NCBI GenBank assembly: GCA_009729775.1
Contig: GCA_009729775.1_4081.1
Direction: 5' to 3' (one strand)
Source: Escherichia coli
GTDB lineage: Bacteria; Pseudomonadota; Gammaproteobacteria; Enterobacterales; Enterobacteriaceae
Length of the DNA: 64,000 nucleotides
This document shows, one piece after another, positions 1 through 64,000 of this stretch. The number at the start of each line of letters is the position of its first letter. Position 1 is the first letter of the stretch. The position numbers and the translations under genes are program-made. The notes under the pieces were generated by a model. The model was given only the letters and a program-made list of their open reading frames with translations, was not told the origin of the DNA and ran no database searches.

Positions 1-2625
1 ATTAACGTTGATAATATCAACGAAACTGATGTATGGGTTCAAGAAATAAATGAAGATGGTATTGTTCGTACCAAATGGACAAAAGTTCCATCAATGGAAA
101 GTATTGCATATAACACTGTTAATCGTCAATTAAAAACAATTTTTGCTGTTACTACTCGTGATAAAGACCAAATAACAATTAAGTACCCAGACTCAAGAAG
201 TGGTGTTGTTCCCCGTGGGACGTTCCGTGTATGGTATCGTGTTAGTAATGGTAAAACATATAACATTAAAACTTCTGAAATTCAAAACAAAAGCGTAAAA
301 TATACATATCGTACAAAAACACAGTCAAGTTATGAATCTAGTACATTGGATATACGTTTTTCATTACAATATGAATCCGACCGTGCACAAAGTGCTGAAA
401 CTATTGAGCAGATTAAAGCACGTGCACCACAAATGTACTATACCCAAAACCGTTTTGTCAATGGTGAAGATTATAATATAGCACCACTTAGTTTAGGAAA
501 TACAGTACTTAAATCTAAAGCTATTAATAGAATTTATAGTGGTCAATCAAGGTTCATTGATATCAATGATCCTACTGGTAAGTATCAGAATACCGACGTT
601 TTTAGTGATGATGGTGCATTATATCAAGAAAACACGCAATTTAATAGATCGTTATTGCTCCCAACTACAAAAACAAATGCTAGTATTGTTATTGACAATA
701 TTCAACCATTGATTGGGGAAAATGCAGTAATACAACGTTACCAAGCGTATCCATCCAATACAATTGGTATTGAAATACAACAAGCATGGACTCCAGTGTA
801 CAATTCAAATTACACAACCAATACATATGGCAGAATTTTGGGTTCGTCTGGAACAGTGTATGGTTCGTATCAGGTAGGTACTCTTATTAAATTTTCTAAT
901 TCTGGTACTACGATATGGGCAAGTGTTGTAAGTGTGTTAGATAATGGTTTTTATGTACTAAGCACATCTGTTCCTAGTGGAATGCAAGCAATAGAGTACA
1001 TATTACCATATAGAACTAGATTTAACACAGTTGAAGTTCAGTCTATTTCTGCTATGTTGGATAAAAAAACCGATTTTGTAATTGTACATGATAAAGAAAC
1101 AACTTCATGGGTTCCAATCGAAGCAAGTACTAATGACGATACTATTGTGTATAATGGTAATGAAGTTTTAATTATAATAAATGTAAAATATACAGCAGAA
1201 ACTTGGGAATTTGATGCTAACGGTATTGAATATATTTTTGTGGGTGGGGAAAAAGTAAGATTTTACTTTGTATCATCTAAAAAAATTACTGATATAAGTA
1301 CTGGTACAGTTCAAAGTGATAAGATTGAAATTTTATCATCTAACACTACTAGTAGTAGTAATTCAGGATTGACAAGTAATATAGATTTTCAAATTTATGA
1401 CACAATTCAACAAGAGAATGGCTATCTAGATGGTTCTCGTGTTATTGTTACATCTAGGAAAGTAGATAGTAATGGTATACCATTGGAACCAAACCAATTT
1501 AAAGAAATTGTTCCTACTTGGACTGGAACCGATGCATTAAAATATGGTGGTATTTTGGTATTTCAGGAAAATAGTGATTTCACTATATCAGTACTGTCGT
1601 TACCAAATGATACCTTCACACTTCTTGATTCATCGTGGTCTTATACAATGGAACAAGCTTTGGCAGAGCCGAATGCATATAAAAGAACTGAATTTGTTAG
1701 AAATAACGCAATTCGTTCAACCACATTGAGTGGATTATATAGTAAAGGTTCTGGATTTTTAGTTGGTTTTAACTATGATGGTAAATATTATTTTATTGAA
1801 CAAACAGTTGGCAATAACAATGATCGTTTGGGACAACTAATTAGTAATTTAACTTATTCCGATGATACTGGCACTGTTAGTCCTGAATTGGCTTTTTATC
1901 GTGCAATTAATAACATGGGAACTAATGCTGACGAGAATCAGAAGCTAGATTATTATGGATACAAAGATGTTACTTCACAGTACACTGTTAAAACTAATGC
2001 ACGTACTAGTATAGACTTCCATTGGAAACACTATGCACCTGACGACAATCGCATTGATCCTAGTAGAACAAACTTAATTGATATGTATGTATTAACCAAT
2101 TCATATAAAACTGAAGTTGACGTTTGGTTGAAAAATAATGCTGTTGGTAGTATTCCTAAACCACCAACATCGGTTGAATTAAAAGATATGTTCAAAGATG
2201 TTGAACAAAAAATAGTCATTAGTGATAGTATCATTTGGCATAGTGCTGAGTACTTACCTTTATTTGGAAACAGTGCTGCTGAAGATTACAAAGCTGATTT
2301 TAAAGTAGTGAAATTACCAAACAGCACAATGAGTGATGATGAAATTCGTCAAAATGTCATAGCATTAACTAATGAATACTTCAATGTTGATAACTGGGAT
2401 TTCGGTGAAAGTTTCTATTATACTGATTTGTGTACTTACATACACTCACAGTTAGGTAGACATATTAGTACTATTGTTATAGTTGCACAAAATCCAAATT
2501 CAAAATTTGGTTCTCTATTTGAAATCCCTTCACGTTCAGACCAAATATTCTTGAGTACTGCATCTGTTGAAAATGTTCAAATTGTTAACTCACTAGCTAA
2601 AAGTAATATTAATATCGGTTCTTAA
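1..2625 (+). CDS. virion structural protein (baseplate/tail-associated?), 5'-partial
   Basis: Frame is open from nt 1 to the ATG at 94 with no stop, so the gene probably starts upstream of the window; 843+ aa; stop at 2623-2625 followed by a terminator hairpin. No recognisable catalytic motif. Confidence 0.65.
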   Translation: MNVDNINETDVWVQEINEDGIVRTKWTKVPSMESIAYNTVNRQLKTIFAVTTRDKDQITIKYPDSRSGVVPRGTFRVWYRVSNGKTYNIKTSEIQNKSVKYTYRTKTQSSYESSTLDIRFSLQYESDRAQSAETIEQIKARAPQMYYTQNRFVNGEDYNIAPLSLGNTVLKSKAINRIYSGQSRFIDINDPTGKYQNTDVFSDDGALYQENTQFNRSLLLPTTKTNASIVIDNIQPLIGENAVIQRYQAYPSNTIGIEIQQAWTPVYNSNYTTNTYGRILGSSGTVYGSYQVGTLIKFSNSGTTIWASVVSVLDNGFYVLSTSVPSGMQAIEYILPYRTRFNTVEVQSISAMLDKKTDFVIVHDKETTSWVPIEASTNDDTIVYNGNEVLIIINVKYTAETWEFDANGIEYIFVGGEKVRFYFVSSKKITDISTGTVQSDKIEILSSNTTSSSNSGLTSNIDFQIYDTIQQENGYLDGSRVIVTSRKVDSNGIPLEPNQFKEIVPTWTGTDALKYGGILVFQENSDFTISVLSLPNDTFTLLDSSWSYTMEQALAEPNAYKRTEFVRNNAIRSTTLSGLYSKGSGFLVGFNYDGKYYFIEQTVGNNNDRLGQLISNLTYSDDTGTVSPELAFYRAINNMGTNADENQKLDYYGYKDVTSQYTVKTNARTSIDFHWKHYAPDDNRIDPSRTNLIDMYVLTNSYKTEVDVWLKNNAVGSIPKPPTSVELKDMFKDVEQKIVISDSIIWHSAEYLPLFGNSAAEDYKADFKVVKLPNSTMSDDEIRQNVIALTNEYFNVDNWDFGESFYYTDLCTYIHSQLGRHISTIVIVAQNPNSKFGSLFEIPSRSDQIFLSTASVENVQIVNSLAKSNINIGS

Positions 2626-2632
2626 TATAACG

Positions 2633-2656
2633 GGCGTTCTTCGGAACGCCTTTTTT
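2633..2656 (+). terminator. intrinsic terminator (GGCGTTC-TTCG-GAACGCC + T6)
   Basis: Perfect 7-bp GC-rich stem, tetraloop, T-run directly after the stop of the first gene. Confidence 0.6.
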
Positions 2657-2674
2657 ATATCATAAATAAATCAA

Positions 2675-5600
2675 ATGAATGAACGAATTATATGGAGTCC
2701 AAAAATGACTAATAATTTTAAGTTTCAACCTACACAGATGGCTGAAGCAGTACAGAAGAAGCTTTTTATTAAAAGATTGCCTGAGTGGATGCAAGGCTTA
2801 GAAGATATTCAAAAAGTCAGTGATGATGTTATTCAACAATGGTTTAATCCGGCTGAAAACGAATTAGTTGACGGCTATATTGGTGATATGGGTTCTCCTG
2901 CCGCTGCTGGTAATATCTTCTTACATGAAAGTACTGTAGCACGTCAACTTTATCAGTTGTCCACTGCTTACGTCTCAAAAAATGATGATTCGACAATTCG
3001 TTCAATTCAATTTTATGATGATCTAGTTGGATACATGAATCATTATGGAGCACTAACCGATAATGAAAGCCGTTTGTTCAACGGTAAGTTTTATGCATGG
3101 ACTCCAGCTATTAACCCAAATAAAATGAACAATTTTAGCTCATATCTTTGGGATACTAAAAACTCTTATAATATTACTTCACCTGATTACATTGTAATGG
3201 AACGTGGAGCACTTAATGGTAATACATGGTCACTACAAAACTTTTGGTATACTTTAGGTGAAACATTAGAAGATGGCTCAATATTAACTGAAGAATTAAT
3301 GCAAGATTCACGTTTTATTCGTGCACGTGCACCAATTATTGAATATAATAAAAATATTGAGCTAATTAACTACGGTACAAAATTCCGTGGAACTGTTGAT
3401 CTGTTCTCTGATATTATTAAACCTGAAGATATCGTTCAAAAAGATATTAATAGTGGTATACGTATTGATGGTATTATTCCGCAAGATGGAATGCGTATTC
3501 TATTCACCAGTATTGGTAACAATGGTGAAAACAATAGAATTTATAATGTATATGTGAAAAAAATGCAAGATGGTACTCGTGTTTATGGTTTAGCACTAGA
3601 TCCAGAAGAAGAAACCGAATCACGCCCAAGTGGTGAACCTCAAGATGGTGATGTTGTTCTAATCACTAAAGGTAATGAGTATGGTAATAGTTCTATGTAC
3701 TGGAATGGTTCTTTGTGGGTTCGTGCACAATCAAAAACTAGTGTTAACGTATTCCCTAAATTCCAACTTTATGATCGTAATGGTATCAAACTTGACAACA
3801 GTACTACATATCCATCAAGTAACTTTAAAGGTTCAGAGTTGTTTGGTTTTAAAATAAATTACAACTATGCAACTGATAGTGTATATGGATATAACATTGA
3901 ACTTGGTGATTATAATTATTACATTTATGAAAACTTTTTACAATCACAACGTTATACCTATGACCATCTTGGAAAAGAAGTTGAAATTGATGGTTTATAC
4001 TATTATAACATTATTGATGAAAATAATGAAATGAATCTTCAAACCGATTGGGTTCGTTCAGAAGAGTACTCTAAACAATTTGTAAAACAAACTCCACAAG
4101 TCCAACGTACTGATATGTATCGTGTATTCAGTACTGTTTATGATATGGAAGTTTTTAAAGAACCAGTTGATGGTATGTATGCATATGTTATTGAAGTTGA
4201 TAGAACATATCAGTACTATAAAGCTGACCGTGAAACTTATCTAGATTGGCATCCAATTACTGGTGATGGTGTTCAGATTGTAAAATATGACCATACATTC
4301 GAATTGGCACAAAAAGTTTTAGATAATGATTCTGATATTATTGAAGTTGTGGTTGATGGTGTTGATGTGTCCAAATATACCAAAAATGTTTCAAAAGGTC
4401 AAGTACAAAGCATCACTCTAGATAGTACTGTAGAATTGGATGAAGATTCTGTTATTCAAATTAGAACTTATAGCAGTACTGTAACACCTGATAAAGAATT
4501 AGGTGCTTATGAAGTTCCAATCAACCTACAAAATAACCCATATAATTCTAATATTATATACATTAACCAAGGTGACTACACTTTACATTTTCAGGATATT
4601 ATTCAAAAGAACATTACACGTGGTTCTTCTGATGATTTCAATGACTATGAAGAACGTTTGGCTAAAGGATTGGTTAATAATGGCGTAGGTACTAAAATTA
4701 TCCAAAATGAAGCATCTATGCTTCCATTGATGGCACATACTGCAAATGAAGATATTGATTTGTTTGAAGCAACTATGTTTATGCAATCTGAATATTTTAG
4801 ATTCATTAATAAATTTAATACACAAATGCTTCGTATGTATGATGAAAATCCATCAGACTTTTTACAAAATAGTGCTGCAAACATTGTTGATGCAATTTTA
4901 ACTACTATTAATATGGGACGTGATAGTTCATTCCCATTCTATTATGATAATGTTGGAAGTACTTCTGGATTCATTCGTGCATTTATACCACCAACACCAC
5001 AGTTCTTAGGTATTCTTCAAGCATATGTACCAGAAAAAGCGACATTCCTCACTGCTGGTAGTAAACCAAGCTGTTATAACATCAGTCATACTGGTATTAT
5101 TTCCAAAGCATACCGTGTTATCAATGGTGTTGATAAAATGGATGATGTTGTATATGAATTAGAAAATAGAATTTTTAATAGTATTGATAATAAATTCAAA
5201 GATGTTGATTACGTACCAGTATTGAATAGTGATGACCTTTTCCCTACACCATATTTCACTAAAACTGAATATAGTGCTGAAGAGAAACAAACATTATTAC
5301 TACGTGGATACATTAACTTCACCGCAACTAATGGTATCAGTAATAGTACACATGATTATGATCCTAACAATTGGAGAACTTGGAACTATACTGGCACTTA
5401 TTATGTAGTTAATGGTCAAAGTACTGAAATTCCTGCACGTGGTTCATGGCGTGCCATTTACACTGACCAATATGGTACATATCGCCCAGCTACCCATCCG
5501 TGGGAAATGTTTGGCTTTACACAACGTCCAACTTGGTGGAACCAAGAATACGAACCAACGGCTGTTCAAGTTGGTGAACGTGATAGTGATGTTGTATATG

Positions 5601-8600
5601 TATATGAAGCACTTGTTATGAATGAGCAAGGTGATTTAGTTCCTAGTGGTCTTTGGGATATTGACGGAACTATTGGAGATAGCAGTACTGGAACTATTTT
5701 ATTTGGTGATCGTCGTGGTCAATATGACAAATATAAAAGATTTGGTGTACAGCCATTCAAAATTACAAAAACTGGAAATAAAACATCTTCTGGTATTGAT
5801 ATTTGTGTGGTTGAATATATTGCACCTGAAATTTTAGGTTTAGTGTCTGGTTCTTTAAATCATAGAGCAGAACCTTGGACATATGGTGATATGGGTGACA
5901 TGGAATTTACATACATGAACACTACATTGTTTGCATATGACCAAATGATGCTTTTGTATAAAGCTAAACCAGCACAATTTGCTAACTATTTCTGGGATAC
6001 CCGCAACGATAACTTAAAAGAAGTATTCACTGATGGTTCACAATTCCTTTATGGTGATACACGTAAGCGTATTAATTTTGATAAAAATACAGTAGTTCAT
6101 GGTGAAAATAGCACAAGAACAATTGGTTATCAAATGTTTGTAAGTGACCATTTGATGTATCAAAATAAAAATATTACCACCAAGTATGGGGATGTAGTTC
6201 GTTCTTCTTATATAAATGTTGGTCATAAAATTGGAGGATTTACTAAAGCAGATCAGCTAACATTCAATGCTAAATCTTTCGGTCTTATTTCACAAGAAAA
6301 CCAAACCATTGGTCTTGTTCGTTCTAATAATATCCGTGATGAGCAAATGAGTGCGATCAAAATTACTTGGAATGGTAGTGCATATCAGATTGATGGATAT
6401 GACCTAGTTGGTGCTAAATTTAAATATAAACTTCCAGTAAAAAATGGTAGAAAAGTAACTCTTAAATTGGAAAACCGTAATGTTGTTCATTATAATGAAT
6501 GGAAGTCTGAAGCTTCAATTGAATATGGTAAAGTTTTCAATAGTTACCAAGAAGTTTATACTTTTATTTGTGGATATGGTGAATATCTTAAAGAACATGG
6601 TTGGATTTTTGAAGATGTAAATGATAGTGGTGCTCAACAAGATTGGAACACTATTGCTAAAGATTTCGTGATCTGGAGTCAGAATTCTCTAGTAACTGGT
6701 GAATTTATTTCTTGTACCCCAAGTGCTGCAAACGCTAAATTTGGGGCAGACTTTGGTTCAGTACAATCTATTACGCAAAATAATGGTGGTGTATGGTCAT
6801 TACTTGATGATAATAACCAAGGTATTCGCCAATATGAAATTGAAACTTCTCGTATTGGAAATATCTTCACTGTTAGAACTTTAGAATCTAATAAACGCAT
6901 TGCATTGATTCGTTTAAGTTTGTGTTCATATGAACATGCTGTTATTTTTGATGATAAAACTATTTTTGGTGATTACATTTATCAGCCAACATATGGTTCT
7001 ATTCAAGAACTAATTAAAATGTATGGATATATTACTGGTTCATGGACTGGTCGCCTACAAGCTCCTGGATTTATTATATTGGAAGCTGGAACACTACCAT
7101 CATTTGAAAAATTAGTGTCGGATTTCCAACATTATTATGATAGTGAAACTCCAGTAAGTGATGTACAATTACAAGAGTTGTCAAACCATTTGATTGGTTA
7201 TCAATCTCGTGATTATCTACAGCGTATGATTAGTAGTGATGTTAGTCGTGTTGATTTCTATAAAGGATTCATTCACGATAAAGGTACTAACCAAGTTTTA
7301 GAACGTGTACTTCGTGTTTCTAAATCATATGACACTGATGAATATAAAGCATTACAAGAATGGGCATTTAAAATTGGTACATATGGTAATATTGATGGTA
7401 AGAAAAACCTTCAATTTAAACTAATCAATGACCAATTTAAACAACAACCTCAAATGGTTTCTTTTGATGTAAATGCAACTTCAAATGGTAATGGTAATCA
7501 TATTGTATACTTCGGTGAGCAGGGTAAAGATCCTCGTTGGATTACACGTCCAAATGGTAAGTTCTCATTCCCAATGCGTAGTGGAAGAAGTGAAAATATC
7601 CAACTTCCAGATATTGGTCCAGTAACATTGGATGAAGTATCGTACACAACAAAAGATTTCAGTACTGCATATAATGACCGCATAACTTATACTAATGGTA
7701 AAGGTGAAAATCCTGAATCTGTGTGGATGTTTAAAGACGGTAATGGTTTGTGGAACATTTTTGAATTGGTTGATACTAATGTGCAAATGGTTTCTATAAC
7801 ACCTATTGAAAATACCGATGTGTATGCTGAACAATTTTGTAAAGTAACTTTAACTGATAATGTGCCACTTGAAGATGGTGATTATTATTATTTTGTTGAT
7901 GAAACTAACTTTATGCCAGATACTTTAACAGTAGAAAGTCAATATTATACTGCTGGTTCTGATCCTAAAGTTATGGTAGTTCCATTTGACACTTCTATTG
8001 ATATTGAATTTACTGATCCAGATACACGTCCACGTTTGTATCGTTATGTATCACGTTTTGCCAGTACTGATGAACGTCAAGCTTACATTGACAAGAAATA
8101 TAGTTTTAAAGCACCACAAAGTACTTTATTTGATCGTCCAACGACATATGATGAACGTACTAACATTACTGAGCTATATCTAAACGTTTATGACCCAATT
8201 AATGGTGTTATTCCAGGTGCGGCTATGCAAAACGTAACATATACTTCACCAGTTGATCCTGCACAGTATAATAGTAATGGAGAGTTAATCCAGGCTTGGG
8301 GTGCTGATAAAGTTGGTCAAGTATGGTGGAACACTAGCACTGCATTTTATTTGGATTATACTCGTGCAATTTATGACGCAGACGGTAATGTTGACATTGA
8401 TGCAACCAATGAATACAAACGTTACAACTGGGGTCGTTTATTACCACATAGTACAATTGATGTGTTAGAGTGGGTTTGTTCACCAGTTGAGCCATATAAC
8501 TGGGACAAATACTGTAAAGATGTTGCTAAGAAAAACAAAAATAATACTATGTATCTACCAAGTGGAACTGCACTTGAAGATAATTATAGTACATTTTTGG

Positions 8601-11600
8601 AATATGATAGTTCAACTGATAGTTATGTGACAAAATACTATTTCTGGGTACGTGATACAATTTATGTACCACCACTACATACCAGAACAAAATCATGTAC
8701 TGACATTGCTCGTATTATTAAAGATCCAACACAGCTAAACATTCCTTGGTTCGCTCCAATCAATGAAAACTCGTTTATTCTTAGTAATATGCAATTTAAA
8801 GTGAATGATGATACCAGTATTTTAACTGTTTCTTATTACATGGATAGTACTGAAGTTGTTAAACATGACCAGTATCAACTATGTAAAGAAGGTGACAGCT
8901 ATAACTTTAACCCACTAATTTGGGATTCAATGTGGAACTCACTAATTGGTCAAGAAACAACTGAATCAGGTTCTGTGATTAATTTATTATATCCAGATGT
9001 TGATAACGGTTTAGGTTCAAACAAAACTTGGTTCCAAAATGTTATAGAAGCTCGTAGAAACTTTGTAGAAAGTGCTAATAATTATTATAGGTCACAAAAC
9101 ATAACCACTAATAGTGTTGTTATGGAAGATGTGTTTAATGTTAAAACCACTGAAGTTAACCCGAATGAAGTTTCTTTCCGTGTATTGTCTTACAATAATG
9201 AATTAGTTATTGCAGTTGAAAGTGATAAATTTAAAGAAAATGACGCTGTTATTTTAAGTACTAGTGGATATCTACCAAATCCATTAACTTCTAGTGCTGT
9301 TTATTTTATTCACTTCGACGAAAATGGATATATTCAGTTAATGAATAGTCCAGCAAACGCGGGTAGTGTTGTTACTATAACGTTAGAGAACAAAGGTGAG
9401 GGACAACATAAAATGATTAAACAATCTGATTATGTTGAATCACTAGGAACTTCATTGGACATGACTCAGTACTGGTCATATGCTGATTGGTATGATGTTG
9501 GGTATGATAGTAACACGACTTATACTCAAGAGTCAAGCTTAGAAGATGCTAATACTAAAAACTACCAAGTTGGCGATATTATCAGAGTTACCGATAGTGA
9601 AAACATTTGGACATTGTATATTAAATCACAATCACGCGATTCAATTTATTGGAAAGCGATTGGTCGTGAAAACAGTACAGTTGAACTCAATGATATGCTT
9701 TACGCAGATTATAGTGTTCATAATGATAATGGTTCACTAAGCAATCGTGAAATCAACGTTCGTAAAGCACTAGCTTTACTCAAAAATTCTTTCGATTTAC
9801 ATCAAAGCGAAATTGTTTTTGATATGGTCAAATATGTACATGTTGAACAAAGTGTTGTGGATTGGGTATTTAAAACATCATATATCTATATTGTTGGTTT
9901 GGAACAATCATTAGTTCAAAACTATTCAAACGATAATTTGATTAATCAAATTGTTGAATATTTTGAAGAAGTTAAACCTTATAGAACTAAAATTCGTTCA
10001 CAAATAGAGCAAAAGACATCTGATGATGATTTAATAAAAGGTCTATGTAATGATTTAGATCCTAATGGATATATTTTCGTTGACGGTTCTTGGATCAAAA
10101 CTGAAAAAGATATTTGGGATTATGAGTACGCTCAATTTAATGAAATTACCCAAAAATGGGAACAGGTAGGTTCACTACCAAGTGATTTCGTTACACCAAA
10201 TAGAAGATTCCAAGAAATTGATATTATTATGCATTATGATAATATTCAGTGTAAACCAAATGAAGATTTGGCAAGCATAAATGAATTAGTAAGTGTTAAT
10301 AACAAATATCAATCCAATGAAAAGGATGCTGTTAGTAACTATGAATTACAACGTTATATATATTCTTTCCCAGAATATAGTGAAGAAACTTTCGATCTTC
10401 TTATTGCTTATCAAATGCAAATCTACTATCCAGAATTGGATGTAACACTAGGAACAGCATATGGCGTTAACCAGTGGTATAAAGACCATGCGGAAGATTT
10501 AGAAGCAACTGATGAATTTACTGCTACATTGGAGCGTGTTTATAAAGAATCAACGCAGAACGATATGTTTACTGACCTTAGACAATATGTTCAGTATAAC
10601 ACATTGGCAAACCGTTTGAAACTTTATAAAGATATAAGTGATGAGAAAATTCACGATGAAGTTGGTTGTGGATTTAGTGGACTTACCTATAATGACAATC
10701 CTAGTACTAGACTTCCATTAGGCTTTTCTTCTAGTAATGATTATAACTATGGATATTTTGAAATAAGCAGTGAACTGTATCAAAAATATATTTCATTAAT
10801 TAAAGATAAAAATCCTGACGCATCAGACTATGAAGTAAAAGTTAAACTTGAAGTTGAGTATGGTGTATATGTTTATCGTTATGATGAAGTAGGTGGTGAT
10901 ACCCGTTTCTATACTGATGCTATTCACGTATTAGCAGGTATGAGAGGGTTATTCGACAAAGACGCTACTGATAAGTACGAAAAAGCTGAAGAGATTCTTA
11001 GTAAGACCCCAATTGATATCTATGCAATTACAATGATTCCACGAAAATATGTTTACTTAAATGTTAACGGTGTATATCAAAGTATACCTGATGAACAAAG
11101 TATTGATGATTTCATGGAAGATTATTTTATCACAAATGGTGAAATGATTGAACTAGCTGAAATAAATCTAGATGATTTACCACTAGATCAAAATAATCCA
11201 ATGTATTCTGATTATCAATATATACTTGATAGTATTACTGAAGCTAAGTACTTCAATGATATGAATGCATTTGATAACCTAGCATTGGAATCTCAAACTT
11301 CTTCAATAAAATGGGAAGTTAAAGATGATGAAGTTGATCCTTATATTGTGGATATATCTGACATAAACCCTTCTGGGCGTGATGTTGGTCAAATTAGATT
11401 TACAGTTGATGGATATGGGTTTGACAATGTATCTCTTGTACAATTACGTGATAACAGCAGATATCAAACTGAAGGTATGGCAATTATCAATCCATATAAA
11501 CATACAGAAGCAATTGTTAGTATTCCTTCATATGCTAAGATTGAAAATGATATTAATAAAACAACATCGAAGTTTGATGAAAAATATTTCTATCGTGTGA

Positions 11601-12676
11601 GATCTATTAATAGCTTAACTGAAGCAGAAATAGTTGACAATGACCTATCTGATGGTGATAAGGTGATGATTTTCACTCCTGATGGTGAAGATTTTGTGAG
11701 ATATCAAAATCACACATGGGAAACAATCTTGCGTGTATCTAACATCAAAAACAATACAACTCCGATCCTATTCACTGTAAGAAATACAGGTAAAGAAACG
11801 ATTGAATTGATTGATGAGAGTACTGGTGCAGTTCTCCGTTATGATAATATCACTCTTGCACAACAAAATGAGCCAGTACAGCCTCTTGCATTGAACATTG
11901 TTCGTGTTAGAACATTTGCTGACCCAGAATTTGTGAAGAATGGTATCAAATTGTACGAACAAAATAGAAATTACACAATTGATGTAATTAATTATGATGT
12001 TTTCTACGATACTACTTTAAATGGTGGTAAGTACAATGACGGAATAACACCAGATGACGTTGACGTTTGGATAATCTCTAACGAAATATTTGATGTTGAT
12101 GGAATTACTATCGACAACGGTTATAACCTACCAATTACTGGTGCGGGAGTTCTTAGTGAATTAGCAAGAACTAAAATGACTGATAGTTTAGAAATCAACG
12201 TTATTGAATATGATTCAAGTGTTATTCAACCGTTTAGAAATAATGAAGGTATATGGGTTTATGGATATCCAATGGTTGACGGTATGTACATCGGTGTTGT
12301 TGGTGGCACGGTTACTAACATCACAACCATTAGTGAAGAAAATACAACCTATGTTTCTCAACCTAAATCAATAAGTCCTTATAGTATTAGAAATAATGTT
12401 TTATCCGGTTCTGCCGCGAACATGAATGATATTATATCGATTGGATATGAAAAAGTTGAAGTTAGAAATGCAAATAATTTACTCCGTGGAGTAATGTATA
12501 GTGCAGAACATGATTTTAAACTTAATACTACATATTCATTCAATGGAATTAATTTAGGTAATTATGATATGTTAAAACGTTACACACAAAATAGTTACAC
12601 TATAGATCTTTCAGTATACACTGATAGTCTACAAGTTAGTGGTAATGATATTAAAAATATATTATTAGTTAAGTAA
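2675..12676 (+). CDS. giant virion-associated protein (3333 aa in ORF track)
   Basis: Uninterrupted 10-kb ORF. The likely true start is the ATG at 2705 (MTNNFKF...), 7 nt after a GGAG motif. Its position between structural genes suggests a tail/baseplate or fibre component; no motif recognised. Confidence 0.85.
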   Translation: MNERIIWSPKMTNNFKFQPTQMAEAVQKKLFIKRLPEWMQGLEDIQKVSDDVIQQWFNPAENELVDGYIGDMGSPAAAGNIFLHESTVARQLYQLSTAYVSKNDDSTIRSIQFYDDLVGYMNHYGALTDNESRLFNGKFYAWTPAINPNKMNNFSSYLWDTKNSYNITSPDYIVMERGALNGNTWSLQNFWYTLGETLEDGSILTEELMQDSRFIRARAPIIEYNKNIELINYGTKFRGTVDLFSDIIKPEDIVQKDINSGIRIDGIIPQDGMRILFTSIGNNGENNRIYNVYVKKMQDGTRVYGLALDPEEETESRPSGEPQDGDVVLITKGNEYGNSSMYWNGSLWVRAQSKTSVNVFPKFQLYDRNGIKLDNSTTYPSSNFKGSELFGFKINYNYATDSVYGYNIELGDYNYYIYENFLQSQRYTYDHLGKEVEIDGLYYYNIIDENNEMNLQTDWVRSEEYSKQFVKQTPQVQRTDMYRVFSTVYDMEVFKEPVDGMYAYVIEVDRTYQYYKADRETYLDWHPITGDGVQIVKYDHTFELAQKVLDNDSDIIEVVVDGVDVSKYTKNVSKGQVQSITLDSTVELDEDSVIQIRTYSSTVTPDKELGAYEVPINLQNNPYNSNIIYINQGDYTLHFQDIIQKNITRGSSDDFNDYEERLAKGLVNNGVGTKIIQNEASMLPLMAHTANEDIDLFEATMFMQSEYFRFINKFNTQMLRMYDENPSDFLQNSAANIVDAILTTINMGRDSSFPFYYDNVGSTSGFIRAFIPPTPQFLGILQAYVPEKATFLTAGSKPSCYNISHTGIISKAYRVINGVDKMDDVVYELENRIFNSIDNKFKDVDYVPVLNSDDLFPTPYFTKTEYSAEEKQTLLLRGYINFTATNGISNSTHDYDPNNWRTWNYTGTYYVVNGQSTEIPARGSWRAIYTDQYGTYRPATHPWEMFGFTQRPTWWNQEYEPTAVQVGERDSDVVYVYEALVMNEQGDLVPSGLWDIDGTIGDSSTGTILFGDRRGQYDKYKRFGVQPFKITKTGNKTSSGIDICVVEYIAPEILGLVSGSLNHRAEPWTYGDMGDMEFTYMNTTLFAYDQMMLLYKAKPAQFANYFWDTRNDNLKEVFTDGSQFLYGDTRKRINFDKNTVVHGENSTRTIGYQMFVSDHLMYQNKNITTKYGDVVRSSYINVGHKIGGFTKADQLTFNAKSFGLISQENQTIGLVRSNNIRDEQMSAIKITWNGSAYQIDGYDLVGAKFKYKLPVKNGRKVTLKLENRNVVHYNEWKSEASIEYGKVFNSYQEVYTFICGYGEYLKEHGWIFEDVNDSGAQQDWNTIAKDFVIWSQNSLVTGEFISCTPSAANAKFGADFGSVQSITQNNGGVWSLLDDNNQGIRQYEIETSRIGNIFTVRTLESNKRIALIRLSLCSYEHAVIFDDKTIFGDYIYQPTYGSIQELIKMYGYITGSWTGRLQAPGFIILEAGTLPSFEKLVSDFQHYYDSETPVSDVQLQELSNHLIGYQSRDYLQRMISSDVSRVDFYKGFIHDKGTNQVLERVLRVSKSYDTDEYKALQEWAFKIGTYGNIDGKKNLQFKLINDQFKQQPQMVSFDVNATSNGNGNHIVYFGEQGKDPRWITRPNGKFSFPMRSGRSENIQLPDIGPVTLDEVSYTTKDFSTAYNDRITYTNGKGENPESVWMFKDGNGLWNIFELVDTNVQMVSITPIENTDVYAEQFCKVTLTDNVPLEDGDYYYFVDETNFMPDTLTVESQYYTAGSDPKVMVVPFDTSIDIEFTDPDTRPRLYRYVSRFASTDERQAYIDKKYSFKAPQSTLFDRPTTYDERTNITELYLNVYDPINGVIPGAAMQNVTYTSPVDPAQYNSNGELIQAWGADKVGQVWWNTSTAFYLDYTRAIYDADGNVDIDATNEYKRYNWGRLLPHSTIDVLEWVCSPVEPYNWDKYCKDVAKKNKNNTMYLPSGTALEDNYSTFLEYDSSTDSYVTKYYFWVRDTIYVPPLHTRTKSCTDIARIIKDPTQLNIPWFAPINENSFILSNMQFKVNDDTSILTVSYYMDSTEVVKHDQYQLCKEGDSYNFNPLIWDSMWNSLIGQETTESGSVINLLYPDVDNGLGSNKTWFQNVIEARRNFVESANNYYRSQNITTNSVVMEDVFNVKTTEVNPNEVSFRVLSYNNELVIAVESDKFKENDAVILSTSGYLPNPLTSSAVYFIHFDENGYIQLMNSPANAGSVVTITLENKGEGQHKMIKQSDYVESLGTSLDMTQYWSYADWYDVGYDSNTTYTQESSLEDANTKNYQVGDIIRVTDSENIWTLYIKSQSRDSIYWKAIGRENSTVELNDMLYADYSVHNDNGSLSNREINVRKALALLKNSFDLHQSEIVFDMVKYVHVEQSVVDWVFKTSYIYIVGLEQSLVQNYSNDNLINQIVEYFEEVKPYRTKIRSQIEQKTSDDDLIKGLCNDLDPNGYIFVDGSWIKTEKDIWDYEYAQFNEITQKWEQVGSLPSDFVTPNRRFQEIDIIMHYDNIQCKPNEDLASINELVSVNNKYQSNEKDAVSNYELQRYIYSFPEYSEETFDLLIAYQMQIYYPELDVTLGTAYGVNQWYKDHAEDLEATDEFTATLERVYKESTQNDMFTDLRQYVQYNTLANRLKLYKDISDEKIHDEVGCGFSGLTYNDNPSTRLPLGFSSSNDYNYGYFEISSELYQKYISLIKDKNPDASDYEVKVKLEVEYGVYVYRYDEVGGDTRFYTDAIHVLAGMRGLFDKDATDKYEKAEEILSKTPIDIYAITMIPRKYVYLNVNGVYQSIPDEQSIDDFMEDYFITNGEMIELAEINLDDLPLDQNNPMYSDYQYILDSITEAKYFNDMNAFDNLALESQTSSIKWEVKDDEVDPYIVDISDINPSGRDVGQIRFTVDGYGFDNVSLVQLRDNSRYQTEGMAIINPYKHTEAIVSIPSYAKIENDINKTTSKFDEKYFYRVRSINSLTEAEIVDNDLSDGDKVMIFTPDGEDFVRYQNHTWETILRVSNIKNNTTPILFTVRNTGKETIELIDESTGAVLRYDNITLAQQNEPVQPLALNIVRVRTFADPEFVKNGIKLYEQNRNYTIDVINYDVFYDTTLNGGKYNDGITPDDVDVWIISNEIFDVDGITIDNGYNLPITGAGVLSELARTKMTDSLEINVIEYDSSVIQPFRNNEGIWVYGYPMVDGMYIGVVGGTVTNITTISEENTTYVSQPKSISPYSIRNNVLSGSAANMNDIISIGYEKVEVRNANNLLRGVMYSAEHDFKLNTTYSFNGINLGNYDMLKRYTQNSYTIDLSVYTDSLQVSGNDIKNILLVK

Positions 12677-12680
12677 TAAA

Positions 12681-12712
12681 AAAGGAGAGCAATATGCTCT
12701 CCTTTTCTTTTT
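12681..12712. terminator. bidirectional intrinsic terminator between convergent genes
   Basis: GGAGAGC-aatat-GCTCTCC hairpin flanked by an A-run upstream and a T-run downstream, between the giant ORF (+) and the clpA-like gene (-). Confidence 0.65.
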
Positions 12713-15000
12713 TATGCCAGTGCTTTATCTACAGCTTTGGAACGTTTCGGTTTAATACCGATTTTACCATCAATAACATCAAATGTAATGTTACCACCAT
12801 TCACAAGTGAACCACACAACATTTCTTTAGCTAGTGGTACACGAATGTTTTGTTCAATGGTACGTTTCATTGGACGTGCACCCATACCAACTTTTACCCC
12901 ATTTTTCGCAAGCCATTCACGTGCAGCTTTTGTCAATGTAACTTTAACATTACGGTCTTTGACTTGTTCATTCAAACCACCCATGAACTTATCAATGATG
13001 CTGTCAATAGCTTCACTGCTTAGGTCTTTAAACGTAACGATACTATCAATACGGTTAATAAACTCTGGTGGCAAGAATGCTTTAATTGCCTTGTCCTGTG
13101 CAGTGTCACTACCGCTCATACCAATGCTACGCTTTGTTGAATCAGCCGCACCAAGGTTTGTAGTCATAATAACAGTTACGTTATTAAAATATACAGTTTT
13201 ACCTTGAGAACCAGTCAGACGACCTTCATCCAAAACCTGTAGGAAGGTTAGTAGTACTTTACGATCTGCTTTTTCAATTTCATCAAGTAACAGTACTGCA
13301 TTAGGGAACTGCTCAATTTTATCCAACAGTAAACCGTTACCAGAATCATGACCAACATAACCTGGAGGTGAACCAATTAGTTTAGAAACAGTATGTTCTT
13401 GAGAAAATTCTGACATATCAAAGCGAATGAGTTCCGCACCAGTTGCGTCTGCTAATGCTTTGGTAATTTCTGTTTTACCAGTACCAGATGGTCCAACAAA
13501 CATAAATGCACCCTGAACACTAGATTTGTCACGCAGTCCTGCACGAGCTACCATCACGTTATCAACTAATTTTTGAATAGCTTCCTCTTGACCGTATACA
13601 CGTGAGCGTAGTGCATCTGGTAGATTACGCATACGATCACTTTCAGTACATGCAACCACGTTGATATCCAAATTGGCAATACCAGCAACAACTTCTTGAA
13701 TCAAATTGGCAGTAATAAGCTTACTATTGTTGTCACGTGAACGAACTTTTGCAGCAGCAGCGTCCATTAGATCAATTGCTTTATCTGGGAAGTGCTTATT
13801 CTTCAGGAATTTATCACTGAGAGAAATTACAGCATCCATTGCATCAGATGTGAACTCAACATTATGGAATTTTTCATACGTTGGTTTCAAACCATTAACA
13901 ATTGCACGAGTTTCATCAATTGACGGCTCAACTACATCAATTTTCATAAAACGACGAGTTAATGCACTATCTTTCTCGATATTTTTACGATATTCATCAT
14001 ATGTTGTTGCACCAATTACACGAATCTCACCACGTGAAAGTGCTGGCTTAAGCATATTGCTCATATCCATAGAACCATTACTTGCGGAACCAGCCCCAAC
14101 CATAATATGAATTTCATCAATGAAAACAATAGTATTTTCACGTTTCTTTAGTTCTTTTAGCAAATTGTCGATGCGTTCTTCAAATTCACCACGATACTTA
14201 GTACCAGCAGTCAATGCACCAACATTTAGTGAAAGAATTTCAACGTCTTTCAGGTGTTCAGGTACGTTACCATCAGCAATAGCTTGTGCAAGCCCGTCGA
14301 TGATTTGTGTTTTACCTACACCAGCTTCACCAGTGAGAATAGCATTCTTTTTGGTTTTGCGAGCAAGAGTCTCAATCAATGCAGACAATTCTTTCTGGCG
14401 ACCAATCATAGGATCTAGTTTGCCTTCTTTTGCAAGAGCAGTTAGATTCGTTGTATAGTCTTCCAAACCTTTTTGTTTAGATGATTGCTGCTGTTGAGCC
14501 ACTTTTTTATCTCCAATCGGTTCGTCATTAATACTTTGTAAGTTGATACCCTTATCAAGTGACTCAACGTGTTTTTGCAATGCACGTGCAGCTTCAGTAC
14601 AGCTAACACCTTCTTCTTTTAACGCAGCTTCTAGTGCTGTGTTAGGGAAAGACAGACATTCGAATAGAACAAAATATGCATCAATCGAAAAATCATCACT
14701 TTTTAGTTGTTCAATAACTGATTTTTTAGAAAGCTCATGTACAACGCGATTCACTAGAAGTGAAGTTCGATTCGCGTCTTCATCTTTAACACTTTTTGGT
14801 GCATGTGGAACTGTTGTATTTTTAAGATAGTTCATCAGGCGGTTGTGCAGTTTGTCTGCATCAATGTTCATATCTTCAAATACGTTCTTGATGCTATCAA
14901 TAGTCAGTACTGTGGCACTTACGTGGTCAATAGTCAAGAATGTATGACCTAGAGATGTTGCCAGTTCGTCGCTTTTTTTGAACAATTGAGTAAGATTCAT
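12712..15000 (-). CDS. clpA: ClpA-like two-ring AAA+ unfoldase (Clp ATPase)
   Basis: Clp N-domain, D1 Walker A GEAGVGKT and D2 Walker A GPSGTGKT, Walker [10 protein letters not shown], no ClpB middle domain. A loop KRSIGMSG sits where ClpA carries its ClpP-docking IGL tripeptide. ORF track begins at GTG 15021; probable start is the ATG at 15000, 5 nt after AGGAG. Confidence 0.85.
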
Positions 15001-15040
15001 GTATTCTCCTATGTGATTCACGTCACTCTAATTAATAAAC

Positions 15041-15068
15041 ATTATATCACATTCTTACGGTTTGTCTA
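15041..15068 (-). promoter_or_regulatory. sigma70-like promoter (TAGACA-N16-TGaTATAAT) for the clpA-like gene
   Basis: Minus-strand reading gives a -35 TAGACA, 16-nt spacer and extended -10 TGATATAAT about 35 nt upstream of the SD/ATG. Confidence 0.5.
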
Positions 15069-15110
15069 CAAGGTAAATAAAGATATACCCGATTTATTTT
15101 GGAGACAAAC

Positions 15111-16604
15111 ATGACATATAGAATGTGGAAAAAAGGGAGAACCAATGATTACAAGTTCATTGATTCTGCCATTGCTGAACAATACAACATTGGTGGAGTT
15201 GACATGTGGCTTTATGCATATGTCGGTCCAAAACAAGTTGCTGACAACACTGACTTATCCTATGGAGGTGATTATACATCTTCAGGATCAGTTGTGTCAA
15301 GTATTGGCGATTTAATTTTTGGTGACACACCAAACAGAAACTACAACCTTGAAGCTATCACACTTAGTTGTGTCTATCAAGTTCAAGAAGCAACTCCAGA
15401 CTTGAAAATCCCAGGATTGTTCTTTAATTTCAACACTATGGACATCACAATCCATTATAATACAATGATGCAGCGTTTAGGTAGAAAAATCATGCCAGGG
15501 GATGTGATAGAACTACCAAATTTACGTGATTTTGATGTATTGGGTAAAGATACAGGTCTAAACCGCTTCTATGTCGTCCAAGATGCATTTCGTACATCTG
15601 AGGGATACTCGGTTACGTGGCAACATCACATTTATAAACTTAGAGTTAAACCGCTAACCGACTCACCTGAGTACTCCGATTTACTCGGTAACAATAATTA
15701 TCCTGATAATCCAGATGACCCTAATAATGGTAATGGAAATACCGATGATGGTTCGTCGGAAAACAGTAACTATGGCAATGAAATGGATATCATGAACCGT
15801 ATCATCATGCAAGCTGATGATGAAGTACCCTATATTCATTATACAAATGAACATTTGTATGATGATCGACCTGATACAGTAGATTTATCAAAATATATGC
15901 TTAACGGTTATGATTTTCCAGAAGAACCTGCCGATGGAATGTATTTTTTGAAAAAAACATACCCAGTACTCAAAGAGTTTGTTAATGATACATGGATTTC
16001 TGTGGAAGTCAAGCGTGGAACCATCTTTCCCAGAAAACCAATGGATGGTGACTTCTTCTTTAAAGAAAATGACGCAGATGTGACAGGTTATACGTTGTAT
16101 CAATATGATAAAAGTGCTAAAAAATGGTTAAATTGTGATGTAGAATATACTACCAGTGATGTTCCACCAGAAGATGTGGAAGATTTTTGTATTTTTTATA
16201 AAGAACCACACATTTATCAGTATAATGATGACAAGTGGGGGGAACCAAAGGTAACTTATGTCAATGAACCATTCACGTCCAATTGTGTATATGGTAATAT
16301 TGATTCGCAACAAGATTATCGTCCTAAAATTCCACCAGCACGAGGTACAGTCCCTGAAGGAAATATGTTCCCAACTGATGCAGTAGATGGTGACTATTTC
16401 TATCGCACCGATTATACTCCAGTTACGTTATGGGAATTCAATGCAACTAAGAATTCATGGGTTATTTTTGATTATGGTGGAAGAAAACCGTGGGAAGGTG
16501 CAGACTTAGCACTTACACAGTTTGTAAATAGTGATAACAAAGTTCCATTACATGACGCAGTTAAACCTAATACTGTTTATCGCATACATAAGGACACAGA
16601 ATGA
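15111..16604 (+). CDS. virion structural protein (neck or baseplate-like?)
   Basis: ORF track starts at TTG 15099; the ATG at 15111 follows GGAGA by 5 nt. Weak by-eye resemblance to T4-type neck proteins; Asp/Asn-rich low-complexity stretch in the middle. Confidence 0.7.
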   Translation: MTYRMWKKGRTNDYKFIDSAIAEQYNIGGVDMWLYAYVGPKQVADNTDLSYGGDYTSSGSVVSSIGDLIFGDTPNRNYNLEAITLSCVYQVQEATPDLKIPGLFFNFNTMDITIHYNTMMQRLGRKIMPGDVIELPNLRDFDVLGKDTGLNRFYVVQDAFRTSEGYSVTWQHHIYKLRVKPLTDSPEYSDLLGNNNYPDNPDDPNNGNGNTDDGSSENSNYGNEMDIMNRIIMQADDEVPYIHYTNEHLYDDRPDTVDLSKYMLNGYDFPEEPADGMYFLKKTYPVLKEFVNDTWISVEVKRGTIFPRKPMDGDFFFKENDADVTGYTLYQYDKSAKKWLNCDVEYTTSDVPPEDVEDFCIFYKEPHIYQYNDDKWGEPKVTYVNEPFTSNCVYGNIDSQQDYRPKIPPARGTVPEGNMFPTDAVDGDYFYRTDYTPVTLWEFNATKNSWVIFDYGGRKPWEGADLALTQFVNSDNKVPLHDAVKPNTVYRIHKDTE

Positions 16605-17944
16605 AAATAGATTATTATTATGACGGTCAATTTCGCAGAGTACTGAAACATCTTATCAGAGTTTTTGGTGAATTTCAAGTACAAAATGGTATTGATGCTA
16701 ATGGAAACCCAAAATACAAAAAGGTTCCATGTCGCTATGCCGATATTTCAAGAATGGCAGCAGCAATTATAAATGGGAATAGTGAAAATGTTCTCCCATC
16801 AGCACCTATAATGACCATAAGTGTTAATCAACTAAAGTTGGATCGTAAAAATATTCGTTCTAATGCCAACGAAACTATAGTAATGGGGTCTAACAAGTCC
16901 CCTGCTATTAATGAGTACACAAAAGATCTTGACACACAATACAAAATTGTAAGACATAACCCAGTACCTTGGACTTTTACGTTTGATTTGAATATTTGGG
17001 TAACTCAAACTCAAACTAAAATGGAATTATTCGAACAAATCTCAACTTTGTTTGCACCTAGTATACAACTTCAATTATCTGATAACCCGTTAGATTGGAC
17101 ATCGCTTAGTGATGTTGAACTAATAGATTGTCAGTTTTCTACTCGTGGTTTTCCACAAGGAACTGACCCAGATTTGGATATAATGGTTTTAACATTTGAA
17201 ACGACAATATGGTTTTCTTTACCAGCTATTGTTGAAAAACCCAAATTAATCCAACAGATTACTACAAATATTAAAGGTGCTCGTGACGAATTTGATTTTG
17301 AAATGGGAAATTATTCAGATATAATAACAGATGTTTTTACACCCAAGAATTTATGCATTAAAGTTGAAGAAATTACTAATTCCAAGTATAATTTACCTGA
17401 TACATACCAACTTACCTTGGTTAGCCAATCGCTATCTGCGGTTTCTCCCAACGGTGGAATATATTCATGGGAAAAATATCTTAAATATCTAGAACCAAAT
17501 TTTGATGACAAAAAAGTAGGGATTAAATTTCAACAATCTATTGAAGAAGACAACCCACTAAAAGGTCATATAGCGTCGTATGGTGAAAATGAAGATGCCA
17601 ACAAAATTATAGTACAGCTTGATAATACCAATTATACTGTTGATTACACTATACATGGGTTTGTGCAGAAAGATTCAGTACTTTCAAGTGCATTACCTGA
17701 ACAATATTATGTAAATAACAGTATACATAACATCATTTATAAAGAAACCGAAATCCCATCAAATTATTTGTTTAAAATTACAAATGACGGTGCACAATTA
17801 ATTGATCCATCTACTGTACGAAATTACATTTATAATAAAGAAGACAATGGTTATTATAGATATAATGACAAATTTAAATGGCATAAAAGTATCATGCCTG
17901 TGTATCGTCAGGGATATTGGAAAATAACTTTCACTGACAAATAA
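16601..17944 (+). CDS. hypothetical virion structural protein
   Basis: ATGA start/stop overlap with the upstream gene (translational coupling), AAGGA SD; 447 aa. Confidence 0.7.
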   Translation: MKIDYYYDGQFRRVLKHLIRVFGEFQVQNGIDANGNPKYKKVPCRYADISRMAAAIINGNSENVLPSAPIMTISVNQLKLDRKNIRSNANETIVMGSNKSPAINEYTKDLDTQYKIVRHNPVPWTFTFDLNIWVTQTQTKMELFEQISTLFAPSIQLQLSDNPLDWTSLSDVELIDCQFSTRGFPQGTDPDLDIMVLTFETTIWFSLPAIVEKPKLIQQITTNIKGARDEFDFEMGNYSDIITDVFTPKNLCIKVEEITNSKYNLPDTYQLTLVSQSLSAVSPNGGIYSWEKYLKYLEPNFDDKKVGIKFQQSIEEDNPLKGHIASYGENEDANKIIVQLDNTNYTVDYTIHGFVQKDSVLSSALPEQYYVNNSIHNIIYKETEIPSNYLFKITNDGAQLIDPSTVRNYIYNKEDNGYYRYNDKFKWHKSIMPVYRQGYWKITFTDK

Positions 17945-17957
17945 AGGAGGTGTTGTT

Positions 17958-18422
17958 ATGAATGAAGCGGTTGGTGCTATATTTTTATCAAAAAGTACTG
18001 GACATATGATGTTAAACTTGCGTTCTGAAAGAAGTACCTATTCTAACAACTGGGCATTTGTTGGTGGAAAGCTTGAACATAACGAAACACCACTACAAGG
18101 TCTGATGCGAGAAATTAAAGAAGAGTTGGGCAACTCAATACCTAACATTATTGATATTATACCGTTTGATGTATTTTGTACAAAAAATGGTAAATTTAAA
18201 TATTATTCATTTGTTATTGTAGTTGAGAATGAATTTGTACCAACTTTAAATCATGAAAGCTCTGGTTATGCTTGGGTTAGAATTGGTTCTTGGCCTAAAC
18301 CATTACACCCTGGTGCTAAAAATACTTTACTTAACACAAACTTAATGAAAGATTTTTACTCACTATGGGAAAGTATACGTGAAGGTACACAGTTTGTCAA
18401 CAGTTTACCATATAGATATTAA
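17958..18422 (+). CDS. Nudix hydrolase
   Basis: Nudix box GGKLEHNETPLQGLMREIKEELG (Gx5Ex7REUxEExGU); AAGGAGG SD. Confidence 0.75.
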   Translation: MNEAVGAIFLSKSTGHMMLNLRSERSTYSNNWAFVGGKLEHNETPLQGLMREIKEELGNSIPNIIDIIPFDVFCTKNGKFKYYSFVIVVENEFVPTLNHESSGYAWVRIGSWPKPLHPGAKNTLLNTNLMKDFYSLWESIREGTQFVNSLPYRY

Positions 18423-18428
18423 AACAAA

Positions 18429-18454
18429 AAGGAGCCGTGTGGCTCCTTTTTTTA
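18429..18454. terminator. bidirectional intrinsic terminator
   Basis: GGAGCC-gtgt-GGCTCC hairpin with an A-run before and T7 after, between the convergent Nudix (+) and fibre-like (-) genes. Confidence 0.6.
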
Positions 18455-19552
18455 TACTCCAATAATCGGAATACCTGTAATATTTAACAACACGGATGCT
18501 TGTAGTTTAACGGATTCACCAGCAGTCAGATTACTAATGCTACCATCAACTCGAAAACCTAAATTTTTATTTGAGTTTAGTGAATTGATAACCCAATTTT
18601 CATAATCAGCTTTAGATGTTCCATTAGGATTTGGGATAGATGGATCTACACCATTAATAACAATATTTACGTCCCAGTTTGGGCGACTACTGGTAATAAC
18701 ATCTTTAATGGATTCTAATTGTGTAATCCTACGTGGGTCTGGCATTTGACTTGCCCCCACCGAACCAGGAACAAAAGTTCCTTGATTATCTACATAAAAT
18801 TGCCCTTTTATAAAAAAGGTTTTGGAATTGTATGGAAGAGAAACTATCTCACCAGAAGAATCATTTACTTCTCTAATCATAATTTTTAATTCATAGAAAT
18901 AGTTGCTACCAAATTCAAAGACACCAGTACCATTAGTTAATGTTGTCCAGTTATTTGTATCTACTTGTGAAGTACCACCTAAGTTAAAATACGCAATCGG
19001 TTTAGTACTATTACTTTGTGTGAACTCTATATATTTTTTACCATTATCATAGTTAATATCTAATAATGATGAATACTCTTTGTTTTCTGGTCTAGATGTT
19101 TGAATTTCACGCCATTCTTTGTTTTTCATTAACACACGAAGAGAATCACCGTTACTAGTTAATACCATACGACCCATAACACTATTTTCACCATCAGGTA
19201 CTGTGTTAAAAACAGTAATCATAGGGATAGACGCCCATTCAGCTTCACTTACCATATCAGCAGGTTGTCTAGCATTATCAACTAATGATATCAATAACTC
19301 ACCAGTACTACCAGTGTTTCTATACCAAAGTTGACCATTGACGTTGCCACGTGGTGCAGATGCTGAACTGAAATTTTCAACTAAATGTAAAAAGTTTTCA
19401 TTCCATGCTTGACCGTAACTTACTTTATTTCTACCAACTAAATTTAACGGAACTGGGTTACTTCCGGGCTGGTTTGGTCCTAAAATAACATTATTTGGAA
19501 TGGTAGCATAAACACTACCATTACTTCTATAAATTGTATAATTAACACTCAT
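18452..19552 (-). CDS. tail fibre-like protein
   Basis: 366 aa. The N-terminus (MSVNYTIYRSNGSVYATIPNNVILGPNQ...) resembles phage fibre N-terminal domains; glycine/asparagine-rich C-terminal part. Confidence 0.6.
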   Translation of the reverse strand: MSVNYTIYRSNGSVYATIPNNVILGPNQPGSNPVPLNLVGRNKVSYGQAWNENFLHLVENFSSASAPRGNVNGQLWYRNTGSTGELLISLVDNARQPADMVSEAEWASIPMITVFNTVPDGENSVMGRMVLTSNGDSLRVLMKNKEWREIQTSRPENKEYSSLLDINYDNGKKYIEFTQSNSTKPIAYFNLGGTSQVDTNNWTTLTNGTGVFEFGSNYFYELKIMIREVNDSSGEIVSLPYNSKTFFIKGQFYVDNQGTFVPGSVGASQMPDPRRITQLESIKDVITSSRPNWDVNIVINGVDPSIPNPNGTSKADYENWVINSLNSNKNLGFRVDGSISNLTAGESVKLQASVLLNITGIPIIGV

Positions 19553-19564
19553 TATATGTCCCCA

Positions 19565-20173
19565 TTATTGTAATTGTACACGAACTGTGTATTTAATTTG
19601 TAAGACACGGTTTGCACTTTTCTCAACTGGGTGAAAAATGATATGGGTTAAAGGAATACCACTATCGCCATCCGTGTACAATCCCAATTCATCAAATACA
19701 TAAGTTCCATCCATGCTTGTCCCTGAGCTTACACCTTGGTCGGATGGTTCACCTAACCCTAGAGTACAAATACATACAATATCAGTATAGGACTGTCCTG
19801 GTATATGTACAGTTGTAATATTATTGTATTGTGAATCAATACCTGCCGTAATTCGTGGGTTGATTTTTTTCAAATATGTTTGTGAATACAAACCACCAAA
19901 TGATGTAACACGTGGTTTTTTATAAGTAACACGACCAGTACTTAAAACTACTGTACCACCATTACCAAAACGCATCTCGCTAATAGAACCAATAGGAATA
20001 CCAGTACTGTCTTGATTATATGCTAACGCATTAGCAATGGCAGTACTCATATTTTCAGGGTGAATAGCGTTAGATTTATCTAAAACGATTTTTTGATTTG
20101 ATGGATCAGTAACGTCAGTAATTAGGACATGACCTTTAACAAATAGTTTTGGTTGTTCTGTTTCTAATTTCAT
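19565..20173 (-). CDS. hypothetical structural protein
   Basis: 202 aa, AAGGAT SD, tightly packed with the flanking fibre-like genes. Confidence 0.6.
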   Translation of the reverse strand: MKLETEQPKLFVKGHVLITDVTDPSNQKIVLDKSNAIHPENMSTAIANALAYNQDSTGIPIGSISEMRFGNGGTVVLSTGRVTYKKPRVTSFGGLYSQTYLKKINPRITAGIDSQYNNITTVHIPGQSYTDIVCICTLGLGEPSDQGVSSGTSMDGTYVFDELGLYTDGDSGIPLTHIIFHPVEKSANRVLQIKYTVRVQLQ

Positions 20174-20182
20174 TTCTAATCC

Positions 20183-20680
20183 TTAGTAGTTAATTAAAAT
20201 TTGTTCTAACTTACCAGCTAAACTTTTCTGGACATCTGATGGGTACTTACTAATATAATCACGGTCGATCCCAACTTTAAGGTATGTAAAGTTTCCAGTT
20301 ACTGTTTCAGCAAATGTTCCGGTAGTTCCTTGTTGTCTAATTAAATCCCCACCATTTGGATTTAAAATAACCATATCAGTAAATTCAAGATAATAATTAC
20401 AACTTTCAGTGAATTTAATTGGAAACCAATCATCATCAGTAGGATTACTAGCTAATGTAGCTAACACATAAATTCTACCAATAAAATTACGTAGTGTAAA
20501 TGAAATAGTATGTAAACCTGTAGTACAGCCATAGTAGCCACCACTTGCGAGTGGTAACGTTTGTTCATTCCAGTGATAATCCAAGTTAGCTGGATACCAG
20601 CTATCAGATTCAGGAAAATCTTGCCATGAACCATCTTTTGTTTTTCTTCTGAAGAGAAAGTCTTTTGATCTTAATGCCAT
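20183..20680 (-). CDS. hypothetical protein
   Basis: 165 aa, first gene of the 3-gene minus-strand unit divergent from the fibre operon. Confidence 0.6.
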   Translation of the reverse strand: MALRSKDFLFRRKTKDGSWQDFPESDSWYPANLDYHWNEQTLPLASGGYYGCTTGLHTISFTLRNFIGRIYVLATLASNPTDDDWFPIKFTESCNYYLEFTDMVILNPNGGDLIRQQGTTGTFAETVTGNFTYLKVGIDRDYISKYPSDVQKSLAGKLEQILINY

Positions 20681-20790
20681 TGTTTAAGCCCTTTTAGTAG
20701 TGAACTTTCATTTATTTATTAATGATAACGAAATGTATTTTGTACTGATAAATATTGGTATATGACATTAACTCATACAAGGGAAATATT

Positions 20791-21906
20791 ATGACAATTT
20801 CATTTAATGGTTCATGTAATAACTCCGGCATCAAAAGTCTAGTTATTAATGGTGCTGGGCATTTAATTGTAACCTATGCAGATAACACAATTCAAGATTT
20901 AGGTCTTGTTGTAGGACAGAATGGCGAGAATGGTAAAAACTTTTATCCTAATGAGATTGGTTTTGAAATTCCTTCCGAACAATTTAAAGTTGGTGAACCA
21001 CTTGGGTGGTGCTACTTAAGCTTGGCTAACAATACCAGTACTCTATACTTTAAATCAAATGATGCACAAGATCCGACAAGTACATGGATTAGTGTTGAGT
21101 TTGGTAAAGGTGATACGGGTGAAGCGGGTAAGCCGTTCCACATTGATAGTGCTGGAACCACTTTCCCAACAACTGGTCTTTTTAATAACTATACATTTTA
21201 TAATACTCAAGATGGTAAACTTTATTTCTATCAAAGTGTAACTGCTACTTGGAGTGATGGTATACCTTTCCGTGGTGAACAAGGTCCGCGTGGTCGTTTC
21301 CATATTGATAGCAGTGGTGATCAATTTCCAAGTATTGAAAATCTTCCAGTTGATTATTGTTTTTATAACAACACTGATGGAAAACTATATTATGTTGATG
21401 AAGTAACTACAACTACCCCTCCTTCAAAAGAGTGGAGTGATGGTATTCTATTCCGTGGTAAAGAAGGTCAGCAAGGTATTCAAGGTATACAAGGCGAACC
21501 AGGTGCACCAGGTAAAGATACAATTTCTATTAGAAATACCATAGATAGCTCATGGACTAACGCACTATTAGTTATTGGTACATGTCCTGCTGGATATGTA
21601 GTTTCTAATATTGATGTAAACGTTATACAACCTTATTCTCTTCCAGTAACTGATATGTTTGTACGTTTTGGTGGTGAAGCACAAGAAGATATTGGCGGGA
21701 CGGTAATTGCACCAACTTCCTACTTTGATATCAATCGTCAGATGCGTTTTATTGTTAATGAAACTAATCATGCAGCATCCGATGTTGATGAAATTATTTC
21801 ATGTGTATTCAACGATTCTGTTAACAACAGTCCTTATGGAAAAATGGAAATTATTTGTACTCTTTCATGGCAAGCTCCTATCCAACCGATTCAAGATAAT
21901 ATTTAA
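20791..21906 (+). CDS. tail fibre protein with short collagen-like Gly-X-Y stretches
   Basis: ORF track start 20755; the ATG at 20791 follows AAGGGA. Internal duplicated module (FHIDSAGTTFP... / FHIDSSGDQFP...) each ending in Gly-X-Y triplets (GEQGPRGR; GKEGQQGIQGIQGEPGAPGKD). Confidence 0.7.
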   Translation: MTISFNGSCNNSGIKSLVINGAGHLIVTYADNTIQDLGLVVGQNGENGKNFYPNEIGFEIPSEQFKVGEPLGWCYLSLANNTSTLYFKSNDAQDPTSTWISVEFGKGDTGEAGKPFHIDSAGTTFPTTGLFNNYTFYNTQDGKLYFYQSVTATWSDGIPFRGEQGPRGRFHIDSSGDQFPSIENLPVDYCFYNNTDGKLYYVDEVTTTTPPSKEWSDGILFRGKEGQQGIQGIQGEPGAPGKDTISIRNTIDSSWTNALLVIGTCPAGYVVSNIDVNVIQPYSLPVTDMFVRFGGEAQEDIGGTVIAPTSYFDINRQMRFIVNETNHAASDVDEIISCVFNDSVNNSPYGKMEIICTLSWQAPIQPIQDNI

Positions 21907-21920
21907 GGGAGGATGTCATA

Positions 21921-24062
21921 ATGGCAGTATTTTCTAATTTTGAAGGAACTATGCAGCCCAAATTCATATTGGGGAAAAAAGGTGCTTCAATAAATTTTAT
22001 CAATGATTCAGTTTCTATAAAAGATTATCTAGGAGAACAGTTCCTACCACTGAAGGTAGGAACTTCATCTGACCCTAATTCAGCAGTTAACGTAAAATAT
22101 CTTGAAGATAACCCTAATGCATTATTTGGTGTTGTACCCCCTACCGATGATGTAGGAAAGAACAATAATACGTATTTTCAAATTGATGAAGATGGTATTG
22201 TTGATATTTTTGCAAAAAGTAATGGTACATGGGTAAAATCATTATACATTAATAAAAAAGTTCTATCCAGTAAAAATGGTGGCGATTTCATCGGACTTAT
22301 TACTGGAGGTACAGTTCAACAGGCCCAGTTTTATATAACACCAGAAGAATTTGGTGCTAAAGGTGATGGCGAAACTGATGACACTGCTGCTGTAAATTTA
22401 TGTGCTGCTTATGCTAAAGAAAATAAAATCCAAATTCAGGCTGGTGGTAATTACCGTATCAAAACTGCAATATACCTAGAAGATGTAACTTGGTTTGGGG
22501 GAACTATTACTGGTAACGGTGGTACTATGGTATCTGTTATTAATTCCCAAATACAATTTGCAACACTTACTGGATGTTATTTAAAATTCTTCGGTGGCGA
22601 TGGTAAGTTTTATTTTAATAAATTTATAAACATCACAAGTACTGCTGCATTTTTAATGCAAGGTATGACACAACCAGGAACAATAGATTTTTGCTTTAAT
22701 GAAATGACCCAATGTAAGTATGGTGTTCTTCAACAAGGTACTGGTGAGAAAATGAAGGTTGGTAGATATTCATATAACCATATTCATGATATCTATGGTG
22801 ATGCAATTGAACTAAACGTAATTAACTCACATTATCCTGATGGTTTTGTGATTGAAGGAAACGTAATTGAAAACGTTGATGGTTCTAACGCTCCAATCCC
22901 ACTTTCAAACTGGGGCATTGGTATTGGCGTTGCTGGTTCTGGTCCTTATGGTTTAGATGCACCAGATACACAATATGTCAGAAACTTTGTTATTAAAAAT
23001 AACAGACTATATAATGTTAGACAATGTATACACGTTGAATTAGGAATGGACTTTAAAATACTTAATAATGAAGTTTATCCATCATCTTTAGTTTCTGTTG
23101 GTACTGGATTAACCACTGCTGGTGTTATAACTTATGGTTCGAAAGAATTCATTATTGATGGGTTGACTGGTCATTTGCTTAATGATCCTTCTATCACAAA
23201 TAGAATGGTTTCAATAAACTGGGGTGTAACTTCTGGTCGTTTTGCTGGACCACCTAGAAACTTTAAAATTTCTAATCTCTATATTCCAGAGTCTTCTATA
23301 CTTGTTTATACTTCCGGTTCTGATAATTGGTTAAATAATACAGAATTGAGCAATATCACTTGTTCTAAAATCCTTTGGCGTGGTTTGCCATCATCATCTA
23401 AATTTAGTGATATTAGAACTAAAGAATTAGATGTAATTGGTCAACACCTCTCTACCGAAGGCGAAGGTGGTGGTATCTATACTCGCTCTAAATATACTTA
23501 TACTAATTGGACTAACTGTGTTGTTCAAGATGATTGTAATGTTTCAAAATATAGTTTTTCTAAAATGTATGTAGACAGAATAGACCAATCATCTAATAAC
23601 TTTAAAGTTACAACTGCAATCGATGGTACAGGTCACCGTGGCCCAGTACTGATACCTGTAGTTGAGCAATATTATATTCCATACGATACTTTTCCTGGGG
23701 GACGCTATTTCTCTGAAGGCACGATTATTCATAAACAATCGGGTGGAAAATATATTGTAACTGTTGGTGGTTCTTTTTTCGGAAAATATGACACAATTAG
23801 ACAAACGGTAGCAGGACAAACATACATAGAAGCATTGGGTGTGTCATGGGGTGAAAACCAATATGCAAAAGCTGCTGGTACTGAGATCATTATATCCGGT
23901 GCTGGTGAAAATGGTGGTGATTTGAGAACGTATATAACTCGTGCAGTGTATGTTGTAAACAACGTATATAGAATTGATATTGCAGATCCTATCATAACAG
24001 CAACTGCCGCTGGTGCAGCATTAAAAGCTGCCCAACCCGTAACTTACATAACCCTACCATAA
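21921..24062 (+). CDS. tailspike with pectate-lyase-type beta-helix (putative polysaccharide depolymerase)
   Basis: Motif PEEFGAKGDGETDDTAAVNLCAAYA, typical of the pectate lyase 3 / tailspike beta-helix start; AAGGGAGG SD. The N-terminal ~45 aa are paralogous to the next gene. Confidence 0.75.
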   Translation: MAVFSNFEGTMQPKFILGKKGASINFINDSVSIKDYLGEQFLPLKVGTSSDPNSAVNVKYLEDNPNALFGVVPPTDDVGKNNNTYFQIDEDGIVDIFAKSNGTWVKSLYINKKVLSSKNGGDFIGLITGGTVQQAQFYITPEEFGAKGDGETDDTAAVNLCAAYAKENKIQIQAGGNYRIKTAIYLEDVTWFGGTITGNGGTMVSVINSQIQFATLTGCYLKFFGGDGKFYFNKFINITSTAAFLMQGMTQPGTIDFCFNEMTQCKYGVLQQGTGEKMKVGRYSYNHIHDIYGDAIELNVINSHYPDGFVIEGNVIENVDGSNAPIPLSNWGIGIGVAGSGPYGLDAPDTQYVRNFVIKNNRLYNVRQCIHVELGMDFKILNNEVYPSSLVSVGTGLTTAGVITYGSKEFIIDGLTGHLLNDPSITNRMVSINWGVTSGRFAGPPRNFKISNLYIPESSILVYTSGSDNWLNNTELSNITCSKILWRGLPSSSKFSDIRTKELDVIGQHLSTEGEGGGIYTRSKYTYTNWTNCVVQDDCNVSKYSFSKMYVDRIDQSSNNFKVTTAIDGTGHRGPVLIPVVEQYYIPYDTFPGGRYFSEGTIIHKQSGGKYIVTVGGSFFGKYDTIRQTVAGQTYIEALGVSWGENQYAKAAGTEIIISGAGENGGDLRTYITRAVYVVNNVYRIDIADPIITATAAGAALKAAQPVTYITLP

Positions 24063-24078
24063 AGGAGATTATATTAAA

Positions 24079-24975
24079 ATGGCAGTTTTTTCTAATTTAG
24101 AAGGAACCATGAAGAAGTCCTTCATTCTTGGGAAGAATGGTGCACAGATTACCACAAATGGTAGTGTTGTGCAAATTCAAAACTACTCAGGGACACAACT
24201 TCTTCCAATTTCAGCAGGTGAACCAACTGCAAACACACACTTGGTTACATTGGGATATTTAAACGCACACAGTGGTGGTGGTAGTTCTGGTATCTTACGT
24301 GGAACAACAGCACCATCCGATTCGATCGGTCTAGATGGTGACGTTTACTTTTTGGTTGATAGTACTAATGTTCTTCAAATTTATATTAAAGACCTTGGTA
24401 TTTGGAAACCATTTAAAGGTAGCTCACCTGGGACTGATAGCTCATATGTAACTACTGAAATAGTTCCTGTTTCTGCATTTACATTAGTACCAGATACTAC
24501 TGATCATTATACTTACACACTACCAGAATCAGTTCATGGTAGAGGTTCTGATATTATGATCCAACTACAAGGTGACCCAGGTAATGTTGCATTGGAATCA
24601 GTATTCCAAACCACAGTAACAGTTAGTGGTATTGGGGATATAACAATTGATGTGATTGGTCAAATCACAGATTATGCAAGTGTTAAAGTAAACATTATAG
24701 GAGCAACAACAATGACAGTACCTTATAGTAAATTGGTAAACCAAGCAGATTGGGTTTCTAGTGCTGGTGATTTTACAATCACTATTCCTGCATCTGAACA
24801 CAATCAAACACCAGATAATTTGTATATTTCAATTTATGCAAATAAAACACCTGGGAGTGTTGCGTCATCTCCATTTGAATTGGTAGTGACTGATACACAA
24901 ATTAGTAGTACTGGTGATGTAATCTTCACTTCTGATATTTCTTTCAGTGGTAAGATTGTCATCTCTGGTAAGTAA
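24079..24975 (+). CDS. tail fibre/spike protein sharing the N-terminal anchor domain with the depolymerase
   Basis: MAVFSNLEGTMKKSFILGKNG... is near-identical to the N-terminus of the 21921 gene; AAGGAGA SD. Confidence 0.7.
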   Translation: MAVFSNLEGTMKKSFILGKNGAQITTNGSVVQIQNYSGTQLLPISAGEPTANTHLVTLGYLNAHSGGGSSGILRGTTAPSDSIGLDGDVYFLVDSTNVLQIYIKDLGIWKPFKGSSPGTDSSYVTTEIVPVSAFTLVPDTTDHYTYTLPESVHGRGSDIMIQLQGDPGNVALESVFQTTVTVSGIGDITIDVIGQITDYASVKVNIIGATTMTVPYSKLVNQADWVSSAGDFTITIPASEHNQTPDNLYISIYANKTPGSVASSPFELVVTDTQISSTGDVIFTSDISFSGKIVISGK

Positions 24976-24982
24976 AAAATTA

Positions 24983-25016
24983 ACCAGACTTGTTCTAAAT
25001 AAGTCTGGTTTTTTAT
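24983..25016 (+). terminator. intrinsic terminator
   Basis: AACCAGACTT ... AAGTCTGGTT stem followed by T6. Confidence 0.55.
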
Positions 25017-25112
25017 TATATTTGCTTTTGTCAAATAACATATTAATTGTTGGATAACAGCATAATAAAACTAAATATATACATATTAACAAGGTTATAA
25101 TGGAGGGTATAA

Positions 25113-28100
25113 ATGTACTCAATAAAAACTGACTTAGATATTACTGGTGCTGGTACGGTTGGTAAGGATCTTTTAGTCAAAGGAAATGCTGTTTTCAACA
25201 ATAACCTAACTGTAAATGGTACTGTAACTTTTGCAAATGCAACTTTTACTGCCATTGAATCATCAACTGCCAATATTACATCTACTTTAGATGTAGGTGG
25301 CAAAGCAACACTTTCTGGTGGTCTTGGTGTTGAGGGTAATACTACAATCGGTAGTGCAGTGGTCGGGTCTGATACAGCAACAATTAATTCAAACGCTACC
25401 TTTAACGGTACTGTATCAGTTGGTTCTGATTTTACACAAACTGCTGGTACAACCACTCTACAAGCAACTAAAGTTAAAAACTTAGAAGTTGCTGAAACAA
25501 CAGCATTTAAAGGTAATATTACTGCTGATGTTGGGACTACTGCTGCATTTGATAAAGTTACTGCTAATACCGCAGAAATTACTAATGTAAGTACAACAGA
25601 TATTAGTAGTACTGGTACTGCTACATTTAAAGATGTGACAATTAGTGGTACACTTGGTGGTGAGTTTAATCTATCTGACTTAAATGCAGTAACATTGAAC
25701 GTTACTGGTGCATCTAACCAACAAGGTGCAGTAACTTTCGGTGCTAACGTAACTGGTATTAACAGTACTGCTACTTTTAAAGACATTCGTATTGGTTCTA
25801 ACTCTGAATCACAAACCTTCAGATTAAGCTTCCCTTACACTGCTCCTGGTAAACGCCCAACTGTTATTCTACAAAACGAAATTCAGTCCGAGCTAATGTC
25901 ACCTGCAAACTTGACAGTATTGACCTCTGCTTCTTTTGGTAATGCGTCATTATCTTCTTATGGTATTACTGGTAATGGTCTAAACAAATTAGATTATCTA
26001 ACAGTTTCTGGTAACAATACACAATCACCAGACACACCACTATTAGAAGTTCAAAAAGGCAAAACTAAAGTTGCGGACTTTGAAGTAACCGGAACTGCAA
26101 CTATTCCAAATATCGAAAGTACTGGTACTGCTAATTTTAATAACATTAATGTTTCTGGTCTTCTTGGTGGAACGTTCCAACTAGACGATATCAATGCAGT
26201 ATCTTTGAACGTTACTGGTGTAACTTCATTAGTTGGTGGTGTTACTCTTGGTTCTAATATTACTGGTTATAACAGTACTGCATCCTTTAAAGCTATCAGC
26301 TTAGGTCAAAATAGTCAAGATGCGGCAGTGAAACTAGGTTTTGGATATACTGCACCAGGTCAACGCCCAACAGTTATTCTACCTAACGAAGTTCAATCAG
26401 AAGTCGTTTCTCCTTCTACATTGAACGTTCTTAAAACAGCAACTTTCGGTAACGCTTCTCTTTCCACTTATGGTATTACTGGTAACGGTCTAAACAAACT
26501 AGATTACCTAACTATTACTGGTAACGAAACACAAGCTCCAGGTACACCATTCCTACAAGTTGGTGGTAAAGCAATTCTTAATGATGTTGAATTTACTGGA
26601 ACAGTAACTGGACTAACTGTTGATGTTAGTGGTCAGGATCTAACACCTAATTCTGTTGTCGCGGCAGCAAATATTAAAGGTGCAACACTTGAAAGTACTG
26701 GTAACACTACCGTGGGTGCTAAACTAACTGTTACTGGTGATATTGCTGGTACAACTGCAACTCTTTCTGGTGCATTATCCGCTGGTTCAGTAAGTTCTGG
26801 TTCTATTACTGGTACAACTTCTGTATCTGCACCAACAATTAGTGCATCTACTGAAGTAACGGCTCCTACTATCACTGCGAGTGGAACTGTAAGTGGACAA
26901 ACAATTAACGGTACTAATATTAGTGCAACAACTCTGACTGCACCAACTATTAGTGGTAATACTAACTTCACAGAAAATGTTGATATTACTGGAAATCTAA
27001 CAGTTACTGGTACAGTAACCCCAGGTACAATTGATTTGAGTACTACTGATGTTAGTGCGAAATCAATCACTACTACCGCTGGTGCAAATATTGGTGGAGA
27101 TCTTGTGGTTCAAGGTTCTTTTGATTTATCAGCAGCAGACATTAACGTTAAATCACTAACTTCTTCTGGTATTGTTAAAAGTAATGACCTTGTTAATGCT
27201 AACGTACTTCCTGTACTTAATAGTACTACCATAACGGCAACTACTGTTAATGCTGATGATATAACTGTTACCGGATCTGCTAATTTGGGTACAATTTACT
27301 CAAGCTCATCTGTTCTAGTTGGGTCAACTTTAACTGTAACTGGTGAAACTACAACTGCATCGTTGGTTACCCCAACCATTTCAAATGCAAGTGGTGTCAC
27401 TATTTCCAATAATACAAATGTAACTGGTGACCTAACCGTTACTGGTGCAGTTATTCCAGGCTCTATCGATCTAGCAACAACTGATGTTAATGCTAAATCC
27501 ATTACTACTACTTCTGGTGCAACTATTGGTGGTAACCTAACTGTTAATGGTACAGTAGATCTTACTACTGCTGATGTTACTGTCAAATCTTTAACTAGTT
27601 CTGGTGCAATTGTTAGTAATGAATCTACAATTAGTAGTGTTCTACCTAAACTTCAAAGTACTGATGCAACTATTGCAACCCTTGGTTCAACAACTGCAAA
27701 TATTACTAATTTGAATGTTACTGGTGCATCTACCGTAGCTGACGTAACTTCTTCAGGTAAAGTTAAAGCAGTTTCTGTAGAAACCCCAACAATTAGTAAC
27801 GTTGATGGTGTATCTATTTCCAATAATACATCTATTACTGGTGACCTAACAGTTTCTGGTACAGTAACACCAGGTGCAATTGATTTGAGCACAACTGATG
27901 TAAGTGCAAAATCCATTACTACTACCGCTGGAGCAAATATTGGTGGAGATCTTGTTGTTTCTGGTACAGTTGATTTAAGTGGTGCTGATGTATCTGTTAA
28001 ATCTCTAACAAGTACTGGTATTATTACAGTTAGTAGTGCAGAAGGTATCAACGTTCTACCTAAAGTTCAAAGTACTGAAGTTACAGTGTCTGCTCTAAAT

Positions 28101-30992
28101 GCAACAAATGCAGTAGTTTCTGGTGATGTTTCAGCAGCAACAGCTTCAATCTCAGGTGCAATTACTGGTGGGTCAGCAACACTATCTGGTGTTGGAACTG
28201 CTCTAAATGTAACTAATAACGCAACTGTTGGTGGTGTACTTACTGTTGGTTCTATTACTTCAGCGGCAGAAAATGTATCCATTACTAAAAATACCGCGAT
28301 TACTGGTAATTTAGCAGTATCTGGAACACTAACTGCGGGTGTTATTGATCTTAGCACAACTGATGTGTCTGTGAAGACATTAACTTCGCTAGGTGATGCA
28401 ACCGTTCAAGGTAACTTAACTGTTGATGGTTCTATTGACCTAAGTTCTGCAAACATCGTCGGTGTAACACTAGAAAGTACTGGCTCTACCACTGTAGGTA
28501 CTGATTTGATTCTAACTACAGGTAACATTACAGGTAGTCCATCTATTTCTGGTAACTTGGGTGTAACTGGAACCACAACGTTAACTGGTGCAACTACAGT
28601 TTCAAATACATTGAATACTGCTGGTAAACTAACAGTTAATACTGGTGGTATTCAAGTAGTTGGTGGTGGTATCCAAGTTGATGCAGGAACTATTACCGCA
28701 CCAAGTGCTAATATTTCTGGTGACTCTACCCTTAATAGTGCAACTGTAACTACTACCCTTGGTGTTACTGGTGCAGCTAGTATGAATGGTGGCCTTACTG
28801 CATCTACCCTAGATGTAACTGGTGACAGTACTGTACAAAAACTAACTGTTAAGGGTGCATTTATTCCTGAAGGTGGTTTGGACCTATCTGGTGCTGATCT
28901 TAACGTGAATAGCGTATCTGCTGCAACCACATTAAGTGTTACTGGTGCTAGTACTCTAACTGGTGGCGTTTCCACTTCAACTGTTACTGCATCCGGTAAG
29001 GTAACCGCACAAGAATTAAGTACTGGTACATTGGCAGTAACCACAAATGGAACAGTTGGTGGTACTTTAGATGTAACTGGAAAGGCAACAGTCGGTTCTC
29101 TTGATTCAGGTGCAATATCTGCAACTTCTGGTACATTTAGTACTACACTAGGTGTAACTGGTGTAGCAACATTTGGTAACAATGTTAATATTACTGGCAC
29201 GTTAACTCCAGGTGCATTGGATTTATCTAGTACTGATGTAGATGCTAACAGTCTTTCTGTTGCAACAACCCTACATTCAAACGGCAATGCAACAATTGGT
29301 GGTACACTAGGTGTAACAGGTGCAGCAACTGCTCCATCAATAGCTCTTAATGGTGAAGGAACTGCATTAGCAGTTACTAACAATGCAACAATTGGTGGCA
29401 CACTAGGTGTAACTGGAAAGGCAACAGTCGGTTCACTAGATTCAGGTGCGGTATCTGCAACTTCTGGTACATTTAGTACTACAATAGATGTAACAGGTGT
29501 AGCAACCTTTGGGAATAATGTTAACATTACTGGTACATTAACTCCAGGTGCATTGGATTTATCTAGTACTGATGTTGTTGCAAACAGTCTTTCTGTTGCA
29601 ACCACACTACATTCAGATGGTAATGCAACAATTGGTGGTACATTAGGTGTAACTGGTGCAGCAACTGCTCCATCAATCACTCTTAATGGTGAAGGAACTG
29701 CATTAGCAGTTACTAACAATGCAACAATTGGTGGTACACTAGGTGTAACTGGTGCAGCAACTTTAGGTTCACTAACAACTTCTGGTGCAGTGAAAACTGG
29801 TTCTAATGTTATTATTGGTACTAAGATCGGTGAACAACCAGAAACAGTTCAGATTTTCCCTAACACTTACATCGCAGGTTCCTTGCGTGTAGACGGTGGT
29901 ATCAACGCTGATATCGATGTTAGTGGTCAAACGATCGAACCATATGCGGTTGTTGCTGCTGATACTATTAGTGCAGCAGGTAATATCACATCTGGTGCAG
30001 AATTGATTTCTAAATCTGCAACTATTGGTGATGTTGGTTCACAAAACAACAACTTAACCATCAATGGTAACGTAGTTAACAATGGTAACTTTACAGTAAC
30101 GGGTGTTCTAAACGCAACGCTAAACCAAGCTAACTCTGATGTGGCTGTTAAATCTTTAACTGCAACTAACAGTGTTGCTGCTGGTACTAGTATTACCGCA
30201 GGAACAAGCATTACTGCAACTGGTTTACTAAAAGGTAACACTCTTGAAGTAACCACTACTGGTTCATTCGGTGGTGCAGTTACTATGTCAAGTGGTGCGA
30301 ATATCACAGGAACTGTTGGTATTACTTCTGGTAACCTAACTGTCGGTGGTGATATTTCTGCAACTGGTACTGCTACCCTTGCTGCTACTTCTGTGACTAC
30401 AATTACTACTTCTGGTGCTGCTACTCTTGCTAGTGCATCTGTAACTGGTGCAGCAACCGTAGGTGGTACTTTAACTGTTACTGGTTTAATGACTGCAAAT
30501 GGTAGTGTTGTTCTAGGTGACGCTGCTGCTGATACATTAACTGTCAATGCAACATCTTCTTTCAAAGAAAATGCAGTATTTGATAAAGATGTAACTGTAA
30601 CTGGTCAATTAACAACTACTAATGCTGACCTAACTACTACAACAGTAACTACTAAAAAATATGATGTTATTCCTAATCAAGTAACTTCTTCTGTTATCGC
30701 ACCAACTGGTACTTGGACCCCAGACGGTACTAGCAACGTATACTTTATCACTCTAGATCAAGATACAACTCTAGCACCAATCACTGGTCTAATCGGGGGT
30801 GGTAAAGCATCTTCAGTATACATTTATGTTAAACAAGATGCAACAGGTAATAGAAACTTTACTACTGATGGTACTTATGCGGTTGTTGATGGTACACTGA
30901 ACAAAACTGCAAACTCTGTAACTATCTACCAAGTCATTTATGACGGTGTGAGTCCAGTAACAGATATGTTTATTGCACAACGTACTGCTTAA
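25113..30992 (+). CDS. giant repetitive tail fibre protein (1959 aa, Thr/Gly/Val/Ser-rich beta-repeat)
   Basis: GGAGGG SD. Multiple internal repeat families, including four ~65-aa modules (xTGDLTVTG...IDLSTTDVSAKSITTT...) and a near-identical tandem 112-aa duplication. Confidence 0.85.
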   Translation: MYSIKTDLDITGAGTVGKDLLVKGNAVFNNNLTVNGTVTFANATFTAIESSTANITSTLDVGGKATLSGGLGVEGNTTIGSAVVGSDTATINSNATFNGTVSVGSDFTQTAGTTTLQATKVKNLEVAETTAFKGNITADVGTTAAFDKVTANTAEITNVSTTDISSTGTATFKDVTISGTLGGEFNLSDLNAVTLNVTGASNQQGAVTFGANVTGINSTATFKDIRIGSNSESQTFRLSFPYTAPGKRPTVILQNEIQSELMSPANLTVLTSASFGNASLSSYGITGNGLNKLDYLTVSGNNTQSPDTPLLEVQKGKTKVADFEVTGTATIPNIESTGTANFNNINVSGLLGGTFQLDDINAVSLNVTGVTSLVGGVTLGSNITGYNSTASFKAISLGQNSQDAAVKLGFGYTAPGQRPTVILPNEVQSEVVSPSTLNVLKTATFGNASLSTYGITGNGLNKLDYLTITGNETQAPGTPFLQVGGKAILNDVEFTGTVTGLTVDVSGQDLTPNSVVAAANIKGATLESTGNTTVGAKLTVTGDIAGTTATLSGALSAGSVSSGSITGTTSVSAPTISASTEVTAPTITASGTVSGQTINGTNISATTLTAPTISGNTNFTENVDITGNLTVTGTVTPGTIDLSTTDVSAKSITTTAGANIGGDLVVQGSFDLSAADINVKSLTSSGIVKSNDLVNANVLPVLNSTTITATTVNADDITVTGSANLGTIYSSSSVLVGSTLTVTGETTTASLVTPTISNASGVTISNNTNVTGDLTVTGAVIPGSIDLATTDVNAKSITTTSGATIGGNLTVNGTVDLTTADVTVKSLTSSGAIVSNESTISSVLPKLQSTDATIATLGSTTANITNLNVTGASTVADVTSSGKVKAVSVETPTISNVDGVSISNNTSITGDLTVSGTVTPGAIDLSTTDVSAKSITTTAGANIGGDLVVSGTVDLSGADVSVKSLTSTGIITVSSAEGINVLPKVQSTEVTVSALNATNAVVSGDVSAATASISGAITGGSATLSGVGTALNVTNNATVGGVLTVGSITSAAENVSITKNTAITGNLAVSGTLTAGVIDLSTTDVSVKTLTSLGDATVQGNLTVDGSIDLSSANIVGVTLESTGSTTVGTDLILTTGNITGSPSISGNLGVTGTTTLTGATTVSNTLNTAGKLTVNTGGIQVVGGGIQVDAGTITAPSANISGDSTLNSATVTTTLGVTGAASMNGGLTASTLDVTGDSTVQKLTVKGAFIPEGGLDLSGADLNVNSVSAATTLSVTGASTLTGGVSTSTVTASGKVTAQELSTGTLAVTTNGTVGGTLDVTGKATVGSLDSGAISATSGTFSTTLGVTGVATFGNNVNITGTLTPGALDLSSTDVDANSLSVATTLHSNGNATIGGTLGVTGAATAPSIALNGEGTALAVTNNATIGGTLGVTGKATVGSLDSGAVSATSGTFSTTIDVTGVATFGNNVNITGTLTPGALDLSSTDVVANSLSVATTLHSDGNATIGGTLGVTGAATAPSITLNGEGTALAVTNNATIGGTLGVTGAATLGSLTTSGAVKTGSNVIIGTKIGEQPETVQIFPNTYIAGSLRVDGGINADIDVSGQTIEPYAVVAADTISAAGNITSGAELISKSATIGDVGSQNNNLTINGNVVNNGNFTVTGVLNATLNQANSDVAVKSLTATNSVAAGTSITAGTSITATGLLKGNTLEVTTTGSFGGAVTMSSGANITGTVGITSGNLTVGGDISATGTATLAATSVTTITTSGAATLASASVTGAATVGGTLTVTGLMTANGSVVLGDAAADTLTVNATSSFKENAVFDKDVTVTGQLTTTNADLTTTTVTTKKYDVIPNQVTSSVIAPTGTWTPDGTSNVYFITLDQDTTLAPITGLIGGGKASSVYIYVKQDATGNRNFTTDGTYAVVDGTLNKTANSVTIYQVIYDGVSPVTDMFIAQRTA
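29076..29747 (+). repeat. near-identical tandem duplication (2 x 336 bp) inside the fibre gene
   Basis: Two consecutive in-frame 112-aa units (KATVGSLDSGA...NATIGGTLGVTG) differing at only a few positions; period 336 bp. Confidence 0.8.
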
Positions 30993-31055
30993 TAATTATA
31001 ATAATAAAGGTGTCACTCTTTTGGGTGACACCATCATAACAAGTGAGGTAGTTAT

Positions 31056-31835
31056 ATGTTCACATATGTGAAAGGAAATTCAAAAGAAAATTATGAATTG
31101 GGTAGCATTATTTCTAACCCAATTGGTGTAAAAGGATTGAAAGAACGTCCAGGTGCTACACCAGAAGATCCACAAACCTATCGTTATCTTTATAGTGATA
31201 TTAGAACTCTTTATGGTATTTCAAGTAAAGATGGTTCTCCAGTGGAACCTAATGATGCTGTTAGAAAAGAAGAAGGTTTTTGGTGGTTAGTGTATAAAAA
31301 TATTGGCAATGTTAATGCTATTGAACAACCATTGGAGTTTATTAAGTTAAAAGATGATAATCAACCAGTTGTTGAATTTATTGAAGAAGCTACATCAGAG
31401 TATAAAGCACTAACAGTACTGAAAACATACCATTACGTTGATATGAATATTACTGATGTGAAATATGATTTAAAATCCAGAACTGTAGCAGAACGTGGTG
31501 AACGTATTAATCGTGGTTATTTGTTTAAAGAACAACGTTATAGTACTGATCTAGCTGGTCGTCAAATGTTACTTAACTATTATACTCAAGTAACTTCTGG
31601 TGCTGAAACTGTATCTATATTTCTCGATGATGCAATAGTTAAACTATCTGCTGCTGAAATGACACAACTATATACTGAAGCATTTGCTATGGTAGAACAG
31701 TTGTTTGCTGAATGTGATCGTCAGTGTGCTGCAATTGATGCAGTTAATGATTTAGATCCTGATGCAATTTATAAAGCACAACAAGCTGCAACTTGGGTAT
31801 ATGAAGGTATTGATATTCCTGAACGTATACGTTAA
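31056..31835 (+). CDS. hypothetical protein (possible fibre assembly/chaperone by position)
   Basis: 259 aa immediately downstream of the giant fibre gene; GAGGT SD. No motif recognised. Confidence 0.65.
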   Translation: MFTYVKGNSKENYELGSIISNPIGVKGLKERPGATPEDPQTYRYLYSDIRTLYGISSKDGSPVEPNDAVRKEEGFWWLVYKNIGNVNAIEQPLEFIKLKDDNQPVVEFIEEATSEYKALTVLKTYHYVDMNITDVKYDLKSRTVAERGERINRGYLFKEQRYSTDLAGRQMLLNYYTQVTSGAETVSIFLDDAIVKLSAAEMTQLYTEAFAMVEQLFAECDRQCAAIDAVNDLDPDAIYKAQQAATWVYEGIDIPERIR

Positions 31836-31843
31836 ATAATAAA

Positions 31844-31867
31844 GGTCAACACTAGTTGGCCTTTTTT
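31844..31867 (+). terminator. intrinsic terminator
   Basis: GGTCAAC-acta-GTTGGCC (one G-U wobble) followed by T6. Confidence 0.5.
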
Positions 31868-31889
31868 GCTTCATTATAAGGAAAAATAT

Positions 31890-32765
31890 ATGTATAATAT
31901 AAGAACAGATATTATTGTAAATGGTGATATCAGTTATGACGGCGAACTAATAGGCAAAATACCAGTACCAGATATTAGTACAAAAAATAAAAATATTTTA
32001 ATTCATGAAAATGATGGTTTATATGTTCCAGATAACACTATTAATTATCAAGGTGGAACTGGTATATCAATAACCTCTAATTTAATATCAACAAAAATAA
32101 GCACAACTCCCGGCAATAGTTTAACATCTGATAGTACTGGATTATTTGTACCTAGTAGTTCATCTTCATATACTGCTGGTAATGGAATATCGATTAACAG
32201 TAATGTGATTTCATCTAAAATAAGTAATACATCTGGTAATATATTAACATCTGATAGTACTGGGCTGTTTGTTAATGGCACTAATACTACTAATTTAGTT
32301 CGTAGAAAAAGAGAACTATATTATTCAAACTTAAATATACAATTTACTGATGGTATTGAACAAAATTTAATTCAAATACTCAAGTCATTGACACCAACAA
32401 GCGGAACACTAGATACATTCTTTAACACTACTAGTAATAAACTAAATGTTTATAATTTTAACTCATCACTCAACTTTAAATTGAATATATATGGAACATG
32501 GACGACAAGTTCATCTAATATGAGTTTTGCTATAAATTTTACAAATACACAATTTAATAATATTAATCAAGTTAGAACACCAACTATTACTGTTGATACT
32601 ATATCATTTAATACATTTTTAAGTGTTGATGAAAATGGTAACCTAGTAACTAATGGAACACCTATTACGTTAATGTCACATGGTGGCAAGTTTACAGTTA
32701 CTAATTTATTATTAATTGCTGAGCAAATCGTTCCACCTTCAATGAGTGGGGTTTCTGTAGTTTAA
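31890..32765 (+). CDS. fibre-like protein with tandem internal repeats
   Basis: ORF track start is TTG 31866; the ATG at 31890 follows AAGGA. Repeated unit G(T/N)GISI(T/N)SN(L/V)IS(T/S)KIS(T/N)T(P/S)GN...LTSDSTGLFV occurs twice. Confidence 0.7.
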   Translation: MYNIRTDIIVNGDISYDGELIGKIPVPDISTKNKNILIHENDGLYVPDNTINYQGGTGISITSNLISTKISTTPGNSLTSDSTGLFVPSSSSSYTAGNGISINSNVISSKISNTSGNILTSDSTGLFVNGTNTTNLVRRKRELYYSNLNIQFTDGIEQNLIQILKSLTPTSGTLDTFFNTTSNKLNVYNFNSSLNFKLNIYGTWTTSSSNMSFAINFTNTQFNNINQVRTPTITVDTISFNTFLSVDENGNLVTNGTPITLMSHGGKFTVTNLLLIAEQIVPPSMSGVSVV

Positions 32766-32775
32766 TAACATATTA

Positions 32776-32806
32776 AGGTCAAGTCTATGCTTGGCCTTTT
32801 CTTTTA
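32776..32806 (+). terminator. intrinsic terminator
   Basis: AGGTCAAG-tctatg-CTTGGCCT hairpin then a T-rich tract. Confidence 0.5.
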
Positions 32807-32852
32807 ACTAAAATAAATACATCATATAAATCTATTCTGAGGAAATATTTAA

Positions 32853-34817
32853 ATGAGTATAAATCGAATTAGAGGTGATGGTGGTGTAATTATTGATAGT
32901 AAATCTTTTTTAGAGTTACCGAAAGCACCATCAAAAGAAACCGCTGATGTAATAAGATCAGGGATGATTAGATACAATAAGGAATGGAAATCATTTGAAG
33001 GTGTTCTGGATTTTGAAGATGGTACTATGGCATATCGCCGCTTTGCAAACTTAGATGCAAATGGTAAACTTCTTACTTCCCAATTACCAGATTCAGTAAC
33101 TAGTGGTTTGCAGTTTGTTGGTACATATAATCCTATTCCAGATGATATTGACCCACCTTTAGCACAAACGCCACTACCAGCACCATCAGCATCACTAAAT
33201 GGTGATTATTATGTTGTTCGTGGTATTATGGATGCAGCACAAGCACACTTTGAAGCAAATAACCCACAAACAAGTCCGGTTACATTTACACCTACGAACC
33301 CAACTGGTCAAGGTAATTGGATTGAAATTTTATATTATGTTGACTCCAATCCAAATATATCTGGTGCTAAACTTGTAACATACGCTTTTGCAAGAATTAT
33401 TACTGCATCTATTCCTAGTACTGGTCATGATGGTCTTAAAAATTTAGCAACAGATGCTGACTTAACCAAACCATTTGCTTCAGGCGTTCCAATGAACCAA
33501 ACCGCACTATCAGATGGTGATTGGATCATTATAACTGAAGATAAAAACATACGTCTACGCCAGTCAAGAACAAGCATTTCTGCTGCTTCTGTATTATATG
33601 ACAATACAGTAATGATTGCAAACCATCGTCAATTTAGAACGAACGCAGGAACCGTACAAACATCCATAGATAACGTTGTGATTGAATGTTTACGTAGAAC
33701 TGGTGATTCCATGTATAATGATGGAACAAGCGGCTCAGGGCGTTTTGGTGTGGTGTATGGTAGTGCAGCAGCACCAGCATTGACATTTAATAACAATCCA
33801 TTTGATCCAACCAATAACCCAGGTAATGACCCAGCTAAGTGGTCCGATGCTAATACTGGTATATTTCATCCAGCCGATGACGCAATTGGGTTCAGTACTG
33901 CTGGTACAGAACGTGTTCGAATTAATAATTCAACACTAACATTATATCAATCAACATCAACACCTGCATCAACACCAGTACTAAGATTTGATAATGCAAC
34001 TAATACTAATGTGGGATTAAGTGCTAGTAGTAATATTATTTCATTTAGTTCAATGAATAAAGTTCAAGTTGAATTTAAAAATGGCGAAAGTGCGTTTCAT
34101 GGTAATATTGTTGTTGATGGTACAAGTACATTAACTGGGGATACATCAGCTAGTAATATAACTGCTAGTGGTAATTTAAACATTCAAGGTAATACCACAT
34201 TAGGTGATGCTGCATCAGATACCATTACAGTTAATGGTGTTAGTACTTTTACAGCTAATACTAATTTTAATGGAACAACTAATAAATTTAAAAATATAAA
34301 TCTATTAGCTAATGGTATAATTACATTAGAAAGTACTACTAATCAAAGTACAATCCAATTAGTTAGTTCTGATTTAAAACTATCAATGGGTAATTATGCT
34401 GATGTAAGTATCTATGATAATGGAACTATAAGAACACGTTTTAATAGATATGGTATCCAATTACCAGTACTAGCTACTATTGATAACTCTGTTGGCGTTG
34501 ATGGTATGATTGCATACTCCAATACCGAGCGTACTTCAATGCAAAAAGTTCAAGGTCAATGGGTTCCAATTGGTTCAGGTTCAGTGAGAACCGATGCTTT
34601 TACCATTTCATCTTGGGTATTAAGTGGTGACTACTACACCCTTACTGTAACAGCCTCAAACATCGTCACAGCAGAGATACAGGAACAGGTTAGTCCTGGT
34701 GTCTATACTCGTGTTGAGGTCGATAGCGTGACGTTTAACGGCACTAACGTAGTGTTCAGTATACCTTCAACACCTGATGTACGTTTCGACGGAAGAACAT
34801 TGGTAACAATTAGATAA
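32853..34817 (+). CDS. tail fibre-like protein
   Basis: 654 aa, GAGGAAA SD, Thr/Asn/Gly-rich beta-type composition, last gene of the + strand fibre cluster. Confidence 0.7.
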   Translation: MSINRIRGDGGVIIDSKSFLELPKAPSKETADVIRSGMIRYNKEWKSFEGVLDFEDGTMAYRRFANLDANGKLLTSQLPDSVTSGLQFVGTYNPIPDDIDPPLAQTPLPAPSASLNGDYYVVRGIMDAAQAHFEANNPQTSPVTFTPTNPTGQGNWIEILYYVDSNPNISGAKLVTYAFARIITASIPSTGHDGLKNLATDADLTKPFASGVPMNQTALSDGDWIIITEDKNIRLRQSRTSISAASVLYDNTVMIANHRQFRTNAGTVQTSIDNVVIECLRRTGDSMYNDGTSGSGRFGVVYGSAAAPALTFNNNPFDPTNNPGNDPAKWSDANTGIFHPADDAIGFSTAGTERVRINNSTLTLYQSTSTPASTPVLRFDNATNTNVGLSASSNIISFSSMNKVQVEFKNGESAFHGNIVVDGTSTLTGDTSASNITASGNLNIQGNTTLGDAASDTITVNGVSTFTANTNFNGTTNKFKNINLLANGIITLESTTNQSTIQLVSSDLKLSMGNYADVSIYDNGTIRTRFNRYGIQLPVLATIDNSVGVDGMIAYSNTERTSMQKVQGQWVPIGSGSVRTDAFTISSWVLSGDYYTLTVTASNIVTAEIQEQVSPGVYTRVEVDSVTFNGTNVVFSIPSTPDVRFDGRTLVTIR

Positions 34818-34820
34818 TAA

Positions 34821-34851
34821 AAAAGGGAGAACTGATGTTCTCCCTTTTCTT
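34821..34851. terminator. bidirectional intrinsic terminator
   Basis: GGGAGAAC-tgat-GTTCTCCC hairpin with an A-run before and a T-run after, between the convergent fibre (+) and thyA (-) genes. Confidence 0.65.
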
Positions 34852-35781
34852 TTATACAGCCATCGGTGCTTTAATTGTTGGCATTGGATTGTAATTCACT
34901 AATTTGAAAGAATCCATTGTGAAATCTTCAATATTAGTAATTGTAGGATCAAGCCATAATTCAGGTAATTCACGAGGTTTTCTCTGTAGTTGTTCTTTTA
35001 CTTGTTCAACGTGGTTTTTATAAATGTGGCAATCACCACCATTCCAAATAAATTCTCCAACATCTAAACCAGTAATTTGTGCAATCATATGAGTTAGTAG
35101 TGAATAACTACTGATATTAAATGGAACTCCCAAAAATAGATCAGCGGATCTTTGATGTAGAATGCAGCTTAGTTTCCCTTGTACTACACAAAATTGTACA
35201 AAGCTATGACAAGGTGGCAACGTCATATCATCAAGCTCACCAACGTTCCATGCACTTAGAATATGGCGACGACCATATGGATCGGACTTTATACCATTGA
35301 TTAGTTCCTGTAATTGGTCAGTTGTACGTTTCATAACAACACCATGTGAACCAGTATAATCGATAACTTTGTATCCTTTATCTTTTAATTCTTGAATTTC
35401 TTCAGTACTGGAACTAAATTTATAATCTTCCCATTCACGCCATTGCTTACCATACACTGGACCTAACTCACCATCAGTATAACCAAGAGCAACGCCTTGA
35501 TTTAGGTAATTATCTGTCCAAATAGTTTTCTTTTCTGTATCACGAGTTCCATGCAAAATTTCACAAAGGCGACGCTCATCATGGGAACCTTCAATAAACC
35601 ATAGTAATTCTGAAGTCATTGCTTTCCAAGCTAGACGTTTTGTCGTCACTGCTGGGAAACCATCTTTAAGGTCAAAACGCATTTGTTGACCGATAAGTTT
35701 GATTGTTCCAACACCAGTACGGTCAACGCTTTCTACGCCTTCATCTAGAATTTTTTGATATAGTTCTTGTAGTTGTTTCAT
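34852..35781 (-). CDS. thyA: thymidylate synthase (ThyA family, T4 td-like with insertions)
   Basis: Aligns by eye along its whole length with E. coli ThyA: catalytic PCH, conserved HQRSADLFLGVPFNISSY with the uracil-specifying Asn retained, C-terminal IKAPMAV. Confidence 0.9.
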   Translation of the reverse strand: MKQLQELYQKILDEGVESVDRTGVGTIKLIGQQMRFDLKDGFPAVTTKRLAWKAMTSELLWFIEGSHDERRLCEILHGTRDTEKKTIWTDNYLNQGVALGYTDGELGPVYGKQWREWEDYKFSSSTEEIQELKDKGYKVIDYTGSHGVVMKRTTDQLQELINGIKSDPYGRRHILSAWNVGELDDMTLPPCHSFVQFCVVQGKLSCILHQRSADLFLGVPFNISSYSLLTHMIAQITGLDVGEFIWNGGDCHIYKNHVEQVKEQLQRKPRELPELWLDPTITNIEDFTMDSFKLVNYNPMPTIKAPMAV

Positions 35782-36374
35782 TATTCTTCCTTGAAAAATG
35801 TAATAAAATGTTCCATATGTTTTTCTGTGGCATTGCGTGAACCAATACCAGTCCAGTTACCATGTGGTGCTGGAACGACGAATGTTTGTGTGAACTCTTT
35901 CAGTACTGTATCGAAATAAAATACTGAACGTGAATTCATATCATAACAATAAATTTCAGGATTTTCAACTGAATCCATATACATCTGTACTGCCCATGCA
36001 GTACCACCACTTACCTTAGTTGGTGATGTGATATTTGCAATACAATATATTCTTTCTGTATTAAGTATCTGATAACTATTCCTTGCAAGTAAGTTGTAAA
36101 CATAAGAACCTGGCTTTGGTACTTTTCGCTGCAACGAGTAACATGCAATGTTTAGTTGATTTAATATAGAAATATCAGATAGAATATTGGATGGTATTTC
36201 TAATATAGTACTTTCATCTACACTATGCTCATGACCTTTGAATGAAAAATTAATAACTTCAAATCCATTATTTTTTGCATAGATAGAAAAAAGGCGGTCA
36301 GCACCTGCTGCCCCGCCACTAAAACATACATTAGATAAACCTTTAATTGCTTCATCTAATTCATTCTTTTTCAT
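35781..36374 (-). CDS. SLOG-like (LOG/DprA/YpsA-type Rossmann) nucleotide-processing protein
   Basis: Gly-rich motif FSGGAAGAD near the N-terminus and a second SGGTAWAV motif, as in SLOG-superfamily proteins; TAATG overlap with thyA. Confidence 0.45.
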   Translation of the reverse strand: MKKNELDEAIKGLSNVCFSGGAAGADRLFSIYAKNNGFEVINFSFKGHEHSVDESTILEIPSNILSDISILNQLNIACYSLQRKVPKPGSYVYNLLARNSYQILNTERIYCIANITSPTKVSGGTAWAVQMYMDSVENPEIYCYDMNSRSVFYFDTVLKEFTQTFVVPAPHGNWTGIGSRNATEKHMEHFITFFKEE

Positions 36375-36377
36375 ATT

Positions 36378-37034
36378 TTATTTTGCTTTACGTTCTGCAA
36401 ATAGTTGTTTTACTTTCTCAATAGCTTTAGTCTGTGAAATACCTTCTGGAATTTCTAGATAAATTGTTTTACTATCTTTCGGTTGTTCAACAACTTGTGT
36501 TTGCGGACGCAAGCTTGGCTCTAAATTGTATGCACGTTCATAATGTTCTTTAGCCAGTTTTTCATATTTTTGTGCATCAGTGAGAAGTTGTTCTACAATA
36601 GTAGCTTCTTCTACTTTAGTGTCTGCTTCTTGTGGATTGAATGGGTTAAAGTCTTTTACTTTACCATCTTCTTGTACTTTCGCTTGATTTTCATCTAATG
36701 CTTTGTTTAGAACATCAAGAGAAATTTTATTATTACCACCAGTGTGCATATCAATATCACAAGTACGAACGCGACGTAGATGCTGCATGTTGTGTAGAAC
36801 ATCTAGCATTTTGCGTCCATCGAGATAACCAATTTTATGCATTACTTCCCACAAATCAATATTAGATTGACCATGACCCATAACAATATCAGTTACTGCG
36901 TGTACATATGCTTCTGGTAGTGAATCACGATAAACGATAAGGCAGTGTTCAGGATCATCTGGTAGTGAACGCCAAACAACAAAAACACGAGAACCTGTAT
37001 TACGCATTACACCAACATGACGAATAGCTGCCAT
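36378..37034 (-). CDS. hypothetical protein
   Basis: 218 aa, AAAGGAGA SD, 3 nt from the next gene. Confidence 0.65.
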   Translation of the reverse strand: MAAIRHVGVMRNTGSRVFVVWRSLPDDPEHCLIVYRDSLPEAYVHAVTDIVMGHGQSNIDLWEVMHKIGYLDGRKMLDVLHNMQHLRRVRTCDIDMHTGGNNKISLDVLNKALDENQAKVQEDGKVKDFNPFNPQEADTKVEEATIVEQLLTDAQKYEKLAKEHYERAYNLEPSLRPQTQVVEQPKDSKTIYLEIPEGISQTKAIEKVKQLFAERKAK

Positions 37035-37036
37035 AA

Positions 37037-37297
37037 TTATTCTCCTTTATCTTCTTGAGTTTCACTATCTTGTGATTCAGCTTCTTCTTTAGCTGCATCT
37101 TCTTGTGCTTTAATATCTTCAAGAGCTACATTTGCAAAAGAAACAAATTTAGATACAACTGGAGCAACCTCAACAAGTTCTTCAACTTTAAAGGTGTTTC
37201 GTGCAACAGCAGCTTCCATGATTTTTGCAGCATTGATTAGGTCTAGAAGGGTTAGTTGAATTTGATTATTTTCTTGTTCCATTTTAATACTCTCCAT
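37037..37297 (-). CDS. small acidic hypothetical protein
   Basis: 86 aa, acidic C-terminal tail; preceded by an extended -10 element and a short leader without SD. Confidence 0.5.
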   Translation of the reverse strand: MESIKMEQENNQIQLTLLDLINAAKIMEAAVARNTFKVEELVEVAPVVSKFVSFANVALEDIKAQEDAAKEEAESQDSETQEDKGE

Positions 37298-37391
37298 GTA
37301 TATTGGTACATTAACTATTATATCATATTTTTATAAGTTGTCCCACTTATAAAAGAAGAGAACGGAAAATTCCGTTCTCATTATTTAGTAC

Positions 37392-38816
37392 TTAACTACG
37401 TTGACGCTTTTTATCAGCTTCATATTCGTAGTGTACAGTCTCACCAAATGGTGCAACTTTATTTGGGTTACTGTGAATCACGAACAGTGTTTTACAGTAG
37501 TTTGGATCACCCCATGACTGCCACGGTTCACCATCAGTAAACATTACAAGCTGTTTAGGCTTGTAGTTGTCGTTCTTCATATGAACCCATACTGCTTCAA
37601 AGTCAGTACCACCACCACCTTTTACTGGATATTCCAGAATCTTACGTTCTTCGCCAGTTTTGTAATCCTTTACAGTATAAACTTCAGTATCAAAAGTCAT
37701 GATACGAATCTTAAACTGTTTGAATTGTTTAGTGATGCCAAGAACTTCACTAATGAAATCACGAAGCATATCTTCAGAAATAGACCCAGAAGCATCTAGT
37801 GCAATCGCAATATCAATATCATCATCTGGTTTCATCCCTGGGTAAATTGGATTACCATAGAATGAACCATTAGAACCAAAACCTGCACCCCAAGAACGAC
37901 GATTAGGATTTTGATATGTTGCATCAGACTTCAACCAACTACGAAGTGTACGTTGAAGTTTTGAACGCCAGTCAATCTTTGGTTCTTTAAAGTTGTTAAT
38001 CATACGAGCGATTTCTGCTGGTGTACCACCTGCACGAGCAGCATTCATCATTGCTGTTTTGAAATCATCCATGTAATCACGTTTTTGCTGTTCACTTGAA
38101 CCACCCTCTTGACCTTCTTGTGGAACGTCATGCTGGTCAATGGTAGTACCTTTTGGTTTACCCTTACCATCTTTAATATCGCCAAAAGTACCGCGATTTT
38201 TACCTTCACCTTCGCCACCACCACTTTGTGGTTGACCTTCACCTTCACCATCTTCTTTTTGTTCTTCTTCTTCAAGAAGAATGTAAATCTCTTCTGCGGT
38301 CATACCTTCATATTTTTTATCATACAACCATGAACTTTGGATTTTTCCAATTTTCTCACGAACGATGATTTGGTTAATGGCATAATCCGCTGCACGGTTA
38401 TAACGTTGTGGATCACGCATACCACGACGAAGGAAGTGATCGTAAGCACAGTGTAGAATTTCATGACAAATTACAGCAATAAGGTTTTCATCAGTCAAAC
38501 CTTCAGTCATTTCTTTTAATTGTTCGTCTGTAACTTCAGGATGCTTTTCACGAATAGCTTCTTCATATTCTTTCTTTTTAGATGGGTCTTGAATACCCAT
38601 TACAAATTCTACGTTGTAGAATAGATGTTTACCATCAACTGCTAGAGTACGACACCATGTATTATTAGCAACTGGACGTAAACGTGAAGCGAGTACACCA
38701 AAGAATGGTGCAGTTAACATCAAAGATGTACGAGCCAGAACCAGACGATCTTGACATTCTTTCTGGAGTGCCGGAGATACTTCATTGAATCTGGAAGTAG
38801 ATTTGTTATCTGACAT
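37392..38816 (-). CDS. vWA-domain protein with N-terminal HExxH metallopeptidase-like domain (MoxR-partner type)
   Basis: HEILHCAYDH (HExxH) in the N-terminal half; C-terminal vWA with MIDAS DASGS (IAIALDASGSISE) and a downstream FTDGEP. Confidence 0.8.
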   Translation of the reverse strand: MSDNKSTSRFNEVSPALQKECQDRLVLARTSLMLTAPFFGVLASRLRPVANNTWCRTLAVDGKHLFYNVEFVMGIQDPSKKKEYEEAIREKHPEVTDEQLKEMTEGLTDENLIAVICHEILHCAYDHFLRRGMRDPQRYNRAADYAINQIIVREKIGKIQSSWLYDKKYEGMTAEEIYILLEEEEQKEDGEGEGQPQSGGGEGEGKNRGTFGDIKDGKGKPKGTTIDQHDVPQEGQEGGSSEQQKRDYMDDFKTAMMNAARAGGTPAEIARMINNFKEPKIDWRSKLQRTLRSWLKSDATYQNPNRRSWGAGFGSNGSFYGNPIYPGMKPDDDIDIAIALDASGSISEDMLRDFISEVLGITKQFKQFKIRIMTFDTEVYTVKDYKTGEERKILEYPVKGGGGTDFEAVWVHMKNDNYKPKQLVMFTDGEPWQSWGDPNYCKTLFVIHSNPNKVAPFGETVHYEYEADKKRQRS

Positions 38817-38837
38817 GTATATTTCCTCGTTTAGTTA

Positions 38838-38869
38838 AGATAAAAGAAGGATACCATTAGGCATCCTTC
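38838..38869 (-). terminator. hairpin/attenuator between the MoxR-like and vWA genes
   Basis: 10-bp stem with one mismatch, followed on the minus strand by CTTTTATCTT directly ahead of the vWA SD. Confidence 0.4.
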
Positions 38870-38890
38870 TTGTCAACAACTCTTTGTTAA

Positions 38891-40216
38891 TTAGCCAAGA
38901 GAGCGTGCTTTACGTACAAGTTCAGAGTACTTAGCGATGAAATCTTTAAACGCTGGTACATCTTTAATGGAAATCGCAACCTTATGAAGCGTGATGGTAC
39001 GAATTGCCAGTACTGCCAGTTCTGCTTGAGTTGCAGAGAAGTTATGGTCTAGGAAGGTGATGAAGTTGTTACACAGTTTACCCCATTCTTCCACTGGTAG
39101 ACGTTGTTCTTGCTTCTCATTGAACAGGTCGATAATTTTATAAACCAAGTTCAGAGTGATAAAGTAGTTCGCAGAAATATCCAGAGTTGCGTCGATTTCT
39201 TTGATTTCACCAGACAGAATAGACATAGTATCTGGTAGTTTAGCAACGTTCTCAACGTACTCAATGTATTCAGTTGCAACACCTTCACCAACACGACCAG
39301 CAATCATTGCACGGAACACTTCTTTATCAATTGTCTTAGTTTTCTTGAGATCTTCGTAGCGTGCTACTGCTTCCCATGAACGTGGAGAAGTACCACCGCT
39401 GTGAGAAGGATCTTGTGGACTAAGTGTGTTAAAGTACTTAGAACCAGTGTTGTTGATGAACGCAACAGTTGCTGGGTTCAAACGTTTTGCAATCGCATAA
39501 TCGTTAATCCAATCTTGATGGTAAGGAATCATCTCAATGTGAGTCATACGGTCACGCAGTGGTGTAGCAAGAGAGAAAGTTACACCGCCATCAGTTTCAC
39601 GGTTACCTGCTGCAAGAATCAGTGCAGTCTTAGGTAGCTTCATCTCACCAACACAACGGTCGAGGATTAGCTGATAAGACGCTGCCTGAACAATAGGCAT
39701 TGCAGAGTTAATTTCGTCAAACAGAATAACACCTTTCCAATCTTCGGACAATTTCAGAACTTTAGGTGCAGCCCATACTACCGCAGTTTCAGCTACATAA
39801 TCTTTTGCTTCGGCAAGCTCAGATTCTTTCAGAAGAGAACCGTCAGTTTTACGGAAAAGCTTCTCTGGTACTGGAATACCGCGAAGGTCACTTGGTTCGA
39901 TTTGAGACAAACGGAAATCGATAAAGTTAGTATCTTGGTCGATTAGTTTTGCTTCAAATGCAGCCAGTTCACGGCGTAGCTGATCAGCATTTTCAGGGTC
40001 AGCTTCGATTTGTTGTTTCATGAACTCGATTTTAGCTACGTTATCTTTACGCAGTGGGTAATTTTCATCAGCATATTGACGAGCGATAGCAGACTTACCG
40101 ATACCTGGGCTACCCCAAATCATCAGGCTATCTTGAATCATGTCAGCCAGTGCCATTGCTTCTTTAGCTTTCTTTGGAGTCAGTTTAACGTTCAGGATAT
40201 CGTTTTGAGTAGTCAT
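38891..40216 (-). CDS. MoxR-like AAA+ ATPase (AAA_5 / CobS-like)
   Basis: Walker A GSPGIGKS, Walker B ILFDEINSA, sensor region LILAAGNRETDGG; single AAA+ module plus C-terminal helical domain. Confidence 0.8.
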   Translation of the reverse strand: MTTQNDILNVKLTPKKAKEAMALADMIQDSLMIWGSPGIGKSAIARQYADENYPLRKDNVAKIEFMKQQIEADPENADQLRRELAAFEAKLIDQDTNFIDFRLSQIEPSDLRGIPVPEKLFRKTDGSLLKESELAEAKDYVAETAVVWAAPKVLKLSEDWKGVILFDEINSAMPIVQAASYQLILDRCVGEMKLPKTALILAAGNRETDGGVTFSLATPLRDRMTHIEMIPYHQDWINDYAIAKRLNPATVAFINNTGSKYFNTLSPQDPSHSGGTSPRSWEAVARYEDLKKTKTIDKEVFRAMIAGRVGEGVATEYIEYVENVAKLPDTMSILSGEIKEIDATLDISANYFITLNLVYKIIDLFNEKQEQRLPVEEWGKLCNNFITFLDHNFSATQAELAVLAIRTITLHKVAISIKDVPAFKDFIAKYSELVRKARSLG

Positions 40217-40385
40217 GTATATATTTCCTTTTGTTGGATAAAATCGTTTAAGTTTCTATTATAGCCAATCCGTGGGCAAAAGTAAAGGAACTGTGTTAAA
40301 ATAATTTAACTTATCAGTTCCTTTGTTACTTCATGAATCATCCGTGTGTTTAAAAGGTAAATCTCTTTGCTGTCTTGATGTGAAC

Positions 40386-40413
40386 ATTATATCACATCGT
40401 TTCAACTTGTCAA
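40386..40413 (-). promoter_or_regulatory. sigma70-like promoter P1 (TTGACA-N16-TGaTATAAT)
   Basis: Consensus -35 and extended -10 when read on the minus strand; about 170 nt upstream of the MoxR-like start. Confidence 0.55.
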
Positions 40414-40478
40414 TCACTTTTTTTCTTTTTTTTCAAACTCACATCTTGTGTCGCTTGAAAACTTTATGTCTGATGCTT

Positions 40479-40506
40479 ATTGTATCACATCATTCTATCT
40501 TGTCAA
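40479..40506 (-). promoter_or_regulatory. sigma70-like promoter P2 (TTGACA-N16-TGaTACAAT)
   Basis: Second copy of the same promoter architecture, about 90 bp upstream of P1. Confidence 0.5.
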
Positions 40507-40529
40507 CATTTATTTTTAATTCATTTTTC

Positions 40530-40910
40530 TTACATATGAATAGAAAATAACTGTTTAAAATCATCACAACACAATGTTAATTCAGTTATTATCATTGCAT
40601 CTGTCAGATATATGTACTGACCTTCAACATAATAAGGTGAAGTACATATTCTGTCAAGTGATGTAAACATTATAGAACTTTTAAATTCTCTTTGCAAGGG
40701 GATTTTTGTAAATTCATAAAGATTATTTTCTTTACAAATTCCATACCCAAACTTGCTAAGACGTAAACCACCGCCAGTTCTGAAATTTTCAAAAATTGAC
40801 ATCAGAAGCATACGGTCTGTTATTTCTGAATCTGATTCATGTACTTCCCTAACTTTGGAAAGTACATTATTTTGATATTCAGTACTGTTATGTGATGGTT
40901 CTGGAAACAT
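40530..40910 (-). CDS. hypothetical protein
   Basis: 126 aa ORF, 3 nt from the upstream gene. Confidence 0.6.
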   Translation of the reverse strand: MFPEPSHNSTEYQNNVLSKVREVHESDSEITDRMLLMSIFENFRTGGGLRLSKFGYGICKENNLYEFTKIPLQREFKSSIMFTSLDRICTSPYYVEGQYIYLTDAMIITELTLCCDDFKQLFSIHM

Positions 40911-40913
40911 ATA

Positions 40914-41309
40914 TTAGTCTCCAACAAAACCTTGACGTGCAGCATAAGATGGTGCACCAGGTTCATTATAGTGTTGTACACCTTCTTTGTCAATTGTTGG
41001 TCCCATACCTTCAGTACCAAAACAACCTGCAATGGCTTCCAACACTTCGTCATCAGCAACTTCAGTACTTTCATCATTATATCGAATATCAGACAAAATG
41101 TCACAGGCTTTTTGTAGTTTATCTACAATTTCTTTTTGGTCTTCACCAGATTTAATCTTATCAACAATGTTAATAAGACATTTGGTAATATCCTTAAGAA
41201 CATCAACTGCTACAACATCGGATTCAACTTCAACTGAAAAACTTTCGTCTTCATCTCTTCCGGTAATTTCGTCTAACGCTTCAACTAGTTCACGATAATT
41301 ATATTGCAT
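40914..41309 (-). CDS. acidic hypothetical protein
   Basis: 131 aa, Asp/Glu-rich. Confidence 0.6.
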   Translation of the reverse strand: MQYNYRELVEALDEITGRDEDESFSVEVESDVVAVDVLKDITKCLINIVDKIKSGEDQKEIVDKLQKACDILSDIRYNDESTEVADDEVLEAIAGCFGTEGMGPTIDKEGVQHYNEPGAPSYAARQGFVGD

Positions 41310-41310
41310 A

Positions 41311-42291
41311 TTATTTGTCTCCTAAAAATTTCTTGTATTTTTCTTGGAGACTTTCAAAAATATCTTCTACTTCTTCATCAGAATCATCTTCCAAGTCAAT
41401 GTTACCTTCAGGTGAATCATCTTCTTCACTTTCATTAACATTTAGTGGGTTATCTCCTAATGCAGTGCCTGGGAATTTTGGTTCAAATTTATGAACACGA
41501 TTTTCGTTCCCTTCATTATCATAATACTCAGGTTCTGGACGATTGTCAAGATCTTCATCTACAACACGTCTCCAATAAAACTGATTGCCTTTTGCAATTA
41601 CAACAAAATGGTCACCTTCAACACCATTAGTCTTTAGTTGACCATCACGAACTGCATCAGCTTCTGTTCCATATGGACCGTAATCAGTACTGTTAGATGG
41701 TTCTTCATCTTCAGAGATACTTAGATCTGGTAGAAATTGGGTATCTTTCATTTCTTTATCGGTGGCAGGATTACCCTCTACGGAAAAATCTTCGTCTTCT
41801 TCTTCGTTAATACCAGCAAGGGATAGCATACGACTAAAATCGAATTCTTCTTCAATAATTTCTTCTTCTTCCTCATCGTCTTCTTCAACTGATTCTAGTT
41901 GAGGTTGACCACTAAGGTCAAGAGAAAAATCTTCTTCACCTTCTACACCTGGTTCTGAAAATTCAGCATCCATACTAACTTCATCTGAGTCAGCACCAAA
42001 ATCACCAACATCAGCGGAAAGATCATCAACTGCCGCTGCTAGTGGGTCTTCAACTGAAGTTTCAATTCCACCAATTTCTTCTTCAGCACCAATAGAATCT
42101 AGATCTAGTGGAGCAATAGGTGGAAGAGATGGAGTCATAGACCCCATTGATGGTACTGGAGCAGCAACAACTGGGTCTTGACGTTCAGCTTGACCAGCAA
42201 GTGCTAACATACGTGATAGTGTTTCCAAATCATCAGATTCTAAACCTGCGATATCGATTTTAACTTGTGCTTCATTAATTTTTTTAGCCAT
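41311..42291 (-). CDS. hyper-acidic protein with Glu/Asp runs
   Basis: 326 aa with EEDDEEEEEIIEEE and many D/E clusters; duplicated SRML(A/S)LAG motif. Confidence 0.7.
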   Translation of the reverse strand: MAKKINEAQVKIDIAGLESDDLETLSRMLALAGQAERQDPVVAAPVPSMGSMTPSLPPIAPLDLDSIGAEEEIGGIETSVEDPLAAAVDDLSADVGDFGADSDEVSMDAEFSEPGVEGEEDFSLDLSGQPQLESVEEDDEEEEEIIEEEFDFSRMLSLAGINEEEDEDFSVEGNPATDKEMKDTQFLPDLSISEDEEPSNSTDYGPYGTEADAVRDGQLKTNGVEGDHFVVIAKGNQFYWRRVVDEDLDNRPEPEYYDNEGNENRVHKFEPKFPGTALGDNPLNVNESEEDDSPEGNIDLEDDSDEEVEDIFESLQEKYKKFLGDK

Positions 42292-42313
42292 TTTAAATAA
42301 ATCCTTTTAGTTA

Positions 42314-43831
42314 TCAATCATTATTATTTAATGATTTTAAAATTTGCACTGTTTCATCCTTTTTACCTGAAAGTAAAATGTCAGCAGCAAGTAGAGAAAC
42401 CTCATCACCACGAGTTAGTAGCACTGTGATTTTTTTAGCATAAGGTGACTCTTTAATTTTAGAAGCTAATGATTGTACGTCATCACCAGCAATTGTTTCA
42501 GATTTAGTTTCTGGTTCAGAAACTTCGTCTGGTTTTTGTTCAGATTCTGGTTCTTTCTTAGGTTCTTCTTTTGATTGAATTTGCTCAGTACCAGAGTCTA
42601 CTTCAGGTGTTTCATCACTTTTAACTTCTTTATCTTGTTCATATTTGGCAAGTAATTTAGCAGCAGTTGCTTTTGGTATAAACTTACCATCAGCACTAAT
42701 GAATCTGTCACCACCAACATACGAATATTCTTTGCCTTGTTTGGATTTAACTTTTGTACCGATTTTCATAGCACCGGAATTGTTATGACGGAAAATATCA
42801 CGCTGTGCTGCTCGTTCAACACTTTTAGAAGCACTTGTGTTAAGTTGCTTTTTACTTTCGATATCATACCACAAGTTATTTTTCTTAGCGTATGTTTTTC
42901 CTTTAGAAGAAGTCATTCTATAACCGTCAGGAACAGTAATGCTTTCAAATTCTTCAATTTCTTCATCTGCTTCATTAATTGATTCTTTAGTTGCAAATAC
43001 TGGCTGTTTAGCAGGTTGTGAAGCTTGTTGTGGCTTTTCACCTGAACCAAAACGTTGCTCACTATGTTCTTGTTCACCCGTTAATGTTGGAAAATCACTT
43101 GGGTTATTCTTAACAAATTGCTGATATGCATTAATAATTGCATGTGCATTTTGTTCTGGAATTACTACATTACCATCATTATCACAAAATTCTTTACCAT
43201 TCCACTCACAACGTGTATTGCCTTGTACTAAGGTTGATTTGATTGGAATTAGTTTATTTTTAGAAGCTAACTGACGAGCAATACGCATACCTTCATCTGA
43301 TAGTTTACGGGTCATTGCTGGATCAACTGCTCGGCCTGATTTCATATCAACAAAACGGTGATTCTTTGGAACAAATTTAAAACCACTTACTTCCATACCT
43401 GCTGGAATTGATATATCATCAGCATATGGTGGAAGAATGTAAAATTTTAATGCATTCCATTCTTTTTGTAGTGTTTCTTTAGAAACATTATATACTCGAT
43501 GATCATCTGCCATTAATTCAGTGATGAATTCACTTTCAGTTAATAGAATTCCATCTTTTGAATTGAAACGGTTTTCACCAATAAATGTACACTCTTTACC
43601 TTCAACAATATATTTGTTACCAATCTTATATTCATTTGAAGCTAGATTGTGCTCGACAATCTGTTGTCGAGCACTTGCGTACATGGATGGGTATTTTCTA
43701 GGGTCTACCATTAACATATTATTGTCATTGAACCAGAATCCTTCAAGAAATACATATTTTGCACCAGTATGTGACGTATATACATATCCATTAGGAACTG
43801 TGGTAGTTTCAGTACTGAAAAAATTATCCAT
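42314..43831 (-). CDS. hypothetical protein with internal domain duplication and Lys/Glu-rich linker
   Basis: 505 aa; the N-terminal module (PNGYVYTSHTGAKYVF...GNKYIVEGKECTFIGENRF) recurs in the C-terminal half (PDGYRMTSSKGKTYAK...GTKVKSKQGKEYSYVGGDRF). Confidence 0.7.
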   Translation of the reverse strand: MDNFFSTETTTVPNGYVYTSHTGAKYVFLEGFWFNDNNMLMVDPRKYPSMYASARQQIVEHNLASNEYKIGNKYIVEGKECTFIGENRFNSKDGILLTESEFITELMADDHRVYNVSKETLQKEWNALKFYILPPYADDISIPAGMEVSGFKFVPKNHRFVDMKSGRAVDPAMTRKLSDEGMRIARQLASKNKLIPIKSTLVQGNTRCEWNGKEFCDNDGNVVIPEQNAHAIINAYQQFVKNNPSDFPTLTGEQEHSEQRFGSGEKPQQASQPAKQPVFATKESINEADEEIEEFESITVPDGYRMTSSKGKTYAKKNNLWYDIESKKQLNTSASKSVERAAQRDIFRHNNSGAMKIGTKVKSKQGKEYSYVGGDRFISADGKFIPKATAAKLLAKYEQDKEVKSDETPEVDSGTEQIQSKEEPKKEPESEQKPDEVSEPETKSETIAGDDVQSLASKIKESPYAKKITVLLTRGDEVSLLAADILLSGKKDETVQILKSLNNND

Positions 43832-43844
43832 GTGTTGATTCTCC

Positions 43845-44387
43845 TTAAGAAAGCATACGTAACAGTTGGTCGCGTTGCTCTGGACTTAATTTTTGTAGAG
43901 CATCAGGGATACTGGAACCTTGTGCTTTTGGTTGTTCTTGTTGTGCTGGTTGCTCAGTTGAGGTCGATTGTGATGGTTGTGATTCTGAACTTTCTTCGCC
44001 ACCTTGTTGGTCACGGTAGTCATTCATTATATCACGAGCAGCATTTAATAGAGCAGTACCTACATCTTTTGGTGTAAAAGAACGACGAGGATTGTTCCCT
44101 AAATGTTTAATATCAAGATTGTTACCTTTAAAAAACTGTGCCACATCAGCGTAAGGTACTGATGGTTGAGCTTTACCATATTTACGTCCAACATAACGTT
44201 TAAACTCTGCCCATAAGCGGTTGGCTTCAGCACCAACTTCTTGTGCACCTTGTTCAATCTGTCCACTACCAAAAAAGCCTTTTACTTTTCCTTTTGCACT
44301 ATCAACTGCACTTTGTGAACGACTATAAGGACGAGCTTCATTTAACTCATTGTCTTCATAATCTAACATTTCATTAAGTATACTCAT
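43845..44387 (-). CDS. hypothetical protein
   Basis: 180 aa ORF with ATG start, packed 3 nt from the next gene. Confidence 0.65.
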   Translation of the reverse strand: MSILNEMLDYEDNELNEARPYSRSQSAVDSAKGKVKGFFGSGQIEQGAQEVGAEANRLWAEFKRYVGRKYGKAQPSVPYADVAQFFKGNNLDIKHLGNNPRRSFTPKDVGTALLNAARDIMNDYRDQQGGEESSESQPSQSTSTEQPAQQEQPKAQGSSIPDALQKLSPEQRDQLLRMLS

Positions 44388-44390
44388 GTG

Positions 44391-44927
44391 TTAATCCTTT
44401 TTACCAAAACCAGCACTCATATATTGAGAGTATTTATTGTCTTTTTTCGATGCTTCAATTGCATCATCAACGGCAGTGTCTGCACGTTGTTGTCCAGCTA
44501 AGTCATAACTGTCTTCTGGTTTGCCAAAATCCACTCCAATAACTGGTTCATCAACATCATCAAAATCGATATCATCTTCCAAATCAGTCATTTCAATTTG
44601 ACGAGGTTCATCTTTACTACGAACACGAATCAATGCTTCTGTCATGCTTAGTAAATTGCCAATTTCATACATTAGTACATTTGATTGAACGCCACGATGA
44701 CATTTAAAGTCAAACATCCAAATTTCACCACAATCTAATTCATAGAAATCTAATGGTTTTTCCATAAAAATTGTTTTCTTTAGTGCTCCAATTTCAAACG
44801 CATCATAGCGATCCATTAGTCGCTGTGTTACTTTACTAAGTTGTTCAGGTGTTGGTTCAACTGCAAACTTAACTCGGTATTCATAAACTGGTTTCTTTTC
44901 AGTTAGGATTTGTTGTAATCTATTCAT
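44391..44927 (-). CDS. hypothetical protein
   Basis: 178 aa ORF, acidic C-terminal half. Confidence 0.65.
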   Translation of the reverse strand: MNRLQQILTEKKPVYEYRVKFAVEPTPEQLSKVTQRLMDRYDAFEIGALKKTIFMEKPLDFYELDCGEIWMFDFKCHRGVQSNVLMYEIGNLLSMTEALIRVRSKDEPRQIEMTDLEDDIDFDDVDEPVIGVDFGKPEDSYDLAGQQRADTAVDDAIEASKKDNKYSQYMSAGFGKKD

Positions 44928-44954
44928 TTTAATAACTCCATAAGGTCGTTTAAG

Positions 44955-47062
<2,108 letters not shown>

Positions 47063-47073
47063 TCATTATCTCC

Positions 47074-47850
47074 TTAAAATCCTACACTACCAAAAACACG
47101 ATCAATGATATCTAAACCTTGATTGACATTTTCAGGTAAAAGTGAATTAATTCTGGTACTATACATTTCTTCAATGTTATCAAATTGTATACAATTATCT
47201 GGTTTGATAGTCACTACCATTTCAACTGGAGAACTTGAACTATAGTCTAATGAATCGTATGATATGTTTTGAATAACACATCCGGTTAAAACAAAGTATT
47301 CCATAACACCAGCACTGTTATAAGAAGAACCACCAATAAATTGATCTACTGCATTTACTAAGCCAGCATTATTTGTTGCAGCAGTTGCAGCATCTACTAG
47401 TGTATCTCTTCCTAGATTTTCTAGTGTATCATCTGAGTTACGACCACTCAACATCTGTATAACTAAACCAAATTTATAAGAACCATAATCTTGGTCATTT
47501 CTTGAAGTTATTCTGCGTTGAAAGTCAAGTTGTTTTTGTAGTTGGCGTGATAATGCTTTTGCTGATGCATTTCCAACTGAATCACGTATAGATATAGTAA
47601 TTGGTTCCCAATCATGACTACCTATATAGGAAGTATTAGTTGTAAATTGATATAGTTTATGAGTACTAAATGTTACAGTAGGTCTATCAATTTTATCAAC
47701 ATCTAATGCGATGTGATCACGTTCATCTATATCAGTACCGAAATTATACACAATAACACGAAACTTGTATTTTGCTTTCGGTTGTAGCATTGAACGATTA
47801 CGCCCCGATGGTAAAGGAACGCCATATTTATTAATCATGTTATTTGCCAT
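47074..47850 (-). CDS. tail tube protein paralogue 2 (gp19-like)
   Basis: Paralogous to the 47945 gene (MANNMINKYGVPLPSGRNRSMLQPKAKYKFRVI...), immediately downstream of the sheath gene as in T4 (gp18-gp19). Confidence 0.6.
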   Translation of the reverse strand: MANNMINKYGVPLPSGRNRSMLQPKAKYKFRVIVYNFGTDIDERDHIALDVDKIDRPTVTFSTHKLYQFTTNTSYIGSHDWEPITISIRDSVGNASAKALSRQLQKQLDFQRRITSRNDQDYGSYKFGLVIQMLSGRNSDDTLENLGRDTLVDAATAATNNAGLVNAVDQFIGGSSYNSAGVMEYFVLTGCVIQNISYDSLDYSSSSPVEMVVTIKPDNCIQFDNIEEMYSTRINSLLPENVNQGLDIIDRVFGSVGF

Positions 47851-47895
47851 AGCAACCTCTTTTTATTTTATAAGGCATTATACTTTATTTAGCAT

Positions 47896-47922
47896 AAAAA
47901 AAGCCCCGAATAGATTCGAGGC
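47896..47922 (-). terminator. intrinsic terminator between the two tube paralogues
   Basis: On the minus strand GCCUCGAA-ucua-UUCGGGGC followed by U7. Confidence 0.6.
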
Positions 47923-47944
47923 TATATATTAAGTTTAAATAAAA

Positions 47945-48631
47945 TTAATTTTCGTAGAAGTTACTATCTGGTAGAGTAGTACTACTAATATTAGTTTGTG
48001 CACCAGAAATAGAGGTAGCAGTTGATGGATTACCGAAACCACTAACTTCATCACCGAACGCTTCGCCATTTGGACCCAATTTAGCACAACCATCTGGTTG
48101 AACTGTCATTGAAATAACTTGTGCTTCACTTGAGGAATAATCCCAATCACCAAAGTTGCTGGATTCAATAAAGCAACCTTGACATACCCAAGTACTCAAT
48201 GTTCCTTCAAACAAGTTTGTTGTATTTTCACTATTAGAACCATCAAGCTCTTGAATCCACATTTCAAATTTAAATTGTGAATCTGTCATGCGAGATTCTT
48301 GACTGTAGTAGTTAAATTCTTTACGCATTTGGTTGTATAGTGCTTTAGCAGAAGCATTACCTACAGAGTCACGGAAAGCAACATCAATTGTATCCCAAGT
48401 GTATTTCCCTTTGTAGTGTGCAGAACTGTTGTAACTATGAACAGTGACGTTTTCATGTGATACAGATACTGCCCCAACTGTATTGGTGTCTAGTGTAATC
48501 ATATTACCATCATCATTAGTACCAAAACCAAAGAAAATAACACGAAATTTGTATTTTGCTTTTGGTTGTTTCATAGAGATACGACCACCGCCAGCGAGCG
48601 GTACGCCATATCGATCAAGCATTGTAGCCAT
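47945..48631 (-). CDS. tail tube protein paralogue 1 (gp19-like)
   Basis: MATMLDRYGVPLAGGGRISMKQPKAKYKFRVIFFGFG...; AGGAGA SD; position after the sheath. Confidence 0.6.
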   Translation of the reverse strand: MATMLDRYGVPLAGGGRISMKQPKAKYKFRVIFFGFGTNDDGNMITLDTNTVGAVSVSHENVTVHSYNSSAHYKGKYTWDTIDVAFRDSVGNASAKALYNQMRKEFNYYSQESRMTDSQFKFEMWIQELDGSNSENTTNLFEGTLSTWVCQGCFIESSNFGDWDYSSSEAQVISMTVQPDGCAKLGPNGEAFGDEVSGFGNPSTATSISGAQTNISSTTLPDSNFYEN

Positions 48632-48992
48632 TTATATTCTCCTATTATGGAATGACATCTTTATATTATTTATCTATCTGGAAGTATATTTTTAATTAAC
48701 TAAAGTGTCATCAACAGGGAACCAATTAATATTAACACAATATAAGTATCTTTTTCGTTTAGTGTGGTCAATATAGTTTACTGATATAGACCATTTTCCA
48801 TTTGTGTATACTTCGTATTTTTCAATTATACCGACAATCTTCTAAATTTTTTAAAAATATATTTAGTATGTGTATTGATTCTAACTGAGTTAAAACTATT
48901 TTACTGACATCTTGTATTGTTCTTTTTAGTATTTCTTCCATATCCATAATGTCCCTTTATAACATCAATATAAAGGTATTTAATTTTAAACA

Positions 48993-49020
48993 ATAAAAAA
49001 GGGAACCAAAAGGTTCCCTT
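48993..49020 (-). terminator. intrinsic terminator downstream of the sheath gene
   Basis: GGGAACC-aaaa-GGTTCCC hairpin flanked by A- and T-runs, starting a few nt after the sheath stop. Confidence 0.6.
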
Positions 49021-49026
49021 AGTGTT

Positions 49027-51690
49027 TTATTGAGTTTTTTCGATACGGATTGGTACGTAAATGAAGTTAATACTCTTAGTTGGTTGGATTGCAATATCCA
49101 TCCAAAGTTCATTACGGTCAATACGCTCTGCGGTATTGTTACTTTCATCACAAACTACTGCGAAGTTATAAAGACCCTGTTGTTGAACAATTTCAGCCAA
49201 GAAACTATTAACTACACCACTAAATTCCTGACGAGTACTTGGAGTATTCAAACGGAATAGGAATGGTTCGGAAATAATTTCTAGTTGACGACGAATATAA
49301 ACAACTAAACGAGCAACGTTAACACGACTTAGTGCAGAAGTTTGATTAGCAGATAGAGTTTTATCTCCATAAACAAGCAAACCACGGTTAGGACGCATTG
49401 CAATTGGGTTAATGTTGTTAGTATACATAACGTCACGTTGACCTTGGTTATATACTACTGGTTGATATTCACCTTCGCTGTTGATAAAACCAGTACTTGC
49501 AGCGTTTGTTACAACACCACGAGTTGTACCAGCAGGTGGATACCATACATAACTAACACTATCGCTATATGCATATGTACGCATTGCAATAGTACTACCA
49601 GGAACTGCAACCTCTTCACCATCAACGTTAGTACTTAGACACCAACCCATATACTGAGCAGCATAATCATAAGCAGTTGTACGACCAACTGAACCGTTAC
49701 TTGGTGCATTGTTAGCATTAGTAGCCCATTGTTGTACAGCACTACCGTTTCCGGTTGGATTCAAACGTGCTGGAACGTCAGTAACAATAAATGCAGTTTC
49801 TTTACGATCAGTGTTTAAAGTTACACATTCATCAAGTGTTTCAACATAACCAGGTACACAAATTAGGTTAAAATCAATAAATTCAGAACGAATGTCATCA
49901 TTACCAATAATAACAGCAGCTAGTGCTTCAACTACTAGTTGACGTTGTGCAGCACGACCAAATAGGCCAGCACCATCAAGACTTACACCACTAACAACTT
50001 CCCATTGACCATTAACCATTTTCTTAACAACACCTTCAGTGTTACCTAGGTCAACAGCAAGCATACCATTTTGATACAATGCCGCAGCAGGAACTTGGCT
50101 TGGGAAATTAAAGTCTTGGAAAATCATACCATTTAGTGTACTTTGGTCAGTACTGTCAAGTTTAACCCATTCACCATCAACGTTACGATAGAAATCATAA
50201 CCATCAATGCCTTGAGACAAAGGACAAACCCAAATTAAACGGTCAGCCGCTGGTTCATCAACTTGTACATATTTGTTTTCTTCTTGTACTAGATCCCATT
50301 CATCATTAGCAACATCAGCAACATACATAGTTACAGTTAGATTATCGGAGTTCCCGAAATCATACCAGAGAGTTCCTTCTTTTGCTACACTACGTGGTAC
50401 TGAATAACTAACACGGAAGTTATTAACGTTAATTAGAGAGTAGTTGTTACTATCTACTGTTAGTTTTTGTAGTTCAGATTCAGCAAAAATATCATCACCA
50501 CTTTGTGTGATTTTGAAACTGTAACCTTTTGTATTGGAAACAACTAAACCACCATTAGTTTCACGTTTAAATTTAAAACCATCGTTAATAATTTCAGCAT
50601 TTGCATTTAGATTATTGATGATAGTTTGGGTATTAATAACACCGCCTTGTGGAACTGCTAGTACTTTAACTGATTTATTCAAATAAACAAAAGTCATATA
50701 ACTATCAGCACCTGCTTGTTCAATAATAGTTTCACCAAGTGGCAAAGCAGGAGCACTAATTGTTGTTAGTTTTGCACTTTGAATATAGAAAGAGAAACTC
50801 TTACTATCTTCATCAAAACGAGATGCGATATAACTATTGTTTAGTACACCACTTTTCGCTTCAATTTCTTGGAATGAATTACCAGTATATGCTGGTACAA
50901 TATTCCAAACTTGAGTTAGGGATGCATAACGTTTAATAACAAAACGAGTACCAAAATAGTTTGAACCATTTTGGGTGTAACCATCACGAATCCAAATGTT
51001 ACCTTTTTCTACAGTTGAGCCAACTGGAACTTTGTTAATTGGTGATAGGTAAGTTTCCATTTGCACTAGCCCAGAAGCAGAACGTTTATACATTAGCATC
51101 TGACCATTGCTTGGTTTGTAACGTAGAACTAAATCATCAACATTTAAACCTACTAGACTTACATCTTCAACTTCTTCAGCACTTACAATAGTTACTGGCT
51201 TAAGTTGCCAATCATAAAAACTGCTTGGACTATCTTTCTTCGCTACATACGCTTCTACTTGTGATTGTGCGGTATCAAACCACAAAGTACCATTGGATAC
51301 TGGGCCAGTTGGTGCTTCAGCACTTGGTGCTAGTTGTGCTAGATCGATATCAGCACGAATTACATATGCACGGTTAGTAATGCCTAGATAAGAATATACT
51401 GCATGTAGGCCATATTCGTTTAGTTCATCACCTTGAACAACAGAACCGTTATTCATTTGAAAAATTGGTGTACCATAGGTATCAAGTGAACTTTTTTGTG
51501 ATGTTAGAAGCTGTAGTTTTCCAGCGTTTGCTTTAGTAGTTCCCGCAGCTATTGCACTGCTTCCTGGGACAAGTTTGTCTTCAGCAGTAGCGATTACAAA
51601 TAGTGGTACAGTGCCAGGAGCAGCAGCGGTACTCATACTTTCATCAGTTACTGAAATGGAAACGCCAGGTGAGAGTAGATCTCCTGCCAT
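49027..51690 (-). CDS. contractile tail sheath protein (T4 gp18 family)
   Basis: N-terminus MAGDLLSPGVSISVTDES parallels T4 gp18 MTLLSPGIELKETT; C-terminus ...VVCDESNNTAERIDRNELWMDIAIQPTKSINFIYV parallels gp18 ...VVCDTTNNTPSVIDRNEFVATFYIQPARSINYITL; GGAGGA SD. Confidence 0.92.
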   Translation of the reverse strand: MAGDLLSPGVSISVTDESMSTAAAPGTVPLFVIATAEDKLVPGSSAIAAGTTKANAGKLQLLTSQKSSLDTYGTPIFQMNNGSVVQGDELNEYGLHAVYSYLGITNRAYVIRADIDLAQLAPSAEAPTGPVSNGTLWFDTAQSQVEAYVAKKDSPSSFYDWQLKPVTIVSAEEVEDVSLVGLNVDDLVLRYKPSNGQMLMYKRSASGLVQMETYLSPINKVPVGSTVEKGNIWIRDGYTQNGSNYFGTRFVIKRYASLTQVWNIVPAYTGNSFQEIEAKSGVLNNSYIASRFDEDSKSFSFYIQSAKLTTISAPALPLGETIIEQAGADSYMTFVYLNKSVKVLAVPQGGVINTQTIINNLNANAEIINDGFKFKRETNGGLVVSNTKGYSFKITQSGDDIFAESELQKLTVDSNNYSLINVNNFRVSYSVPRSVAKEGTLWYDFGNSDNLTVTMYVADVANDEWDLVQEENKYVQVDEPAADRLIWVCPLSQGIDGYDFYRNVDGEWVKLDSTDQSTLNGMIFQDFNFPSQVPAAALYQNGMLAVDLGNTEGVVKKMVNGQWEVVSGVSLDGAGLFGRAAQRQLVVEALAAVIIGNDDIRSEFIDFNLICVPGYVETLDECVTLNTDRKETAFIVTDVPARLNPTGNGSAVQQWATNANNAPSNGSVGRTTAYDYAAQYMGWCLSTNVDGEEVAVPGSTIAMRTYAYSDSVSYVWYPPAGTTRGVVTNAASTGFINSEGEYQPVVYNQGQRDVMYTNNINPIAMRPNRGLLVYGDKTLSANQTSALSRVNVARLVVYIRRQLEIISEPFLFRLNTPSTRQEFSGVVNSFLAEIVQQQGLYNFAVVCDESNNTAERIDRNELWMDIAIQPTKSINFIYVPIRIEKTQ

Positions 51691-51784
51691 ATTAAATCCT
51701 CCAAAAATAATTGGTTATTCGAAATATATTCGTATAGTCTTATTTATTGAAGGATTTAATTGTCCAGTCCTTATTGTTTATAAT

Positions 51785-52411
51785 TTATGTATTAGAATAA
51801 ATAATGTCCATTGCTTTTTTATGTAAATCATCAATAGTACTGTTATTCTGTACAATTATATCAGGATTGTTTATTCCAATCCAAGCCCACTCAGATTCGT
51901 GTACTGATTCTAGTTCAACTGGTTTAATATTAATATCCCCTTTATTATAAGAGGCAGCCAAACCATACCAATGTGGTAGAACACGTTGAACTTCAATAAT
52001 AGTCCCATTATTCGATCTAATCATTTTTAATTCATTTGGAAAACGGCAATCAGTGATGATAATATTTCCATCTATGTCTTGCATTGATTTTTCTAAACTG
52101 AATACCCAAATATCATTATGAAAATACTTACGCAAAATATTAGTACCATAATTCTGCAATACCCATCGAGGGGATACATCATTACGACCTAACTTATCAC
52201 ACCAGTACTGATCCGGTTCTTCACGAATCTTACGACTTTCCTTAGTTGACCCCTCAAGCATTTCACGGTCCCATCCAAAGATGGCAGCAACTGAATCTTT
52301 TAGATTGGTTGCGAATGACATTCGTGTGTAACCATTATTAATAAAAGATTCACCAAATGTATCTTTACCACTTCCAATAGTTCCGTTAATTGCAATTATT
52401 TGTCTTCCCAT
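51785..52411 (-). CDS. deoxynucleoside monophosphate kinase (T4 gp1-like)
   Basis: P-loop GTIGSGKDT at the N-terminus; overall similarity to T4 gene 1 dNMP kinase (IITDCRFPNE region). Confidence 0.7.
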   Translation of the reverse strand: MGRQIIAINGTIGSGKDTFGESFINNGYTRMSFATNLKDSVAAIFGWDREMLEGSTKESRKIREEPDQYWCDKLGRNDVSPRWVLQNYGTNILRKYFHNDIWVFSLEKSMQDIDGNIIITDCRFPNELKMIRSNNGTIIEVQRVLPHWYGLAASYNKGDINIKPVELESVHESEWAWIGINNPDIIVQNNSTIDDLHKKAMDIIYSNT

Positions 52412-52429
52412 TATACTACTCCATGTATT

Positions 52430-52699
52430 TTATATAATTTCTATTAAATCCTTTCCTACTAAACTTTCAAGTAATCCAAGAATTGACTCATTACCATAAT
52501 ATATAGAAACATAAGTAATAAAAAATGTTTCCCCATCATCATCACGATATATACTCGCCCATGCATTTATTCGATCTCTACCGATAACATCAATGATTGA
52601 ATCTTTGATAAATTTCCAGTACTTTTCAGTTGATTCATAATCAAGCGTTGGTCTACCACAACGATATCTGTTATACGTTACATTTATGTTATTATTCAT
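52430..52699 (-). CDS. hypothetical protein
   Basis: 89 aa ORF with ATG start; preceded by an extended -10 (TGaTATAAT) at ~52727-52735 and a terminator hairpin at ~52745-52772. Confidence 0.55.
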   Translation of the reverse strand: MNNNINVTYNRYRCGRPTLDYESTEKYWKFIKDSIIDVIGRDRINAWASIYRDDDGETFFITYVSIYYGNESILGLLESLVGKDLIEII

Positions 52700-52744
52700 G
52701 ACAAGTTCCTTTAGATTAATATTATCATTATATCACATAATATG

Positions 52745-52772
52745 AAAAAAGACTCCATATAGGAGTCCTTTT
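52745..52772 (-). terminator. intrinsic terminator (GACTCC-atat-GGAGTC + T-run)
   Basis: Palindromic hairpin flanked by A6 and T-runs, directly after the stop of the neck-like gene. Confidence 0.5.
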
Positions 52773-52775
52773 AAT

Positions 52776-53567
52776 TTAACCAATAATCATACCGAGTGGT
52801 TCAGCACCATCTTGATAACGTTTCAAACGCTCTTTAAGCTGTTCTTGAAGCTGTAAACCTTCATTGCGTAAGGTATCACCATCCATAGAAAACGTTCCCT
52901 GTGGTCCAGGAAGCGATGCAAATTTAGCACGGTTACGACCCAACATAATCATTGCTTCGGATAAAGCCCAATCACGCAACCAAGGATAACTTTGCTGCCT
53001 TTGGAACAACAATGGTTCAGGAATATTATGATAGACGTGTAATAGTACTTCTTCAGTACCACGAATATCACGATCTATAATTAATTTTTTGGTCATTGGG
53101 TTAAATTGAAATATAATATCACGACCAAACATACGACCTACCAGTTCTTGGAACTGAAAACTAAAATCATATGTAGTTAGATCATATCCACCAGCATTTC
53201 GTGCTGAAGTCAATAAGTAAGTGTTGGTGAATGCTAGAGAGAACGGGTCTACTGAGTTCCCACTACCAGAACTTAAGTAACCATTACCATAACGATAAAT
53301 CTTTTTAACAATTTCAACTTCAGTTGGTAGCATATATACAGATTGTGAATCATAAAATTTCATATTTAAAAATGCTTCTTCTTTAGAAGCAGAACTCCAC
53401 GCTCTGTAATTCGATACCGCATTATCAATTGCAATTTCTAATTGACCATCAGTAATTTCTACCTCAACGGCCCCAGCACCCAACATTTGAGTGATAACAT
53501 CTTTCAGTTTTTCACGATGGTCAAAGTTAGGAGCAGCAGGGTTTCCACCCATATAATCGTAAGACAT
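52776..53567 (-). CDS. neck (head-tail joining) protein, T4 gp13-like
   Basis: N-terminal ...REKLKDVITQMLGAGAVEVEITDGQLEIAIDNAVSNY resembles the T4 gp13 N-terminus as recalled from memory. ORF track starts at ATG 53582; the ATG at 53567 follows GAGGTG by 7 nt. Confidence 0.5.
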   Translation of the reverse strand: MSYDYMGGNPAAPNFDHREKLKDVITQMLGAGAVEVEITDGQLEIAIDNAVSNYRAWSSASKEEAFLNMKFYDSQSVYMLPTEVEIVKKIYRYGNGYLSSGSGNSVDPFSLAFTNTYLLTSARNAGGYDLTTYDFSFQFQELVGRMFGRDIIFQFNPMTKKLIIDRDIRGTEEVLLHVYHNIPEPLLFQRQQSYPWLRDWALSEAMIMLGRNRAKFASLPGPQGTFSMDGDTLRNEGLQLQEQLKERLKRYQDGAEPLGMIIG

Positions 53568-53617
53568 AAAAAAGCACCTCATTAATGTTTATATACATTA
53601 TTTAGAGGTGCTAATAG

Positions 53618-53836
53618 TTATTTTGAATTATACAAGCAGTACAGGTATACCAATGGAGTAAAATGTTCGGAATCTATTATATATATTAACTGAGTAACAT
53701 ATATTCCATATAGATCTCGTGATTTATCTCTGTACATTAACAATGATTTATTTAAGTAAGGATCAACCCAGTACTTAATATCATTGTACTTCAACGTGTT
53801 GTTACGGTAACCTGATAGTTTTGAATTTTTATTCAA
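53618..53836 (-). CDS. hypothetical small protein
   Basis: 72 aa; 8-nt overlap with the upstream gene. Confidence 0.5.
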   Translation of the reverse strand: MNKNSKLSGYRNNTLKYNDIKYWVDPYLNKSLLMYRDKSRDLYGIYVTQLIYIIDSEHFTPLVYLYCLYNSK

Positions 53837-54206
53837 TTTTCTTACAATTACTCAGTAAGTGAATGATATCATCAGCAGTGAATGGTCCCAATACCAGAAC
53901 TTCTTCACCATTACCGAAAATGCTCAATGGCACTGATTGTTGACCAGCTAGATATTCAATTTGTTCCAGTTCGAAAATGTCATCAGCAGCATATACTACC
54001 TGCTCCATTTCATTATCTTTAATCCATGACTGCCAATGTTCTTTAAACTTCTTAGCTTCGTATTCTTGAACATAGTTAGGTGATTCAGGGTTGTATTGAT
54101 GTAACATAGTCATCCCAGCCATTACTAATTCTTTAGGGGATGGTGTAGAATCTTTCAGTACTACGATAGCTTGGATAGTTTTTACTTTAACGTCATTAGC
54201 AGCCAT
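53829..54206 (-). CDS. peptidyl-tRNA hydrolase PTH2-like protein
   Basis: N-terminal VKTIQAIVVLKDSTPSPKELVMAGMTMLHQY and C-terminal EEVLVLGPFTADDIIHLLSN resemble the Pth2 fold signature (VVVR.DL.M..GK.AAQ..HA / TVLA.GP...LID.VTGHLKL). Confidence 0.45.
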   Translation of the reverse strand: MAANDVKVKTIQAIVVLKDSTPSPKELVMAGMTMLHQYNPESPNYVQEYEAKKFKEHWQSWIKDNEMEQVVYAADDIFELEQIEYLAGQQSVPLSIFGNGEEVLVLGPFTADDIIHLLSNCKKIE

Positions 54207-54218
54207 TATATACCTCTA

Positions 54219-54536
54219 TTATAGAATGATTTTATTCTCAGGAACGAAAACTTTTGGAGTGTTTTCGATTGCTTTAATAGCATCAACATAAGCATCAACT
54301 AATGCAGGGTTTGCATCACTAACACTAATAATGTTGGATTTATAAAAAATAACATTTTTCTCCATACTAACAAACTCTAGATAATCACGAAGAATGATTT
54401 CACCATTTTCGTCAGTCCCTAGTTGTGCTGGGTAGTTAACTACAACAGCTTCAGCAGAATCGGTTTGAAGAACTGCTAGTACTGGGCCAATGTTATTGAT
54501 GTTTAGTAGTTTAACGGTCATAGTCATTTTTGTCAA
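54219..54536 (-). CDS. hypothetical protein
   Basis: 105 aa ORF packed between the macrodomain and Pth2-like genes. Confidence 0.6.
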   Translation of the reverse strand: MTKMTMTVKLLNINNIGPVLAVLQTDSAEAVVVNYPAQLGTDENGEIILRDYLEFVSMEKNVIFYKSNIISVSDANPALVDAYVDAIKAIENTPKVFVPENKIIL

Positions 54537-54546
54537 GTCCTTTTGT

Positions 54547-55023
54547 TTATTTTAGAATGTATAAGTGTTTTTCTGCATTGACCAGACGGTGATCAATGAT
54601 TTCTTTGATAACGTTCCAGTTACCGCCGCCCAAATCGGCTCCAATTTTCGGGAAATGTACATGAACATCTCGATCAACTTTACAAAAATAATTTAGATGT
54701 TTGAACACATCGTCAATTGCATCATAACTGACATATTTAGCACCGTCATTACCGTACATTTTTTGGGTAATACAGTTTGCAATAATCAAATTATCGTTAA
54801 TTGCTGAATATGCAATTTGTCCAATTCTAAGAAATCCCATTTCCTTTTCATATGCTTTATAATCATCATATGCCATTGGATAACGATTTCTTAGTTCTTT
54901 TGCAAAACCTGAACCCATTTTACCCTGTGCGTTACAACCATGAGCAATTATATGTAATGCATTTTGATCATCGGTAACAGTACTGAACAATTCAAACAGA
55001 TTACCTCTGTGTTCATGTATCAT
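54547..55023 (-). CDS. macrodomain protein (TARG1/OARD1-like ADP-ribosyl hydrolase)
   Basis: ALHIIAHGCNAQGKMGSGFAKELRNRYP and FPKIGADLGGGNW match the TARG1-type motifs (AHCISEDCRMGAGIA ... PRIGCGLDRLQW). Confidence 0.75.
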   Translation of the reverse strand: MIHEHRGNLFELFSTVTDDQNALHIIAHGCNAQGKMGSGFAKELRNRYPMAYDDYKAYEKEMGFLRIGQIAYSAINDNLIIANCITQKMYGNDGAKYVSYDAIDDVFKHLNYFCKVDRDVHVHFPKIGADLGGGNWNVIKEIIDHRLVNAEKHLYILK

Positions 55024-55033
55024 TATATTCTCC

Positions 55034-55063
55034 GAAAAGAAAGGACTCTTTTACAGAGTCCTT
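55034..55063 (-). terminator. terminator/attenuator hairpin upstream of the macrodomain gene
   Basis: AAGGACTCT-tttac-AGAGTCCTT stem followed on the minus strand by UCUUUUC, then GGAGAA SD and ATG. Confidence 0.45.
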
Positions 55064-55071
55064 ATTTTAAA

Positions 55072-55314
55072 TTATTCTTCTTCACCGAAACGGATTTTCT
55101 TTAATTCTTTTCGATGCTTTCTAGCTATTGTACTTTTGTGAAGTCTATTACTGCGTTTTGTGTCTTTTGTAATGTACCATGAATCTTCTGGTGCATCATA
55201 ATCACAAAATCCATCTTCCGTAATTGTTCCTAAAAATGCAGATTTTTTAGGAATATTAGTTTGAGCTTTAGCCTGAAATTGACCTTTTGCTAATTGTTCA
55301 CGAAAACTGAGCAT
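55072..55314 (-). CDS. hypothetical small basic protein
   Basis: ORF track start is TTG 55329; the ATG at 55314 (MLSFREQ...) follows GGGAGA by 7 nt. Confidence 0.5.
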   Translation of the reverse strand: MLSFREQLAKGQFQAKAQTNIPKKSAFLGTITEDGFCDYDAPEDSWYITKDTKRSNRLHKSTIARKHRKELKKIRFGEEE

Positions 55315-55360
55315 AATAGTATCTCCCAAATTGTTAAGAAGAACTTTTTGTTCTTCACAT

Positions 55361-55603
55361 TTATTTAGGGTTGCCAGAAACCTTCACATATTTGATAAAT
55401 GCCAAAATATCATCTTTACTAAAAGATTTTACAATAAATTCGACAGCCGAATCATACTGTTCTTGTTTAGATAGATATTCTTTCATTTTGTTAATTTTAA
55501 TCTGGGCTTTTTCTTTAGCTATTGAAATATCAGGAATTTTGAACTCTACTCCCAACGTATCAGCTAGTTGTTTTGCACGAGATGATACTTTTTCAATATC
55601 CAT
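55361..55603 (-). CDS. hypothetical small protein
   Basis: ORF track start is TTG 55612; the ATG at 55603 forms a TAATG stop/start overlap with the glutaredoxin gene. Confidence 0.55.
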   Translation of the reverse strand: MDIEKVSSRAKQLADTLGVEFKIPDISIAKEKAQIKINKMKEYLSKQEQYDSAVEFIVKSFSKDDILAFIKYVKVSGNPK

Positions 55604-55851
55604 TAGTTCCAACGACCTTCTTTAAGACCTTCAATAAATCCAGTACAACCACCTGGTACATAAATGTCATTTACGAAAATTTGAGGAACTTGACGAACTG
55701 GTTCACCACAAATTTCAGACAGTTTTGAACCATCGATACCTTCAGCAACAATATCTACAAACTCCATTTCAAATTTATTTTGTTCACATACAGCTTTTGC
55801 AGTGTCGCAAAATTTACAACCAGTCTTGCGACCATAAATTTTAACTTTCAT
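55603..55851 (-). CDS. glutaredoxin (T4 NrdC-like)
   Basis: 82 aa; CxxC active site in IYGRKTGCKFCDTAKAV; resembles T4 NrdC (CVYCDNAK). Confidence 0.75.
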   Translation of the reverse strand: MKVKIYGRKTGCKFCDTAKAVCEQNKFEMEFVDIVAEGIDGSKLSEICGEPVRQVPQIFVNDIYVPGGCTGFIEGLKEGRWN

Positions 55852-55852
55852 G

Positions 55853-56251
55853 TTATTTCCTTCTATTTCTTTGAAAAGCTTTAACAGCTTTAATAATACT
55901 GTTACACATTCGTTCAGTCAAATACTTTTGACATTCTCGTACATCAATGTACATGAACTTATCCAATTCTGGATGACTCTTACCATATCTATTAGTGTAA
56001 GTACTTTTACAAACTAATTCATCTGGTATTGGTTTGTCTTTGGCAGTATAAAAGAAAAGTACTAACCTTTTTCCCTTTCTATAGGATACATCACCAAGAA
56101 ACAGAAGATCATCTTCATCGATTTCGTATCCTGTCTCTTCGAAACATTCACGTACAGCAGCTTCTTTGAAAGTTTCATTACCCTCAGCTTTCCCTTTAGG
56201 TAAATCCCAATGATTCTGTCCGTGTTGTATGTCCGATAAGTATCTGACCAT
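55853..56251 (-). CDS. Nudix hydrolase
   Basis: Nudix box GKAEGNETFKEAAVRECFEETGYEI. ORF track begins with GTG 56254; ATG at 56251. An extended -10 (TGgTATAAT) lies ~12 nt upstream, suggesting a near-leaderless mRNA. Confidence 0.75.
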   Translation of the reverse strand: MVRYLSDIQHGQNHWDLPKGKAEGNETFKEAAVRECFEETGYEIDEDDLLFLGDVSYRKGKRLVLFFYTAKDKPIPDELVCKSTYTNRYGKSHPELDKFMYIDVRECQKYLTERMCNSIIKAVKAFQRNRRK

Positions 56252-56362
56252 CACGATAAAATATTATACCACAACTATAACGCATATCTTATCTCTTTGT
56301 CATCAATCGATGTTCAGATACTAATAATTATATCAGTTATTGGTTTTTTGTCCCACTATTTT

Positions 56363-57475
56363 TTAGAACATTTGTTTGATTGCTTCGTAACGAAGTTCAC
56401 AAACAAAATCACGAATTTCTGACGTTTCAAGTTCACCATCTTTGACCATTTGCTGAATATCAGGCAATTCAACATCAGTATAACGATCATAAACTTTAAT
56501 AATTAGATCTTCAAGTTCTAAATCAATTTCTTTTCGCAAAATGAAGTATTCCAAAACTTTATAAAGGAATTCTTCACCTCCGTTATTTTTAATATTCATA
56601 TCCAATAAAATATTACCCATTTCAATAGGGGTCTTTTTACGGAATGTTTTGATATCATCACGGAAACGTTTGATATAATTACTAAATTTAACATACTTAA
56701 CTGGAACTTTAATAGCACCGTTAAGTACTGAATCATTATTTACTTCTTCATTTTCAAGAAGAATAGACCACAGAAAATATGGTTTATATACATCCGTACA
56801 GTTCTCTGCAATATAATCAATAAGGTCTAAATTCTTTTTGGTCAAAGATGTATTAAACACCTTTTCGTAATAACCAAATTTACTTAGCGTCTTAAGGAAC
56901 TTTGCAGGCTTTTCTTCGGAAAATGCTTTTTCGAATTCCACAAAAACACGGTCAGGAACAAGATGATTTAGTTCACCACTATTGACCATTCCAATAGCGA
57001 GTTCCTCAGTGCTTTCATGGATAGTAAAGTCTGAATAACGAGTAGCAAATCGAGCAAGACGTAACACGCGTAATGGATCTTCTTTAAAATGGTCAGAAAC
57101 ATGACGTAGTATCTTGTTCTTGATATCAGCTTTACCACCGTATGGATCGATGTGAATTTGTAGTACTGGATCATACGCAATTGCATTAATTGTAAGGTCA
57201 CGGCGATACAAATCTTGTTCTAGTGTTACGCCTTTTGTATCCACTTCAAAGCCACCATATCCAGTACCAGTTTTACGCTCAGTACGGGCTAATGCGTGTT
57301 CATTACCTTCTGGACTTAGATATACTGGGAAATCCTTACCTACTTGCTTATAGCCAATACTTTGCAAGTACTTAAGATCAGATTCGGATGCACCAACAAT
57401 GACATAATCTTTGTCTTTTGCACGGATGCCCATTAAACGGTCACGGACGTAACCGCCAACCAAATACTTTTTCAT
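56363..57475 (-). CDS. cca: CCA-adding tRNA nucleotidyltransferase (class II head domain)
   Basis: MKKYLVGGYVRDRLMGIRAKDKDYVIVGAS parallels E. coli Cca MKIYLVGGAVRDALLG...DRDWVVVG; the RRDLTINA motif is present. At 370 aa it is shorter than E. coli Cca, so an HD domain is probably absent. Confidence 0.85.
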   Translation of the reverse strand: MKKYLVGGYVRDRLMGIRAKDKDYVIVGASESDLKYLQSIGYKQVGKDFPVYLSPEGNEHALARTERKTGTGYGGFEVDTKGVTLEQDLYRRDLTINAIAYDPVLQIHIDPYGGKADIKNKILRHVSDHFKEDPLRVLRLARFATRYSDFTIHESTEELAIGMVNSGELNHLVPDRVFVEFEKAFSEEKPAKFLKTLSKFGYYEKVFNTSLTKKNLDLIDYIAENCTDVYKPYFLWSILLENEEVNNDSVLNGAIKVPVKYVKFSNYIKRFRDDIKTFRKKTPIEMGNILLDMNIKNNGGEEFLYKVLEYFILRKEIDLELEDLIIKVYDRYTDVELPDIQQMVKDGELETSEIRDFVCELRYEAIKQMF

Positions 57476-57476
57476 G

Positions 57477-57599
57477 TTATTCCCCCATCAGCCAATCACG
57501 TAGACGTTCCCAGAAGCCTTTTGGTTGGTATTCTGGGTATTCATATTCATCTGTGCCTTGCTCGGAAACACCCCAATCTTCTTCTAACATAGCAATCAT
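57477..57599 (-). CDS. small ORF (40 aa, acidic, Trp-containing) not in ORF track
   Basis: MIAMLEEDWGVSEQGTDEYEYPEYQPKGFWERLRDWLMGE; GGAGG 4 nt upstream; exactly fills the gap between two genes, with TAACATG-type junction to the cca start. Confidence 0.3.
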   Translation of the reverse strand: MIAMLEEDWGVSEQGTDEYEYPEYQPKGFWERLRDWLMGE

Positions 57600-57610
57600 A
57601 ATGCCTCCAA

Positions 57611-58033
57611 TTAAATTAATCTATCACGTAGACGGTCGTAATATTTTTTGTGTATAGCTAGTATACACTGATATGCAGAATAGTCAATACCAAATGTATC
57701 ATCAATGAACATGTACTGATCAAGTGTTTCCGGTCCATTATCATCAACTGGTAATGTCCCTTCTTTTTTTGATAGTGTGTGCCACATCAACTCACTTTCA
57801 ATATGGTGAGTTGCGTATGTCAATTCTATCTTACTTTTTCGTAGTAAAATTAACAATTCATCATTGTCGTCGAGTGCATTACGAAATTTAATACGAACTG
57901 TACCCTGGAAATTATTAGTGTACATAACACGATGATGATTGTATGAAATCAAACCACGTCTTTCAGTACTGATTTCGTGTTCAGCAAAGTACTTTAACGT
58001 TTCATTAAATTTTGGAATTTTAGTAACGTCCAA
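57611..58033 (-). CDS. hypothetical protein, paralogue B
   Basis: C-terminal EGTLPVDDNGPETLDQYMFIDDTFGIDYSAYQ is paralogous to the upstream gene; apparent TTG start behind GAGGA, overlapping the upstream gene by 14 nt. Confidence 0.6.
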   Translation of the reverse strand: MDVTKIPKFNETLKYFAEHEISTERRGLISYNHHRVMYTNNFQGTVRIKFRNALDDNDELLILLRKSKIELTYATHHIESELMWHTLSKKEGTLPVDDNGPETLDQYMFIDDTFGIDYSAYQCILAIHKKYYDRLRDRLI

Positions 58034-58436
58034 TCACATAATCCTCATAAAGTTCGTATACCCTCATTATACTCTGATATGTATCAAAGTCAATACCAAA
58101 GGTATCCTCAATGAACTGATATTGCAAAAACTCTTCCTCTGTAGCAGCAATAGGAAGAGTCCCGTTTCGTTGTTCTGTGGATTGAACATCCTCAATATAC
58201 ATCAACACTATACCTTCATCCAGATTTATATCTATCATAAAAACATCTTCACTATAAAATATGTTATATGTACGGATGAAGAGATTTCCTGTTCTATCAT
58301 AACTTGACACGTGTGTTTCATAATACATTTTATCTAAACTAAAGAACAAACCTGTACTATCTGGCTTTTTAGTATTTTTTAATTTAATTTCGATAGCATC
58401 AATAATAGGTTTAATATCAAATTTTTTCATAGACAA
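58020..58436 (-). CDS. hypothetical protein, paralogue A
   Basis: NGTLPIAATEEEFLQYQFIEDTFGIDFDTYQ; 138 aa. Confidence 0.6.
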   Translation of the reverse strand: MSMKKFDIKPIIDAIEIKLKNTKKPDSTGLFFSLDKMYYETHVSSYDRTGNLFIRTYNIFYSEDVFMIDINLDEGIVLMYIEDVQSTEQRNGTLPIAATEEEFLQYQFIEDTFGIDFDTYQSIMRVYELYEDYVIGRY

Positions 58437-58612
58437 ATCTCATATCGATTAGTGTTTGGATCATAGCAATAATTATCATTAACTTTAACACCAGGTTTAA
58501 GTGTTATTGTTGTTCCTACTTCAGTACTGGATTCCGCATCACAGTAAATCATCACACCAACTCCTGCGAGTAAGGCTACGATACATACAATTACACCAAT
58601 GGTATATTCCAT
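58427..58612 (-). CDS. small single-pass membrane protein
   Basis: 61 aa; N-terminal hydrophobic helix IGVIVCIVALLAGVGVMIY; Cys-rich C-terminus. Confidence 0.5.
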   Translation of the reverse strand: MEYTIGVIVCIVALLAGVGVMIYCDAESSTEVGTTITLKPGVKVNDNYCYDPNTNRYEICL

Positions 58613-58625
58613 TTCAATTCCTCGG

Positions 58626-59021
58626 TTATAAAAAGTAATTATACAGTTTATTGTACAATATAAAAAGGTCTTTCACATTATCATAAGTAATATCAGATAC
58701 ATCATGAATTAATGATAACTGAAAAAATGAAGCTTCGTCTATTTCTGCTGGAATTATAACATCACCATCGTCTTCGTCCATTTTATTAGTGTAGTATTTT
58801 ATGTGATCTACATTCAACTCAATAGAGAACGCAATGTTGGTTTTTGTATAATCTTCAATTAATCCAATATATTGAGATTTTTCATTAATAAAAAATCCAA
58901 TCCCAACACAACGGTTATCTGGATATGGATAGTACCATCTATTAATAACTAGGTGTTCAGGTAAGTCCATATCATGTGTTGATATTATAGATTTTACAAT
59001 TTCCATCCAGGAATAATTCAT
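58626..59021 (-). CDS. hypothetical protein
   Basis: 131 aa; GGAG SD; downstream of the HPF terminator. Confidence 0.6.
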   Translation of the reverse strand: MNYSWMEIVKSIISTHDMDLPEHLVINRWYYPYPDNRCVGIGFFINEKSQYIGLIEDYTKTNIAFSIELNVDHIKYYTNKMDEDDGDVIIPAEIDEASFFQLSLIHDVSDITYDNVKDLFILYNKLYNYFL

Positions 59022-59033
59022 AATTAAAACTCC

Positions 59034-59065
59034 ATAAGAAAAGGGACAGAATTAATCTGTCCCTT
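59034..59065 (-). terminator. terminator hairpin downstream of hpf
   Basis: AAGGGACAG-aattaat-CTGTCCCTT followed by a U-rich tract on the minus strand. Confidence 0.45.
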
Positions 59066-59074
59066 TAGTATATA

Positions 59075-59407
59075 TTACTCTTCGTTTTCTGTCAAATCAT
59101 CAAGAACTGGGTGTTCTGGATGGTTTCGGCGGTGTAATTTAATGCTTTTGTCTTTACTGAATACAGTTTCCATTTTTTCAAATGAATCACCAATTGCTTT
59201 GTATAAATCTGCTGCATCGGCAGTAACTGATTTACTACCTGATGTTAGAGTCACAGAGTATTGAGACTTATGCTCTTTCTTCACATGAACTTCAATATCC
59301 ATTACAGTTGAAGTACGGAACTTTTCAAGACATTTAGCACCATCGTAAATTGCATCTTGAATTGCTGTAGTAAAATCAACATTACCTTGAATATTTAATT
59401 TTAGCAT
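59075..59407 (-). CDS. hpf: ribosome hibernation promoting factor (HPF/RaiA/YfiA family)
   Basis: MLKLNIQGNVDFTTAIQDAIYDGAKCLEKF... aligns with E. coli HPF MQLNITGNNVEITEALREFVTAKFAKLEQYF and the C-terminal LYKAIGDSFEKMETVFSKDK with DMYAAIDGLIDKLARQLTKHK; AAGGTAGG SD. Confidence 0.75.
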   Translation of the reverse strand: MLKLNIQGNVDFTTAIQDAIYDGAKCLEKFRTSTVMDIEVHVKKEHKSQYSVTLTSGSKSVTADAADLYKAIGDSFEKMETVFSKDKSIKLHRRNHPEHPVLDDLTENEE

Positions 59408-59423
59408 AATTTACCTACCTTTT

Positions 59424-60383
59424 TTAGAGTGAACTTAACAACAAATCTGCTCGGTTTGTAACTTGACGATACCATAAGGAATTCATTATTTCTTTTTTAA
59501 ATTTCTTAGGGTTATCATTTTTTACACTGTTCCAAAGTTTATTAAACGAAGCTAACTTATCTACTCCCATTGTATAGCACATTTCAAAAAGAATACGTTG
59601 TTGTTCTTTGGTCAGATTTACTGCTTGTTTTTTCTGCATCAATAATAAAAAGTCATCATATGTTCTTTTCATATCTTGCATTAAAAGTTTGTTGGCTTGA
59701 GCTTTGGTAATACCGTTTCTGTACTTGATAGCATCAGATTCTTTTCTTCCCAAATAATGCCCATAACCGATTGTATAATTACCTTTCATATCCTTGTAAG
59801 GATGAAATTTAGAATTGTGGAAAGGAACTCCGACTTTCCCACCAAGTAAACGGCGTTTGTTCTTGGACTGAAATTCAATTGAACCTTCAGCTTCTTTGAT
59901 GTGATTGACAATTTCTGGATCATTATAATCAAACTGTACAGTCACATCTGGTAACAATACGTTCTTCAAATCCTCTTTTGTTGGGATAAAGATACCCTGA
60001 GAAGTATGAAGAGTAGCATTTAAATTGATATTTTTCAACAAAATAACATACTCTTCAAGTTGTACATTTTTAGGTTTAAACTTTTTAGCAATAGAATAAT
60101 AACTATCACCAGGTTGAACCGTATAATGCTTCTCGCCGCGTGGAACATCCTTTGATATTTCTACCTTTGGTAATTCCTGCTTTTGAATTTGCGTAACTTG
60201 TGGTTTTAAATTGTGTACCTGACTTTCGTCCGATGATGATACACGATCATTTTGAGAAAAACCATAAAATCCAATCGCAGCGACAAGTACTGTGCAAACT
60301 AGAACACCATAAGTAGTCTTAGTTTTCAGTGCTTTTTTCGCTTGTTTCAAAACGCCTCCTTTGTTGATTGTTAAGATGGGCAA
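59424..60383 (-). CDS. membrane-anchored lysozyme: signal-anchor + LysM + GH24 (T4 lysozyme-like) domain
   Basis: GNYTIGYGHYLG and SLWYRQVTNRADLL parallel T4 lysozyme YTIGIGHLL and SRWYNQTPNRAKRV; LysM-like YTVQPGDSYYSIAKKF; N-terminal TM helix YGVLVCTVLVAAIGFYGF. No ATG before residue ~200; candidate starts are the TTG at 60383 or the TTG at 60350, which lies 4 nt after AAAGGAGG. Confidence 0.85.
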   Translation of the reverse strand: MPILTINKGGVLKQAKKALKTKTTYGVLVCTVLVAAIGFYGFSQNDRVSSSDESQVHNLKPQVTQIQKQELPKVEISKDVPRGEKHYTVQPGDSYYSIAKKFKPKNVQLEEYVILLKNINLNATLHTSQGIFIPTKEDLKNVLLPDVTVQFDYNDPEIVNHIKEAEGSIEFQSKNKRRLLGGKVGVPFHNSKFHPYKDMKGNYTIGYGHYLGRKESDAIKYRNGITKAQANKLLMQDMKRTYDDFLLLMQKKQAVNLTKEQQRILFEMCYTMGVDKLASFNKLWNSVKNDNPKKFKKEIMNSLWYRQVTNRADLLLSSL

Positions 60384-60466
60384 TCACAAAGATGGCAAAG
60401 AGGCCATTTGCAAAAGCCTCATCGGACTTTCTACAGTACAAAAACGTTCTTTTCAAATGTTTAAGT

Positions 60467-60494
60467 AGTATAGCATATTTTTATTTTATTACAA
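60467..60494 (-). promoter_or_regulatory. sigma70-like promoter (TTGTAA-N16-TGcTATACT) upstream of the lysozyme gene
   Basis: Minus-strand -35/-10 pair with extended -10 TG; ~115-nt leader containing a GAGGC...GCCTC hairpin. Confidence 0.4.
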
Positions 60495-60518
60495 GACATA
60501 TTTACTGTAAAAACCACA

Positions 60519-60929
60519 TTAATCGTAGTAGGTTCTACCTACAGTTATGTGATATTTAAAGTACTTGGTTGGTAGTCCTAGTTCATTTCTAATATGTGTG
60601 ATGAAATCATCTTCAAATTCAATGATAAAGAATGAACCTGGATTCTTTTTATCTTTTACTATCTCAATACAAGGATTGAACTTTATCTTTACTTTCATTC
60701 CATCGTATTTTTTCCAGAACTCTTCATGTGGTGGTACTTCACCACGCACTATACTAACATGTGCTCCCCATTGAGGATCTTTAACGTCAATATGTAAATC
60801 AGTTCTGATGAAGTACTGGTAGTATCTAACCAACTGTAATGGAAGTTGCAGTACTAACCAGAAGTCCTTCTTCTTTTTCATAGTGCCACGGTCTGGATCA
60901 TACACCAGAGTTCCTTCCATTTCAATCAT
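60519..60929 (-). CDS. 2H phosphoesterase (LigT/Acb1-like cyclic phosphodiesterase fold)
   Basis: Two H-x-[ST]-x motifs about 70 aa apart (GAHVSIVRG and KYHITVGR), the hallmark of the 2H superfamily; 136 aa. Confidence 0.5.
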   Translation of the reverse strand: MIEMEGTLVYDPDRGTMKKKKDFWLVLQLPLQLVRYYQYFIRTDLHIDVKDPQWGAHVSIVRGEVPPHEEFWKKYDGMKVKIKFNPCIEIVKDKKNPGSFFIIEFEDDFITHIRNELGLPTKYFKYHITVGRTYYD

Positions 60930-60936
60930 ATTTTAC

Positions 60937-61140
60937 CTATAAAATTACATATATGTTTTTATTTTCAATACGAACATATGTTTCCAAAACATCTTTCGGA
61001 ATTTTATTACTTGTTTTGAACCATGTAGTATTCTCTACTAAAACAAAAGTTTCACCTTCAGTTTCACCAAATGTACTTAGTGCATAAATGAAGTAATTTG
61101 GTGCTGCACTACAATAGATATCAGCATTAATTTCAATCAT
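60937..61140 (-). CDS. hypothetical small protein
   Basis: 67 aa ORF. Confidence 0.5.
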   Translation of the reverse strand: MIEINADIYCSAAPNYFIYALSTFGETEGETFVLVENTTWFKTSNKIPKDVLETYVRIENKNIYVIL

Positions 61141-61143
61141 ATG

Positions 61144-61275
61144 TTACACCACAATAAAGCTTAATACAACGAGTGTAATAAACACACCCACAATAGCAGT
61201 CATTTCTGGGTTTGCATCATATGTATAGCGTATACATTTTAGAAAATCTTTACCAAATTTCTTTAGTCCATTCAT
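61144..61275 (-). CDS. small membrane protein ORF (43 aa) not in ORF track
   Basis: MNGLKKFGKDFLKCIRYTYDANPEMTAIVGVFITLVVLSFIVV; AAGGA SD 6 nt upstream; C-terminal TM helix; stop abuts the next start. Confidence 0.3.
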   Translation of the reverse strand: MNGLKKFGKDFLKCIRYTYDANPEMTAIVGVFITLVVLSFIVV

Positions 61276-61286
61276 ATATTTTCCTT

Positions 61287-61643
61287 TTATTTCTTGTGTA
61301 AAGGTTCATCACTTTCATAATAAATTGTATCATTATTTCGCTCTATAGTAAAGCTCTTTTGACACAACTCTTCAGCTAAACCCTTTGCATAGTTTAATAC
61401 ATCTCGGTTGAGATATACTTCTTCTTTTGGAAAGCGTGGGTACTGAATAATACGAGCACACATCCCACTTTCAAGACCGCCAGTGTAGATATATTCACAG
61501 GGAATTAATTGTACACAAAAGCCATACTTAAACGCAAATTTTCTTGTGTACTCTCTTGCTGTTTGAATATCACCAGCAATATGGATATTCCAGTACTGTG
61601 TCTCCACTGTACCTTTATCGATGTATTTCATACTCATCTCCAA
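61287..61643 (-). CDS. hypothetical protein
   Basis: 118 aa ORF. Confidence 0.6.
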   Translation of the reverse strand: MEMSMKYIDKGTVETQYWNIHIAGDIQTAREYTRKFAFKYGFCVQLIPCEYIYTGGLESGMCARIIQYPRFPKEEVYLNRDVLNYAKGLAEELCQKSFTIERNNDTIYYESDEPLHKK

Positions 61644-61660
61644 TTATAGCACTAAAAATC

Positions 61661-62050
61661 TCACTTTCCCAACTCTTCTATGATTCTTTTTATTGAATCA
61701 TGATTTTCCAGACATAAAGTACTGTAATTTCTGCCAGTTTTTTCATTGAGGTCGTCGATTTCAATCATAAGATATCCATATGTAATATCTTGAACCCTAC
61801 TTCGTTTTACCCTTGAGTACAGCTTGATTGGTACTGATACACGAGTATTCAAAAACAATTCAGATAAATCATAACGATACACCTGGTATTCATTCTTGGA
61901 ACGCTTACGACTGTACGATTCTAAACACTGCGGATAACGTCTATCAAAAATACTGGTCCTTAGCTGAAGAATCATCGGATCTAACTTATGTGAGTAATAT
62001 TTTTTAATTATTTTCTCAAAACGCTTAATGTGACGTTTCTTCCATCTCAT
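61661..62050 (-). CDS. basic hypothetical protein (possible nucleic-acid binding)
   Basis: 129 aa, Lys/Arg-rich N-terminal half; 4-nt overlap with the upstream gene. Confidence 0.6.
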   Translation of the reverse strand: MRWKKRHIKRFEKIIKKYYSHKLDPMILQLRTSIFDRRYPQCLESYSRKRSKNEYQVYRYDLSELFLNTRVSVPIKLYSRVKRSRVQDITYGYLMIEIDDLNEKTGRNYSTLCLENHDSIKRIIEELGK

Positions 62051-62544
62051 GTTCTAACTCCTTTCAATAATACAATAGGAAAATACTGTGTATCTCTATC
62101 AGAAATACTATTACAGTACTCAATAATTTCTTGATGGAGTGTGTTTATATAAATGCTAGGATATGGAATTGGTGTTTGTATTAGTCCAGAACTATAAACA
62201 CAATCAGTTCTTTGACAATCAATATAGTGTGTTGTTGGTATACCTTTACCACGTTCCTCAACTACAATTGAGTACGTGTCAGCAATAAAGATGAACGCAT
62301 TGTTAATTGATACATATTGGAGGGAATACACATCATCATGAACTTCAATCAAAGGACCATCAAAATTCATCAATACCGAACGGCGATATCCTAACACATC
62401 ACTCATTGCATCGAACTGTTCTTGTGATGAAAGAAAACAAAAACACGTATCACGACATACGTCTATAAAACGCTTAAATGTTTCTGTTTCTATAAGCATA
62501 TAATTTTCCTTAAAAAAGACCCCACATAGTGAGGTCAAATACAT
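62047..62544 (-). CDS. hypothetical protein
   Basis: 165 aa ORF; stop abuts the upstream gene. Confidence 0.6.
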   Translation of the reverse strand: MYLTSLCGVFFKENYMLIETETFKRFIDVCRDTCFCFLSSQEQFDAMSDVLGYRRSVLMNFDGPLIEVHDDVYSLQYVSINNAFIFIADTYSIVVEERGKGIPTTHYIDCQRTDCVYSSGLIQTPIPYPSIYINTLHQEIIEYCNSISDRDTQYFPIVLLKGVRT

Positions 62545-62769
62545 TTAATCGTTATCATCATCCAATGCGTCACGGTAAACATAATAAACATGTGCACCTA
62601 GCAAAGCAATAAGTACAATAAAGACTAACCAGAATGGTACAAAATGCAGTACTAGAGAAAATGCCAGTACTGTAATAACCATTACAACTGAACTGAAAAT
62701 AAGACGGACTGCTTTTTCAAATCCAGATAGTAAATTTTTAAAGATTTTTTTCATAAATGAATCAACCAT
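62545..62769 (-). CDS. two-TM small membrane protein (holin-like)
   Basis: 74 aa; two hydrophobic helices (AVRLIFSSVVMVITVLAFSLVL, FWLVFIVLIALLGAHVYYVY) and a charged C-terminal tail RDALDDDND; GAGGAT SD. Confidence 0.5.
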   Translation of the reverse strand: MVDSFMKKIFKNLLSGFEKAVRLIFSSVVMVITVLAFSLVLHFVPFWLVFIVLIALLGAHVYYVYRDALDDDND

Positions 62770-63112
62770 TTTTAATCCTCAAGAAAGTATGCTTACATTT
62801 TAGTTTATTACCATAGAATGAAATAGGAACATTAAACATTTCAATCTTATCTTCTTTCAACAAACGTAGAATATCAGGATCATTTTTTGTTTGAATACAA
62901 TGAAGACCATTAACCTGAATTTCTAAACCTTTCTTTAGATATTCATAAATTTTTTGACGACGCATCCCGCCATAACTATCATTATGTACCACATCACGTA
63001 GTTCTTTATATTCTTCCTTTAATGTTCGGTCTACAAGTGTTCCATCTTTCTTCCTGATCTCTGCAATACATTTATATTGATTTGAACCTCTAAGAGCCAT
63101 GTTGTACCTCAT
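62762..63112 (-). CDS. hypothetical protein
   Basis: 116 aa ORF, basic. Confidence 0.6.
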   Translation of the reverse strand: MRYNMALRGSNQYKCIAEIRKKDGTLVDRTLKEEYKELRDVVHNDSYGGMRRQKIYEYLKKGLEIQVNGLHCIQTKNDPDILRLLKEDKIEMFNVPISFYGNKLKCKHTFLRIKNG

Positions 63113-63569
63113 TAGGGTATTTTTTCATCAATTCGTGTAAACGCTGAATCTCTTGTTCTTTTTTTCTATCACTCTCGTATTTTCGAGAAAGTTTCTTTTT
63201 TGTATTTGCTTCTTCTAATCTAATATCAGTACAGAATTTGTCATTTTTTAAAAAATTGATACGCAATGCATTGTAAACAGCATTGAAATCGTTTCCTAAT
63301 TCTTTAGACGTGTCAGTGTAATTATGAAAATACATGTTATTTGTCATATTTACATGTTCAATTACTGCACCATTATGAGTTACGATAAACATTATATCGC
63401 CATACTGTTCATGTGGTTTTGAACGATATAGATATATATGTTGACGTAAATAATCTTTTAATTCATGTTCAATGCCACTTTGTTCATAACTTTGATATAC
63501 TAAAACCTCACCATCAGTTGAACTGTTGTCAGATTCATATGGTTCGCGGATAATTATAAGATTATACAT
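63090..63569 (-). CDS. hypothetical protein
   Basis: 159 aa ORF, Lys/Glu-rich C-terminus. Confidence 0.6.
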   Translation of the reverse strand: MYNLIIIREPYESDNSSTDGEVLVYQSYEQSGIEHELKDYLRQHIYLYRSKPHEQYGDIMFIVTHNGAVIEHVNMTNNMYFHNYTDTSKELGNDFNAVYNALRINFLKNDKFCTDIRLEEANTKKKLSRKYESDRKKEQEIQRLHELMKKYPNEVQHGS

Positions 63570-63577
63570 ATTACTCC

Positions 63578-63859
63578 TTATACCGGAGATACGGTACTCA
63601 ACATTAGTAAAGCTGTATTTTCATCAATTTCATGATAGTTGTCGCATACAAGTGTTTCCAACAAATCAGGATGATAATAATAATGTTCATAATCAGTATC
63701 ATTAGGAATATGATGATATACAAATACAATATCAAAAACATCATCATCATTTTCACACTTGAAACGCTTTAATTCATCGACACTTTCAACAAAGCCATAT
63801 TCTTCAAAAGCAGTTGTACCATCTGGTAGTTTCATCCATGCACTTGCAACAATTTTCAT
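63578..63859 (-). CDS. hypothetical acidic protein
   Basis: 93 aa ORF. Confidence 0.55.
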   Translation of the reverse strand: MKIVASAWMKLPDGTTAFEEYGFVESVDELKRFKCENDDDVFDIVFVYHHIPNDTDYEHYYYHPDLLETLVCDNYHEIDENTALLMLSTVSPV

Positions 63860-63876
63860 AAATTTGTGAATCCTTA

Positions 63877-64000
63877 TTATTTTGTAATGTTTAGTTTAGA
63901 AACGAAGTATTCTTTGGCTTCTTCATATGTCATTGAAGTATACATAGGATTCCATTTATCGTCAATATCGATAAGTACTTTAACTTCCATTACATCTTCT
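63877..64000 (-). CDS. possible small ORF running off the window edge (partial)
   Basis: Minus-strand frame ...MEVKVLIDIDDKWNPMYTSMTYEEAKEYFVSKLNITK-stop is open to the window end; the start may lie beyond the window. Confidence 0.25.
   Translation of the reverse strand, partial: EDVMEVKVLIDIDDKWNPMYTSMTYEEAKEYFVSKLNITK

Follow-up and report, generated by a model that had tools for sequence, protein, structure and literature searches.

The analyzed window, a stretch of 64,000 nt, originates from a 121Q-type Asteriusvirus and shares 99.5% identity with phage 121Q over 4 kb. Phages of the 121Q type are jumbo phages of E. coli of roughly 350 kb. Both open reading frames that an earlier note had interpreted as a class II tRNA nucleotidyltransferase (CCA enzyme) and a Pth2-like hydrolase are present and correspond to gp539 and gp546 of 121Q, respectively (Table 1). 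Together with the HPF gene, they are encoded on the same strand as the neck and sheath genes and lie directly upstream of those.

Table 1. Features of the locus, in positions of the 64,000-nt window
Feature	Position	Strand	Length	Matches and remarks
T4 gp13-like neck protein (head-tail adaptor)	52776..53582	-		phrog_211 E=2e-41
TAAATA late-promoter-like motif within hairpin	53567..53625	-		3' arm of hairpin carries the Shine-Dalgarno of the neck gene
Acidic Pth2-fold paralogue, catalytically degenerate	53829..54206	-	125 aa	121Q gp546; phrog_14786
Conserved protein, function unknown	54219..54536	-	105 aa	phrog_527 E=8e-22
Macro-domain protein	54547..55023	-	158 aa	phrog_335 E=1e-45; Pfam Macro weak, 16.4 bits
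Glutaredoxin	55603..55851	-	82 aa	Pfam Glutaredoxin E=2e-8
NUDIX hydrolase	55853..56254	-	133 aa	Pfam NUDIX E=1e-12; phrog_1185 E=5e-47
Class II tRNA nucleotidyltransferase of the CCA-adding type, without HD domain	56363..57475	-	370 aa	121Q gp539; PF01743, PF12627
HPF/RaiA-family ribosome-associated protein	59075..59407	-	110 aa	Pfam Ribosomal_S30AE E=4e-9, 37.4 bits
Possible 2H phosphoesterase	60519..60929	-	136 aa	two H-x-S/T motifs; phrog_12204 (unknown function)

The HPF gene had been correctly placed near the CCA gene, as its Ribosomal_S30AE match lies above the Pfam cut-off of 23.7 bits; the product is annotated as HPF/RaiA in 121Q. It occupies the same position in GAP32 and is missing there in a RaK2-type contig. 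The macro-domain gene sits between the CCA and Pth2-like genes, a position kept in enterobacterial relatives, and its product matched the DarG macro region of NCBIfam with E=4e-8, far under the cut-off. The phrog_527 gene is located immediately upstream of the Pth2-like gene; homologues with 51-55% identity take this place in GAP32 and the RaK2-type contig, and none was found there in the distant contigs L010-L012. The possible phosphoesterase matched Pfam 2H-SAK in its C-terminal part only (E=1.2e-5; 26.0 bits, with the cut-off at 27), and a PDB sequence search with it returned no match.

The tRNA nucleotidyltransferase and its substrates

The gp539 product matched the Pfam PolyA_pol head (E=7e-19) and PolyA_pol_RNAbd (E=4e-8) as well as the PHROG tRNA nucleotidyltransferase (E=2.5e-116). 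Among NCBIfam models, those of Cca scored 274, 237, 203, and 199 bits, compared with 93 and 48 bits for those of PcnB. Catalytic motifs A-E are invariant across 20 homologues down to 38% identity, as are GGxxRD, DxD, RRD, D..GG..D, EDPxR, and R...E. Conservation extends to the ALARTERK..G.GY loop region, which is typical of Cca from gamma-proteobacteria. The AF2 model (pLDDT 92.4) aligned with solved class II CCA enzymes over about 385-400 columns. Foldseek returned full-length matches to 3h38, 4wby, 1miv, and 4x4w, which represent CCA- and A-adding enzymes, tRNA complexes among them; the best matches are CCA-adding enzymes, and PcnB structures also occur among the matches. Pfam, PHROG, NCBIfam, and AF2/Foldseek all uphold the earlier assignment as a tRNA nucleotidyltransferase. 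Its description as a class II head domain is right for the head and too narrow for the whole, since the model aligns full-length with class II enzymes. Judged by sequence and model, the gene encodes a class II tRNA nucleotidyltransferase that is complete and has every motif of the head and neck.

The phage enzyme shares with E. coli Cca the head and neck, motifs A-E, the ALARTERK loop, and the class II four-domain overall shape, whereas its C-terminal half is a phage-specific helical body and tail with an NNGGEEFLYK motif. The 274-bit match to PRK10885 (Cca) covers model positions 1-207 of 409 only; positions 208-409 were unmatched, and a search of the product for the HD domain (PF01966) gave no match. 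Homologues of the same length also lack PF01966, while bacterial relatives sharing only the N-terminal 55% have it. Beyond residue 197, no conserved His or Asp was found among the 20 homologues except D330. In E. coli Cca, the HD phosphohydrolase domain carries phosphatase, 2'-nucleotidase, and 2',3'-cyclic phosphodiesterase activities. It is missing here, and the protein is a gamma-proteobacterial Cca-type enzyme that has lost this domain.

ARAGORN and Rfam each detected 0 tRNA genes in the window, in agreement with the earlier observation that none is visible there. The 121Q genome carries seven tRNA genes, and those for Gly, Ser(ACU), and Thr, three in all, have no encoded CCA; Sharanji lacks it in 4 of 7 genes and RaK2 in 4 of 8. 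The CCA-less tRNA genes of the phage end in discriminator-C-AAAA instead. Because of these genes, the phage's own tRNAs are the obvious substrates and offer the simplest explanation of the enzyme. Its family and the existence of CCA-less phage tRNA genes are established, and from these we infer the functional link. During infection, the enzyme would add or complete the 3'-terminal CCA chiefly on these tRNAs; mending of exonucleolytically nibbled host tRNA ends would be a by-product.

To our knowledge, all of E. coli's own tRNA genes encode CCA. Several tRNA precursors of T4 lack it and are matured by E. coli Cca. The 121Q-type phage likewise has tRNA genes without encoded CCA but brings its own CCA enzyme, whereas T4 relies on that of the host. 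Since host Cca serves T4, a phage cca would not be strictly needed for tRNA maturation, which leaves room for defence-related selection.

A degenerate relative of Pth2

As a single sequence, the gp546 product reached 12.5 bits (E=0.18) against the Pfam PTH2 cut-off of 23 and matched nothing in NCBIfam or by phmmer against the PDB. It belongs to phrog_14786 (E=6.6e-57). Weak PTH2 profile matches occurred in 9 of 11 close relatives, and 18 of 27 relatives matched PTH2, with a best E of 2e-8. The family profile matched six solved Pth2 chains (4e-5 to 4e-3), and hhalign placed it on solved Pth2 with 96.9% and E=2e-10. All top 12 PDB matches of the structure model in Foldseek were Pth2 (TM 0.56-0.76, probability 1.00), for a model of moderate confidence (pLDDT 76, and 64-70 in the family-specific insert). 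The profile search proposed in the earlier note as a test of the Pth2-like call therefore fails for the single sequence and passes for the family. Remote homology stood up by family profile and fold, but the enzyme's defining residues are gone. By profile and fold, the protein is a real remote homologue of Pth2. Several GenBank records label its orthologues aminoacyl- or peptidyl-tRNA hydrolase, and these labels are most likely automatic profile transfers.

With archaeal and eukaryotic Pth2 (PF01981; S. solfataricus 1XTY, human PTRH2/Bit1 1Q7S), the protein shares the fold, a structural Trp, and a Gly-Pro after the last strand, whereas it keeps only 7 of the 29 residues that are invariant in five solved Pth2 enzymes and stays below the Pfam cut-off. 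The GKGK Lys, AQ, His, GQxK, the Asp and Thr of DxGxT, and the C-terminal DxxTGxxKL are lost. In two independent alignments, Asn99 takes the place of the catalytic Asp, and the Lys falls in a gap. An 8-residue deletion follows the former Asp in the active-site loop, and 12 residues are inserted between helices 1 and 2. Across the 27 members, only W61 and G107-P108 are invariant and E50 and P93 nearly so; E50 ends the family-specific insert motif Y-x-P-x-S-x-x-[YF]-V-G-x-x-E50. The loop that once formed the active site is short and its sequence varies, with acidic residues close to the former Asp position (E101 and E102, D/E in other members). The net charge is -10 (pI 4.6), and it ranges from -5 to -13 in 27 of 27 members, compared with -1 to +6 in canonical Pth2.

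A second, canonical PTH2 gene is present in RaK2 (H6X423), GAP32, CBB, BF, Munch, EJP2, and A4, with only two Escherichia phage records among its occurrences. The gp114 protein of Escherichia phage A4 (A4_114) matched Pfam PTH2 with 66.8 bits; Sharanji gp258, of similar size and from the same neighbourhood, gave no Pfam PTH2 score. In the distant contig L010, a PTH2 of 171 aa directly follows the CCA gene in a CCA-PTH2-YqeY trio, and a divergent Pth2-like copy is present as well. The canonical proteins (A4, RaK2, GAP32, CBB, Serratia BF, and L010) resemble the window protein in superfamily, jumbo-phage clade, and small single-domain build. They keep R-x-D, GK, AQ, H, W..G..K, and D-x-G, whereas the window protein is degenerate, and their genes lie elsewhere in the genome or adjoin the CCA gene, whereas the degenerate paralogue adjoins the neck gene.

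Because the Lys, Asp, and Thr motifs are lost, the loop is deleted, the protein is acidic, and canonical PTH2 coexists in most relatives, the gp546 product is probably not a peptidyl-tRNA hydrolase, and the recycling of peptidyl-tRNA attributed to it in the earlier note is unlikely. It has kept the fold, lost the basic GKGK/AQ/H patch, the catalytic DxGxT loop, and DxxTGxxKL, and turned strongly acidic. More likely, it may bind a protein partner or use a new site around the insert with E50.

Gene order and competing explanations

In six of six lineages (121Q, RaK2 type, GAP32, L010, L011, and L012), the Pth2-like gene lies directly upstream of the gp13-like neck gene, 30-57 nt away from it in five. 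Its upstream neighbours change among relatives, as do the genes that separate it from the CCA gene, and the neck gene is the only constant neighbour. All six lineages keep the TAAATA motif ahead of both the gp13 and the sheath gene, and the hairpin that covers the Shine-Dalgarno of the neck gene has an MFE of -15 to -23 kcal/mol with z of -4 to -7 in five of the six. In the phAPEC6 virion, the neck protein was found and the Pth2-like protein was not.

Because the intervening genes turn over and only the neck gene is constant beside the Pth2-like gene, gene order indicates that the CCA gene and the Pth2-like gene do not make up a module of their own. The joint module proposed earlier is not borne out, also given that HPF is missing from the RaK2-type locus. 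HPF, CCA, NUDIX, glutaredoxin, and macro genes would instead form a conserved auxiliary block upstream of the late neck and sheath operon, probably transcribed before the late genes. As a whole, a CCA enzyme for phage tRNAs and a degenerate, non-hydrolase Pth2 paralogue that are neighbours without forming a module is the preferred explanation, with a probability of about 0.6.

That the genes instead form a counter-defence module, in which the CCA enzyme rebuilds nuclease-cut tRNA 3' ends, the Pth2-like protein frees peptidyl-tRNA, and HPF adds ribosome control, is unlikely, although repair of tRNA ends by the CCA enzyme itself is possible. A CCA enzyme without an HD domain could extend the 3'-OH that RuvC-type cleavage produces. 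The CCA-PTH2-YqeY trio of L010 argues for a CCA and PTH2 partnership in the clade, but it involves a different PTH2 gene. Coexistence with canonical PTH2 in most relatives, the lost motifs, and the acidity all indicate that the Pth2-like protein is not the hydrolase of the clade, and the variable gene content between the two genes also weakens the module. Metal-independent tRNases produce 2',3'-cyclic phosphate ends, and the enzyme has no HD domain with which to heal them; no RNA ligase or kinase was found in the island. The CCA-less phage tRNA genes are a sufficient alternative reason for the enzyme. The 3' CCA tails of tRNAs are a proven immune target, cleaved by Cas12a3, whose authors describe viral countermeasures to this cleavage as unknown (PMC12851939). 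However, Cas12a3 takes the discriminator plus CCA (PMC12851939), so CCA addition alone would not restore the end.

Somewhat less probable still is that the Pth2-like protein continues to hydrolyse esters through a remodelled active site (e.g., E50, E101/E102), with peptidyl- or aminoacyl-tRNA or another ester as substrate. An ADP-ribosyl ester would fit the macro and NUDIX neighbours, and the near invariance of E50 within its conserved motif, the acidic residues recurring at the former catalytic loop, and the failure to find another PTH2 in 121Q-type phages are consistent with such an activity. The charge of every member argues against binding of polyanionic tRNA, however, the loop itself is short and variable, and the GenBank hydrolase labels, which point the same way, lose weight as probable automatic transfers.

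That the protein assists in completing the neck or head without entering the virion, for instance as a chaperone of the gp13-like protein, and was recruited from a PTH2 duplicate, is distinctly improbable. Many assembly chaperones are small and acidic, as it is, and both its absence from the phAPEC6 virion and its constant place before the gp13-like gene would agree with this role. Yet the TAAATA motif and the hairpin hiding the ribosome binding site, which separate it from the gp13-like gene, suggest different expression classes, and adjacency is weak evidence within one broad clade of generally conserved gene order.

For the CCA enzyme, head and neck are common to class II CCA enzymes and bacterial poly(A) polymerases, and the C-terminal half partly sets specificity; with its body and tail half divergent, sequence cannot tell CCA-adding from CC-adding, A-adding, or poly(A) specificity with certainty. 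A poly(A) polymerase or other RNA 3'-end nucleotidyltransferase marking host or phage RNA, compatible with this divergence and with the PcnB structures among the Foldseek matches, is nevertheless very improbable given the far higher Cca scores, the retained Cca-type loop region, and the CCA-adding enzymes as closest structural matches.

The idea of CCA and Pth2 repair in jumbo phages is already published, as gene sets for RNA repair and ribosome rescue were described by Iyer, Anantharaman, Krishnan, Burroughs and Aravind 2021 (PMC7824862), and the present finding is partly supported and fairly ordinary. As far as the account of these gene sets in that paper goes, the degenerate acidic paralogue is not set apart from canonical PTH2, and the CCA enzyme is not tied to the CCA-less phage tRNA genes. 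For the 121Q-type phages, in which canonical PTH2 was not found, its absence could mean that the divergent copy suffices.

Phage identity and layout of the locus

The 4-kb stretch around the CCA and Pth2-like genes shares 99.5% identity with Escherichia phage 121Q (Asteriusvirus, 348.5 kb) and 98-99% with about 20 further jumbo coliphages, including PBECO4, phAPEC6, Sharanji, and G17. The window corresponds to approximately 250.5-314.5 kb of 121Q in reversed orientation. Tail, baseplate, and other structural genes fill its first 49 kb, and the CCA/Pth2-like locus is a minus-strand gene run located just upstream of the genes for neck and sheath. Both open reading frames were found exactly where the earlier note had placed a CCA-adding enzyme and a Pth2-like hydrolase. 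Its call of an HPF gene likewise passed the S30AE/HPF profile (PF02482), and the same protein scored 30 bits on TIGR00741, under the cut-off of 40.9. No tRNA gene was detected in the window by ARAGORN or Rfam (0 matches each), as had been observed before.

Coordinates of the features discussed (L004 and L009, relatives; L010 and L011, distant contigs)
Feature	Sequence	Position	Strand	Remark
Neck gene, gp13-like	window	52776-53582	-	
TAAATA and hairpin at gp13	window	53567-53625	-	conserved motif, fold
Same element in relatives	L004	8380-8441		
Same element in relatives	L009	7341-7402		
Same element in relatives	L010	10367-10428		
Same element in relatives	L011	1037-1098		
72-aa ORF, 121Q gp547	window	53618-53836	-	TTG start
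Pth2-like protein, 125 aa, 121Q gp546	window	53829-54206	-	121Q annotation: hypothetical
phrog_527	window	54219-54536	-	
Macro	window	54547-55023	-	
Stem-loop, 9 pairs	window	55041-55063		gap between 85-aa ORF and macro
Glutaredoxin	window	55603-55851	-	
NUDIX	window	55853-56254	-	
CCA enzyme, 370 aa, 121Q gp539	window	56363-57475	-	121Q annotation: tRNA nucleotidyltransferase
Tandem gene	window	57611-58033	-	
Tandem gene	window	58020-58436	-	
Tandem gene	window	58626-59021	-	
Stem-loop, 11 pairs	window	59040-59066		just downstream of HPF
Sigma-70-like match	window	59095-59067		TTGACA-17-TATACT
HPF	window	59075-59407	-	Pfam S30AE 37.4 bits, cut-off 23.7
136-aa protein, phrog_12204	window	60519-60929	-	
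CCA, canonical PTH2, YqeY-domain run	L010	5236-7438		
Canonical PTH2, A4 gp114	A4 (L014)	6040-6450		
Canonical PTH2	RaK2	164265-164663		far from window-type locus
Canonical PTH2	GAP32	283378-283779		far from window-type locus
tRNA-Ser(ACU)	121Q (L015)	2965-3056		
tRNA-Ser(ACU)	Sharanji (L003)	17471-17562		
CAT-anticodon tRNA	121Q (L015)	3064-3138		75 nt
CAT-anticodon tRNA	Sharanji (L003)	17374-17463		90 nt, long extra arm

The gene order common to enterobacterial relatives is lysozyme, (HPF), small genes, CCA, NUDIX, glutaredoxin, small genes, macro, phrog_527, Pth2-like, neck gp13, dNMP kinase, and sheath. HPF is missing at the corresponding position of a RaK2-type contig, the GAP32 island holds an additional YqeY-like gene (gp189), and L010 carries PTH2, YqeY, and unrelated small genes in place of NUDIX, glutaredoxin, and macro. 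The phrog_527 neighbour is not kept in distant lineages, and its status as a conserved partner of the Pth2-like gene was rejected outside the enterobacterial subgroup. The sole invariant neighbour of the Pth2-like gene, in 6 out of 6 lineages examined, is the gp13-like neck gene. Because the remaining neighbours turn over among relatives, the locus is better described as a conserved auxiliary-gene block than as a dedicated CCA and Pth2 pair. A role as virion components was rejected for the products of the Pth2-like, macro, and CCA genes: the 62 proteins of the phAPEC6 virion include those of neck and sheath, and none of these three.

Between HPF and the CCA gene lie three tandem genes whose products, each about 135 aa long, are related (phrog_20693 twice and phrog_36582, all touching phrog_17453); these have a common C-terminal motif F-I-[DE]-D-T-F-G-I-D...Y and no Pfam match. 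For the 72-aa gp547, which separates the Pth2-like gene from the neck gene, PHROG and Pfam gave no match. Relatives have no counterpart and leave a gap of just 30-57 nt there. The ORF may have been called spuriously inside an insertion of about 200 bp.

The CCA enzyme and the phage tRNA genes

The CCA gene is already annotated in RefSeq. In an alignment of 20 homologues, reaching down to 38% identity, all class II motifs were invariant (GG..RD, DxD, RRD..T.N, D..G..D, EDP.R..R..RF, and R...E). Within the pol-beta head, G7, G8, R11, D12, and D23 were invariant and D21 nearly so, and motifs B-E were invariant at R91-R92-D93, D110/G114/D117, E132-D133-P134-R136, and R176/E180, respectively, motif D being the template for nucleotide selection. 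Pfam assigned a PolyA_pol head (PF01743, E=7e-19) and an RNA-binding neck (PF12627, E=4e-8), and PHROG a tRNA nucleotidyltransferase (E=2.5e-116). The AlphaFold (AF2) model (pLDDT 92.4, pTM 0.85) was matched by Foldseek to solved CCA-adding and A-adding enzymes, tRNA complexes included, with 385-402 aligned columns for 3h38, 5hc9 (tRNA complex), 1miv, and 4x4w (TMq up to 0.72). Since this structural match is full-length, the enzyme is complete, with head, neck, body, and tail; the former description as a class II head domain was right in class and too narrow in extent. Head, motifs A-E, and the modelled neck, body, and tail all point to a class II tRNA nucleotidyltransferase. The gamma-proteobacterial Cca models of NCBIfam scored 199-274 bits versus 93 and 48 for the PcnB poly(A) polymerase models, and addition of exactly C-C-A is predicted from these relative profile scores only.

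Compared with E. coli Cca (PRK10885), the phage enzyme matches only model positions 1-207 of 409 and scores 274 against a cut-off of 451. While E. coli Cca has an HD phosphohydrolase domain, PF01966 is absent from the phage enzyme and its full-length homologues, and no conserved His-Asp pair occurred in the C-terminal half of the 20-homologue alignment. The domain is present in bacterial relatives that match only the N-terminal 55% of the phage enzyme. The name "multifunctional CCA protein", found in several GenBank records, is therefore not justified.

The 136-aa protein of phrog_12204 contains two H-x-S/T motifs (HVSIV and HITVG). On Pfam 2H-SAK it reached 26.0 bits, just below the cut-off of 27, and a PDB sequence search returned no match. 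The protein is a possible 2H phosphoesterase. In that case it would, with macro and NUDIX, account for the known steps in the breakdown of ADP-ribose-1'',2''-cyclic phosphate, or alternatively supply the cyclic phosphodiesterase that the HD-less CCA enzyme is without.

Outside the region corresponding to the window, tRNA genes are present in 121Q, Sharanji, and RaK2. Sharanji, which is 99.2% identical to the window in the locus region, carries seven tRNA genes (PMC11895373), as ARAGORN also showed. Four of the seven (Thr, Asn, Ser(ACU), and Gly) end in discriminator-C-A-A or C-A-T and not in CCA. Six of the seven annotated tRNA genes of 121Q were recovered by ARAGORN, with Gly(UCC), Ser(ACU), and Thr(UGU) lacking CCA and each reading N-C-AAAA, and in RaK2, which belongs to another genus, 4 out of 8 lack it. 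In E. coli itself, CCA is encoded by every tRNA gene, and the host Cca serves for repair and is dispensable. It follows that the phage carries tRNAs that need CCA addition, together with an enzyme for it, and its own CCA-less tRNAs as substrates are the simplest explanation of the CCA enzyme and ranked first. With nearly half of the phage tRNA genes lacking CCA, the enzyme should not be cited as counter-defence evidence without a test.

The enzyme may bring a defence-related benefit beside tRNA maturation. T4 manages its CCA-less tRNAs with the host Cca, so a phage can do without an enzyme of its own for maturation. Furthermore, tRNA 3' tails are an immune target of Cas12a3, which cuts them as an immune mechanism with viral countermeasures described as "yet unknown" (PMC12851939; 2026), and phage CCA enzymes are obvious candidates to set against such tail-cleaving systems. 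However, the enzyme lacks HD end-healing and Cas12a3 takes off the discriminator too (PMC12851939), both of which speak against a dedicated repair role.

Several further features of the tRNA region were observed. The tRNA-Ser gene of 121Q and Sharanji has the anticodon ACU, with A at position 34, and Sharanji is reported to encode a tRNA-specific adenosine deaminase as well (PMC11895373). Were A34 deaminated to inosine, the tRNA-Ser might decode AGU and AGC as well as AGA, an Arg codon. The CAT-anticodon tRNA differs in length between the two phages, and the Asn tRNA gene encodes CCA in 121Q and not in Sharanji. Between these phages, which are otherwise 99% identical, the tRNA region shows 91% identity at 56% coverage, and HNH endonuclease genes are inserted in it in relatives. 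The region is a turnover hot spot.

The Pth2-like protein and canonical PTH2

The Pth2-like call of the earlier note was sound as to homology, which is carried by the family profile and the fold, although the single sequence fails the curated profile. On Pfam PTH2 (PF01981) the 125-aa protein scored 12.5 bits (E=0.18) against a cut-off of 23, no NCBIfam Pth2 model matched it, and phmmer against the PDB returned noise only (e.g., eL6 and FtsY at E>0.1). Weak Pfam matches to Csx1_CARF and DUF5646 (E=0.02-0.06) did not recur across the family and were discarded. The family is small: 10 relatives came from a search of 5.8 billion sequences and 24 from exhaustive profile searching among 1.84 billion representatives, while tblastn found the gene in 71 phage records, all of them RaK2-like jumbo phages of enterobacteria and Xanthomonas. 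Pfam PTH2 was matched by 18 of the 27 family members (best E=2e-8). The family profile matched six solved Pth2 chains (4e-5 to 4e-3), over the full length on S. solfataricus Pth2, and hhalign against five solved Pth2 enzymes gave 96.9% probability (E=2e-10, 102 columns). For the AF2 model, with a pLDDT of only 76, the top PDB matches in Foldseek were Pth2 in 12 out of 12 cases (E=3e-6 to 1e-4, TM 0.56-0.76) and the BFVD matches were viral PTH2 proteins, which supports a Pth2 alpha/beta fold.

The enzyme features fared differently. The active-site comparison rests on invariance among the five solved Pth2 sequences, which have 29 invariant columns; the human PTRH2 domain among them is 100% identical to 1q7s. 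Seven of the 29 are kept in the hhalign alignment (D19, W61, A87, G100, G107, P108, and K122), and only W61 and G107-P108 among these are conserved across the phage family. Opposite the GKGK motif stand Pro-Ser and a gap, with Pro22 and the gap at its Lys positions, and AQ..H and GQxK are replaced by KE..M and EMxQ, respectively. The Asp of DxGxT is Asn99, its Thr and the following loop fall inside an 8-residue deletion, and the DxxTGxxKL motif at the C terminus has disappeared. Alignment to S. solfataricus Pth2 with HMMER gave identical residue placements. None of the Lys, Asp, and Thr active-site positions of Pth2 was conserved across the 27 members; for the S. solfataricus enzyme, mutagenesis by Fromant and colleagues in 2005 reportedly showed Lys18 and Asp86 to be required for catalysis. 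The family has a specific 12-residue insert with the motif Y-x-P-x-S-x-x-[YF]-V-G-x-x-E, and the Glu of this motif, E50, is nearly invariant.

The 125-aa protein has a net charge of -10 and a pI of 4.64. All 27 members are acidic, with net charges of -5 to -13 and pI values of 4.25-5.09, compared with charges of -1 to +6 in canonical Pth2. Such a predicted surface, which is not neutral to basic, is poor for gripping tRNA. Judged by its sequence, the protein is a degenerate acidic Pth2 paralogue, set apart from the real PTH2 of the clade, and neither the Pth2 profile nor the active-site positions argue for peptidyl-tRNA ester hydrolysis. Some GenBank records name its orthologues aminoacyl- or peptidyl-tRNA hydrolase, and this annotation should not be propagated.

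Canonical PTH2 genes occur elsewhere in the clade, and most RaK2-like jumbo phages have one as a second PTH2 gene far away from the locus discussed. On L010 (metagenomic contig SRR22103699_31152) the CCA gene overlaps by 4 bases with a canonical PTH2 gene, which is followed by a YqeY-domain gene. The encoded PTH2 has 171 aa with a 55-residue N-terminal extension, a strong PTH2 match, and all canonical motifs, and a divergent Pth2-like copy adjoins the neck gene 3 kb further on. A genuine tRNA-end module is more plausibly represented by this run than by the two genes of the window. Gp114 of Escherichia phage A4 (Asteriusvirus) is likewise canonical (66.8 bits on Pfam), and tblastn found its orthologues in RaK2, K64-1, GAP32, CBB, Serratia BF, and Erwinia, Yersinia, and Salmonella jumbo phages. 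The divergent copy is also present in all phages with gp114 orthologues, and this coexistence of both paralogues across the clade argues against redundancy. Among Escherichia phages, canonical PTH2 was found by tblastn only in A4 and EJP2. A hidden copy in the window or in 121Q-type genomes was rejected, as tblastn with three canonical queries returned none in the window and Sharanji gp258, comparable to A4 gp114 in size and gene neighbourhood, gave no PTH2 signal. The 121Q-type phages are thus without a recognisable peptidyl-tRNA hydrolase of their own and appear to have lost canonical PTH2.

Expression timing and proposed tRNA 3'-end repair

The locus had been described as an early island. 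A sigma-70 consensus scan returned 50 sites versus 51.2 expected, which is chance level and says nothing on this claim. TAAATA occurs about 45-55 nt before the start codons of gp13 and sheath in the window and five distant relatives and is reminiscent of the T4 late promoter. At gp13 it lies in or just before a stable hairpin, the 3' arm of which holds the Shine-Dalgarno sequence (MFE -15 to -23 kcal/mol, z -4 to -7, in 5 of the 6 lineages); the stem sequences differ between lineages while the geometry is kept. In T4 lysozyme (gene e) and soc, early read-through transcripts hide the ribosome binding site, and late transcripts starting inside the hairpin expose it. By its sequence, the gp13 element resembles this switch. 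If a T4-like switch operates, we infer that the upstream island would be transcribed before the late genes, and such timing would indirectly support an early island. Two GC-rich stem-loops with flanking T runs, in the gap before macro and just downstream of HPF, look like terminators; the latter overlaps the best sigma-70-like match in the region.

Iyer et al. interpreted jumbo-phage gene sets as RNA repair and ribosome rescue (PMC7824862). A repair role of the CCA enzyme has already been proposed for jumbo phages, and the value added here is corrective. Three points are new, as far as found: that the 125-aa gene is a degenerate acidic paralogue distinct from the real PTH2 of its clade, that 121Q-type phages lack this PTH2, and that the CCA enzyme can be linked with the CCA-less tRNA genes of the phage. 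Taken together, the earlier observation was confirmed in part and its interpretation supported in part.

A joint reading of the locus, unlikely at roughly one chance in eight, would take the 125-aa protein as a decoy or neo-enzyme and would have the HD-less CCA enzyme share 3'-end repair, as a distributed pathway, with the 2H-like, macro, and NUDIX proteins. The 125-aa protein would then found a phage-specific family of acidic Pth2-fold pseudoenzymes, possibly neo-enzymes, derived from a duplicated clade PTH2, with the Y-x-P-x-S-x-x-[YF]-V-G-x-x-E insert as the new site. It could, for example, act as a decoy or inhibitor binding a basic host factor that grips tRNA acceptor ends, for which a tRNA-tail nuclease, the host Pth, and an elongation factor would be candidates. 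The CCA enzyme, 2H-like, macro, and NUDIX proteins would jointly substitute for E. coli Cca in end healing. A decoy or new enzyme would make the Pth2-like family a clear case of viral repurposing of a translation-factor fold, and the joint reading, if true, would equip these phages with a distributed pathway for mending tRNA 3' ends, and with it an answer to immune systems that cleave tRNA tails.

What the first reader, a model, noticed from the sequence alone, without database searches (positions are those of the whole stretch)
54547..55023. TARG1-type macrodomain: candidate eraser of defensive ADP-ribosylation
Motifs HGCNAQGKMGSGFA and PKIGADLGGGNW match the TARG1/OARD1 macrodomain class that removes ADP-ribose from modified substrates. 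Host systems such as DarT ADP-ribosylate phage DNA, so a phage macrodomain would plausibly reverse this or hydrolyse ADP-ribose-derived signals.
Basis: partly seen in the sequence, partly recalled or inferred. Interest (0 to 1): 0.6.

Follow-up and report, generated by a model that had tools for sequence, protein, structure and literature searches.

The report
Jumbo-phage macrodomain, likely anti-DarT eraser

Summary
The ORF exists exactly at 54547-55023, on the minus strand, and carries both quoted motifs. The window is 99.6% identical to Escherichia phage 121Q, where the gene (gp544) is already annotated as a macro domain / Appr-1-p processing protein.

- **Not TARG1-like in chemistry.** The TARG1 Lys84/Asp125 dyad is replaced by Gln87 and Gly132. 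This is the "Gln-type" site of SCO6735, which cleaves thymine-linked ADP-ribose from DNA.
- **Closest phage relative.** T4 Tk.4 has the same motifs (hhalign 99.6%, 30% identity). A 2025 preprint renamed it AdfM because its knockout sensitises T4 to DarTG2.
- **Most likely role.** Erasing DarT2-type ADP-ribose marks from phage DNA. This rests on homology and was not tested here.
- **One oddity.** The near-universal phosphate-loop glycine is Asp130 here and non-Gly in all close relatives. SCO6735 G128E loses most of its activity at the equivalent site.

Novelty is low: a new member of a known kind. Interest is about 0.3.

The parts
54547..55023 (-). Macrodomain CDS (158 aa plus TAA stop); equals Escherichia phage 121Q gp544
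54901..54942 (-). Loop-1 / Gly-rich motif H28-G-C-N31-AQGKMGSGFA41. H28, G29, N31 and G39 are invariant in the family. N31 corresponds to SCO6735 Asn27, which locks the catalytic Gln; H28 corresponds to His24; S38 sits where SCO6735 has the DNA-positioning Lys34.
   Evidence: Invariant columns. Residue mapping to SCO6735 from the HMMER alignment and hmmalign. Mutant data from PMC9411070.
54763..54765 (-). Gln87 codon (CAA), in the motif I-T-Q. This is the position of catalytic Lys84 in TARG1 and Lys80 in DarG, and of the essential Gln85 in SCO6735.
   Evidence: Q in 118 of 118 homologues. Alignment with TARG1, DarG, PhiKZ AdfM (Lys) and SCO6735, BT1257, T4 Tk.4 (Gln). SCO6735 Q85A is inactive.
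54616..54651 (-). Phosphate-binding loop P125-K-I-G128-A-D130-L-G132-G-G-N-W136. G128 and G133 are invariant. D130 (GAT, 54634-54636) occupies the position of the conserved Gly128 of SCO6735 / Gly123 of TARG1. G132 occupies the position of TARG1 Asp125.
   Evidence: SCO6735 G128E loses most activity. Position 130 is D in 41, G in 55, A in 9, V in 8, E in 3 of 118 homologues, and non-Gly in every relative at 58% identity or more.
55030..55033 (-). Shine-Dalgarno GGAG, 6 nt upstream of the ATG
   Evidence: Read directly from the sequence.
55041..55063 (-). 9-bp stem-loop followed by a T-rich tail, between the stop of the upstream ORF (55072-55329) and the macro ribosome-binding site. It looks like a terminator, but there is no room for a promoter after it, so it is probably a leaky terminator or an RNA-stabilising hairpin within one transcript.
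   Evidence: Terminator scan and sequence. Function not tested.

Best explanation
The gene encodes a stand-alone, single-domain ADP-ribosyl hydrolase of the ALC1/TARG1-like macrodomain class. It belongs to the 'Gln-type' branch with SCO6735, BT1257 and T4 Tk.4.

Its most likely job is counter-defence. When a host DarT2-type toxin ADP-ribosylates thymines in single-stranded phage DNA and blocks replication, the enzyme binds the ADP-ribose in its cleft and releases free ADP-ribose, restoring the base.

By analogy with SCO6735:
- The Gly-rich loop (aa 34-39) and the phosphate loop (aa 128-134) hold the ADP-ribose.
- Gln87, held in place by Asn31, positions the distal ribose.
- Hydrolysis goes through an activated water rather than a lysine nucleophile.
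- Uracil-linked ADP-ribose on RNA is a plausible second substrate.

Shown here: the fold, the class, the conserved active-site residues, and homology to T4 Tk.4. Inferred: the substrate and the biological role.
For: - Active site: H28, G29, N31, Q87 and G128 are invariant in 118 of 118 homologues. They map to SCO6735 His24, position 25, Asn27, Gln85 and Gly126. Q85A and N27S abolish or nearly abolish SCO6735 activity on T-ADPr DNA (PMC9411070).
- SCO6735 removes DarT-made thymidine-linked ADP-ribose and rescues E. coli from DarT. It also reverses U-ADPr on RNA (PMC13036486).
- T4 Tk.4 shares the motifs IAHGCN, MGSG[FV]A, TQ and P[KR]IGA.[LI]G.GNW. BLASTP gives 30% identity over 123 aa, E 2e-12; hhalign gives 99.6%, E 2.3e-24. 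Its best PDB hit is also BT1257, and it falls in the same PHROG 335.
- Transposon insertions in tk.4 are depleted on a DarTG2 host, and a clean knockout sensitises T4 to DarTG2 (bioRxiv 10.1101/2025.11.20.689424).
- A second, more distant phage macrodomain, PhiKZ gp104 AdfM, removes DarT2 marks from DNA in vitro (PMC13309987). So the strategy is established in phages.
- The host is E. coli, where DarTG2 systems act against phages.
Against: - No experiment exists on this protein or on any Asteriusvirus.
- Identity to T4 Tk.4 is only 30%, and to SCO6735 28%.
- Asp130 sits where SCO6735 G128E causes a substantial loss of activity, attributed by those authors to loop rigidity and repulsion of DNA.
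- SCO6735 Lys34, whose K34E mutant is almost dead on DNA, corresponds to Ser38 here. The SCO6735 Lys89 position is Met89.
- The protein is slightly acidic (pI 6.5) against 9.6 for the SCO6735 fragment. However, both validated phage AdfMs are acidic too.
- The neighbourhood is a conserved block of tRNA, nucleotide and virion genes, not a recognisable anti-defence island.
- Macrodomains of this class are promiscuous: protein Glu-ADPr, OAADPr and Appr1p are all known substrates.
Confidence: 0.55

Rival explanations
1. It is a hydrolase of small ADP-ribose derivatives rather than of modified DNA. Candidates are an ADP-ribose-1''-phosphate phosphatase (Poa1p-like) clearing by-products of RNA/tRNA repair, an O-acetyl-ADP-ribose deacetylase, or a degrader of ADP-ribose-derived immune signals or toxins.
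For: - The historical annotations are 'Appr-1-p processing' and 'phosphatase'.
- The conserved neighbourhood holds a CCA-adding enzyme, a NUDIX hydrolase and a glutaredoxin.
- A probable 2H phosphoesterase lies 5.5 kb upstream. 2H enzymes make Appr1p from Appr>p.
- Iyer et al. argue that phage Macro, NADAR and Nudix domains mainly target low-molecular-weight ADPr derivatives (PMC9503650; PMC7824862).
Against: - The only genetic result for a family member, T4 Tk.4, points to DarTG2.
- The nearest biochemically characterised relative acts on base-linked ADPr in nucleic acids.
- No KptA/Tpt1, Sir2, TIR or ART domain was seen among the Pfam hits in the 64-kb window.
- The NUDIX neighbour matches only the generic Nudix box, with no ADP-ribose pyrophosphatase signature.
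Confidence: 0.2
2. It is a protein mono-ADP-ribosyl hydrolase. It would either reverse host ART modifications of phage proteins, or tune ADP-ribosylation by the phage's own transferases.
For: - SCO6735 and TARG1 remove Glu-linked ADP-ribose from proteins.
- Myoviruses that carry Macro domains often also carry ARTs (PMC9503650).
Against: - No ART was found in the window. The rest of the genome could not be searched.
- T4 carries Alt, ModA and ModB, yet its Tk.4 phenotype is specific to DarTG2.
- In SCO6735 the Gln is needed for both substrates, so the residues do not discriminate between them.
Confidence: 0.1
3. It is a weakened or non-catalytic ADP-ribose binder, or a DarT-binding inhibitor. 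Loss of the conserved phosphate-loop glycine (Asp130) has crippled hydrolysis, and the protein works by sequestration or by blocking the toxin.
For: - SCO6735 G128E loses most of its activity.
- Catalytically dead SCO6735 Q85A still inhibits DarT by direct interaction.
- ICP1 AdfB neutralises DarT, likely through direct interaction (PMC11481870).
Against: - Every other catalytic or positioning residue (H28, N31, Q87, G128, G133) is invariant in 118 of 118 homologues, including all Asp130 members. That is unexpected for a dead enzyme.
- Position 130 varies among D, A, E, Y and V in this family and is always paired with Gly132: 63 of 63 non-Gly members have G132, Fisher p = 3e-6, not corrected for phylogeny. 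This suggests a loop that tolerates a side chain there.
- The validated PhiKZ AdfM has Ala at this position.
Confidence: 0.08

Closest known systems
T4 Tk.4 = AdfM(T4), anti-DarTG2 macrodomain (bioRxiv 10.1101/2025.11.20.689424)
   Same: Both are stand-alone phage macrodomains of about 155 aa. They share the signature IAHGCN, MGSG[FV]A, TQ and P[KR]IGA.[LI]G.GNW. Both are Gln-type, both have BT1257 as best PDB hit, and both fall in PHROG 335. hhalign gives 99.6%.
   Different: Identity is only 30%. Tk.4 keeps the canonical Gly in the phosphate loop (GAGIG) where this protein has Asp (GADLG). Tk.4 has a mobile loop 4 residues shorter. The genomic contexts differ: tk/vs/regB in T4, against the CCA/NUDIX/neck module here.
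Streptomyces coelicolor SCO6735 (PDB 5E3B) and Bacteroides BT1257 (PDB 2FG1/2AFC)
   Different: They are bacterial and basic proteins. Several SCO6735 residues differ here: Val25 is Gly29, Lys34 is Ser38, Gly128 is Asp130, and WGKG is MGSG.
Chimallivirus AdfM (PhiKZ gp104) and bacterial DarG2 macrodomains
   Same: Same class of fold. A phage-encoded eraser of DarT2 marks has been demonstrated biochemically for gp104. hhalign gives 98.3%.
   Different: These are Lys-type (FPTK). gp104 scores 137.8 bits on the DarG NCBIfam model against 32.9 for this protein. BLASTP aligns only 26 residues. DarG2 also has a C-terminal DarT-binding domain that is absent here.
Human TARG1/OARD1
   Different: The catalytic dyad Lys84/Asp125 corresponds to Gln87/Gly132. 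TARG1 is the most distant of the class members, at 20% identity.
Yeast Poa1p (ADP-ribose-1''-phosphate phosphatase, PDB 6LFQ)
   Different: It is larger (about 180 aa). By single-sequence search only the N-terminal half aligns. It is a small-molecule phosphatase rather than a nucleic-acid eraser.

Membership tests
Macrodomain superfamily (Pfam PF01661 clan) | Three-layer alpha/beta/alpha fold with a mixed six-stranded sheet, superposable on solved macrodomains | tested here: met
Macrodomain superfamily (Pfam PF01661 clan) | Score above the Pfam gathering threshold | tested here: not met
   16.4 bits against a cut-off of 22, E 0.009. Many homologues do carry a precomputed PF01661 hit, so this reflects divergence, not absence of the domain.
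Macrodomain superfamily (Pfam PF01661 clan) | ADP-ribose-binding loops: Asn in loop 1, a Gly-rich loop, and a G-x-G phosphate loop | tested here: inconclusive
   N31, G34, G37, G39, G128 and G133 are present, and mostly invariant. The second Gly of the G-x-G is Asp130. ADP-ribose binding itself was not tested.
ALC1/TARG1-like macrodomain class | Closer in sequence and structure to TARG1, DarG, SCO6735 and Poa1p than to MacroD, macroH2A, PARG or viral types | tested here: met
TARG1/OARD1 orthologues | Catalytic Lys84 | tested here: not met
   It aligns with Gln87, which is invariant in the family. The TARG1 sequence was verified against PDB.
TARG1/OARD1 orthologues | Catalytic Asp125 | tested here: not met
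   It aligns with Gly132.
Gln-type branch (SCO6735 / BT1257) | Gln at the catalytic-Lys position, held by the loop-1 Asn, with His two residues before the Cys-Asn | tested here: met
   Q87, N31 and H28 are each present in 118 of 118 homologues. Mapping; functional data.
Gln-type branch (SCO6735 / BT1257) | Val/Ile25, whose backbone carbonyl holds the proposed catalytic water (described as SCO6735-specific) | tested here: not met
   It is Gly29 here, invariant in the phage family. The proposed role is for the backbone, so the consequence is unknown.
Gln-type branch (SCO6735 / BT1257) | DNA-positioning Lys34, and Lys89 in a long mobile loop | tested here: not met
   These are Ser38 and Met89 at the aligned positions. 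Lys35, Lys88 and Lys96 lie nearby and could substitute. Not testable here.
Gln-type branch (SCO6735 / BT1257) | Gly128 in the phosphate-binding loop | tested here: not met
   It is Asp130 here. In the family the position is D in 41, G in 55, A in 9, V in 8 and E in 3 homologues.
Phage AdfM, T4 Tk.4 type (anti-DarTG2 factor) | Sequence homology to T4 Tk.4 with shared motifs | tested here: met
   BLASTP E 2e-12, 30% identity. hhalign 99.6%, E 2.3e-24. Same PHROG 335. A tk.4 structure ranks among the top BFVD fold hits.
Phage AdfM, T4 Tk.4 type (anti-DarTG2 factor) | Confers phage resistance to DarTG2 / removes T-linked ADP-ribose from DNA | not testable with these tools
   This needs plaque assays or in vitro de-ADP-ribosylation. 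It is known only for T4 Tk.4, by genetics.
DarG2 antitoxin / PhiKZ-type AdfM | Catalytic Lys80 (FPTK motif) | tested here: not met
   The motif here is ITQ.
DarG2 antitoxin / PhiKZ-type AdfM | NCBIfam NF048014 score above the cut-off, and a C-terminal DarT-binding domain | tested here: not met
   32.9 bits against a cut-off of 250, covering only model positions 18-139. The protein is a single domain of 158 aa.
Poa1p-type Appr1p phosphatase | Phosphatase activity on ADP-ribose-1''-phosphate | not testable with these tools

The most novel reading that the evidence does not exclude
Replacement of the near-universal phosphate-loop glycine by Asp (or Ala, Glu, Tyr) in the whole enterobacterial Rak2/121Q-like jumbo-phage subclade, always with Gly132, might mark a re-tuned active site. 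Its preferred substrate would not be the DarT2 thymine adduct. It could be another defensive ADP-ribose linkage currently regarded as irreversible, such as CmdT adenine-N6 marks on mRNA, or a soluble ADP-ribose derivative. Asp130 might serve as the general base that SCO6735 lacks.
Probability: 0.12. Interest if true: 0.6.

Novelty: new member of a known kind. Interest (0 to 1): 0.3.

Why it matters
If the assignment is right, 121Q-type jumbo coliphages carry a ready-made eraser of DarT2 DNA ADP-ribosylation. These phages are of interest for phage therapy against STEC, APEC and UPEC. An eraser would help predict their host range on DarTG2-positive E. coli.

It would also extend the newly recognised AdfM strategy from T4-like and nucleus-forming phages to a third large phage lineage.

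The Asp130 variant offers a natural test of how far the phosphate-binding loop of Gln-type macrodomains can change while activity is kept.

Beyond that the finding is confirmatory. Macro domains are reported in 56% of jumbo phages (PMC9503650), and the gene was already annotated.

Tried and rejected
- **Chance ORF or wrong frame:** rejected.
- **Strict TARG1 orthology:** rejected because the catalytic dyad is absent.
- **Direct orthology with the biochemically validated PhiKZ AdfM or DarG2:** rejected. It is Gln-type, not Lys-type; BLAST aligns only 26 residues; and it scores 32.9 bits against 137.8 on the DarG model.
- **NUDIX neighbour as a dedicated ADP-ribose pyrophosphatase partner:** not supported. 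Only generic Nudix-box matches were found.
- **Own promoter for the gene:** the sigma-70 scan is no better than shuffled sequence, with 19 sites found against 20.4 expected.
- **Flanking small ORFs:** four have no Pfam hit, and those with a PHROG match fall in PHROGs of unknown function.
- **Virion packaging:** the phAPEC6 proteome paper does not mention the protein.
- **Asteriusvirus literature:** no data on DarTG2 sensitivity or on this gene.
- **Whole-genome search for NADAR (AdfN-like), Alt/Mod-like ARTs or a second macrodomain:** I fetched a near-identical unannotated genome (L005-L012) and the T4 reference genes (L013, L014). These loci were never exported to the Python sandbox, so the search could not be run. 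Only the 64-kb window was inventoried.
- **Supplementary tables of PMC9503650:** not held.

Full report
**Observation.** The ORF is real and the coordinates are exact. The ORF listing reports 54547..55023 on the minus strand, 158 aa, with an ATG start. The plus-strand frame is broken by stops. The minus-strand translation contains both quoted motifs, HGCNAQGKMGSGFA at residues 28-41 and PKIGADLGGGNW at residues 125-136. A GGAG Shine-Dalgarno lies 6 nt before the ATG. A 9-bp hairpin with a T-rich tail (55041-55063) sits between the upstream ORF's stop and that ribosome-binding site. A sigma-70 promoter scan of the region is no better than shuffled sequence. The gene is therefore probably read through from upstream as part of the long run of minus-strand genes.

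**Where it comes from.** The 3 kb around the gene is 99.6% identical to Escherichia phage 121Q and 99% or more to 17 other Asteriusvirus-type jumbo coliphages of about 350 kb. In those records the gene is already annotated: 'Appr-1-p processing domain protein' or 'macro domain-containing protein' (121Q gp544), 'Macro domain protein' (slurp01, Sharanji), or 'phosphatase' (Pharokka/PHROG-based records). tblastn finds homologues in 1,785 phage records, including T4-like, FelixO1-like, rV5-like, Pakpunavirus and Streptomyces phages. A published survey found Macro domains in 56% of jumbo phages and 41% of myoviruses (PMC9503650). The presence of a macrodomain here is therefore ordinary.

**What fold and class.**
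- Pfam Macro is sub-threshold for this sequence, at 16.4 bits against a cut-off of 22. PHROG 335 matches at 1e-45.
- phmmer against PDB gives BT1257 1.3e-15, SCO6735 1.6e-11, Poa1p 2.7e-6 and DarG 0.0045.
- I aligned 62 homologues from the 5.8-billion-protein collection. The profile ranks PDB chains as BT1257 1.5e-26, SCO6735 2.3e-20, Poa1p 3e-16, DarG 3.5e-15 and TARG1 9.5e-11. ALC1 scores 0.017, and MacroD-type and viral macrodomains 0.004 or worse.
- AlphaFold2 on that alignment gives pLDDT 95.1 and pTM 0.91, with the expected alternating strand and helix pattern.
- Foldseek reproduces the order, with TM 0.84 to 2FG1.
- Against viral predicted structures the top hits are phage macro proteins, including a tk.4 product of a T4-like Acinetobacter phage.

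TARG1 itself is the most distant member of that class.

**Active site.** I aligned this protein to the family HMM together with T4 Tk.4, PhiKZ gp104, BT1257, SCO6735, two DarG macrodomains and human TARG1.
- The catalytic lysine of TARG1 (K84), DarG (K80) and PhiKZ gp104 aligns with Gln in SCO6735 (Q85), BT1257, T4 Tk.4 and this protein (Q87).
- TARG1 Asp125 aligns with Gly132.
- Across 118 full-length homologues, H28, G29, N31, Q87 and G128 are invariant.
- The SCO6735 study (PMC9411070) shows that Q85A is dead and N27S nearly dead. It proposes a water-mediated mechanism in which Gln85, locked by Asn27, positions the distal ribose. These residues map to Q87 and N31 here.

There are also differences from SCO6735. 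Val25 is Gly29; Lys34 (K34E is nearly dead on DNA) is Ser38; the Lys89 position is Met89; and Gly128 (G128E loses most activity) is Asp130.

**The Asp130 oddity.** Position 130 is D in 41, G in 55, A in 9, V in 8, E in 3, Y in 1 and T in 1 of the 118 homologues. Every relative at 58% identity or more is non-Gly, and most distant ones are Gly. All 63 non-Gly members have Gly at 132. Among the Gly130 members, 15 of 55 have Ala132 (Fisher p = 3e-6, not corrected for phylogeny). The validated PhiKZ AdfM has Ala at the equivalent position. My reading is that the loop has changed in this family so that it tolerates a side chain there, rather than that the enzyme is inactivated. I could not inspect the model coordinates, so whether Asp130 contacts the ligand is unknown.

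**Related phage proteins with known function.** Two different phage macrodomains have been named AdfM.
1. PhiKZ gp104 and its chimallivirus relatives remove DarT2-made ADP-ribose from DNA and protect against DarTG2 (PMC13309987). I fetched gp104. It is a Lys-type DarG2-like domain, matching DarG at E 1e-24 and scoring 137.8 bits on the DarG NCBIfam model. It is only distantly related to this protein: a 26-residue BLAST patch and hhalign 98.3%.
2. T4 tk.4 was the single significant hit in a transposon screen on a DarTG2 host, and a clean knockout sensitises T4 to DarTG2 (bioRxiv 10.1101/2025.11.20.689424). I fetched T4 tk.4. It is Gln-type and shares the motifs IAHGCN, MGSGVA, YTQ and PRIGAGIGKGNW. 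It aligns at 30% identity over 123 residues, E 2e-12, and matches the family profile at 99.6%, E 2.3e-24. Its best PDB hit is BT1257, and it scores 30.3 bits on the DarG model against 32.9 for this protein.

On the family HMM the scores in bits are BT1257 92, Tk.4 84.5, SCO6735 73, DarG 53-57, PhiKZ AdfM 52 and TARG1 45. This protein therefore belongs with T4 Tk.4, BT1257 and SCO6735, not with DarG or PhiKZ AdfM.

**Substrate range of the nearest characterised enzyme.** SCO6735 cleaves thymidine-linked ADP-ribose on DNA, rescues E. coli from DarT, removes Glu-linked ADP-ribose from protein, and inhibits DarT even when catalytically dead. It reverses uracil-linked ADP-ribose on RNA (PMC13036486). 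It does not act on 2'-OH RNA ADP-ribosylation (PMC11833690).

**Context.**
- All neighbours are on the minus strand. Upstream are two small ORFs with no Pfam hit and unknown-function PHROGs, then a glutaredoxin (55603-55851), a NUDIX hydrolase (55853-56254) and a CCA-adding enzyme (56363-57475).
- Downstream are three small ORFs with no Pfam hit (two in unknown-function PHROGs, one with no PHROG hit), then the neck protein gp13 homologue (named from the syntenic XaC1 gene), an 89-aa ORF in an unknown-function PHROG, dNMP kinase and the tail sheath.
- The order CCA, NUDIX, Grx, macro, gp13, DNMK, sheath is kept in Xanthomonas jumbo phage XaC1, whose macrodomain is 45% identical. This is an old conserved block, not a mobile anti-defence island.
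- The NUDIX matches only the generic Nudix box.
- A Pfam scan of the remaining ORFs in the window showed no ART, NADAR, Sir2 or KptA domain among the hits listed.
- The scan did reveal a probable minimal 2H phosphoesterase at 60522-60929: PF22547 at 26 bits against a cut-off of 27, with two H-x-S/T motifs. This keeps the small-molecule reading (Appr>p to Appr1p to ADP-ribose) alive as a rival.

**Conclusion.**

| Explanation | Confidence |
|---|---|
| Active Gln-type ADP-ribosyl hydrolase that erases DarT2-type thymine adducts from phage DNA, as inferred for T4 Tk.4 and shown for SCO6735 | about 0.55 |
| Hydrolase of small ADP-ribose derivatives | 0.2 |
| Protein de-mono-ADP-ribosylase | 0.1 |
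| Weakened binder or DarT inhibitor | 0.08 |

- The fold, the class, the conserved catalytic residues and the homology to Tk.4 are shown here. The substrate and the biological role are inferred.
The 'TARG1-type' label fails at the catalytic dyad, and the novelty was overestimated.
- The gene is already annotated as a macrodomain. Phage macrodomains are well surveyed, and two phage AdfM families were published in 2025-2026.
- It is best filed as a new, untested member of a known kind, with a mildly interesting variant phosphate loop.

Noticed in passing
window 60522-60929 (-): A 136-aa ORF in PHROG 12204 (unknown function) gives a borderline Pfam hit to the 2H-SAK 2H-phosphoesterase domain (26 bits against a cut-off of 27). 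It carries two H-x-S/T motifs, HVSI at residue 57 and HITV at residue 127. It is probably a minimal 2H phosphoesterase: either an Acb1-like degrader of cyclic-nucleotide immune signals or an Appr>p / 2',3'-cyclic phosphodiesterase. It has no PDB sequence match.
   Followed up: partly
window 17958-18419 (+) and 55853-56254 (-): The window holds two separate NUDIX-domain ORFs, with Nudix boxes GKLEHNETPLQGLMREIKEE and GKAEGNETFKEAAVRECFEE. The one next to the macro gene has no specific subfamily assignment.
   Followed up: partly
window 59078-59407 (-) and 59424-60383 (-): A ribosome hibernation-factor-like ORF (Ribosomal_S30AE, E 4e-9) lies next to a LysM plus phage-lysozyme protein. The same pair sits upstream of the CCA enzyme in Xanthomonas phage XaC1.
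   Followed up: no
window 57611-58033 (-) and 58020-58436 (-): Two adjacent ORFs both match PHROG 20693 (unknown function) at E below 1e-55. They are a tandem pair of paralogues just upstream of the CCA-adding enzyme.
   Followed up: no
window 55041-55063: A perfect 9-bp hairpin (AAGGACTCT...AGAGTCCTT) with T-rich tails on both strands lies immediately upstream of the macro ribosome-binding site. It is a terminator-like element inside what otherwise looks like one transcription unit.
   Followed up: partly
window 2675-12673 (+) and 25113-30989 (+): Two giant ORFs of 3,333 and 1,959 aa occupy the plus-strand part of the window. Other Pfam hits in the window include a ClpB-like AAA ATPase, DUF2201 metallopeptidase/VWA, a TnsA-like endonuclease, thymidylate synthase and a tail-needle knob. 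None was assigned to an individual ORF.
   Followed up: no
L004 6091-6489 (Xanthomonas phage XaC1): In XaC1 the ORF two genes downstream of the macro gene has a weak PTH2 (peptidyl-tRNA hydrolase) hit. The ORF in the corresponding position of the window (53829-54206) has no Pfam hit and falls in PHROG 14786, of unknown function.
   Followed up: no
This prevented a local whole-genome search.
   Followed up: yes

Follow-up and report, generated by a model that had tools for sequence, protein, structure and literature searches.

A 110-codon open reading frame (ORF) in an Escherichia jumbo phage resembles genes for ribosome hibernation factors. This raises the question of whether the phage protein belongs to the HPF/RaiA family and, if so, what it would do to the ribosomes of the host. 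We analyzed a 64,000-nucleotide stretch of DNA (referred to below as the window) from an Escherichia jumbo phage that belongs to the 121Q/PBECO4 group (Asteriusvirus). A first-pass annotation, made from the sequence alone, had placed a phage-encoded hibernation factor at positions 59075 to 59407 without giving a strand. We found an ORF of 110 amino acids (aa), running from ATG to TAA, that occupies exactly this interval on the minus strand (Table 1). The 3 kb around the gene are 98.5% identical to Escherichia phage 121Q, confirming that the gene is phage encoded, and most of these 3 kb is covered in 31 jumbo-phage records. The gene product matches both 121Q gp533 and the SHEFM2K protein at 100% identity.

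The RefSeq name of 121Q gp533 is "HPF/RaiA family ribosome-associated protein," and orthologs elsewhere are named "ribosome-associated inhibitor A," "sigma 54 modulation protein/S30EA," or "ribosome hibernation promoting factor." The paper describing the Sharanji genome places the ortholog among translation factors. Proteins with the same Pfam domain, PF02482, have been reported in rV5-like phages and in jumbo phage GAP32 (Mizuno et al. 2019). A literature search combining jumbo phages with hibernation promoting factor matched no paper. Based on the RefSeq name and the study by Mizuno et al. (2019), we conclude that the identification of a phage HPF gene is correct and is not new: the gene was already annotated, and the concept was already published. 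Our analysis adds the RaiA-like architecture of the protein, the pattern of kept and lost ribosome contacts, the deep synteny of the gene, and a candidate promoter within the codons of its tail.

Table 1. Features at the HPF-like locus, with positions in the window
Feature	Position	Strand	Basis or remarks
Candidate sigma70-like promoter of the lysozyme/HPF-like unit, TTGTAA-16-TATACT with TG (extended -10)	60467..60494	-	Consensus scan
LysM and phage-lysozyme cistron, TTG start at 60350	59424..60350	-	Phage_lysozyme 45.4 bits, LysM 24.5 bits (Pfam); 121Q gene 532
Shine-Dalgarno sequence GGTAGG of the HPF-like gene	59414..59419	-	6 nt 5' of the ATG; 13-16 nt past the lysozyme stop
HPF/RaiA-family coding sequence (110 aa + stop)	59075..59407	-	ORF; PF02482 match; identical to 121Q gp533
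S30AE core, residues 1-94: b1(2-8) a1(14-30) b2(36-46) b3(49-56) b4(59-65) a2(68-94)	59126..59407	-	AlphaFold2, Foldseek
C-terminal extension, residues 95-110 (NHPEHPVLDDLTENEE)	59078..59125	-	pLDDT <50 for 96-110; acidic; RaiA-like length and charge
Candidate sigma70-like promoter of the downstream gene	59067..59095	-	-35 TTGACA 59095-59090; -10 TATACT 59072-59067; 11/12 consensus
Intrinsic terminator, stem AAAGGGACAG/CTGTCCCTTT then TTTTCTT	59033..59066	-	Directly past the HPF-like stop; hairpin 59066-59040

To place the protein in a family, we compared it with profile, sequence, and structure databases. A Pfam search, which the first-pass annotation had proposed as a check, gave a match to PF02482 (Ribosomal_S30AE) at 37.4 bits (gathering cutoff, 23.7 bits; E = 4.2e-9) covering residues 5 to 87 and model positions 2 to 84 of 88. 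The only other Pfam match was an overlapping, sub-threshold one to Dodecin. The alignment with E. coli HPF that had been made by eye proved real but weak (BLASTP, 26% identity over 92 aa; pairwise E = 6e-7), and E. coli RaiA aligned with 23% identity (E = 6e-5). The similarity to E. coli HPF is beyond chance. E. coli HPF was also the best match in a phmmer search of the PDB (E = 7.9e-4). The NCBIfam equivalog cutoffs were missed, with 30.0 bits against 40.9 for TIGR00741 and 18.3 bits against 125 for the HPF model NF007780. In PHROGs the protein has a family of its own (phrog_34864, unknown function), with a weaker match to phrog_8990 (S30EA family).

We then used AlphaFold2 to build a model from ten members of the clade. 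The model has a mean pLDDT of 77, with values of 80 to 90 in the core and below 50 for residues 96 to 110, and its predicted elements follow the family order, b-a-b-b-b-a. The best 38 Foldseek matches in the PDB were all HPF/YfiA/pY/RaiA chains, many of them on ribosomes. The best superposition was with E. coli HPF in the 100S ribosome (6h4n_x; target-normalized TM, 0.82; root mean square deviation, 1.9 Å). Ranks 39 to 49, after the HPF family, were double-stranded RNA (dsRNA)-binding domains of Dicer, DGCR8, and Staufen. Two other assignments were rejected. Dodecin (PF07311) scored 21.9 bits against a cutoff of 22.5, with weak NCBIfam matches, and there was no dodecin among the 50 listed PDB neighbors, which held the HPF family instead. 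Weak phmmer matches to the poxvirus primase D5/OPG117 (E = 0.007 to 0.035) had no structural or profile support and were attributed to chance. Syntenic orthologs in the phages Munch and Hallingskeid, which match PF02482 at 62.3 and 54.4 bits, respectively, also favor the S30AE assignment made in the first-pass annotation. Given the PF02482 match, the fold, and the structural neighbors, we conclude that homology to the HPF/RaiA family is secure. Equivalence to E. coli HPF or to E. coli RaiA is not secure.

We asked which type within the family the phage protein resembles. At 110 aa it is close in length to E. coli RaiA (YfiA, or protein Y; 113 aa), whereas E. coli HPF (YhbH) has 95 aa, terminates immediately past helix 2, and lacks a tail. 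The protein is hence not of the short-HPF type (~95 aa, ending just after helix 2). Nor is it of the long-HPF type (~180 to 190 aa in total), as Pfam and AlphaFold2 placed no dimerization domain past residue 94, where there is only the disordered tail. It does have the features of the RaiA type, namely, a single core followed by an unstructured extension (~18 to 23 aa expected past helix 2; 17 aa in the phage protein). The short acidic tail described in the first-pass annotation is present: RNHPEHPVLDDLTENEE lies past the HPF-equivalent end, carries a net charge of -5, and is modeled as disordered. Its length of 16 to 17 aa and its charge compare with 18 aa and -4 in E. coli RaiA, and the acidic ends are alike (EEVEEE in RaiA and ENEE in the phage protein). 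Acidic tail ends were also seen in bacterial RaiA-type representatives from our profile search. The RaiA tail is flexible and directed to the RMF site, and it presumably keeps RMF from binding and 100S ribosomes from forming. Because the phage protein has a single core and a tail like that of RaiA in length and charge, we conclude that its architecture is RaiA-like and single domain. The likeness to HPF claimed earlier therefore holds at the level of the family, whereas the architecture is nearer to that of RaiA than to that of the 95-aa HPF, and the equivalog cutoffs were not reached. The phage protein differs from RaiA in that it falls below the TIGR00741 cutoff, has lost helix-1 basic residues and R83 (see below), and has a tail of which part doubles as a candidate promoter.

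We next determined which ribosome-contacting residues are present, taking the contacts from the literature on short HPF in Gram-negative ribosomes and using an alignment with 32 bacterial homologs. The basic stripe of helix 2 is kept (K78, K85, and K87, corresponding to HPF K80, K87, and K89), as is the helix-2 signature D67-x-Y69-x-A71-I72. Also kept are K29, E45, T53, R93, and an aromatic residue, F30, in the place of HPF Y30, which stacks on A790. Within the clade, D67, Y69, A71, I72, K78, K85, K87, F30, K29, and T53 are invariant, and so is the basic b2-b3 segment V40-H41-x-K43-K44-E45-H46-K47; in HPF, the b2-b3 loop touches the ribosome. In contrast to these residues, three basic residues of helix 1 are lost (R17 to Q17, K23 to G23, and K26 to C26) at positions that are basic in 23 to 26 of the 32 bacterial homologs. 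Further losses are R83 (T81 in the phage numbering), K91 (I89), and the uS9-contacting pair H55/E60, in place of which the phage protein has T55 and a gap. All of these lost contacts are typical of the family and are not strictly defining. The core of the phage protein has a net charge of +1, which is unremarkable, since it lies between the values for HPF (-1) and RaiA (+2). We conclude that the predicted binding surface is partly kept and partly eroded and that binding at the canonical site is plausible.

To determine how the gene is distributed, we searched 1.84 billion representative proteins exhaustively with a profile. The clade was isolated, with the first non-members at an E value of ~1e-9, and a word-indexed protein search reached nothing outside the clade. 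The nearest proteins outside it (P0012 to P0015; 103 to 107 aa) are annotated as "ribosome-associated inhibitor" in other phages of ~350 kb, namely, Salmonella phages Munch, 7t3, and SE_PL and Klebsiella phage fENko-Kae01. Two very long metagenomic proteins that matched the profile, P0011 (1605 aa) and P0023 (1616 aa), were rejected as relatives, their scores being sums of weak repeat matches; P0011 (E = 2.8e-37) consists of ~29 tandem units of 55 aa, with the repeat matches at profile positions 44 to 82.

The order of genes around the HPF-like gene is conserved: lysozyme, the HPF-like gene, a few small ORFs, a CCA-adding enzyme, Nudix, and glutaredoxin/thioredoxin. This order is common to phages of E. 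coli, Erwinia (Hallingskeid, 46% identity), and Salmonella (Munch, 31% identity). The inhibitor of Munch, 7t3, SE_PL, and fENko-Kae01 (106 aa) thus lies, like the 121Q protein, between lysozyme and CCA-adding enzyme genes, and it shares the tail end (IDLTESDE) and the promoter-hairpin layout past the stop codon that is described below. It differs from the 121Q protein in that R17 and K26 of helix 1 are retained and in that it is nearer to bacterial HPFs. Since Munch and Hallingskeid score 62 and 54 bits on PF02482 and the 121Q clade scores 37 bits, the 121Q clade is the branch that has diverged furthest within a single old lineage. Among orthologs, dN/dS was 0.12 to 0.27 (Nei-Gojobori method; pairs without synonymous saturation), and 49 of the 110 residues, spread through the core, are invariant in the clade. 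These estimates indicate that the gene is under purifying selection across related jumbo phages. We conclude that the gene is old and has been passed on vertically among the 121Q/PBECO4 jumbo phages and related phages.

Other phages carry other members of the family. With E. coli HPF as the query we found ~130 other phage records, mostly of rV5-like phages together with the Xanthomonas jumbo phage XaC1, and the lineage studied here was absent from them; with E. coli RaiA as the query we found 11 phage records. The jumbo-phage lineage comprises ~43 records besides the ~130 that match E. coli HPF. The family has thus entered phages several times. The proteins of rV5-like phages (ABI79209, 105 aa) and of Cronobacter phage GAP32 (AFC21633, 111 aa) belong to the same Pfam family and come from large enterobacterial phages, but they represent separate lineages. 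The rV5 type, at ~44% identity, is found with the E. coli HPF query, whereas the 121Q type is not. The GAP32 protein (K4F6Q6) is a structural neighbor of the phage protein (TM, 0.82) with only 17% identity, and tblastn reached GAP32 neither from the protein in the window nor from P0012.

Partial copies of the gene occur in three Salmonella phage records (SD-1_S14, SD-15_S21, and SD-6_S16). They retain nucleotides (nt) 172 to 333, carry an in-frame internal deletion of 108 nt, or retain nt 211 to 333, and the DNA that remains is 100% identical to the window. We considered and rejected these copies as proof that the gene is dispensable. Because the deletions are clean, the identity is 100%, the lysozyme and neighboring genes are fragmented, and the genomes are 20 to 40 kb short, an assembly artifact (collapsed gaps) is likelier than gene decay.

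We next examined how the gene may be transcribed. The lysozyme stop codon lies 16 nt upstream of the start of the HPF-like gene, and this gap has no promoter or terminator signal. Upstream of lysozyme is a candidate sigma70-like promoter with an extended -10 element; it is kept in Asteriusvirus loci, and phages EJP2 and Hallingskeid have TTGACA-17-TAGACT at the equivalent place. Such promoter calls are consensus matches, and their number across the region is at the level of chance (44 found versus 42.9 expected). The predicted RNA fold of the terminator past the HPF-like stop codon has an energy of -19.2 kcal/mol (z = -3.6), and none of 200 shuffled sequences was equally stable. A hairpin of other sequence is found at the same place in EJP2, Hallingskeid, and Munch, and the Munch annotation lists terminators at the equivalent site. 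The upstream promoter, the unbroken gap, and the terminator together indicate that the lysozyme and HPF-like genes form a bicistronic unit. We conclude that the HPF-like gene is probably cotranscribed with lysozyme from a predicted host-type promoter and that a Shine-Dalgarno sequence of its own probably serves its translation; equivalents of this sequence (AGGT, GGAGG, or GAGGTG) are present at every orthologous locus.

The lysozyme gene is itself preceded by a conserved leader of ~100 nt (approximately positions 60351 to 60460, minus strand) with an invariant TGTAGAAAGTCC. In an RNAalifold analysis of this leader, GCCATCTTTGT pairs with the lysozyme Shine-Dalgarno region, ACAAAGGAGGC, and five compensatory pairs distinguish the 121Q-like clade from the EJP2/Hallingskeid clade. 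The arrangement looks like sequestration of the ribosome-binding site and is reminiscent of T4 gene e. A search of positions 58900 to 60600 against Rfam found no family at an E value of ≤1.

A second candidate promoter overlaps the end of the HPF-like gene itself. The last codons of the gene are GAT TTG ACA GAA AAC GAA GAG TAA. Within the tail motif DLTE, the codons for Leu and Thr spell a consensus -35 box, TTGACA, and TATACT follows 17 nt on, just past the stop codon and abutting the terminator hairpin. This layout (TTGACA, 17 nt, a TATAAT-like hexamer, hairpin, T-run, and ribosome-binding site) recurs in six lineages that are saturated at their other synonymous sites. Rare codons are fixed there: in the divergent lineages the tail Leu codon is TTG in six of six (genome usage, 0.17), the final Glu codon is GAG in six of six (0.13), and the Asp codon is GAC in five of six (0.21). 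The other invariant Leu of the gene varies among CTT, CTA, and TTG. Because the fixed rare codons coincide with the -35 box, conservation of DLTE..E reflects, at least partly, a constraint at the DNA level, and we dropped this motif as pure protein-level evidence. In phage A4 the -35 box has decayed to GTAACT and the tail is still acidic (DVTDEEE), which hints at some protein-level selection for acidity. The expected start of this promoter falls within the 5' arm of the hairpin, so its transcripts would be without the full terminator stem. GAG-TAA in the promoter spacer is invariant.

Just downstream of the HPF-like gene, and also on the minus strand, are three tandem ORFs of ~131 to 140 aa (57611 to 58033, 58020 to 58436, and 58626 to 59021) none of which matches a Pfam family. 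The first and second are clear paralogs (41% identity over the C-terminal 54 aa; E = 9e-12) that share the motif F-I-[ED]-D-T-F-G-I-D, and the third is only marginally similar to this pair (E = 0.006). A CCA-adding tRNA nucleotidyltransferase gene (56363 to 57475, minus strand) lies 1.6 kb downstream of the HPF-like gene, and Nudix, glutaredoxin, and macro-domain genes come next along in the 121Q annotation. Upstream of lysozyme, an ORF at 60519 to 60929 (minus strand) has a match to the 2H phosphoesterase "Swiss Army Knife" domain just below the threshold (26.0 versus 27 bits). The gene block thus has a flavor of RNA repair and translation maintenance. ARAGORN found no tRNA or transfer-messenger RNA (tmRNA) genes in the window; related phages carry seven to eight tRNA genes elsewhere in the genome.

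The rV5 protein, which belongs to another lineage and is 44% identical to E. coli HPF, is the sole phage HPF that has been tested: when expressed in E. coli, it was absent from high-salt-washed 70S and 100S ribosomes, and the level of 100S ribosomes was unchanged (Mizuno et al. 2019). The homolog of the Munch type in fENko-Kae01 (CDS_218) was detected with six spectra in the >300-kDa retentate of a lysate. The retentate also contained thymidine kinase and Nudix, so the retention was unspecific. The text of the phAPEC6 virion proteome study does not mention the HPF-like protein.

The roles suggested in the first-pass annotation, stabilizing ribosomes or interfering with translation shutdown, are speculative. 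We propose, at about an even chance, that the protein acts like RaiA, in that it would bind vacant ribosomes of the host, hold them as 70S monomers, and benefit the phage by shielding them. Like every characterized family member, it would bind in the decoding channel of the 30S subunit (A/P-site region), and its contacts would be made by the conserved basic stripe of helix 2, the aromatic residue 30, and the basic loop between b2 and b3. Bound ribosomes would be kept inactive as 70S monomers, with 100S formation driven by RMF and HPF opposed and dimers not promoted; we infer this outcome because a RaiA-like tail is present and the long-HPF dimerization domain is absent. For a phage with a long cycle, the probable benefit would be that idle ribosomes are shielded from nucleases, especially at the 16S 3' end and the decoding center. 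E. coli hibernation factors have been shown to protect 16S rRNA, and the shielding idea fits the surrounding RNA-repair-type genes. Another reading, which we regard as rather unlikely, is that the protein is no hibernation factor in the sense of the host and serves as a phage countermeasure, occupying the decoding channel of idle ribosomes to guard them against abortive-infection or stress nucleases of the host and against RMF/HPF dimerization. It would then be part of a conserved "translation-apparatus maintenance" block whose members are the CCA-adding enzyme, the 2H phosphoesterase-like protein, and the Nudix and macro-domain genes. Against the RaiA-like reading stand the negative rV5 result, the lost contacts, the missed equivalog cutoffs, and the overlap of the tail motif with a conserved promoter; nor is it obvious what a lytic phage, which depends on translation, would gain from a factor that blocks both the A site and the P site.

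The protein might instead be an anti-hibernation decoy, a weak or reversible competitor of host HPF, RaiA, and RMF for the same 30S site; in stressed or stationary hosts, ribosomes would thereby be kept out of the 100S state and left free for phage mRNAs. Competition with host factors is what Mizuno et al. (2019) proposed for viral HPF and bL31. The lost contacts at R17, K23, K26, R83, K91, and H55/E60 are in keeping with weaker binding, the homolog from rV5 was not retained when ribosomes were washed in high salt, and a RaiA-like tail would clash with RMF. However, the site is that of tRNA and mRNA, so any occupancy inhibits, and a release mechanism is not evident; moreover, the helix-2 stripe, the source of most contacts, is intact and invariant. 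We regard a decoy as rather unlikely. The protein might also be a host shutoff factor, made early from a host-type promoter and blocking initiation on free host ribosomes. The sigma70-like promoter with an extended -10 element upstream of the operon is consistent with this idea, RaiA is a known inhibitor that blocks tRNA access to the A site and the P site, and a passage in the Sharanji paper cites the targeting of ribosomes by jumbo phages immediately after infection. Yet phage mRNAs have no known feature by which to escape such a block, and the promoter calls are consensus matches whose overall number is at chance. A shutoff role is improbable in our estimation.

Alternatively, the protein might keep the fold and have been neofunctionalized, so that its target would no longer be the ribosome and might be, for instance, an RNA of the phage or the host. 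No branch has diverged further than the 121Q clade, at 37 bits against 54 to 62 for the syntenic orthologs, and it lacks the helix-1 basic residues that are kept in the Munch type; the next structural neighbors are the dsRNA-binding domains of Dicer, DGCR8, and Staufen, and the rV5 homolog showed no ribosome binding. On the other hand, the best 38 structural matches are all ribosome-bound family members, the invariant residues are those that touch 16S rRNA in HPF, and no result points to another partner. The probability of a new target seems small. Finally, the ORF might be kept mainly for its regulatory DNA, the -35 box in the last codons, with the protein being dispensable. The last eight codons contain fixed rare codons (TTG, GAC, and GAG), saturated lineages share the promoter layout, and some Salmonella phage records retain only the 3' part of the gene, at 100% identity. 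This explanation is contradicted by the purifying selection, which extends over all 110 codons and includes invariant residues throughout the core; in addition, the partial records look like assembly artifacts, and the tail of phage A4 is acidic even though its -35 box has decayed. We consider it very improbable, and the least likely of the explanations weighed here.

Phage homologs of HPF and RaiA are now common in databases, and the single published experiment was negative. As a discovery, the gene described here adds nothing to the existing annotation. As an experimental system, its lineage would be a sensible choice, being old and syntenic, subject to purifying selection, RaiA-like in shape, and able to infect E. 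coli K-12. Knockouts should spare the last ~30 nt of the HPF-like gene, because a promoter of the downstream gene is apparently located there.

Follow-up and report, generated by a model that had tools for sequence, protein, structure and literature searches.

A membrane-anchored LysM lysozyme of 121Q-like jumbo phages with a non-ATG start codon and a structured leader

The window (the whole 64,000-nt stretch of DNA analysed) has a gene for a lysozyme with a predicted membrane anchor and no holin gene beside it. This raises the question of whether the protein is the endolysin of the phage and, if so, what restrains it and which partner triggers it. The source of the window is a 121Q-like jumbo coliphage, and its identity to Escherichia phage 121Q (Asteriusvirus) is 99%. 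The relevant features are the following (TMD, transmembrane domain).

59424..60350, minus strand: LysM-GH24 lysozyme gene (308 aa) from the ORF list, with a TTG start at 60350 and the stop at 59424-59426
60355..60362, minus strand: Shine-Dalgarno sequence AAAGGAGG, 4 nt upstream of the TTG start, read from the sequence
60315-60350, minus strand: Lys-rich cytoplasmic segment MKQAKKALKTKT, N-terminal to the TMD, with 5 Lys in 12 residues
60258..60314, minus strand: transmembrane segment TYGVLVCTVLVAAIGFYGF, residues 13-31, by Kyte-Doolittle
59985..60131, minus strand: LysM-like peptidoglycan-binding domain, residues 74-122, by partial Pfam match and AF2 fold
59427..59921, minus strand: GH24 / T4-lysozyme-like catalytic domain, residues 144-308, by invariant columns, Foldseek and alignment
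60396..60457, minus strand: conserved leader, with hairpin P1, single-stranded GTAGAAAGTCC (60424-60434) and hairpin P2, by covariance model
61144..61275, minus strand: 43-aa membrane peptide with a C-terminal TMD, homologue of 121Q gp529 (phrog_37784), ORF with a Shine-Dalgarno sequence
62545..62769, minus strand: 74-aa two-TMD protein whose C-terminal tail is acidic (RDALDDDND), homologue of 121Q gp525 (phrog_22328), ORF with a GAGGA Shine-Dalgarno sequence at M1
58427..58612, minus strand: 61-aa TM protein (phrog_4189), ORF with a Shine-Dalgarno sequence
62518..62536, minus strand: terminator-like hairpin that separates the 74-aa gene from those running to the lysozyme, found by scan and annotated as a terminator in G17
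59040..59066, no strand assigned: terminator-like hairpin downstream of the HPF gene, found by scan and annotated as a terminator in G17

The lysozyme is a homologue of 121Q gp532 (~98% protein identity), and the 121Q annotation carries the corresponding 927-nt CDS. It has a full-length match in phrog_15410 and about 63 clusters of homologues, each of ~300 aa and many from contigs of ~350 kb. An earlier note on this DNA had described a Lys-rich segment, a signal-anchor-like helix, a LysM domain and a T4-lysozyme-like domain, and all of these are confirmed. The segment MKQAKKALKTKT leads into the weakly hydrophobic 19-aa TMD TYGVLVCTVLVAAIGFYGF, which is followed by a flexible 42-aa linker (residues 32-73) that is rich in Ser and Gln. 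The LysM domain gives a partial match to Pfam LysM (PF01476; 24.4 bits, cut-off 20.9) and its AF2 model has a beta-alpha-alpha-beta fold with a pLDDT of 88-92. The catalytic domain matches Phage_lysozyme (PF00959; 45.3 bits, cut-off 22.3) and is modelled over residues 144-308 with a pLDDT of ~90; Foldseek ranks T4 lysozyme entries at the top (E ~1e-6, target-normalised TM-score 0.66). Glu155, Asp187 and Thr193 are invariant in the 29-32 homologues aligned. Alignment with gp586, the C-terminal domain of gp587 and T4 e places a 23-aa insertion, relative to T4 lysozyme, between the catalytic Glu and Asp. The whole architecture (basic N-terminus, TMD, linker, LysM, GH24) is kept in every genus of the RaK2/121Q-like clade. 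The membrane-anchored LysM lysozyme is already published: Buttimer et al. 2017 describe the same three-part protein (TMD, LysM-like and lysozyme domains) in CBB_187, GAP32 gp180, 121Q gp532 and RaK2 ORF029, predict a SAR endolysin for the CBB_187 family, and report toxicity when the CBB homologue is induced in E. coli ('data not shown') (PMC5259590).

The first internal Met of the lysozyme is residue 188, which lies within the catalytic domain; therefore, a non-ATG start is unavoidable, and initiation at TTG, as the earlier note had required, is borne out. The TTG at 60383, the first in-frame start of the ORF, was rejected since it has no Shine-Dalgarno sequence. The start is placed at 60350, after AAAGGAGG and a spacing of 4 nt, and this TTG is also the annotated start in 121Q, G17 and phAPEC6. 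In CBB and fHe-Yen9-04 an in-frame stop precedes the homologous TTG by three codons, which leaves no other possible start there. Over 21 loci the start is TTG in 13, GTG in seven and ATG in one (non-ATG in 20/21), and the layout of AAGGAG(G/A) with TTG or GTG is seen in all other genera. TTG starts account for 9% of the annotated 121Q genes. The conserved weak start codon (TTG/GTG) is new here and is absent from the account of Buttimer et al. 2017.

The lysozyme gene is preceded by a 168-nt intergenic region with a structured leader that is previously undescribed and matches no Rfam family. Two covarying hairpins around GTAGAAAGTCC are present upstream of the lysozyme in every genus; 88.5% of cells are paired compared with 34-57% in slid controls, and 6 pairs have changed on both sides. 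Every lysozyme locus searched gives exactly one match to the covariance model, 4 of these loci being outside the building set, and ~170 kb of other Asteriusvirus DNA gives none. The GTAGAAAGTCC motif likewise occurs once per locus and is single copy per genome in 25 phage records. The Shine-Dalgarno/start region of the lysozyme has a mean pairing probability of 0.72 (13 lineages) versus 0.53 +/- 0.16 for 65 other 121Q genes. This occlusion is just ~1.2 sd over background; this and the 9% share of TTG starts count against a translational-control reading. No T4-type late promoter is evident within the leader.

The gene lies among RNA-repair, translation and nucleotide-metabolism genes and not in a structural module. 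The locus shares a NudE-type NUDIX, a macro/A1pp domain and a dNMP kinase with the T4 tk-rI-e-nudE region. There are further T4-like neighbours beyond the window itself: tk is present in relatives, and a rI.-1 homologue lies just past the window edge. The hairpin at 59040..59066 is probably the end of the transcription unit that holds the lysozyme.

With moderate confidence, the gene is read as a Sec-exported endolysin of RaK2/121Q-like jumbo phages that is N-terminally anchored in the inner membrane and is the positional counterpart of T4 gene e. The TMD would export the enzyme to the periplasm in late infection, where it would stay tethered as a SAR-type or signal-anchor protein, and wall degradation would turn lethal once the membrane is depolarised or the anchor released. 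Premature lysis may be held back at synthesis by the weak TTG/GTG start codon together with a leader in which the Shine-Dalgarno sequence tends to be paired. This arrangement recalls the control of T4 gene e, whose early transcripts are occluded by a hairpin (PMC3014915). The trigger is probably none of the small membrane peptides nearby and would more likely be a holin encoded elsewhere; the leading candidate is 121Q gp40, which has a TMD and a domain like that of the T4 holin T.

The properties of the TMD bear on how the enzyme would be held. Its Kyte-Doolittle 19-aa mean is 1.86 here (family average 2.14), below the ~2.8 of the neighbouring small TM proteins and similar to the 2.07-2.11 of the P1 Lyz and R21 SAR domains. 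The N-terminus has 3-5 basic residues. The Gly/Ala/Ser/Thr share of the TMD is 35-37%, compared with 53-63% in model SAR domains, which counts against a SAR reading. Some 110 residues separate the TMD from the catalytic domain, so the tether by itself may be insufficient to hold the enzyme in an inactive state. Cleavage by signal peptidase (e.g. at GFS|Q) may be an alternative to anchoring.

The earlier note had also listed three small TM ORFs as dispersed holin or pinholin candidates. The ORFs are real, each has a Shine-Dalgarno sequence and is annotated in related genomes, and the absence of an adjacent holin within the window agrees with that note; their candidacy, however, rests on topology. 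Pfam and NCBIfam give no holin family above cut-off for the three proteins, and PHROGs gives solely families without assigned function. In 140 kb of Asteriusvirus DNA, ~10% of genes and ~20% of small ORFs have a TM segment, so three small TM ORFs nearby are no more than expected by chance; CBB has 50 predicted membrane proteins. The 61-aa protein was not found at this position in the comparison loci outside Asteriusvirus. A local lysis module, in which the 74-aa protein is a pinholin, or a releasin-like partner of the Lys-rich N-terminus via its acidic tail, and the 43-aa peptide is a co-factor, is quite unlikely. The 74-aa protein does have a pinholin-like size and a class-II holin topology (TMHMM gives 2 TMDs, N-in and C-in, for the Muenster homologue). 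Its DDDND end and the five N-terminal Lys of the lysozyme are consistent with the case of phage Mu, in which release of a SAR endolysin with a basic cytoplasmic N-terminus requires a membrane-tethered protein whose cytoplasmic domain is anionic. However, the charged tail is acidic where holin tails are normally basic, both TMDs are strongly hydrophobic in contrast to a SAR-type pinholin TMD1, and there is no match to the DUF2730 family. The gene is 2.2 kb and six genes from the lysozyme, behind a terminator-like hairpin, and usually abuts thymidine kinase. It is found in Asteriusvirus and Alcyoneusvirus only; the CBB-, GAP32-, BF- and Yen9-04-like phages bear the same lysozyme but lack it. Of the small TM genes, only that of the 43-aa peptide remains linked to the locus across the clade: its homologues are 44-46 aa long, conserve an N-P-x-x-T motif and are encoded 0.9-1.3 kb upstream of the lysozyme in 10 of 12 comparison loci, spanning RaK2-, CBB-, GAP32-, BF- and Yen9-04-like loci. 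However, it tracks a 2H-phosphoesterase-like gene, being always directly upstream of it or one small gene away, and does not adjoin the lysozyme.

The two remaining readings place the lysozyme in the virion or lysis with other genes. A tail or ejection lysin for wall crossing at infection, which the earlier note had named as an outcome that would overturn its view, is very improbable. The catalytic domain is similar to virion lysozyme domains of the gp5 and phiKMV gp36 types, but labels of this kind rest on domain homology, the gene is outside the structural module, and a virion protein would not be expected to have an N-terminal export/anchor signal. Mass spectrometry did not detect the lysozyme in phAPEC6 virions (gp293c), and CBB_187 is absent from Table 4 of the CBB virion proteome, although the 887-aa hub lysozyme was seen; the two proteomes argue against a tail lysin. 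The other outcome, that lysis genes are elsewhere in the genome, is plausibly true, since 121Q has the T-like gp40 and a soluble 162-aa lysozyme, gp586, outside the locus. These two could be the canonical lysis pair, with gp586 instead of the LysM protein as the true endolysin. The LysM protein would then be an accessory periplasmic muramidase, permanently tethered or processed by signal peptidase and present at a low level, for wall remodelling or loosening (e.g. cell enlargement) or as a redundant second lysin. This is possible but rather doubtful. The gp586 homologue LysUE1 is muralytic in vitro, gp586 too is undetected in the phAPEC6 and CBB virion proteomes, and T-type holin holes are big enough for a soluble enzyme. 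A tethered enzyme could reach the wall by way of the long linker and LysM, low-level synthesis would fit with the weak start codon and the structured leader, and Sharanji-infected cells filament and bulge before burst. However, a baseplate role for gp586 is suggested by its 52% identity to the lysozyme domain of gp587, the tail hub, and by the position of its gene, with the hub gene on one side and gp25-like baseplate genes on the other. The T4 e-like position beside the NudE homologue is held by the LysM protein and not by gp586, and the toxicity of the CBB homologue also counts against an accessory role.

Compared with known systems, the protein itself does not differ from the CBB_187, GAP32 gp180, 121Q gp532 and RaK2 ORF029 proteins; the non-ATG start, the leader RNA, the conserved 43-aa neighbour and a holin candidate are not part of the published account (PMC5259590). 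Like the SAR endolysins P1 Lyz, phage 21 R21, phiKMV gp45 and Mu gp22, the lysozyme has an N-terminal TMD of comparable hydrophobicity behind a few basic residues. These are GH24-type muramidases exported by Sec without a holin, and export is predicted here as well. The Lys-rich N-terminus recalls Mu gp22, in which K6/K7 confer releasin dependence. Unlike in SAR endolysins, where the SAR domain is contiguous with the catalytic domain and regulates it, the linker and LysM intervene here, the TMD is poorer in Gly/Ala/Ser/Thr, and family matching found no adjacent pinholin, holin or DUF2730 releasin.

The modular jumbo-phage endolysins phiKZ gp144 and EL gp188 also have an N-terminal peptidoglycan-binding module ahead of a catalytic domain, an arrangement that is unusual for phages of Gram-negative hosts (PMC5259590). 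They differ in being soluble, in their binding domain, in having a transglycosylase domain and in lying in a cassette with a holin. The candidate trigger and its neighbour, gp40 and gp39 (outside the window), have no sequence similarity to T4 holin T and antiholin RI (PDB 6PX4, 6PXE), and the GAF-like fold is a generic one; the annotation of gp39 and of its RaK2 homologue is 'virion structural protein', and gp40 bears a 'structural protein' note. The lysozyme shares with T4 lysozyme the GH24 fold, the catalytic triad and ~30% identity. Its gene, like T4 e, is in an early/middle-type region near a NudE homologue, and its leader, as in early e transcripts, tends to pair the ribosome-binding site; the leader (P1, motif, P2) is longer than that of T4 e and different from it. 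The T4 e enzyme is soluble, 164 aa long, initiated at ATG and dependent on the large-hole holin T, whereas the lysozyme here adds export and wall-binding modules and starts at TTG.

The interval 58000-63200 of the window is 99.0% identical over its full length to Escherichia phage 121Q (Asteriusvirus, 348.5 kb), and about 30 further Asteriusvirus genomes match it at 85-98%. Position x of the window corresponds to approximately 314541 - x in 121Q, on the opposite strand. Tail and baseplate genes occupy positions 1-55000 and the final 10 kb contains small minus-strand genes, among them the gene for the lysozyme gp532 (59424..60350, 308 aa). This protein is already known. Buttimer et al. 2017 (PMC5259590) described it as CBB_187, GAP32 gp180, 121Q gp532 and a RaK2 homologue, found a transmembrane domain (TMD), a LysM-like domain and a lysozyme domain, predicted a signal-arrest-release endolysin and mentioned that the induced CBB homologue inhibits the growth of E. 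coli (the data are not shown). The additions made here are only a leader RNA, the conservation of the start codon and a T-like holin candidate. In the RaK2/121Q-like jumbo phages any of three lysozyme paralogues could be the endolysin that lyses the host. The RaK2 paper (2013) lists the three lysozymes as ORF029, ORF073 and ORF078 and reports neither a holin T nor an antiholin RI; the sole later "holin" label in these phages is a weak HHpred match. The identity and control of the endolysin are of practical value, as therapeutic use of these phages and enzybiotic use of their lysozymes are under development. The relevant features of the window are:

2675-12676, plus strand: 3333-aa ORF, homologue of 121Q gp582 and of the 382-kDa phAPEC6 gp245 (virion-detected)
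59075-59407, minus strand: homologue of the ribosome hibernation factor HPF/RaiA (Pfam Ribosomal_S30AE, E 4e-9), 17 nt downstream of the lysozyme gene
59760-59860, minus strand: 23 residues inserted, relative to T4 lysozyme, between catalytic Glu and Asp (residues ~158-185)
60396-60457, minus strand: leader (hairpin P1, GTAGAAAGTCC, hairpin P2) within the intergenic region 60351-60518, conserved and single-copy in all RaK2-like genera
60519-60929, minus strand: 136-aa 2H-phosphoesterase-like protein (Pfam 2H-SAK, 26 bits, slightly below the cut-off of 27)

The 3333-aa ORF is the dominant element of the structural part of the window.

By profile, catalytic triad and fold gp532 is a GH24/T4-type lysozyme and a predicted muramidase, and a profile match and a modelled fold assign it a LysM wall-binding domain. 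Pfam PF00959 (Phage_lysozyme) scores 45.3 bits against a cut-off of 22.3 over residues 193-299 of the longer, 319-aa reading. PF01476 (LysM) scores 24.4 bits against 20.9, with the match limited to profile positions 1-17 of 43; a precomputed PF01476 match is also present in two distant homologues. An AF2 model built from 29 homologues is without confident structure in residues 1-72 and predicts a beta-alpha-alpha-beta LysM fold at residues 74-122 (pLDDT 88-92) and a lysozyme domain at residues 144-308 (pLDDT ~90). The top 50 Foldseek matches in the PDB are all T4 lysozyme entries or T4 lysozyme fusions (E ~1e-6, target-normalised TM-score 0.66, 24-29% identity). The earlier note had read the protein as a TMD-LysM-GH24 lysozyme with a Lys-rich N-terminus and had proposed structure prediction as a check; the observation is correct, and the reading is the same as the published one.

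Residues E155, D187 and T193, the equivalents of E11, D20 and T26 in T4 lysozyme, do not vary among 29-32 homologues. EAEG and YKD-x5-TIGYGH, the motifs that contain them, can be aligned with T4 e and with two further 121Q proteins, the soluble lysozyme gp586 and the baseplate hub gp587. The catalytic Glu and Asp are 32 residues apart in gp532 versus 9 in T4 lysozyme, which is caused by the clade-specific 23-residue insertion. Within the insertion Q161, R166, L168, G171, F182, P184 and Y185 are invariant, and a shorter or partial version occurs in gp586 and gp587. The predicted structure of the insertion adds beta-strands to the N-terminal lobe.

The claim that the gene lacks an ATG start also holds. 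A TTG at 60383 would open a reading frame of 319 codons ending at 59424, but lacks a ribosome-binding site. Another TTG, at 60350, is preceded by the Shine-Dalgarno sequence AAAGGAGG and 4 nt, and is the annotated start in 121Q (gp532), G17 and phAPEC6 (gp293c). The first internal Met is residue 188, within the catalytic domain. In CBB and fHe-Yen9-04 the homologous TTG is the sole possible start, because an in-frame stop lies three codons before it. Of 21 loci, which represent at least five genera, 13 start with TTG and 7 with GTG, and ATG is found in the RaK2 group only. A TTG start is not rare in 121Q, since it is used by 6 of 65 annotated 121Q genes (the other 59 start with ATG). The retention of TTG or GTG across 46-80% protein identity is notable.

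The 121Q counterparts of the three RaK2 lysozymes are gp532, gp586 (162 aa) and gp587 (887 aa), the genes of the latter two lying just outside the window. The LysUE1 primer sequence, searched in the window to place the 162-aa lysozyme, is absent. The C-terminal domain of gp587 is 52% identical to gp586; gp532 is 30-35% identical to both and 30% identical to T4 e. The published virion proteomes argue against a virion role for gp532, the case that would have counted against the earlier reading. The homologue gp293c is undetected in phAPEC6, and the CBB virion table, which includes the hub CBB_240, passes from CBB_183 to CBB_201 and so lacks CBB_187. Some records carry a "tail lysozyme" label, for which domain homology is the only source. 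The PA5oct omics paper mentions no orthologue of gp532, and a phiKZ Tn-seq preprint was set aside as a source because it concerns a different phage family. CBB_183 (L005:2087-3601), a DUF2828 "RNA-binding protein" encoded just 5' of the CBB 46-aa TM peptide, was found in the CBB virion (8 peptides) despite its non-structural gene block.

The lysozyme locus has a conserved gene order: a 43-46-aa TM peptide, the 2H-phosphoesterase-like gene, in some lineages one more gene, a gap of ~110-170 nt and then the lysozyme. In most loci an HPF/RaiA homologue lies directly 3' of the lysozyme gene, and a CCA-adding enzyme, a NudE-type NUDIX protein and a glutaredoxin are encoded 1-5 genes beyond that position. 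The lysozyme-HPF pairing is kept in CBB-, Yen9-04- and L009-like phages and is missing in RaK2 and Muenster. The 2H-phosphoesterase-like protein is ~56-61% identical across the clade, and its fEgEco12 homologue is annotated as an Acb1-like anti-CBASS nuclease (HHpred). The wider locus contains homologues of genes from the T4 gene e region, namely nudE, the A1pp/macro protein tk.4 and dNMP kinase (gene 1); tk is present in Muenster and several Asteriusvirus genomes, and 121Q gp518 is an rI.-1 homologue (E 5e-7). Since this region holds homologues of the genes around T4 e, gp532 is the positional counterpart of T4 e. Positions 55853-63000 (minus strand) together with 121Q genes 518-550 have gene content in common with the T4 tk-rI-e-nudE-gene 1 segment, with interspersed RNA-repair and translation genes (CCA-adding enzyme, HPF and, in CBB, an RNA ligase). 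A sigma-70 promoter scan of 57400-64000 gave 39 sites against 36.9 expected, and no promoter was called.

The N-terminus of gp532, MKQAKKALKTKT, has five Lys in residues 1-12 followed by a 19-aa TMD (residues 13-31) and directly by a 42-aa Ser/Gln-rich linker. The basic residues before the TMD (family mean 3.3) are kept across the family. On the Kyte-Doolittle scale the TMD averages 1.86 (2.14 for the family), and the three neighbouring small TM proteins have ~2.8. Gly, Ala, Ser and Thr make up 37% of it (family mean 35%). The signal-anchor-release (SAR) domains of P1 Lyz and R21 have Kyte-Doolittle values of 2.07-2.11 and a Gly/Ala/Ser/Thr share of 53-63%. The layout of gp532 is that of a SAR protein, with a short basic cytoplasmic segment, an N-terminal TMD and the catalytic domain on the predicted periplasmic side. 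Because the Gly/Ala/Ser/Thr share is below that of the model domains, a SAR assignment is compatible with the sequence but not diagnostic. Despite this lower share, the TMD equals the model domains in average hydrophobicity and is far less hydrophobic than the stable TMDs of the neighbours. Cleavage at a signal-peptidase site (GFS|Q) is possible. A lipoprotein reading was rejected, there being no lipobox and no conserved Cys.

The earlier note also proposed small TM ORFs of 43 aa (61144-61275) and 74 aa (62545-62769) as candidate holin or pinholin partners and pointed to a third, of 61 aa (58427-58612), further away. The size and TMDs of the three fit a holin, a small protein with a charged, usually basic cytoplasmic C-terminus, and each has a Shine-Dalgarno sequence. 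They belong to PHROG families of unknown function, have no Pfam match and no NCBIfam match above cut-off, and fall in no described holin family. In a crude scan of ~140 kb of Asteriusvirus DNA, TM segments occur in 10% of genes and ~20% of small ORFs; given this base rate, three TM ORFs among 12-20 small genes are expected (P 0.5-0.85). CBB has 50 predicted membrane proteins.

Conserved linkage with the endolysin is also lacking for the 74-aa and 61-aa proteins, and the 43-aa peptide is tied to a different gene. The 43-aa peptide, with a conserved N-P-x-x-T before its C-terminal TMD, has no tail. Of the 12 comparison loci examined, 10 have it at a distance of 0.9-1.3 kb upstream of the lysozyme, and its gene always either directly precedes the 2H-phosphoesterase-like gene or is separated from it by one small gene. 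BLAST of the three peptides against 14 related loci found RaK2 homologues only, and the 43-46-aa family needed a topology-based scan. The 74-aa protein has two strongly hydrophobic TMDs (N-in, C-in) and a strongly acidic tail, RDALDDDND. It occurs in Asteriusvirus and Alcyoneusvirus only, usually abutting tk, and a terminator-like hairpin separates its gene from the lysozyme unit. In the 61-aa protein the C-terminus contains Cys and is probably periplasmic; among the loci examined, the protein is at its position only in Asteriusvirus. For the neighbouring peptides, nothing beyond topology supports a holin role.

A different holin candidate lies outside the window. The label "holin" was given by the fEgEco12 authors to a 220-aa protein on the basis of an HHpred match to 6PX4_B (probability 89.9%, E 2.6); its homologues are G17_00267 and 121Q gp40. 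The gp40-type proteins (225-239 aa) have one N-terminal TMD and a C-terminal domain of ~190 aa, which fits the size and topology of the class III holin T of T4 (about 218 aa, one N-terminal TMD, large periplasmic domain). The next gene encodes a 105-aa protein that has a TMD at the N-terminus and a motif, (V/L)YKFVPD, in common with gp40. By fold gp40 has matches to 6px4_T and 6pxe_T, which are outscored by generic GAF domains; in sequence it has no similarity to T4 holin T, and phmmer of gp40 against PDB sequences gave nothing useful. The 74-aa protein, gp39 and gp38 have no similarity to T4 RI, RI.1 or RI.-1. It is plausible that gp40 is a T-type holin, with the chances about evenly balanced.

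The main rival explanation of the locus is that gp586 and gp40 form a canonical lysis pair and gp532 is an accessory. The purified gp586 homologue LysUE1 is muralytic once the outer membrane is permeabilised, and gp40 has the same distribution over genera as the lysozyme gp532. The gene for gp586 is located between the hub gene and a gp25-like baseplate gene, the neighbours of gp40 are annotated as structural, and in 121Q the gp40 gene is ~225 kb from that of gp532. The question is thus narrowed: a virion role is argued against, the nearby peptides are downgraded as holin candidates and a T-like candidate lies elsewhere in the genome.

The 168-nt gap 5' of the lysozyme holds the window's only copy of the 11-mer GTAGAAAGTCC (60424-60434), and each of 18 related loci has a single copy in the corresponding place; BLAST of 25 phage records likewise gives one leader per genome. 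Three extra IMG/VR matches to the motif pattern are due to chance, being in unrelated coding contexts without hairpins. The P1 stem differs by lineage (AGTAGTA/TACTATT, TAGTC/GACTA, TTAACTC/GAGTTAA, CAGTAT/ATACTG, CTAGTG/CACTAG), as does P2 (GAGGC/GCCTC, GCGAC/GTCGC, GTGGCTT/AAGCCAC), and the P2 loop TTTGTGCAAA is conserved. When 13 sequences are aligned with MAFFT, the paired share of cells is 86.5% versus 35-60% for slid partners, and 6 pairs change both sides. A covariance model derived from this alignment has one match in each of the 17 lysozyme loci searched, 4 of them outside the training set (E 5e-17 to 9e-7), and zero matches in ~170 kb of other Asteriusvirus sequence and the T4 e region. 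In the model-fitted alignment 88.5% of cells pair versus 34-57% in slid controls, changes on both sides affect twenty cells and covariation scores 0.29 versus at most 0.10; both alignments represent few independent lineages, the structure was derived from the same sequences and the second alignment was fitted to the model. An Rfam search of 59000-63000 (E <= 1) gave no match.

RNAalifold also yields pairing of the motif with the 5' arm of P2, which makes two mutually exclusive leader folds possible. In most lineages the Shine-Dalgarno can pair with an upstream anti-Shine-Dalgarno (in CBB, CTTCCTTATT with AATAAGGAGG). The mean pairing probability from -14 to +3 is 0.72 in 13 lineages versus 0.53 +/- 0.16 for 65 other 121Q genes, and the 121Q lysozyme start ranks 4th of 65. 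The predicted occlusion of the Shine-Dalgarno is suggestive only. Leaders were inspected by eye for a T4-type late promoter (TATAAATA) or the ATAAATA proposed as the CBB late promoter, and none is placed to remove the pairing partner of the Shine-Dalgarno.

The architecture of gp532, comprising intact muramidase, wall-binding and export/anchor modules, is conserved, the protein is absent from two virion proteomes, and its weak start and structured leader are conserved. A mechanism can be proposed in which Sec-dependent insertion would bring gp532 to the periplasm, where a TMD of marginal hydrophobicity would tether it. Its synthesis would be throttled until late, and lysis would follow membrane depolarisation or release of the anchor. 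Because the linker and LysM domain separate the TMD from the catalytic domain, tethering alone may not inactivate the enzyme; therefore, control of synthesis would matter more than in P1 or phage 21. The leader (P1, motif, P2), the alternative pairing of motif and P2, the Shine-Dalgarno occlusion and the TTG/GTG start could act jointly as a timing switch. Release of the Lys-rich anchor could require a small membrane partner whose cytoplasmic side is acidic (in Asteriusvirus and Alcyoneusvirus, the 74-aa protein); alternatively, it could require the 43-aa peptide, which is present clade-wide. That gp532 is under such an undescribed control, combining a timing switch with a releasin-like partner, is unlikely overall. 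The conserved leader and weak start are directly testable for translational timing control.

T4 gene e and phage Mu offer comparisons. In T4, early read-in transcripts hide the ribosome-binding site of gene e in a hairpin and lysozyme synthesis is ~100-fold lower, whereas late transcripts starting inside the hairpin are translated (PMC3014915). The gp532 leader is unrelated in sequence and has no evident internal late promoter, but the proposed switch would be a counterpart of the gene e control. The DUF2730 releasin of Mu (gp25) has no match among the nine proteins scanned at 59075-62769, including the three small TM ORFs, and a releasin-like release of gp532 would be unrelated to this family. 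Compared with the Mu releasin, the 74-aa protein has an acidic tail of only ~10 residues, and its gene is upstream of the lysozyme. Release of Mu gp22 depends on its partner through K6 and K7, and by analogy the Lys-rich N-terminus of gp532 may act likewise.
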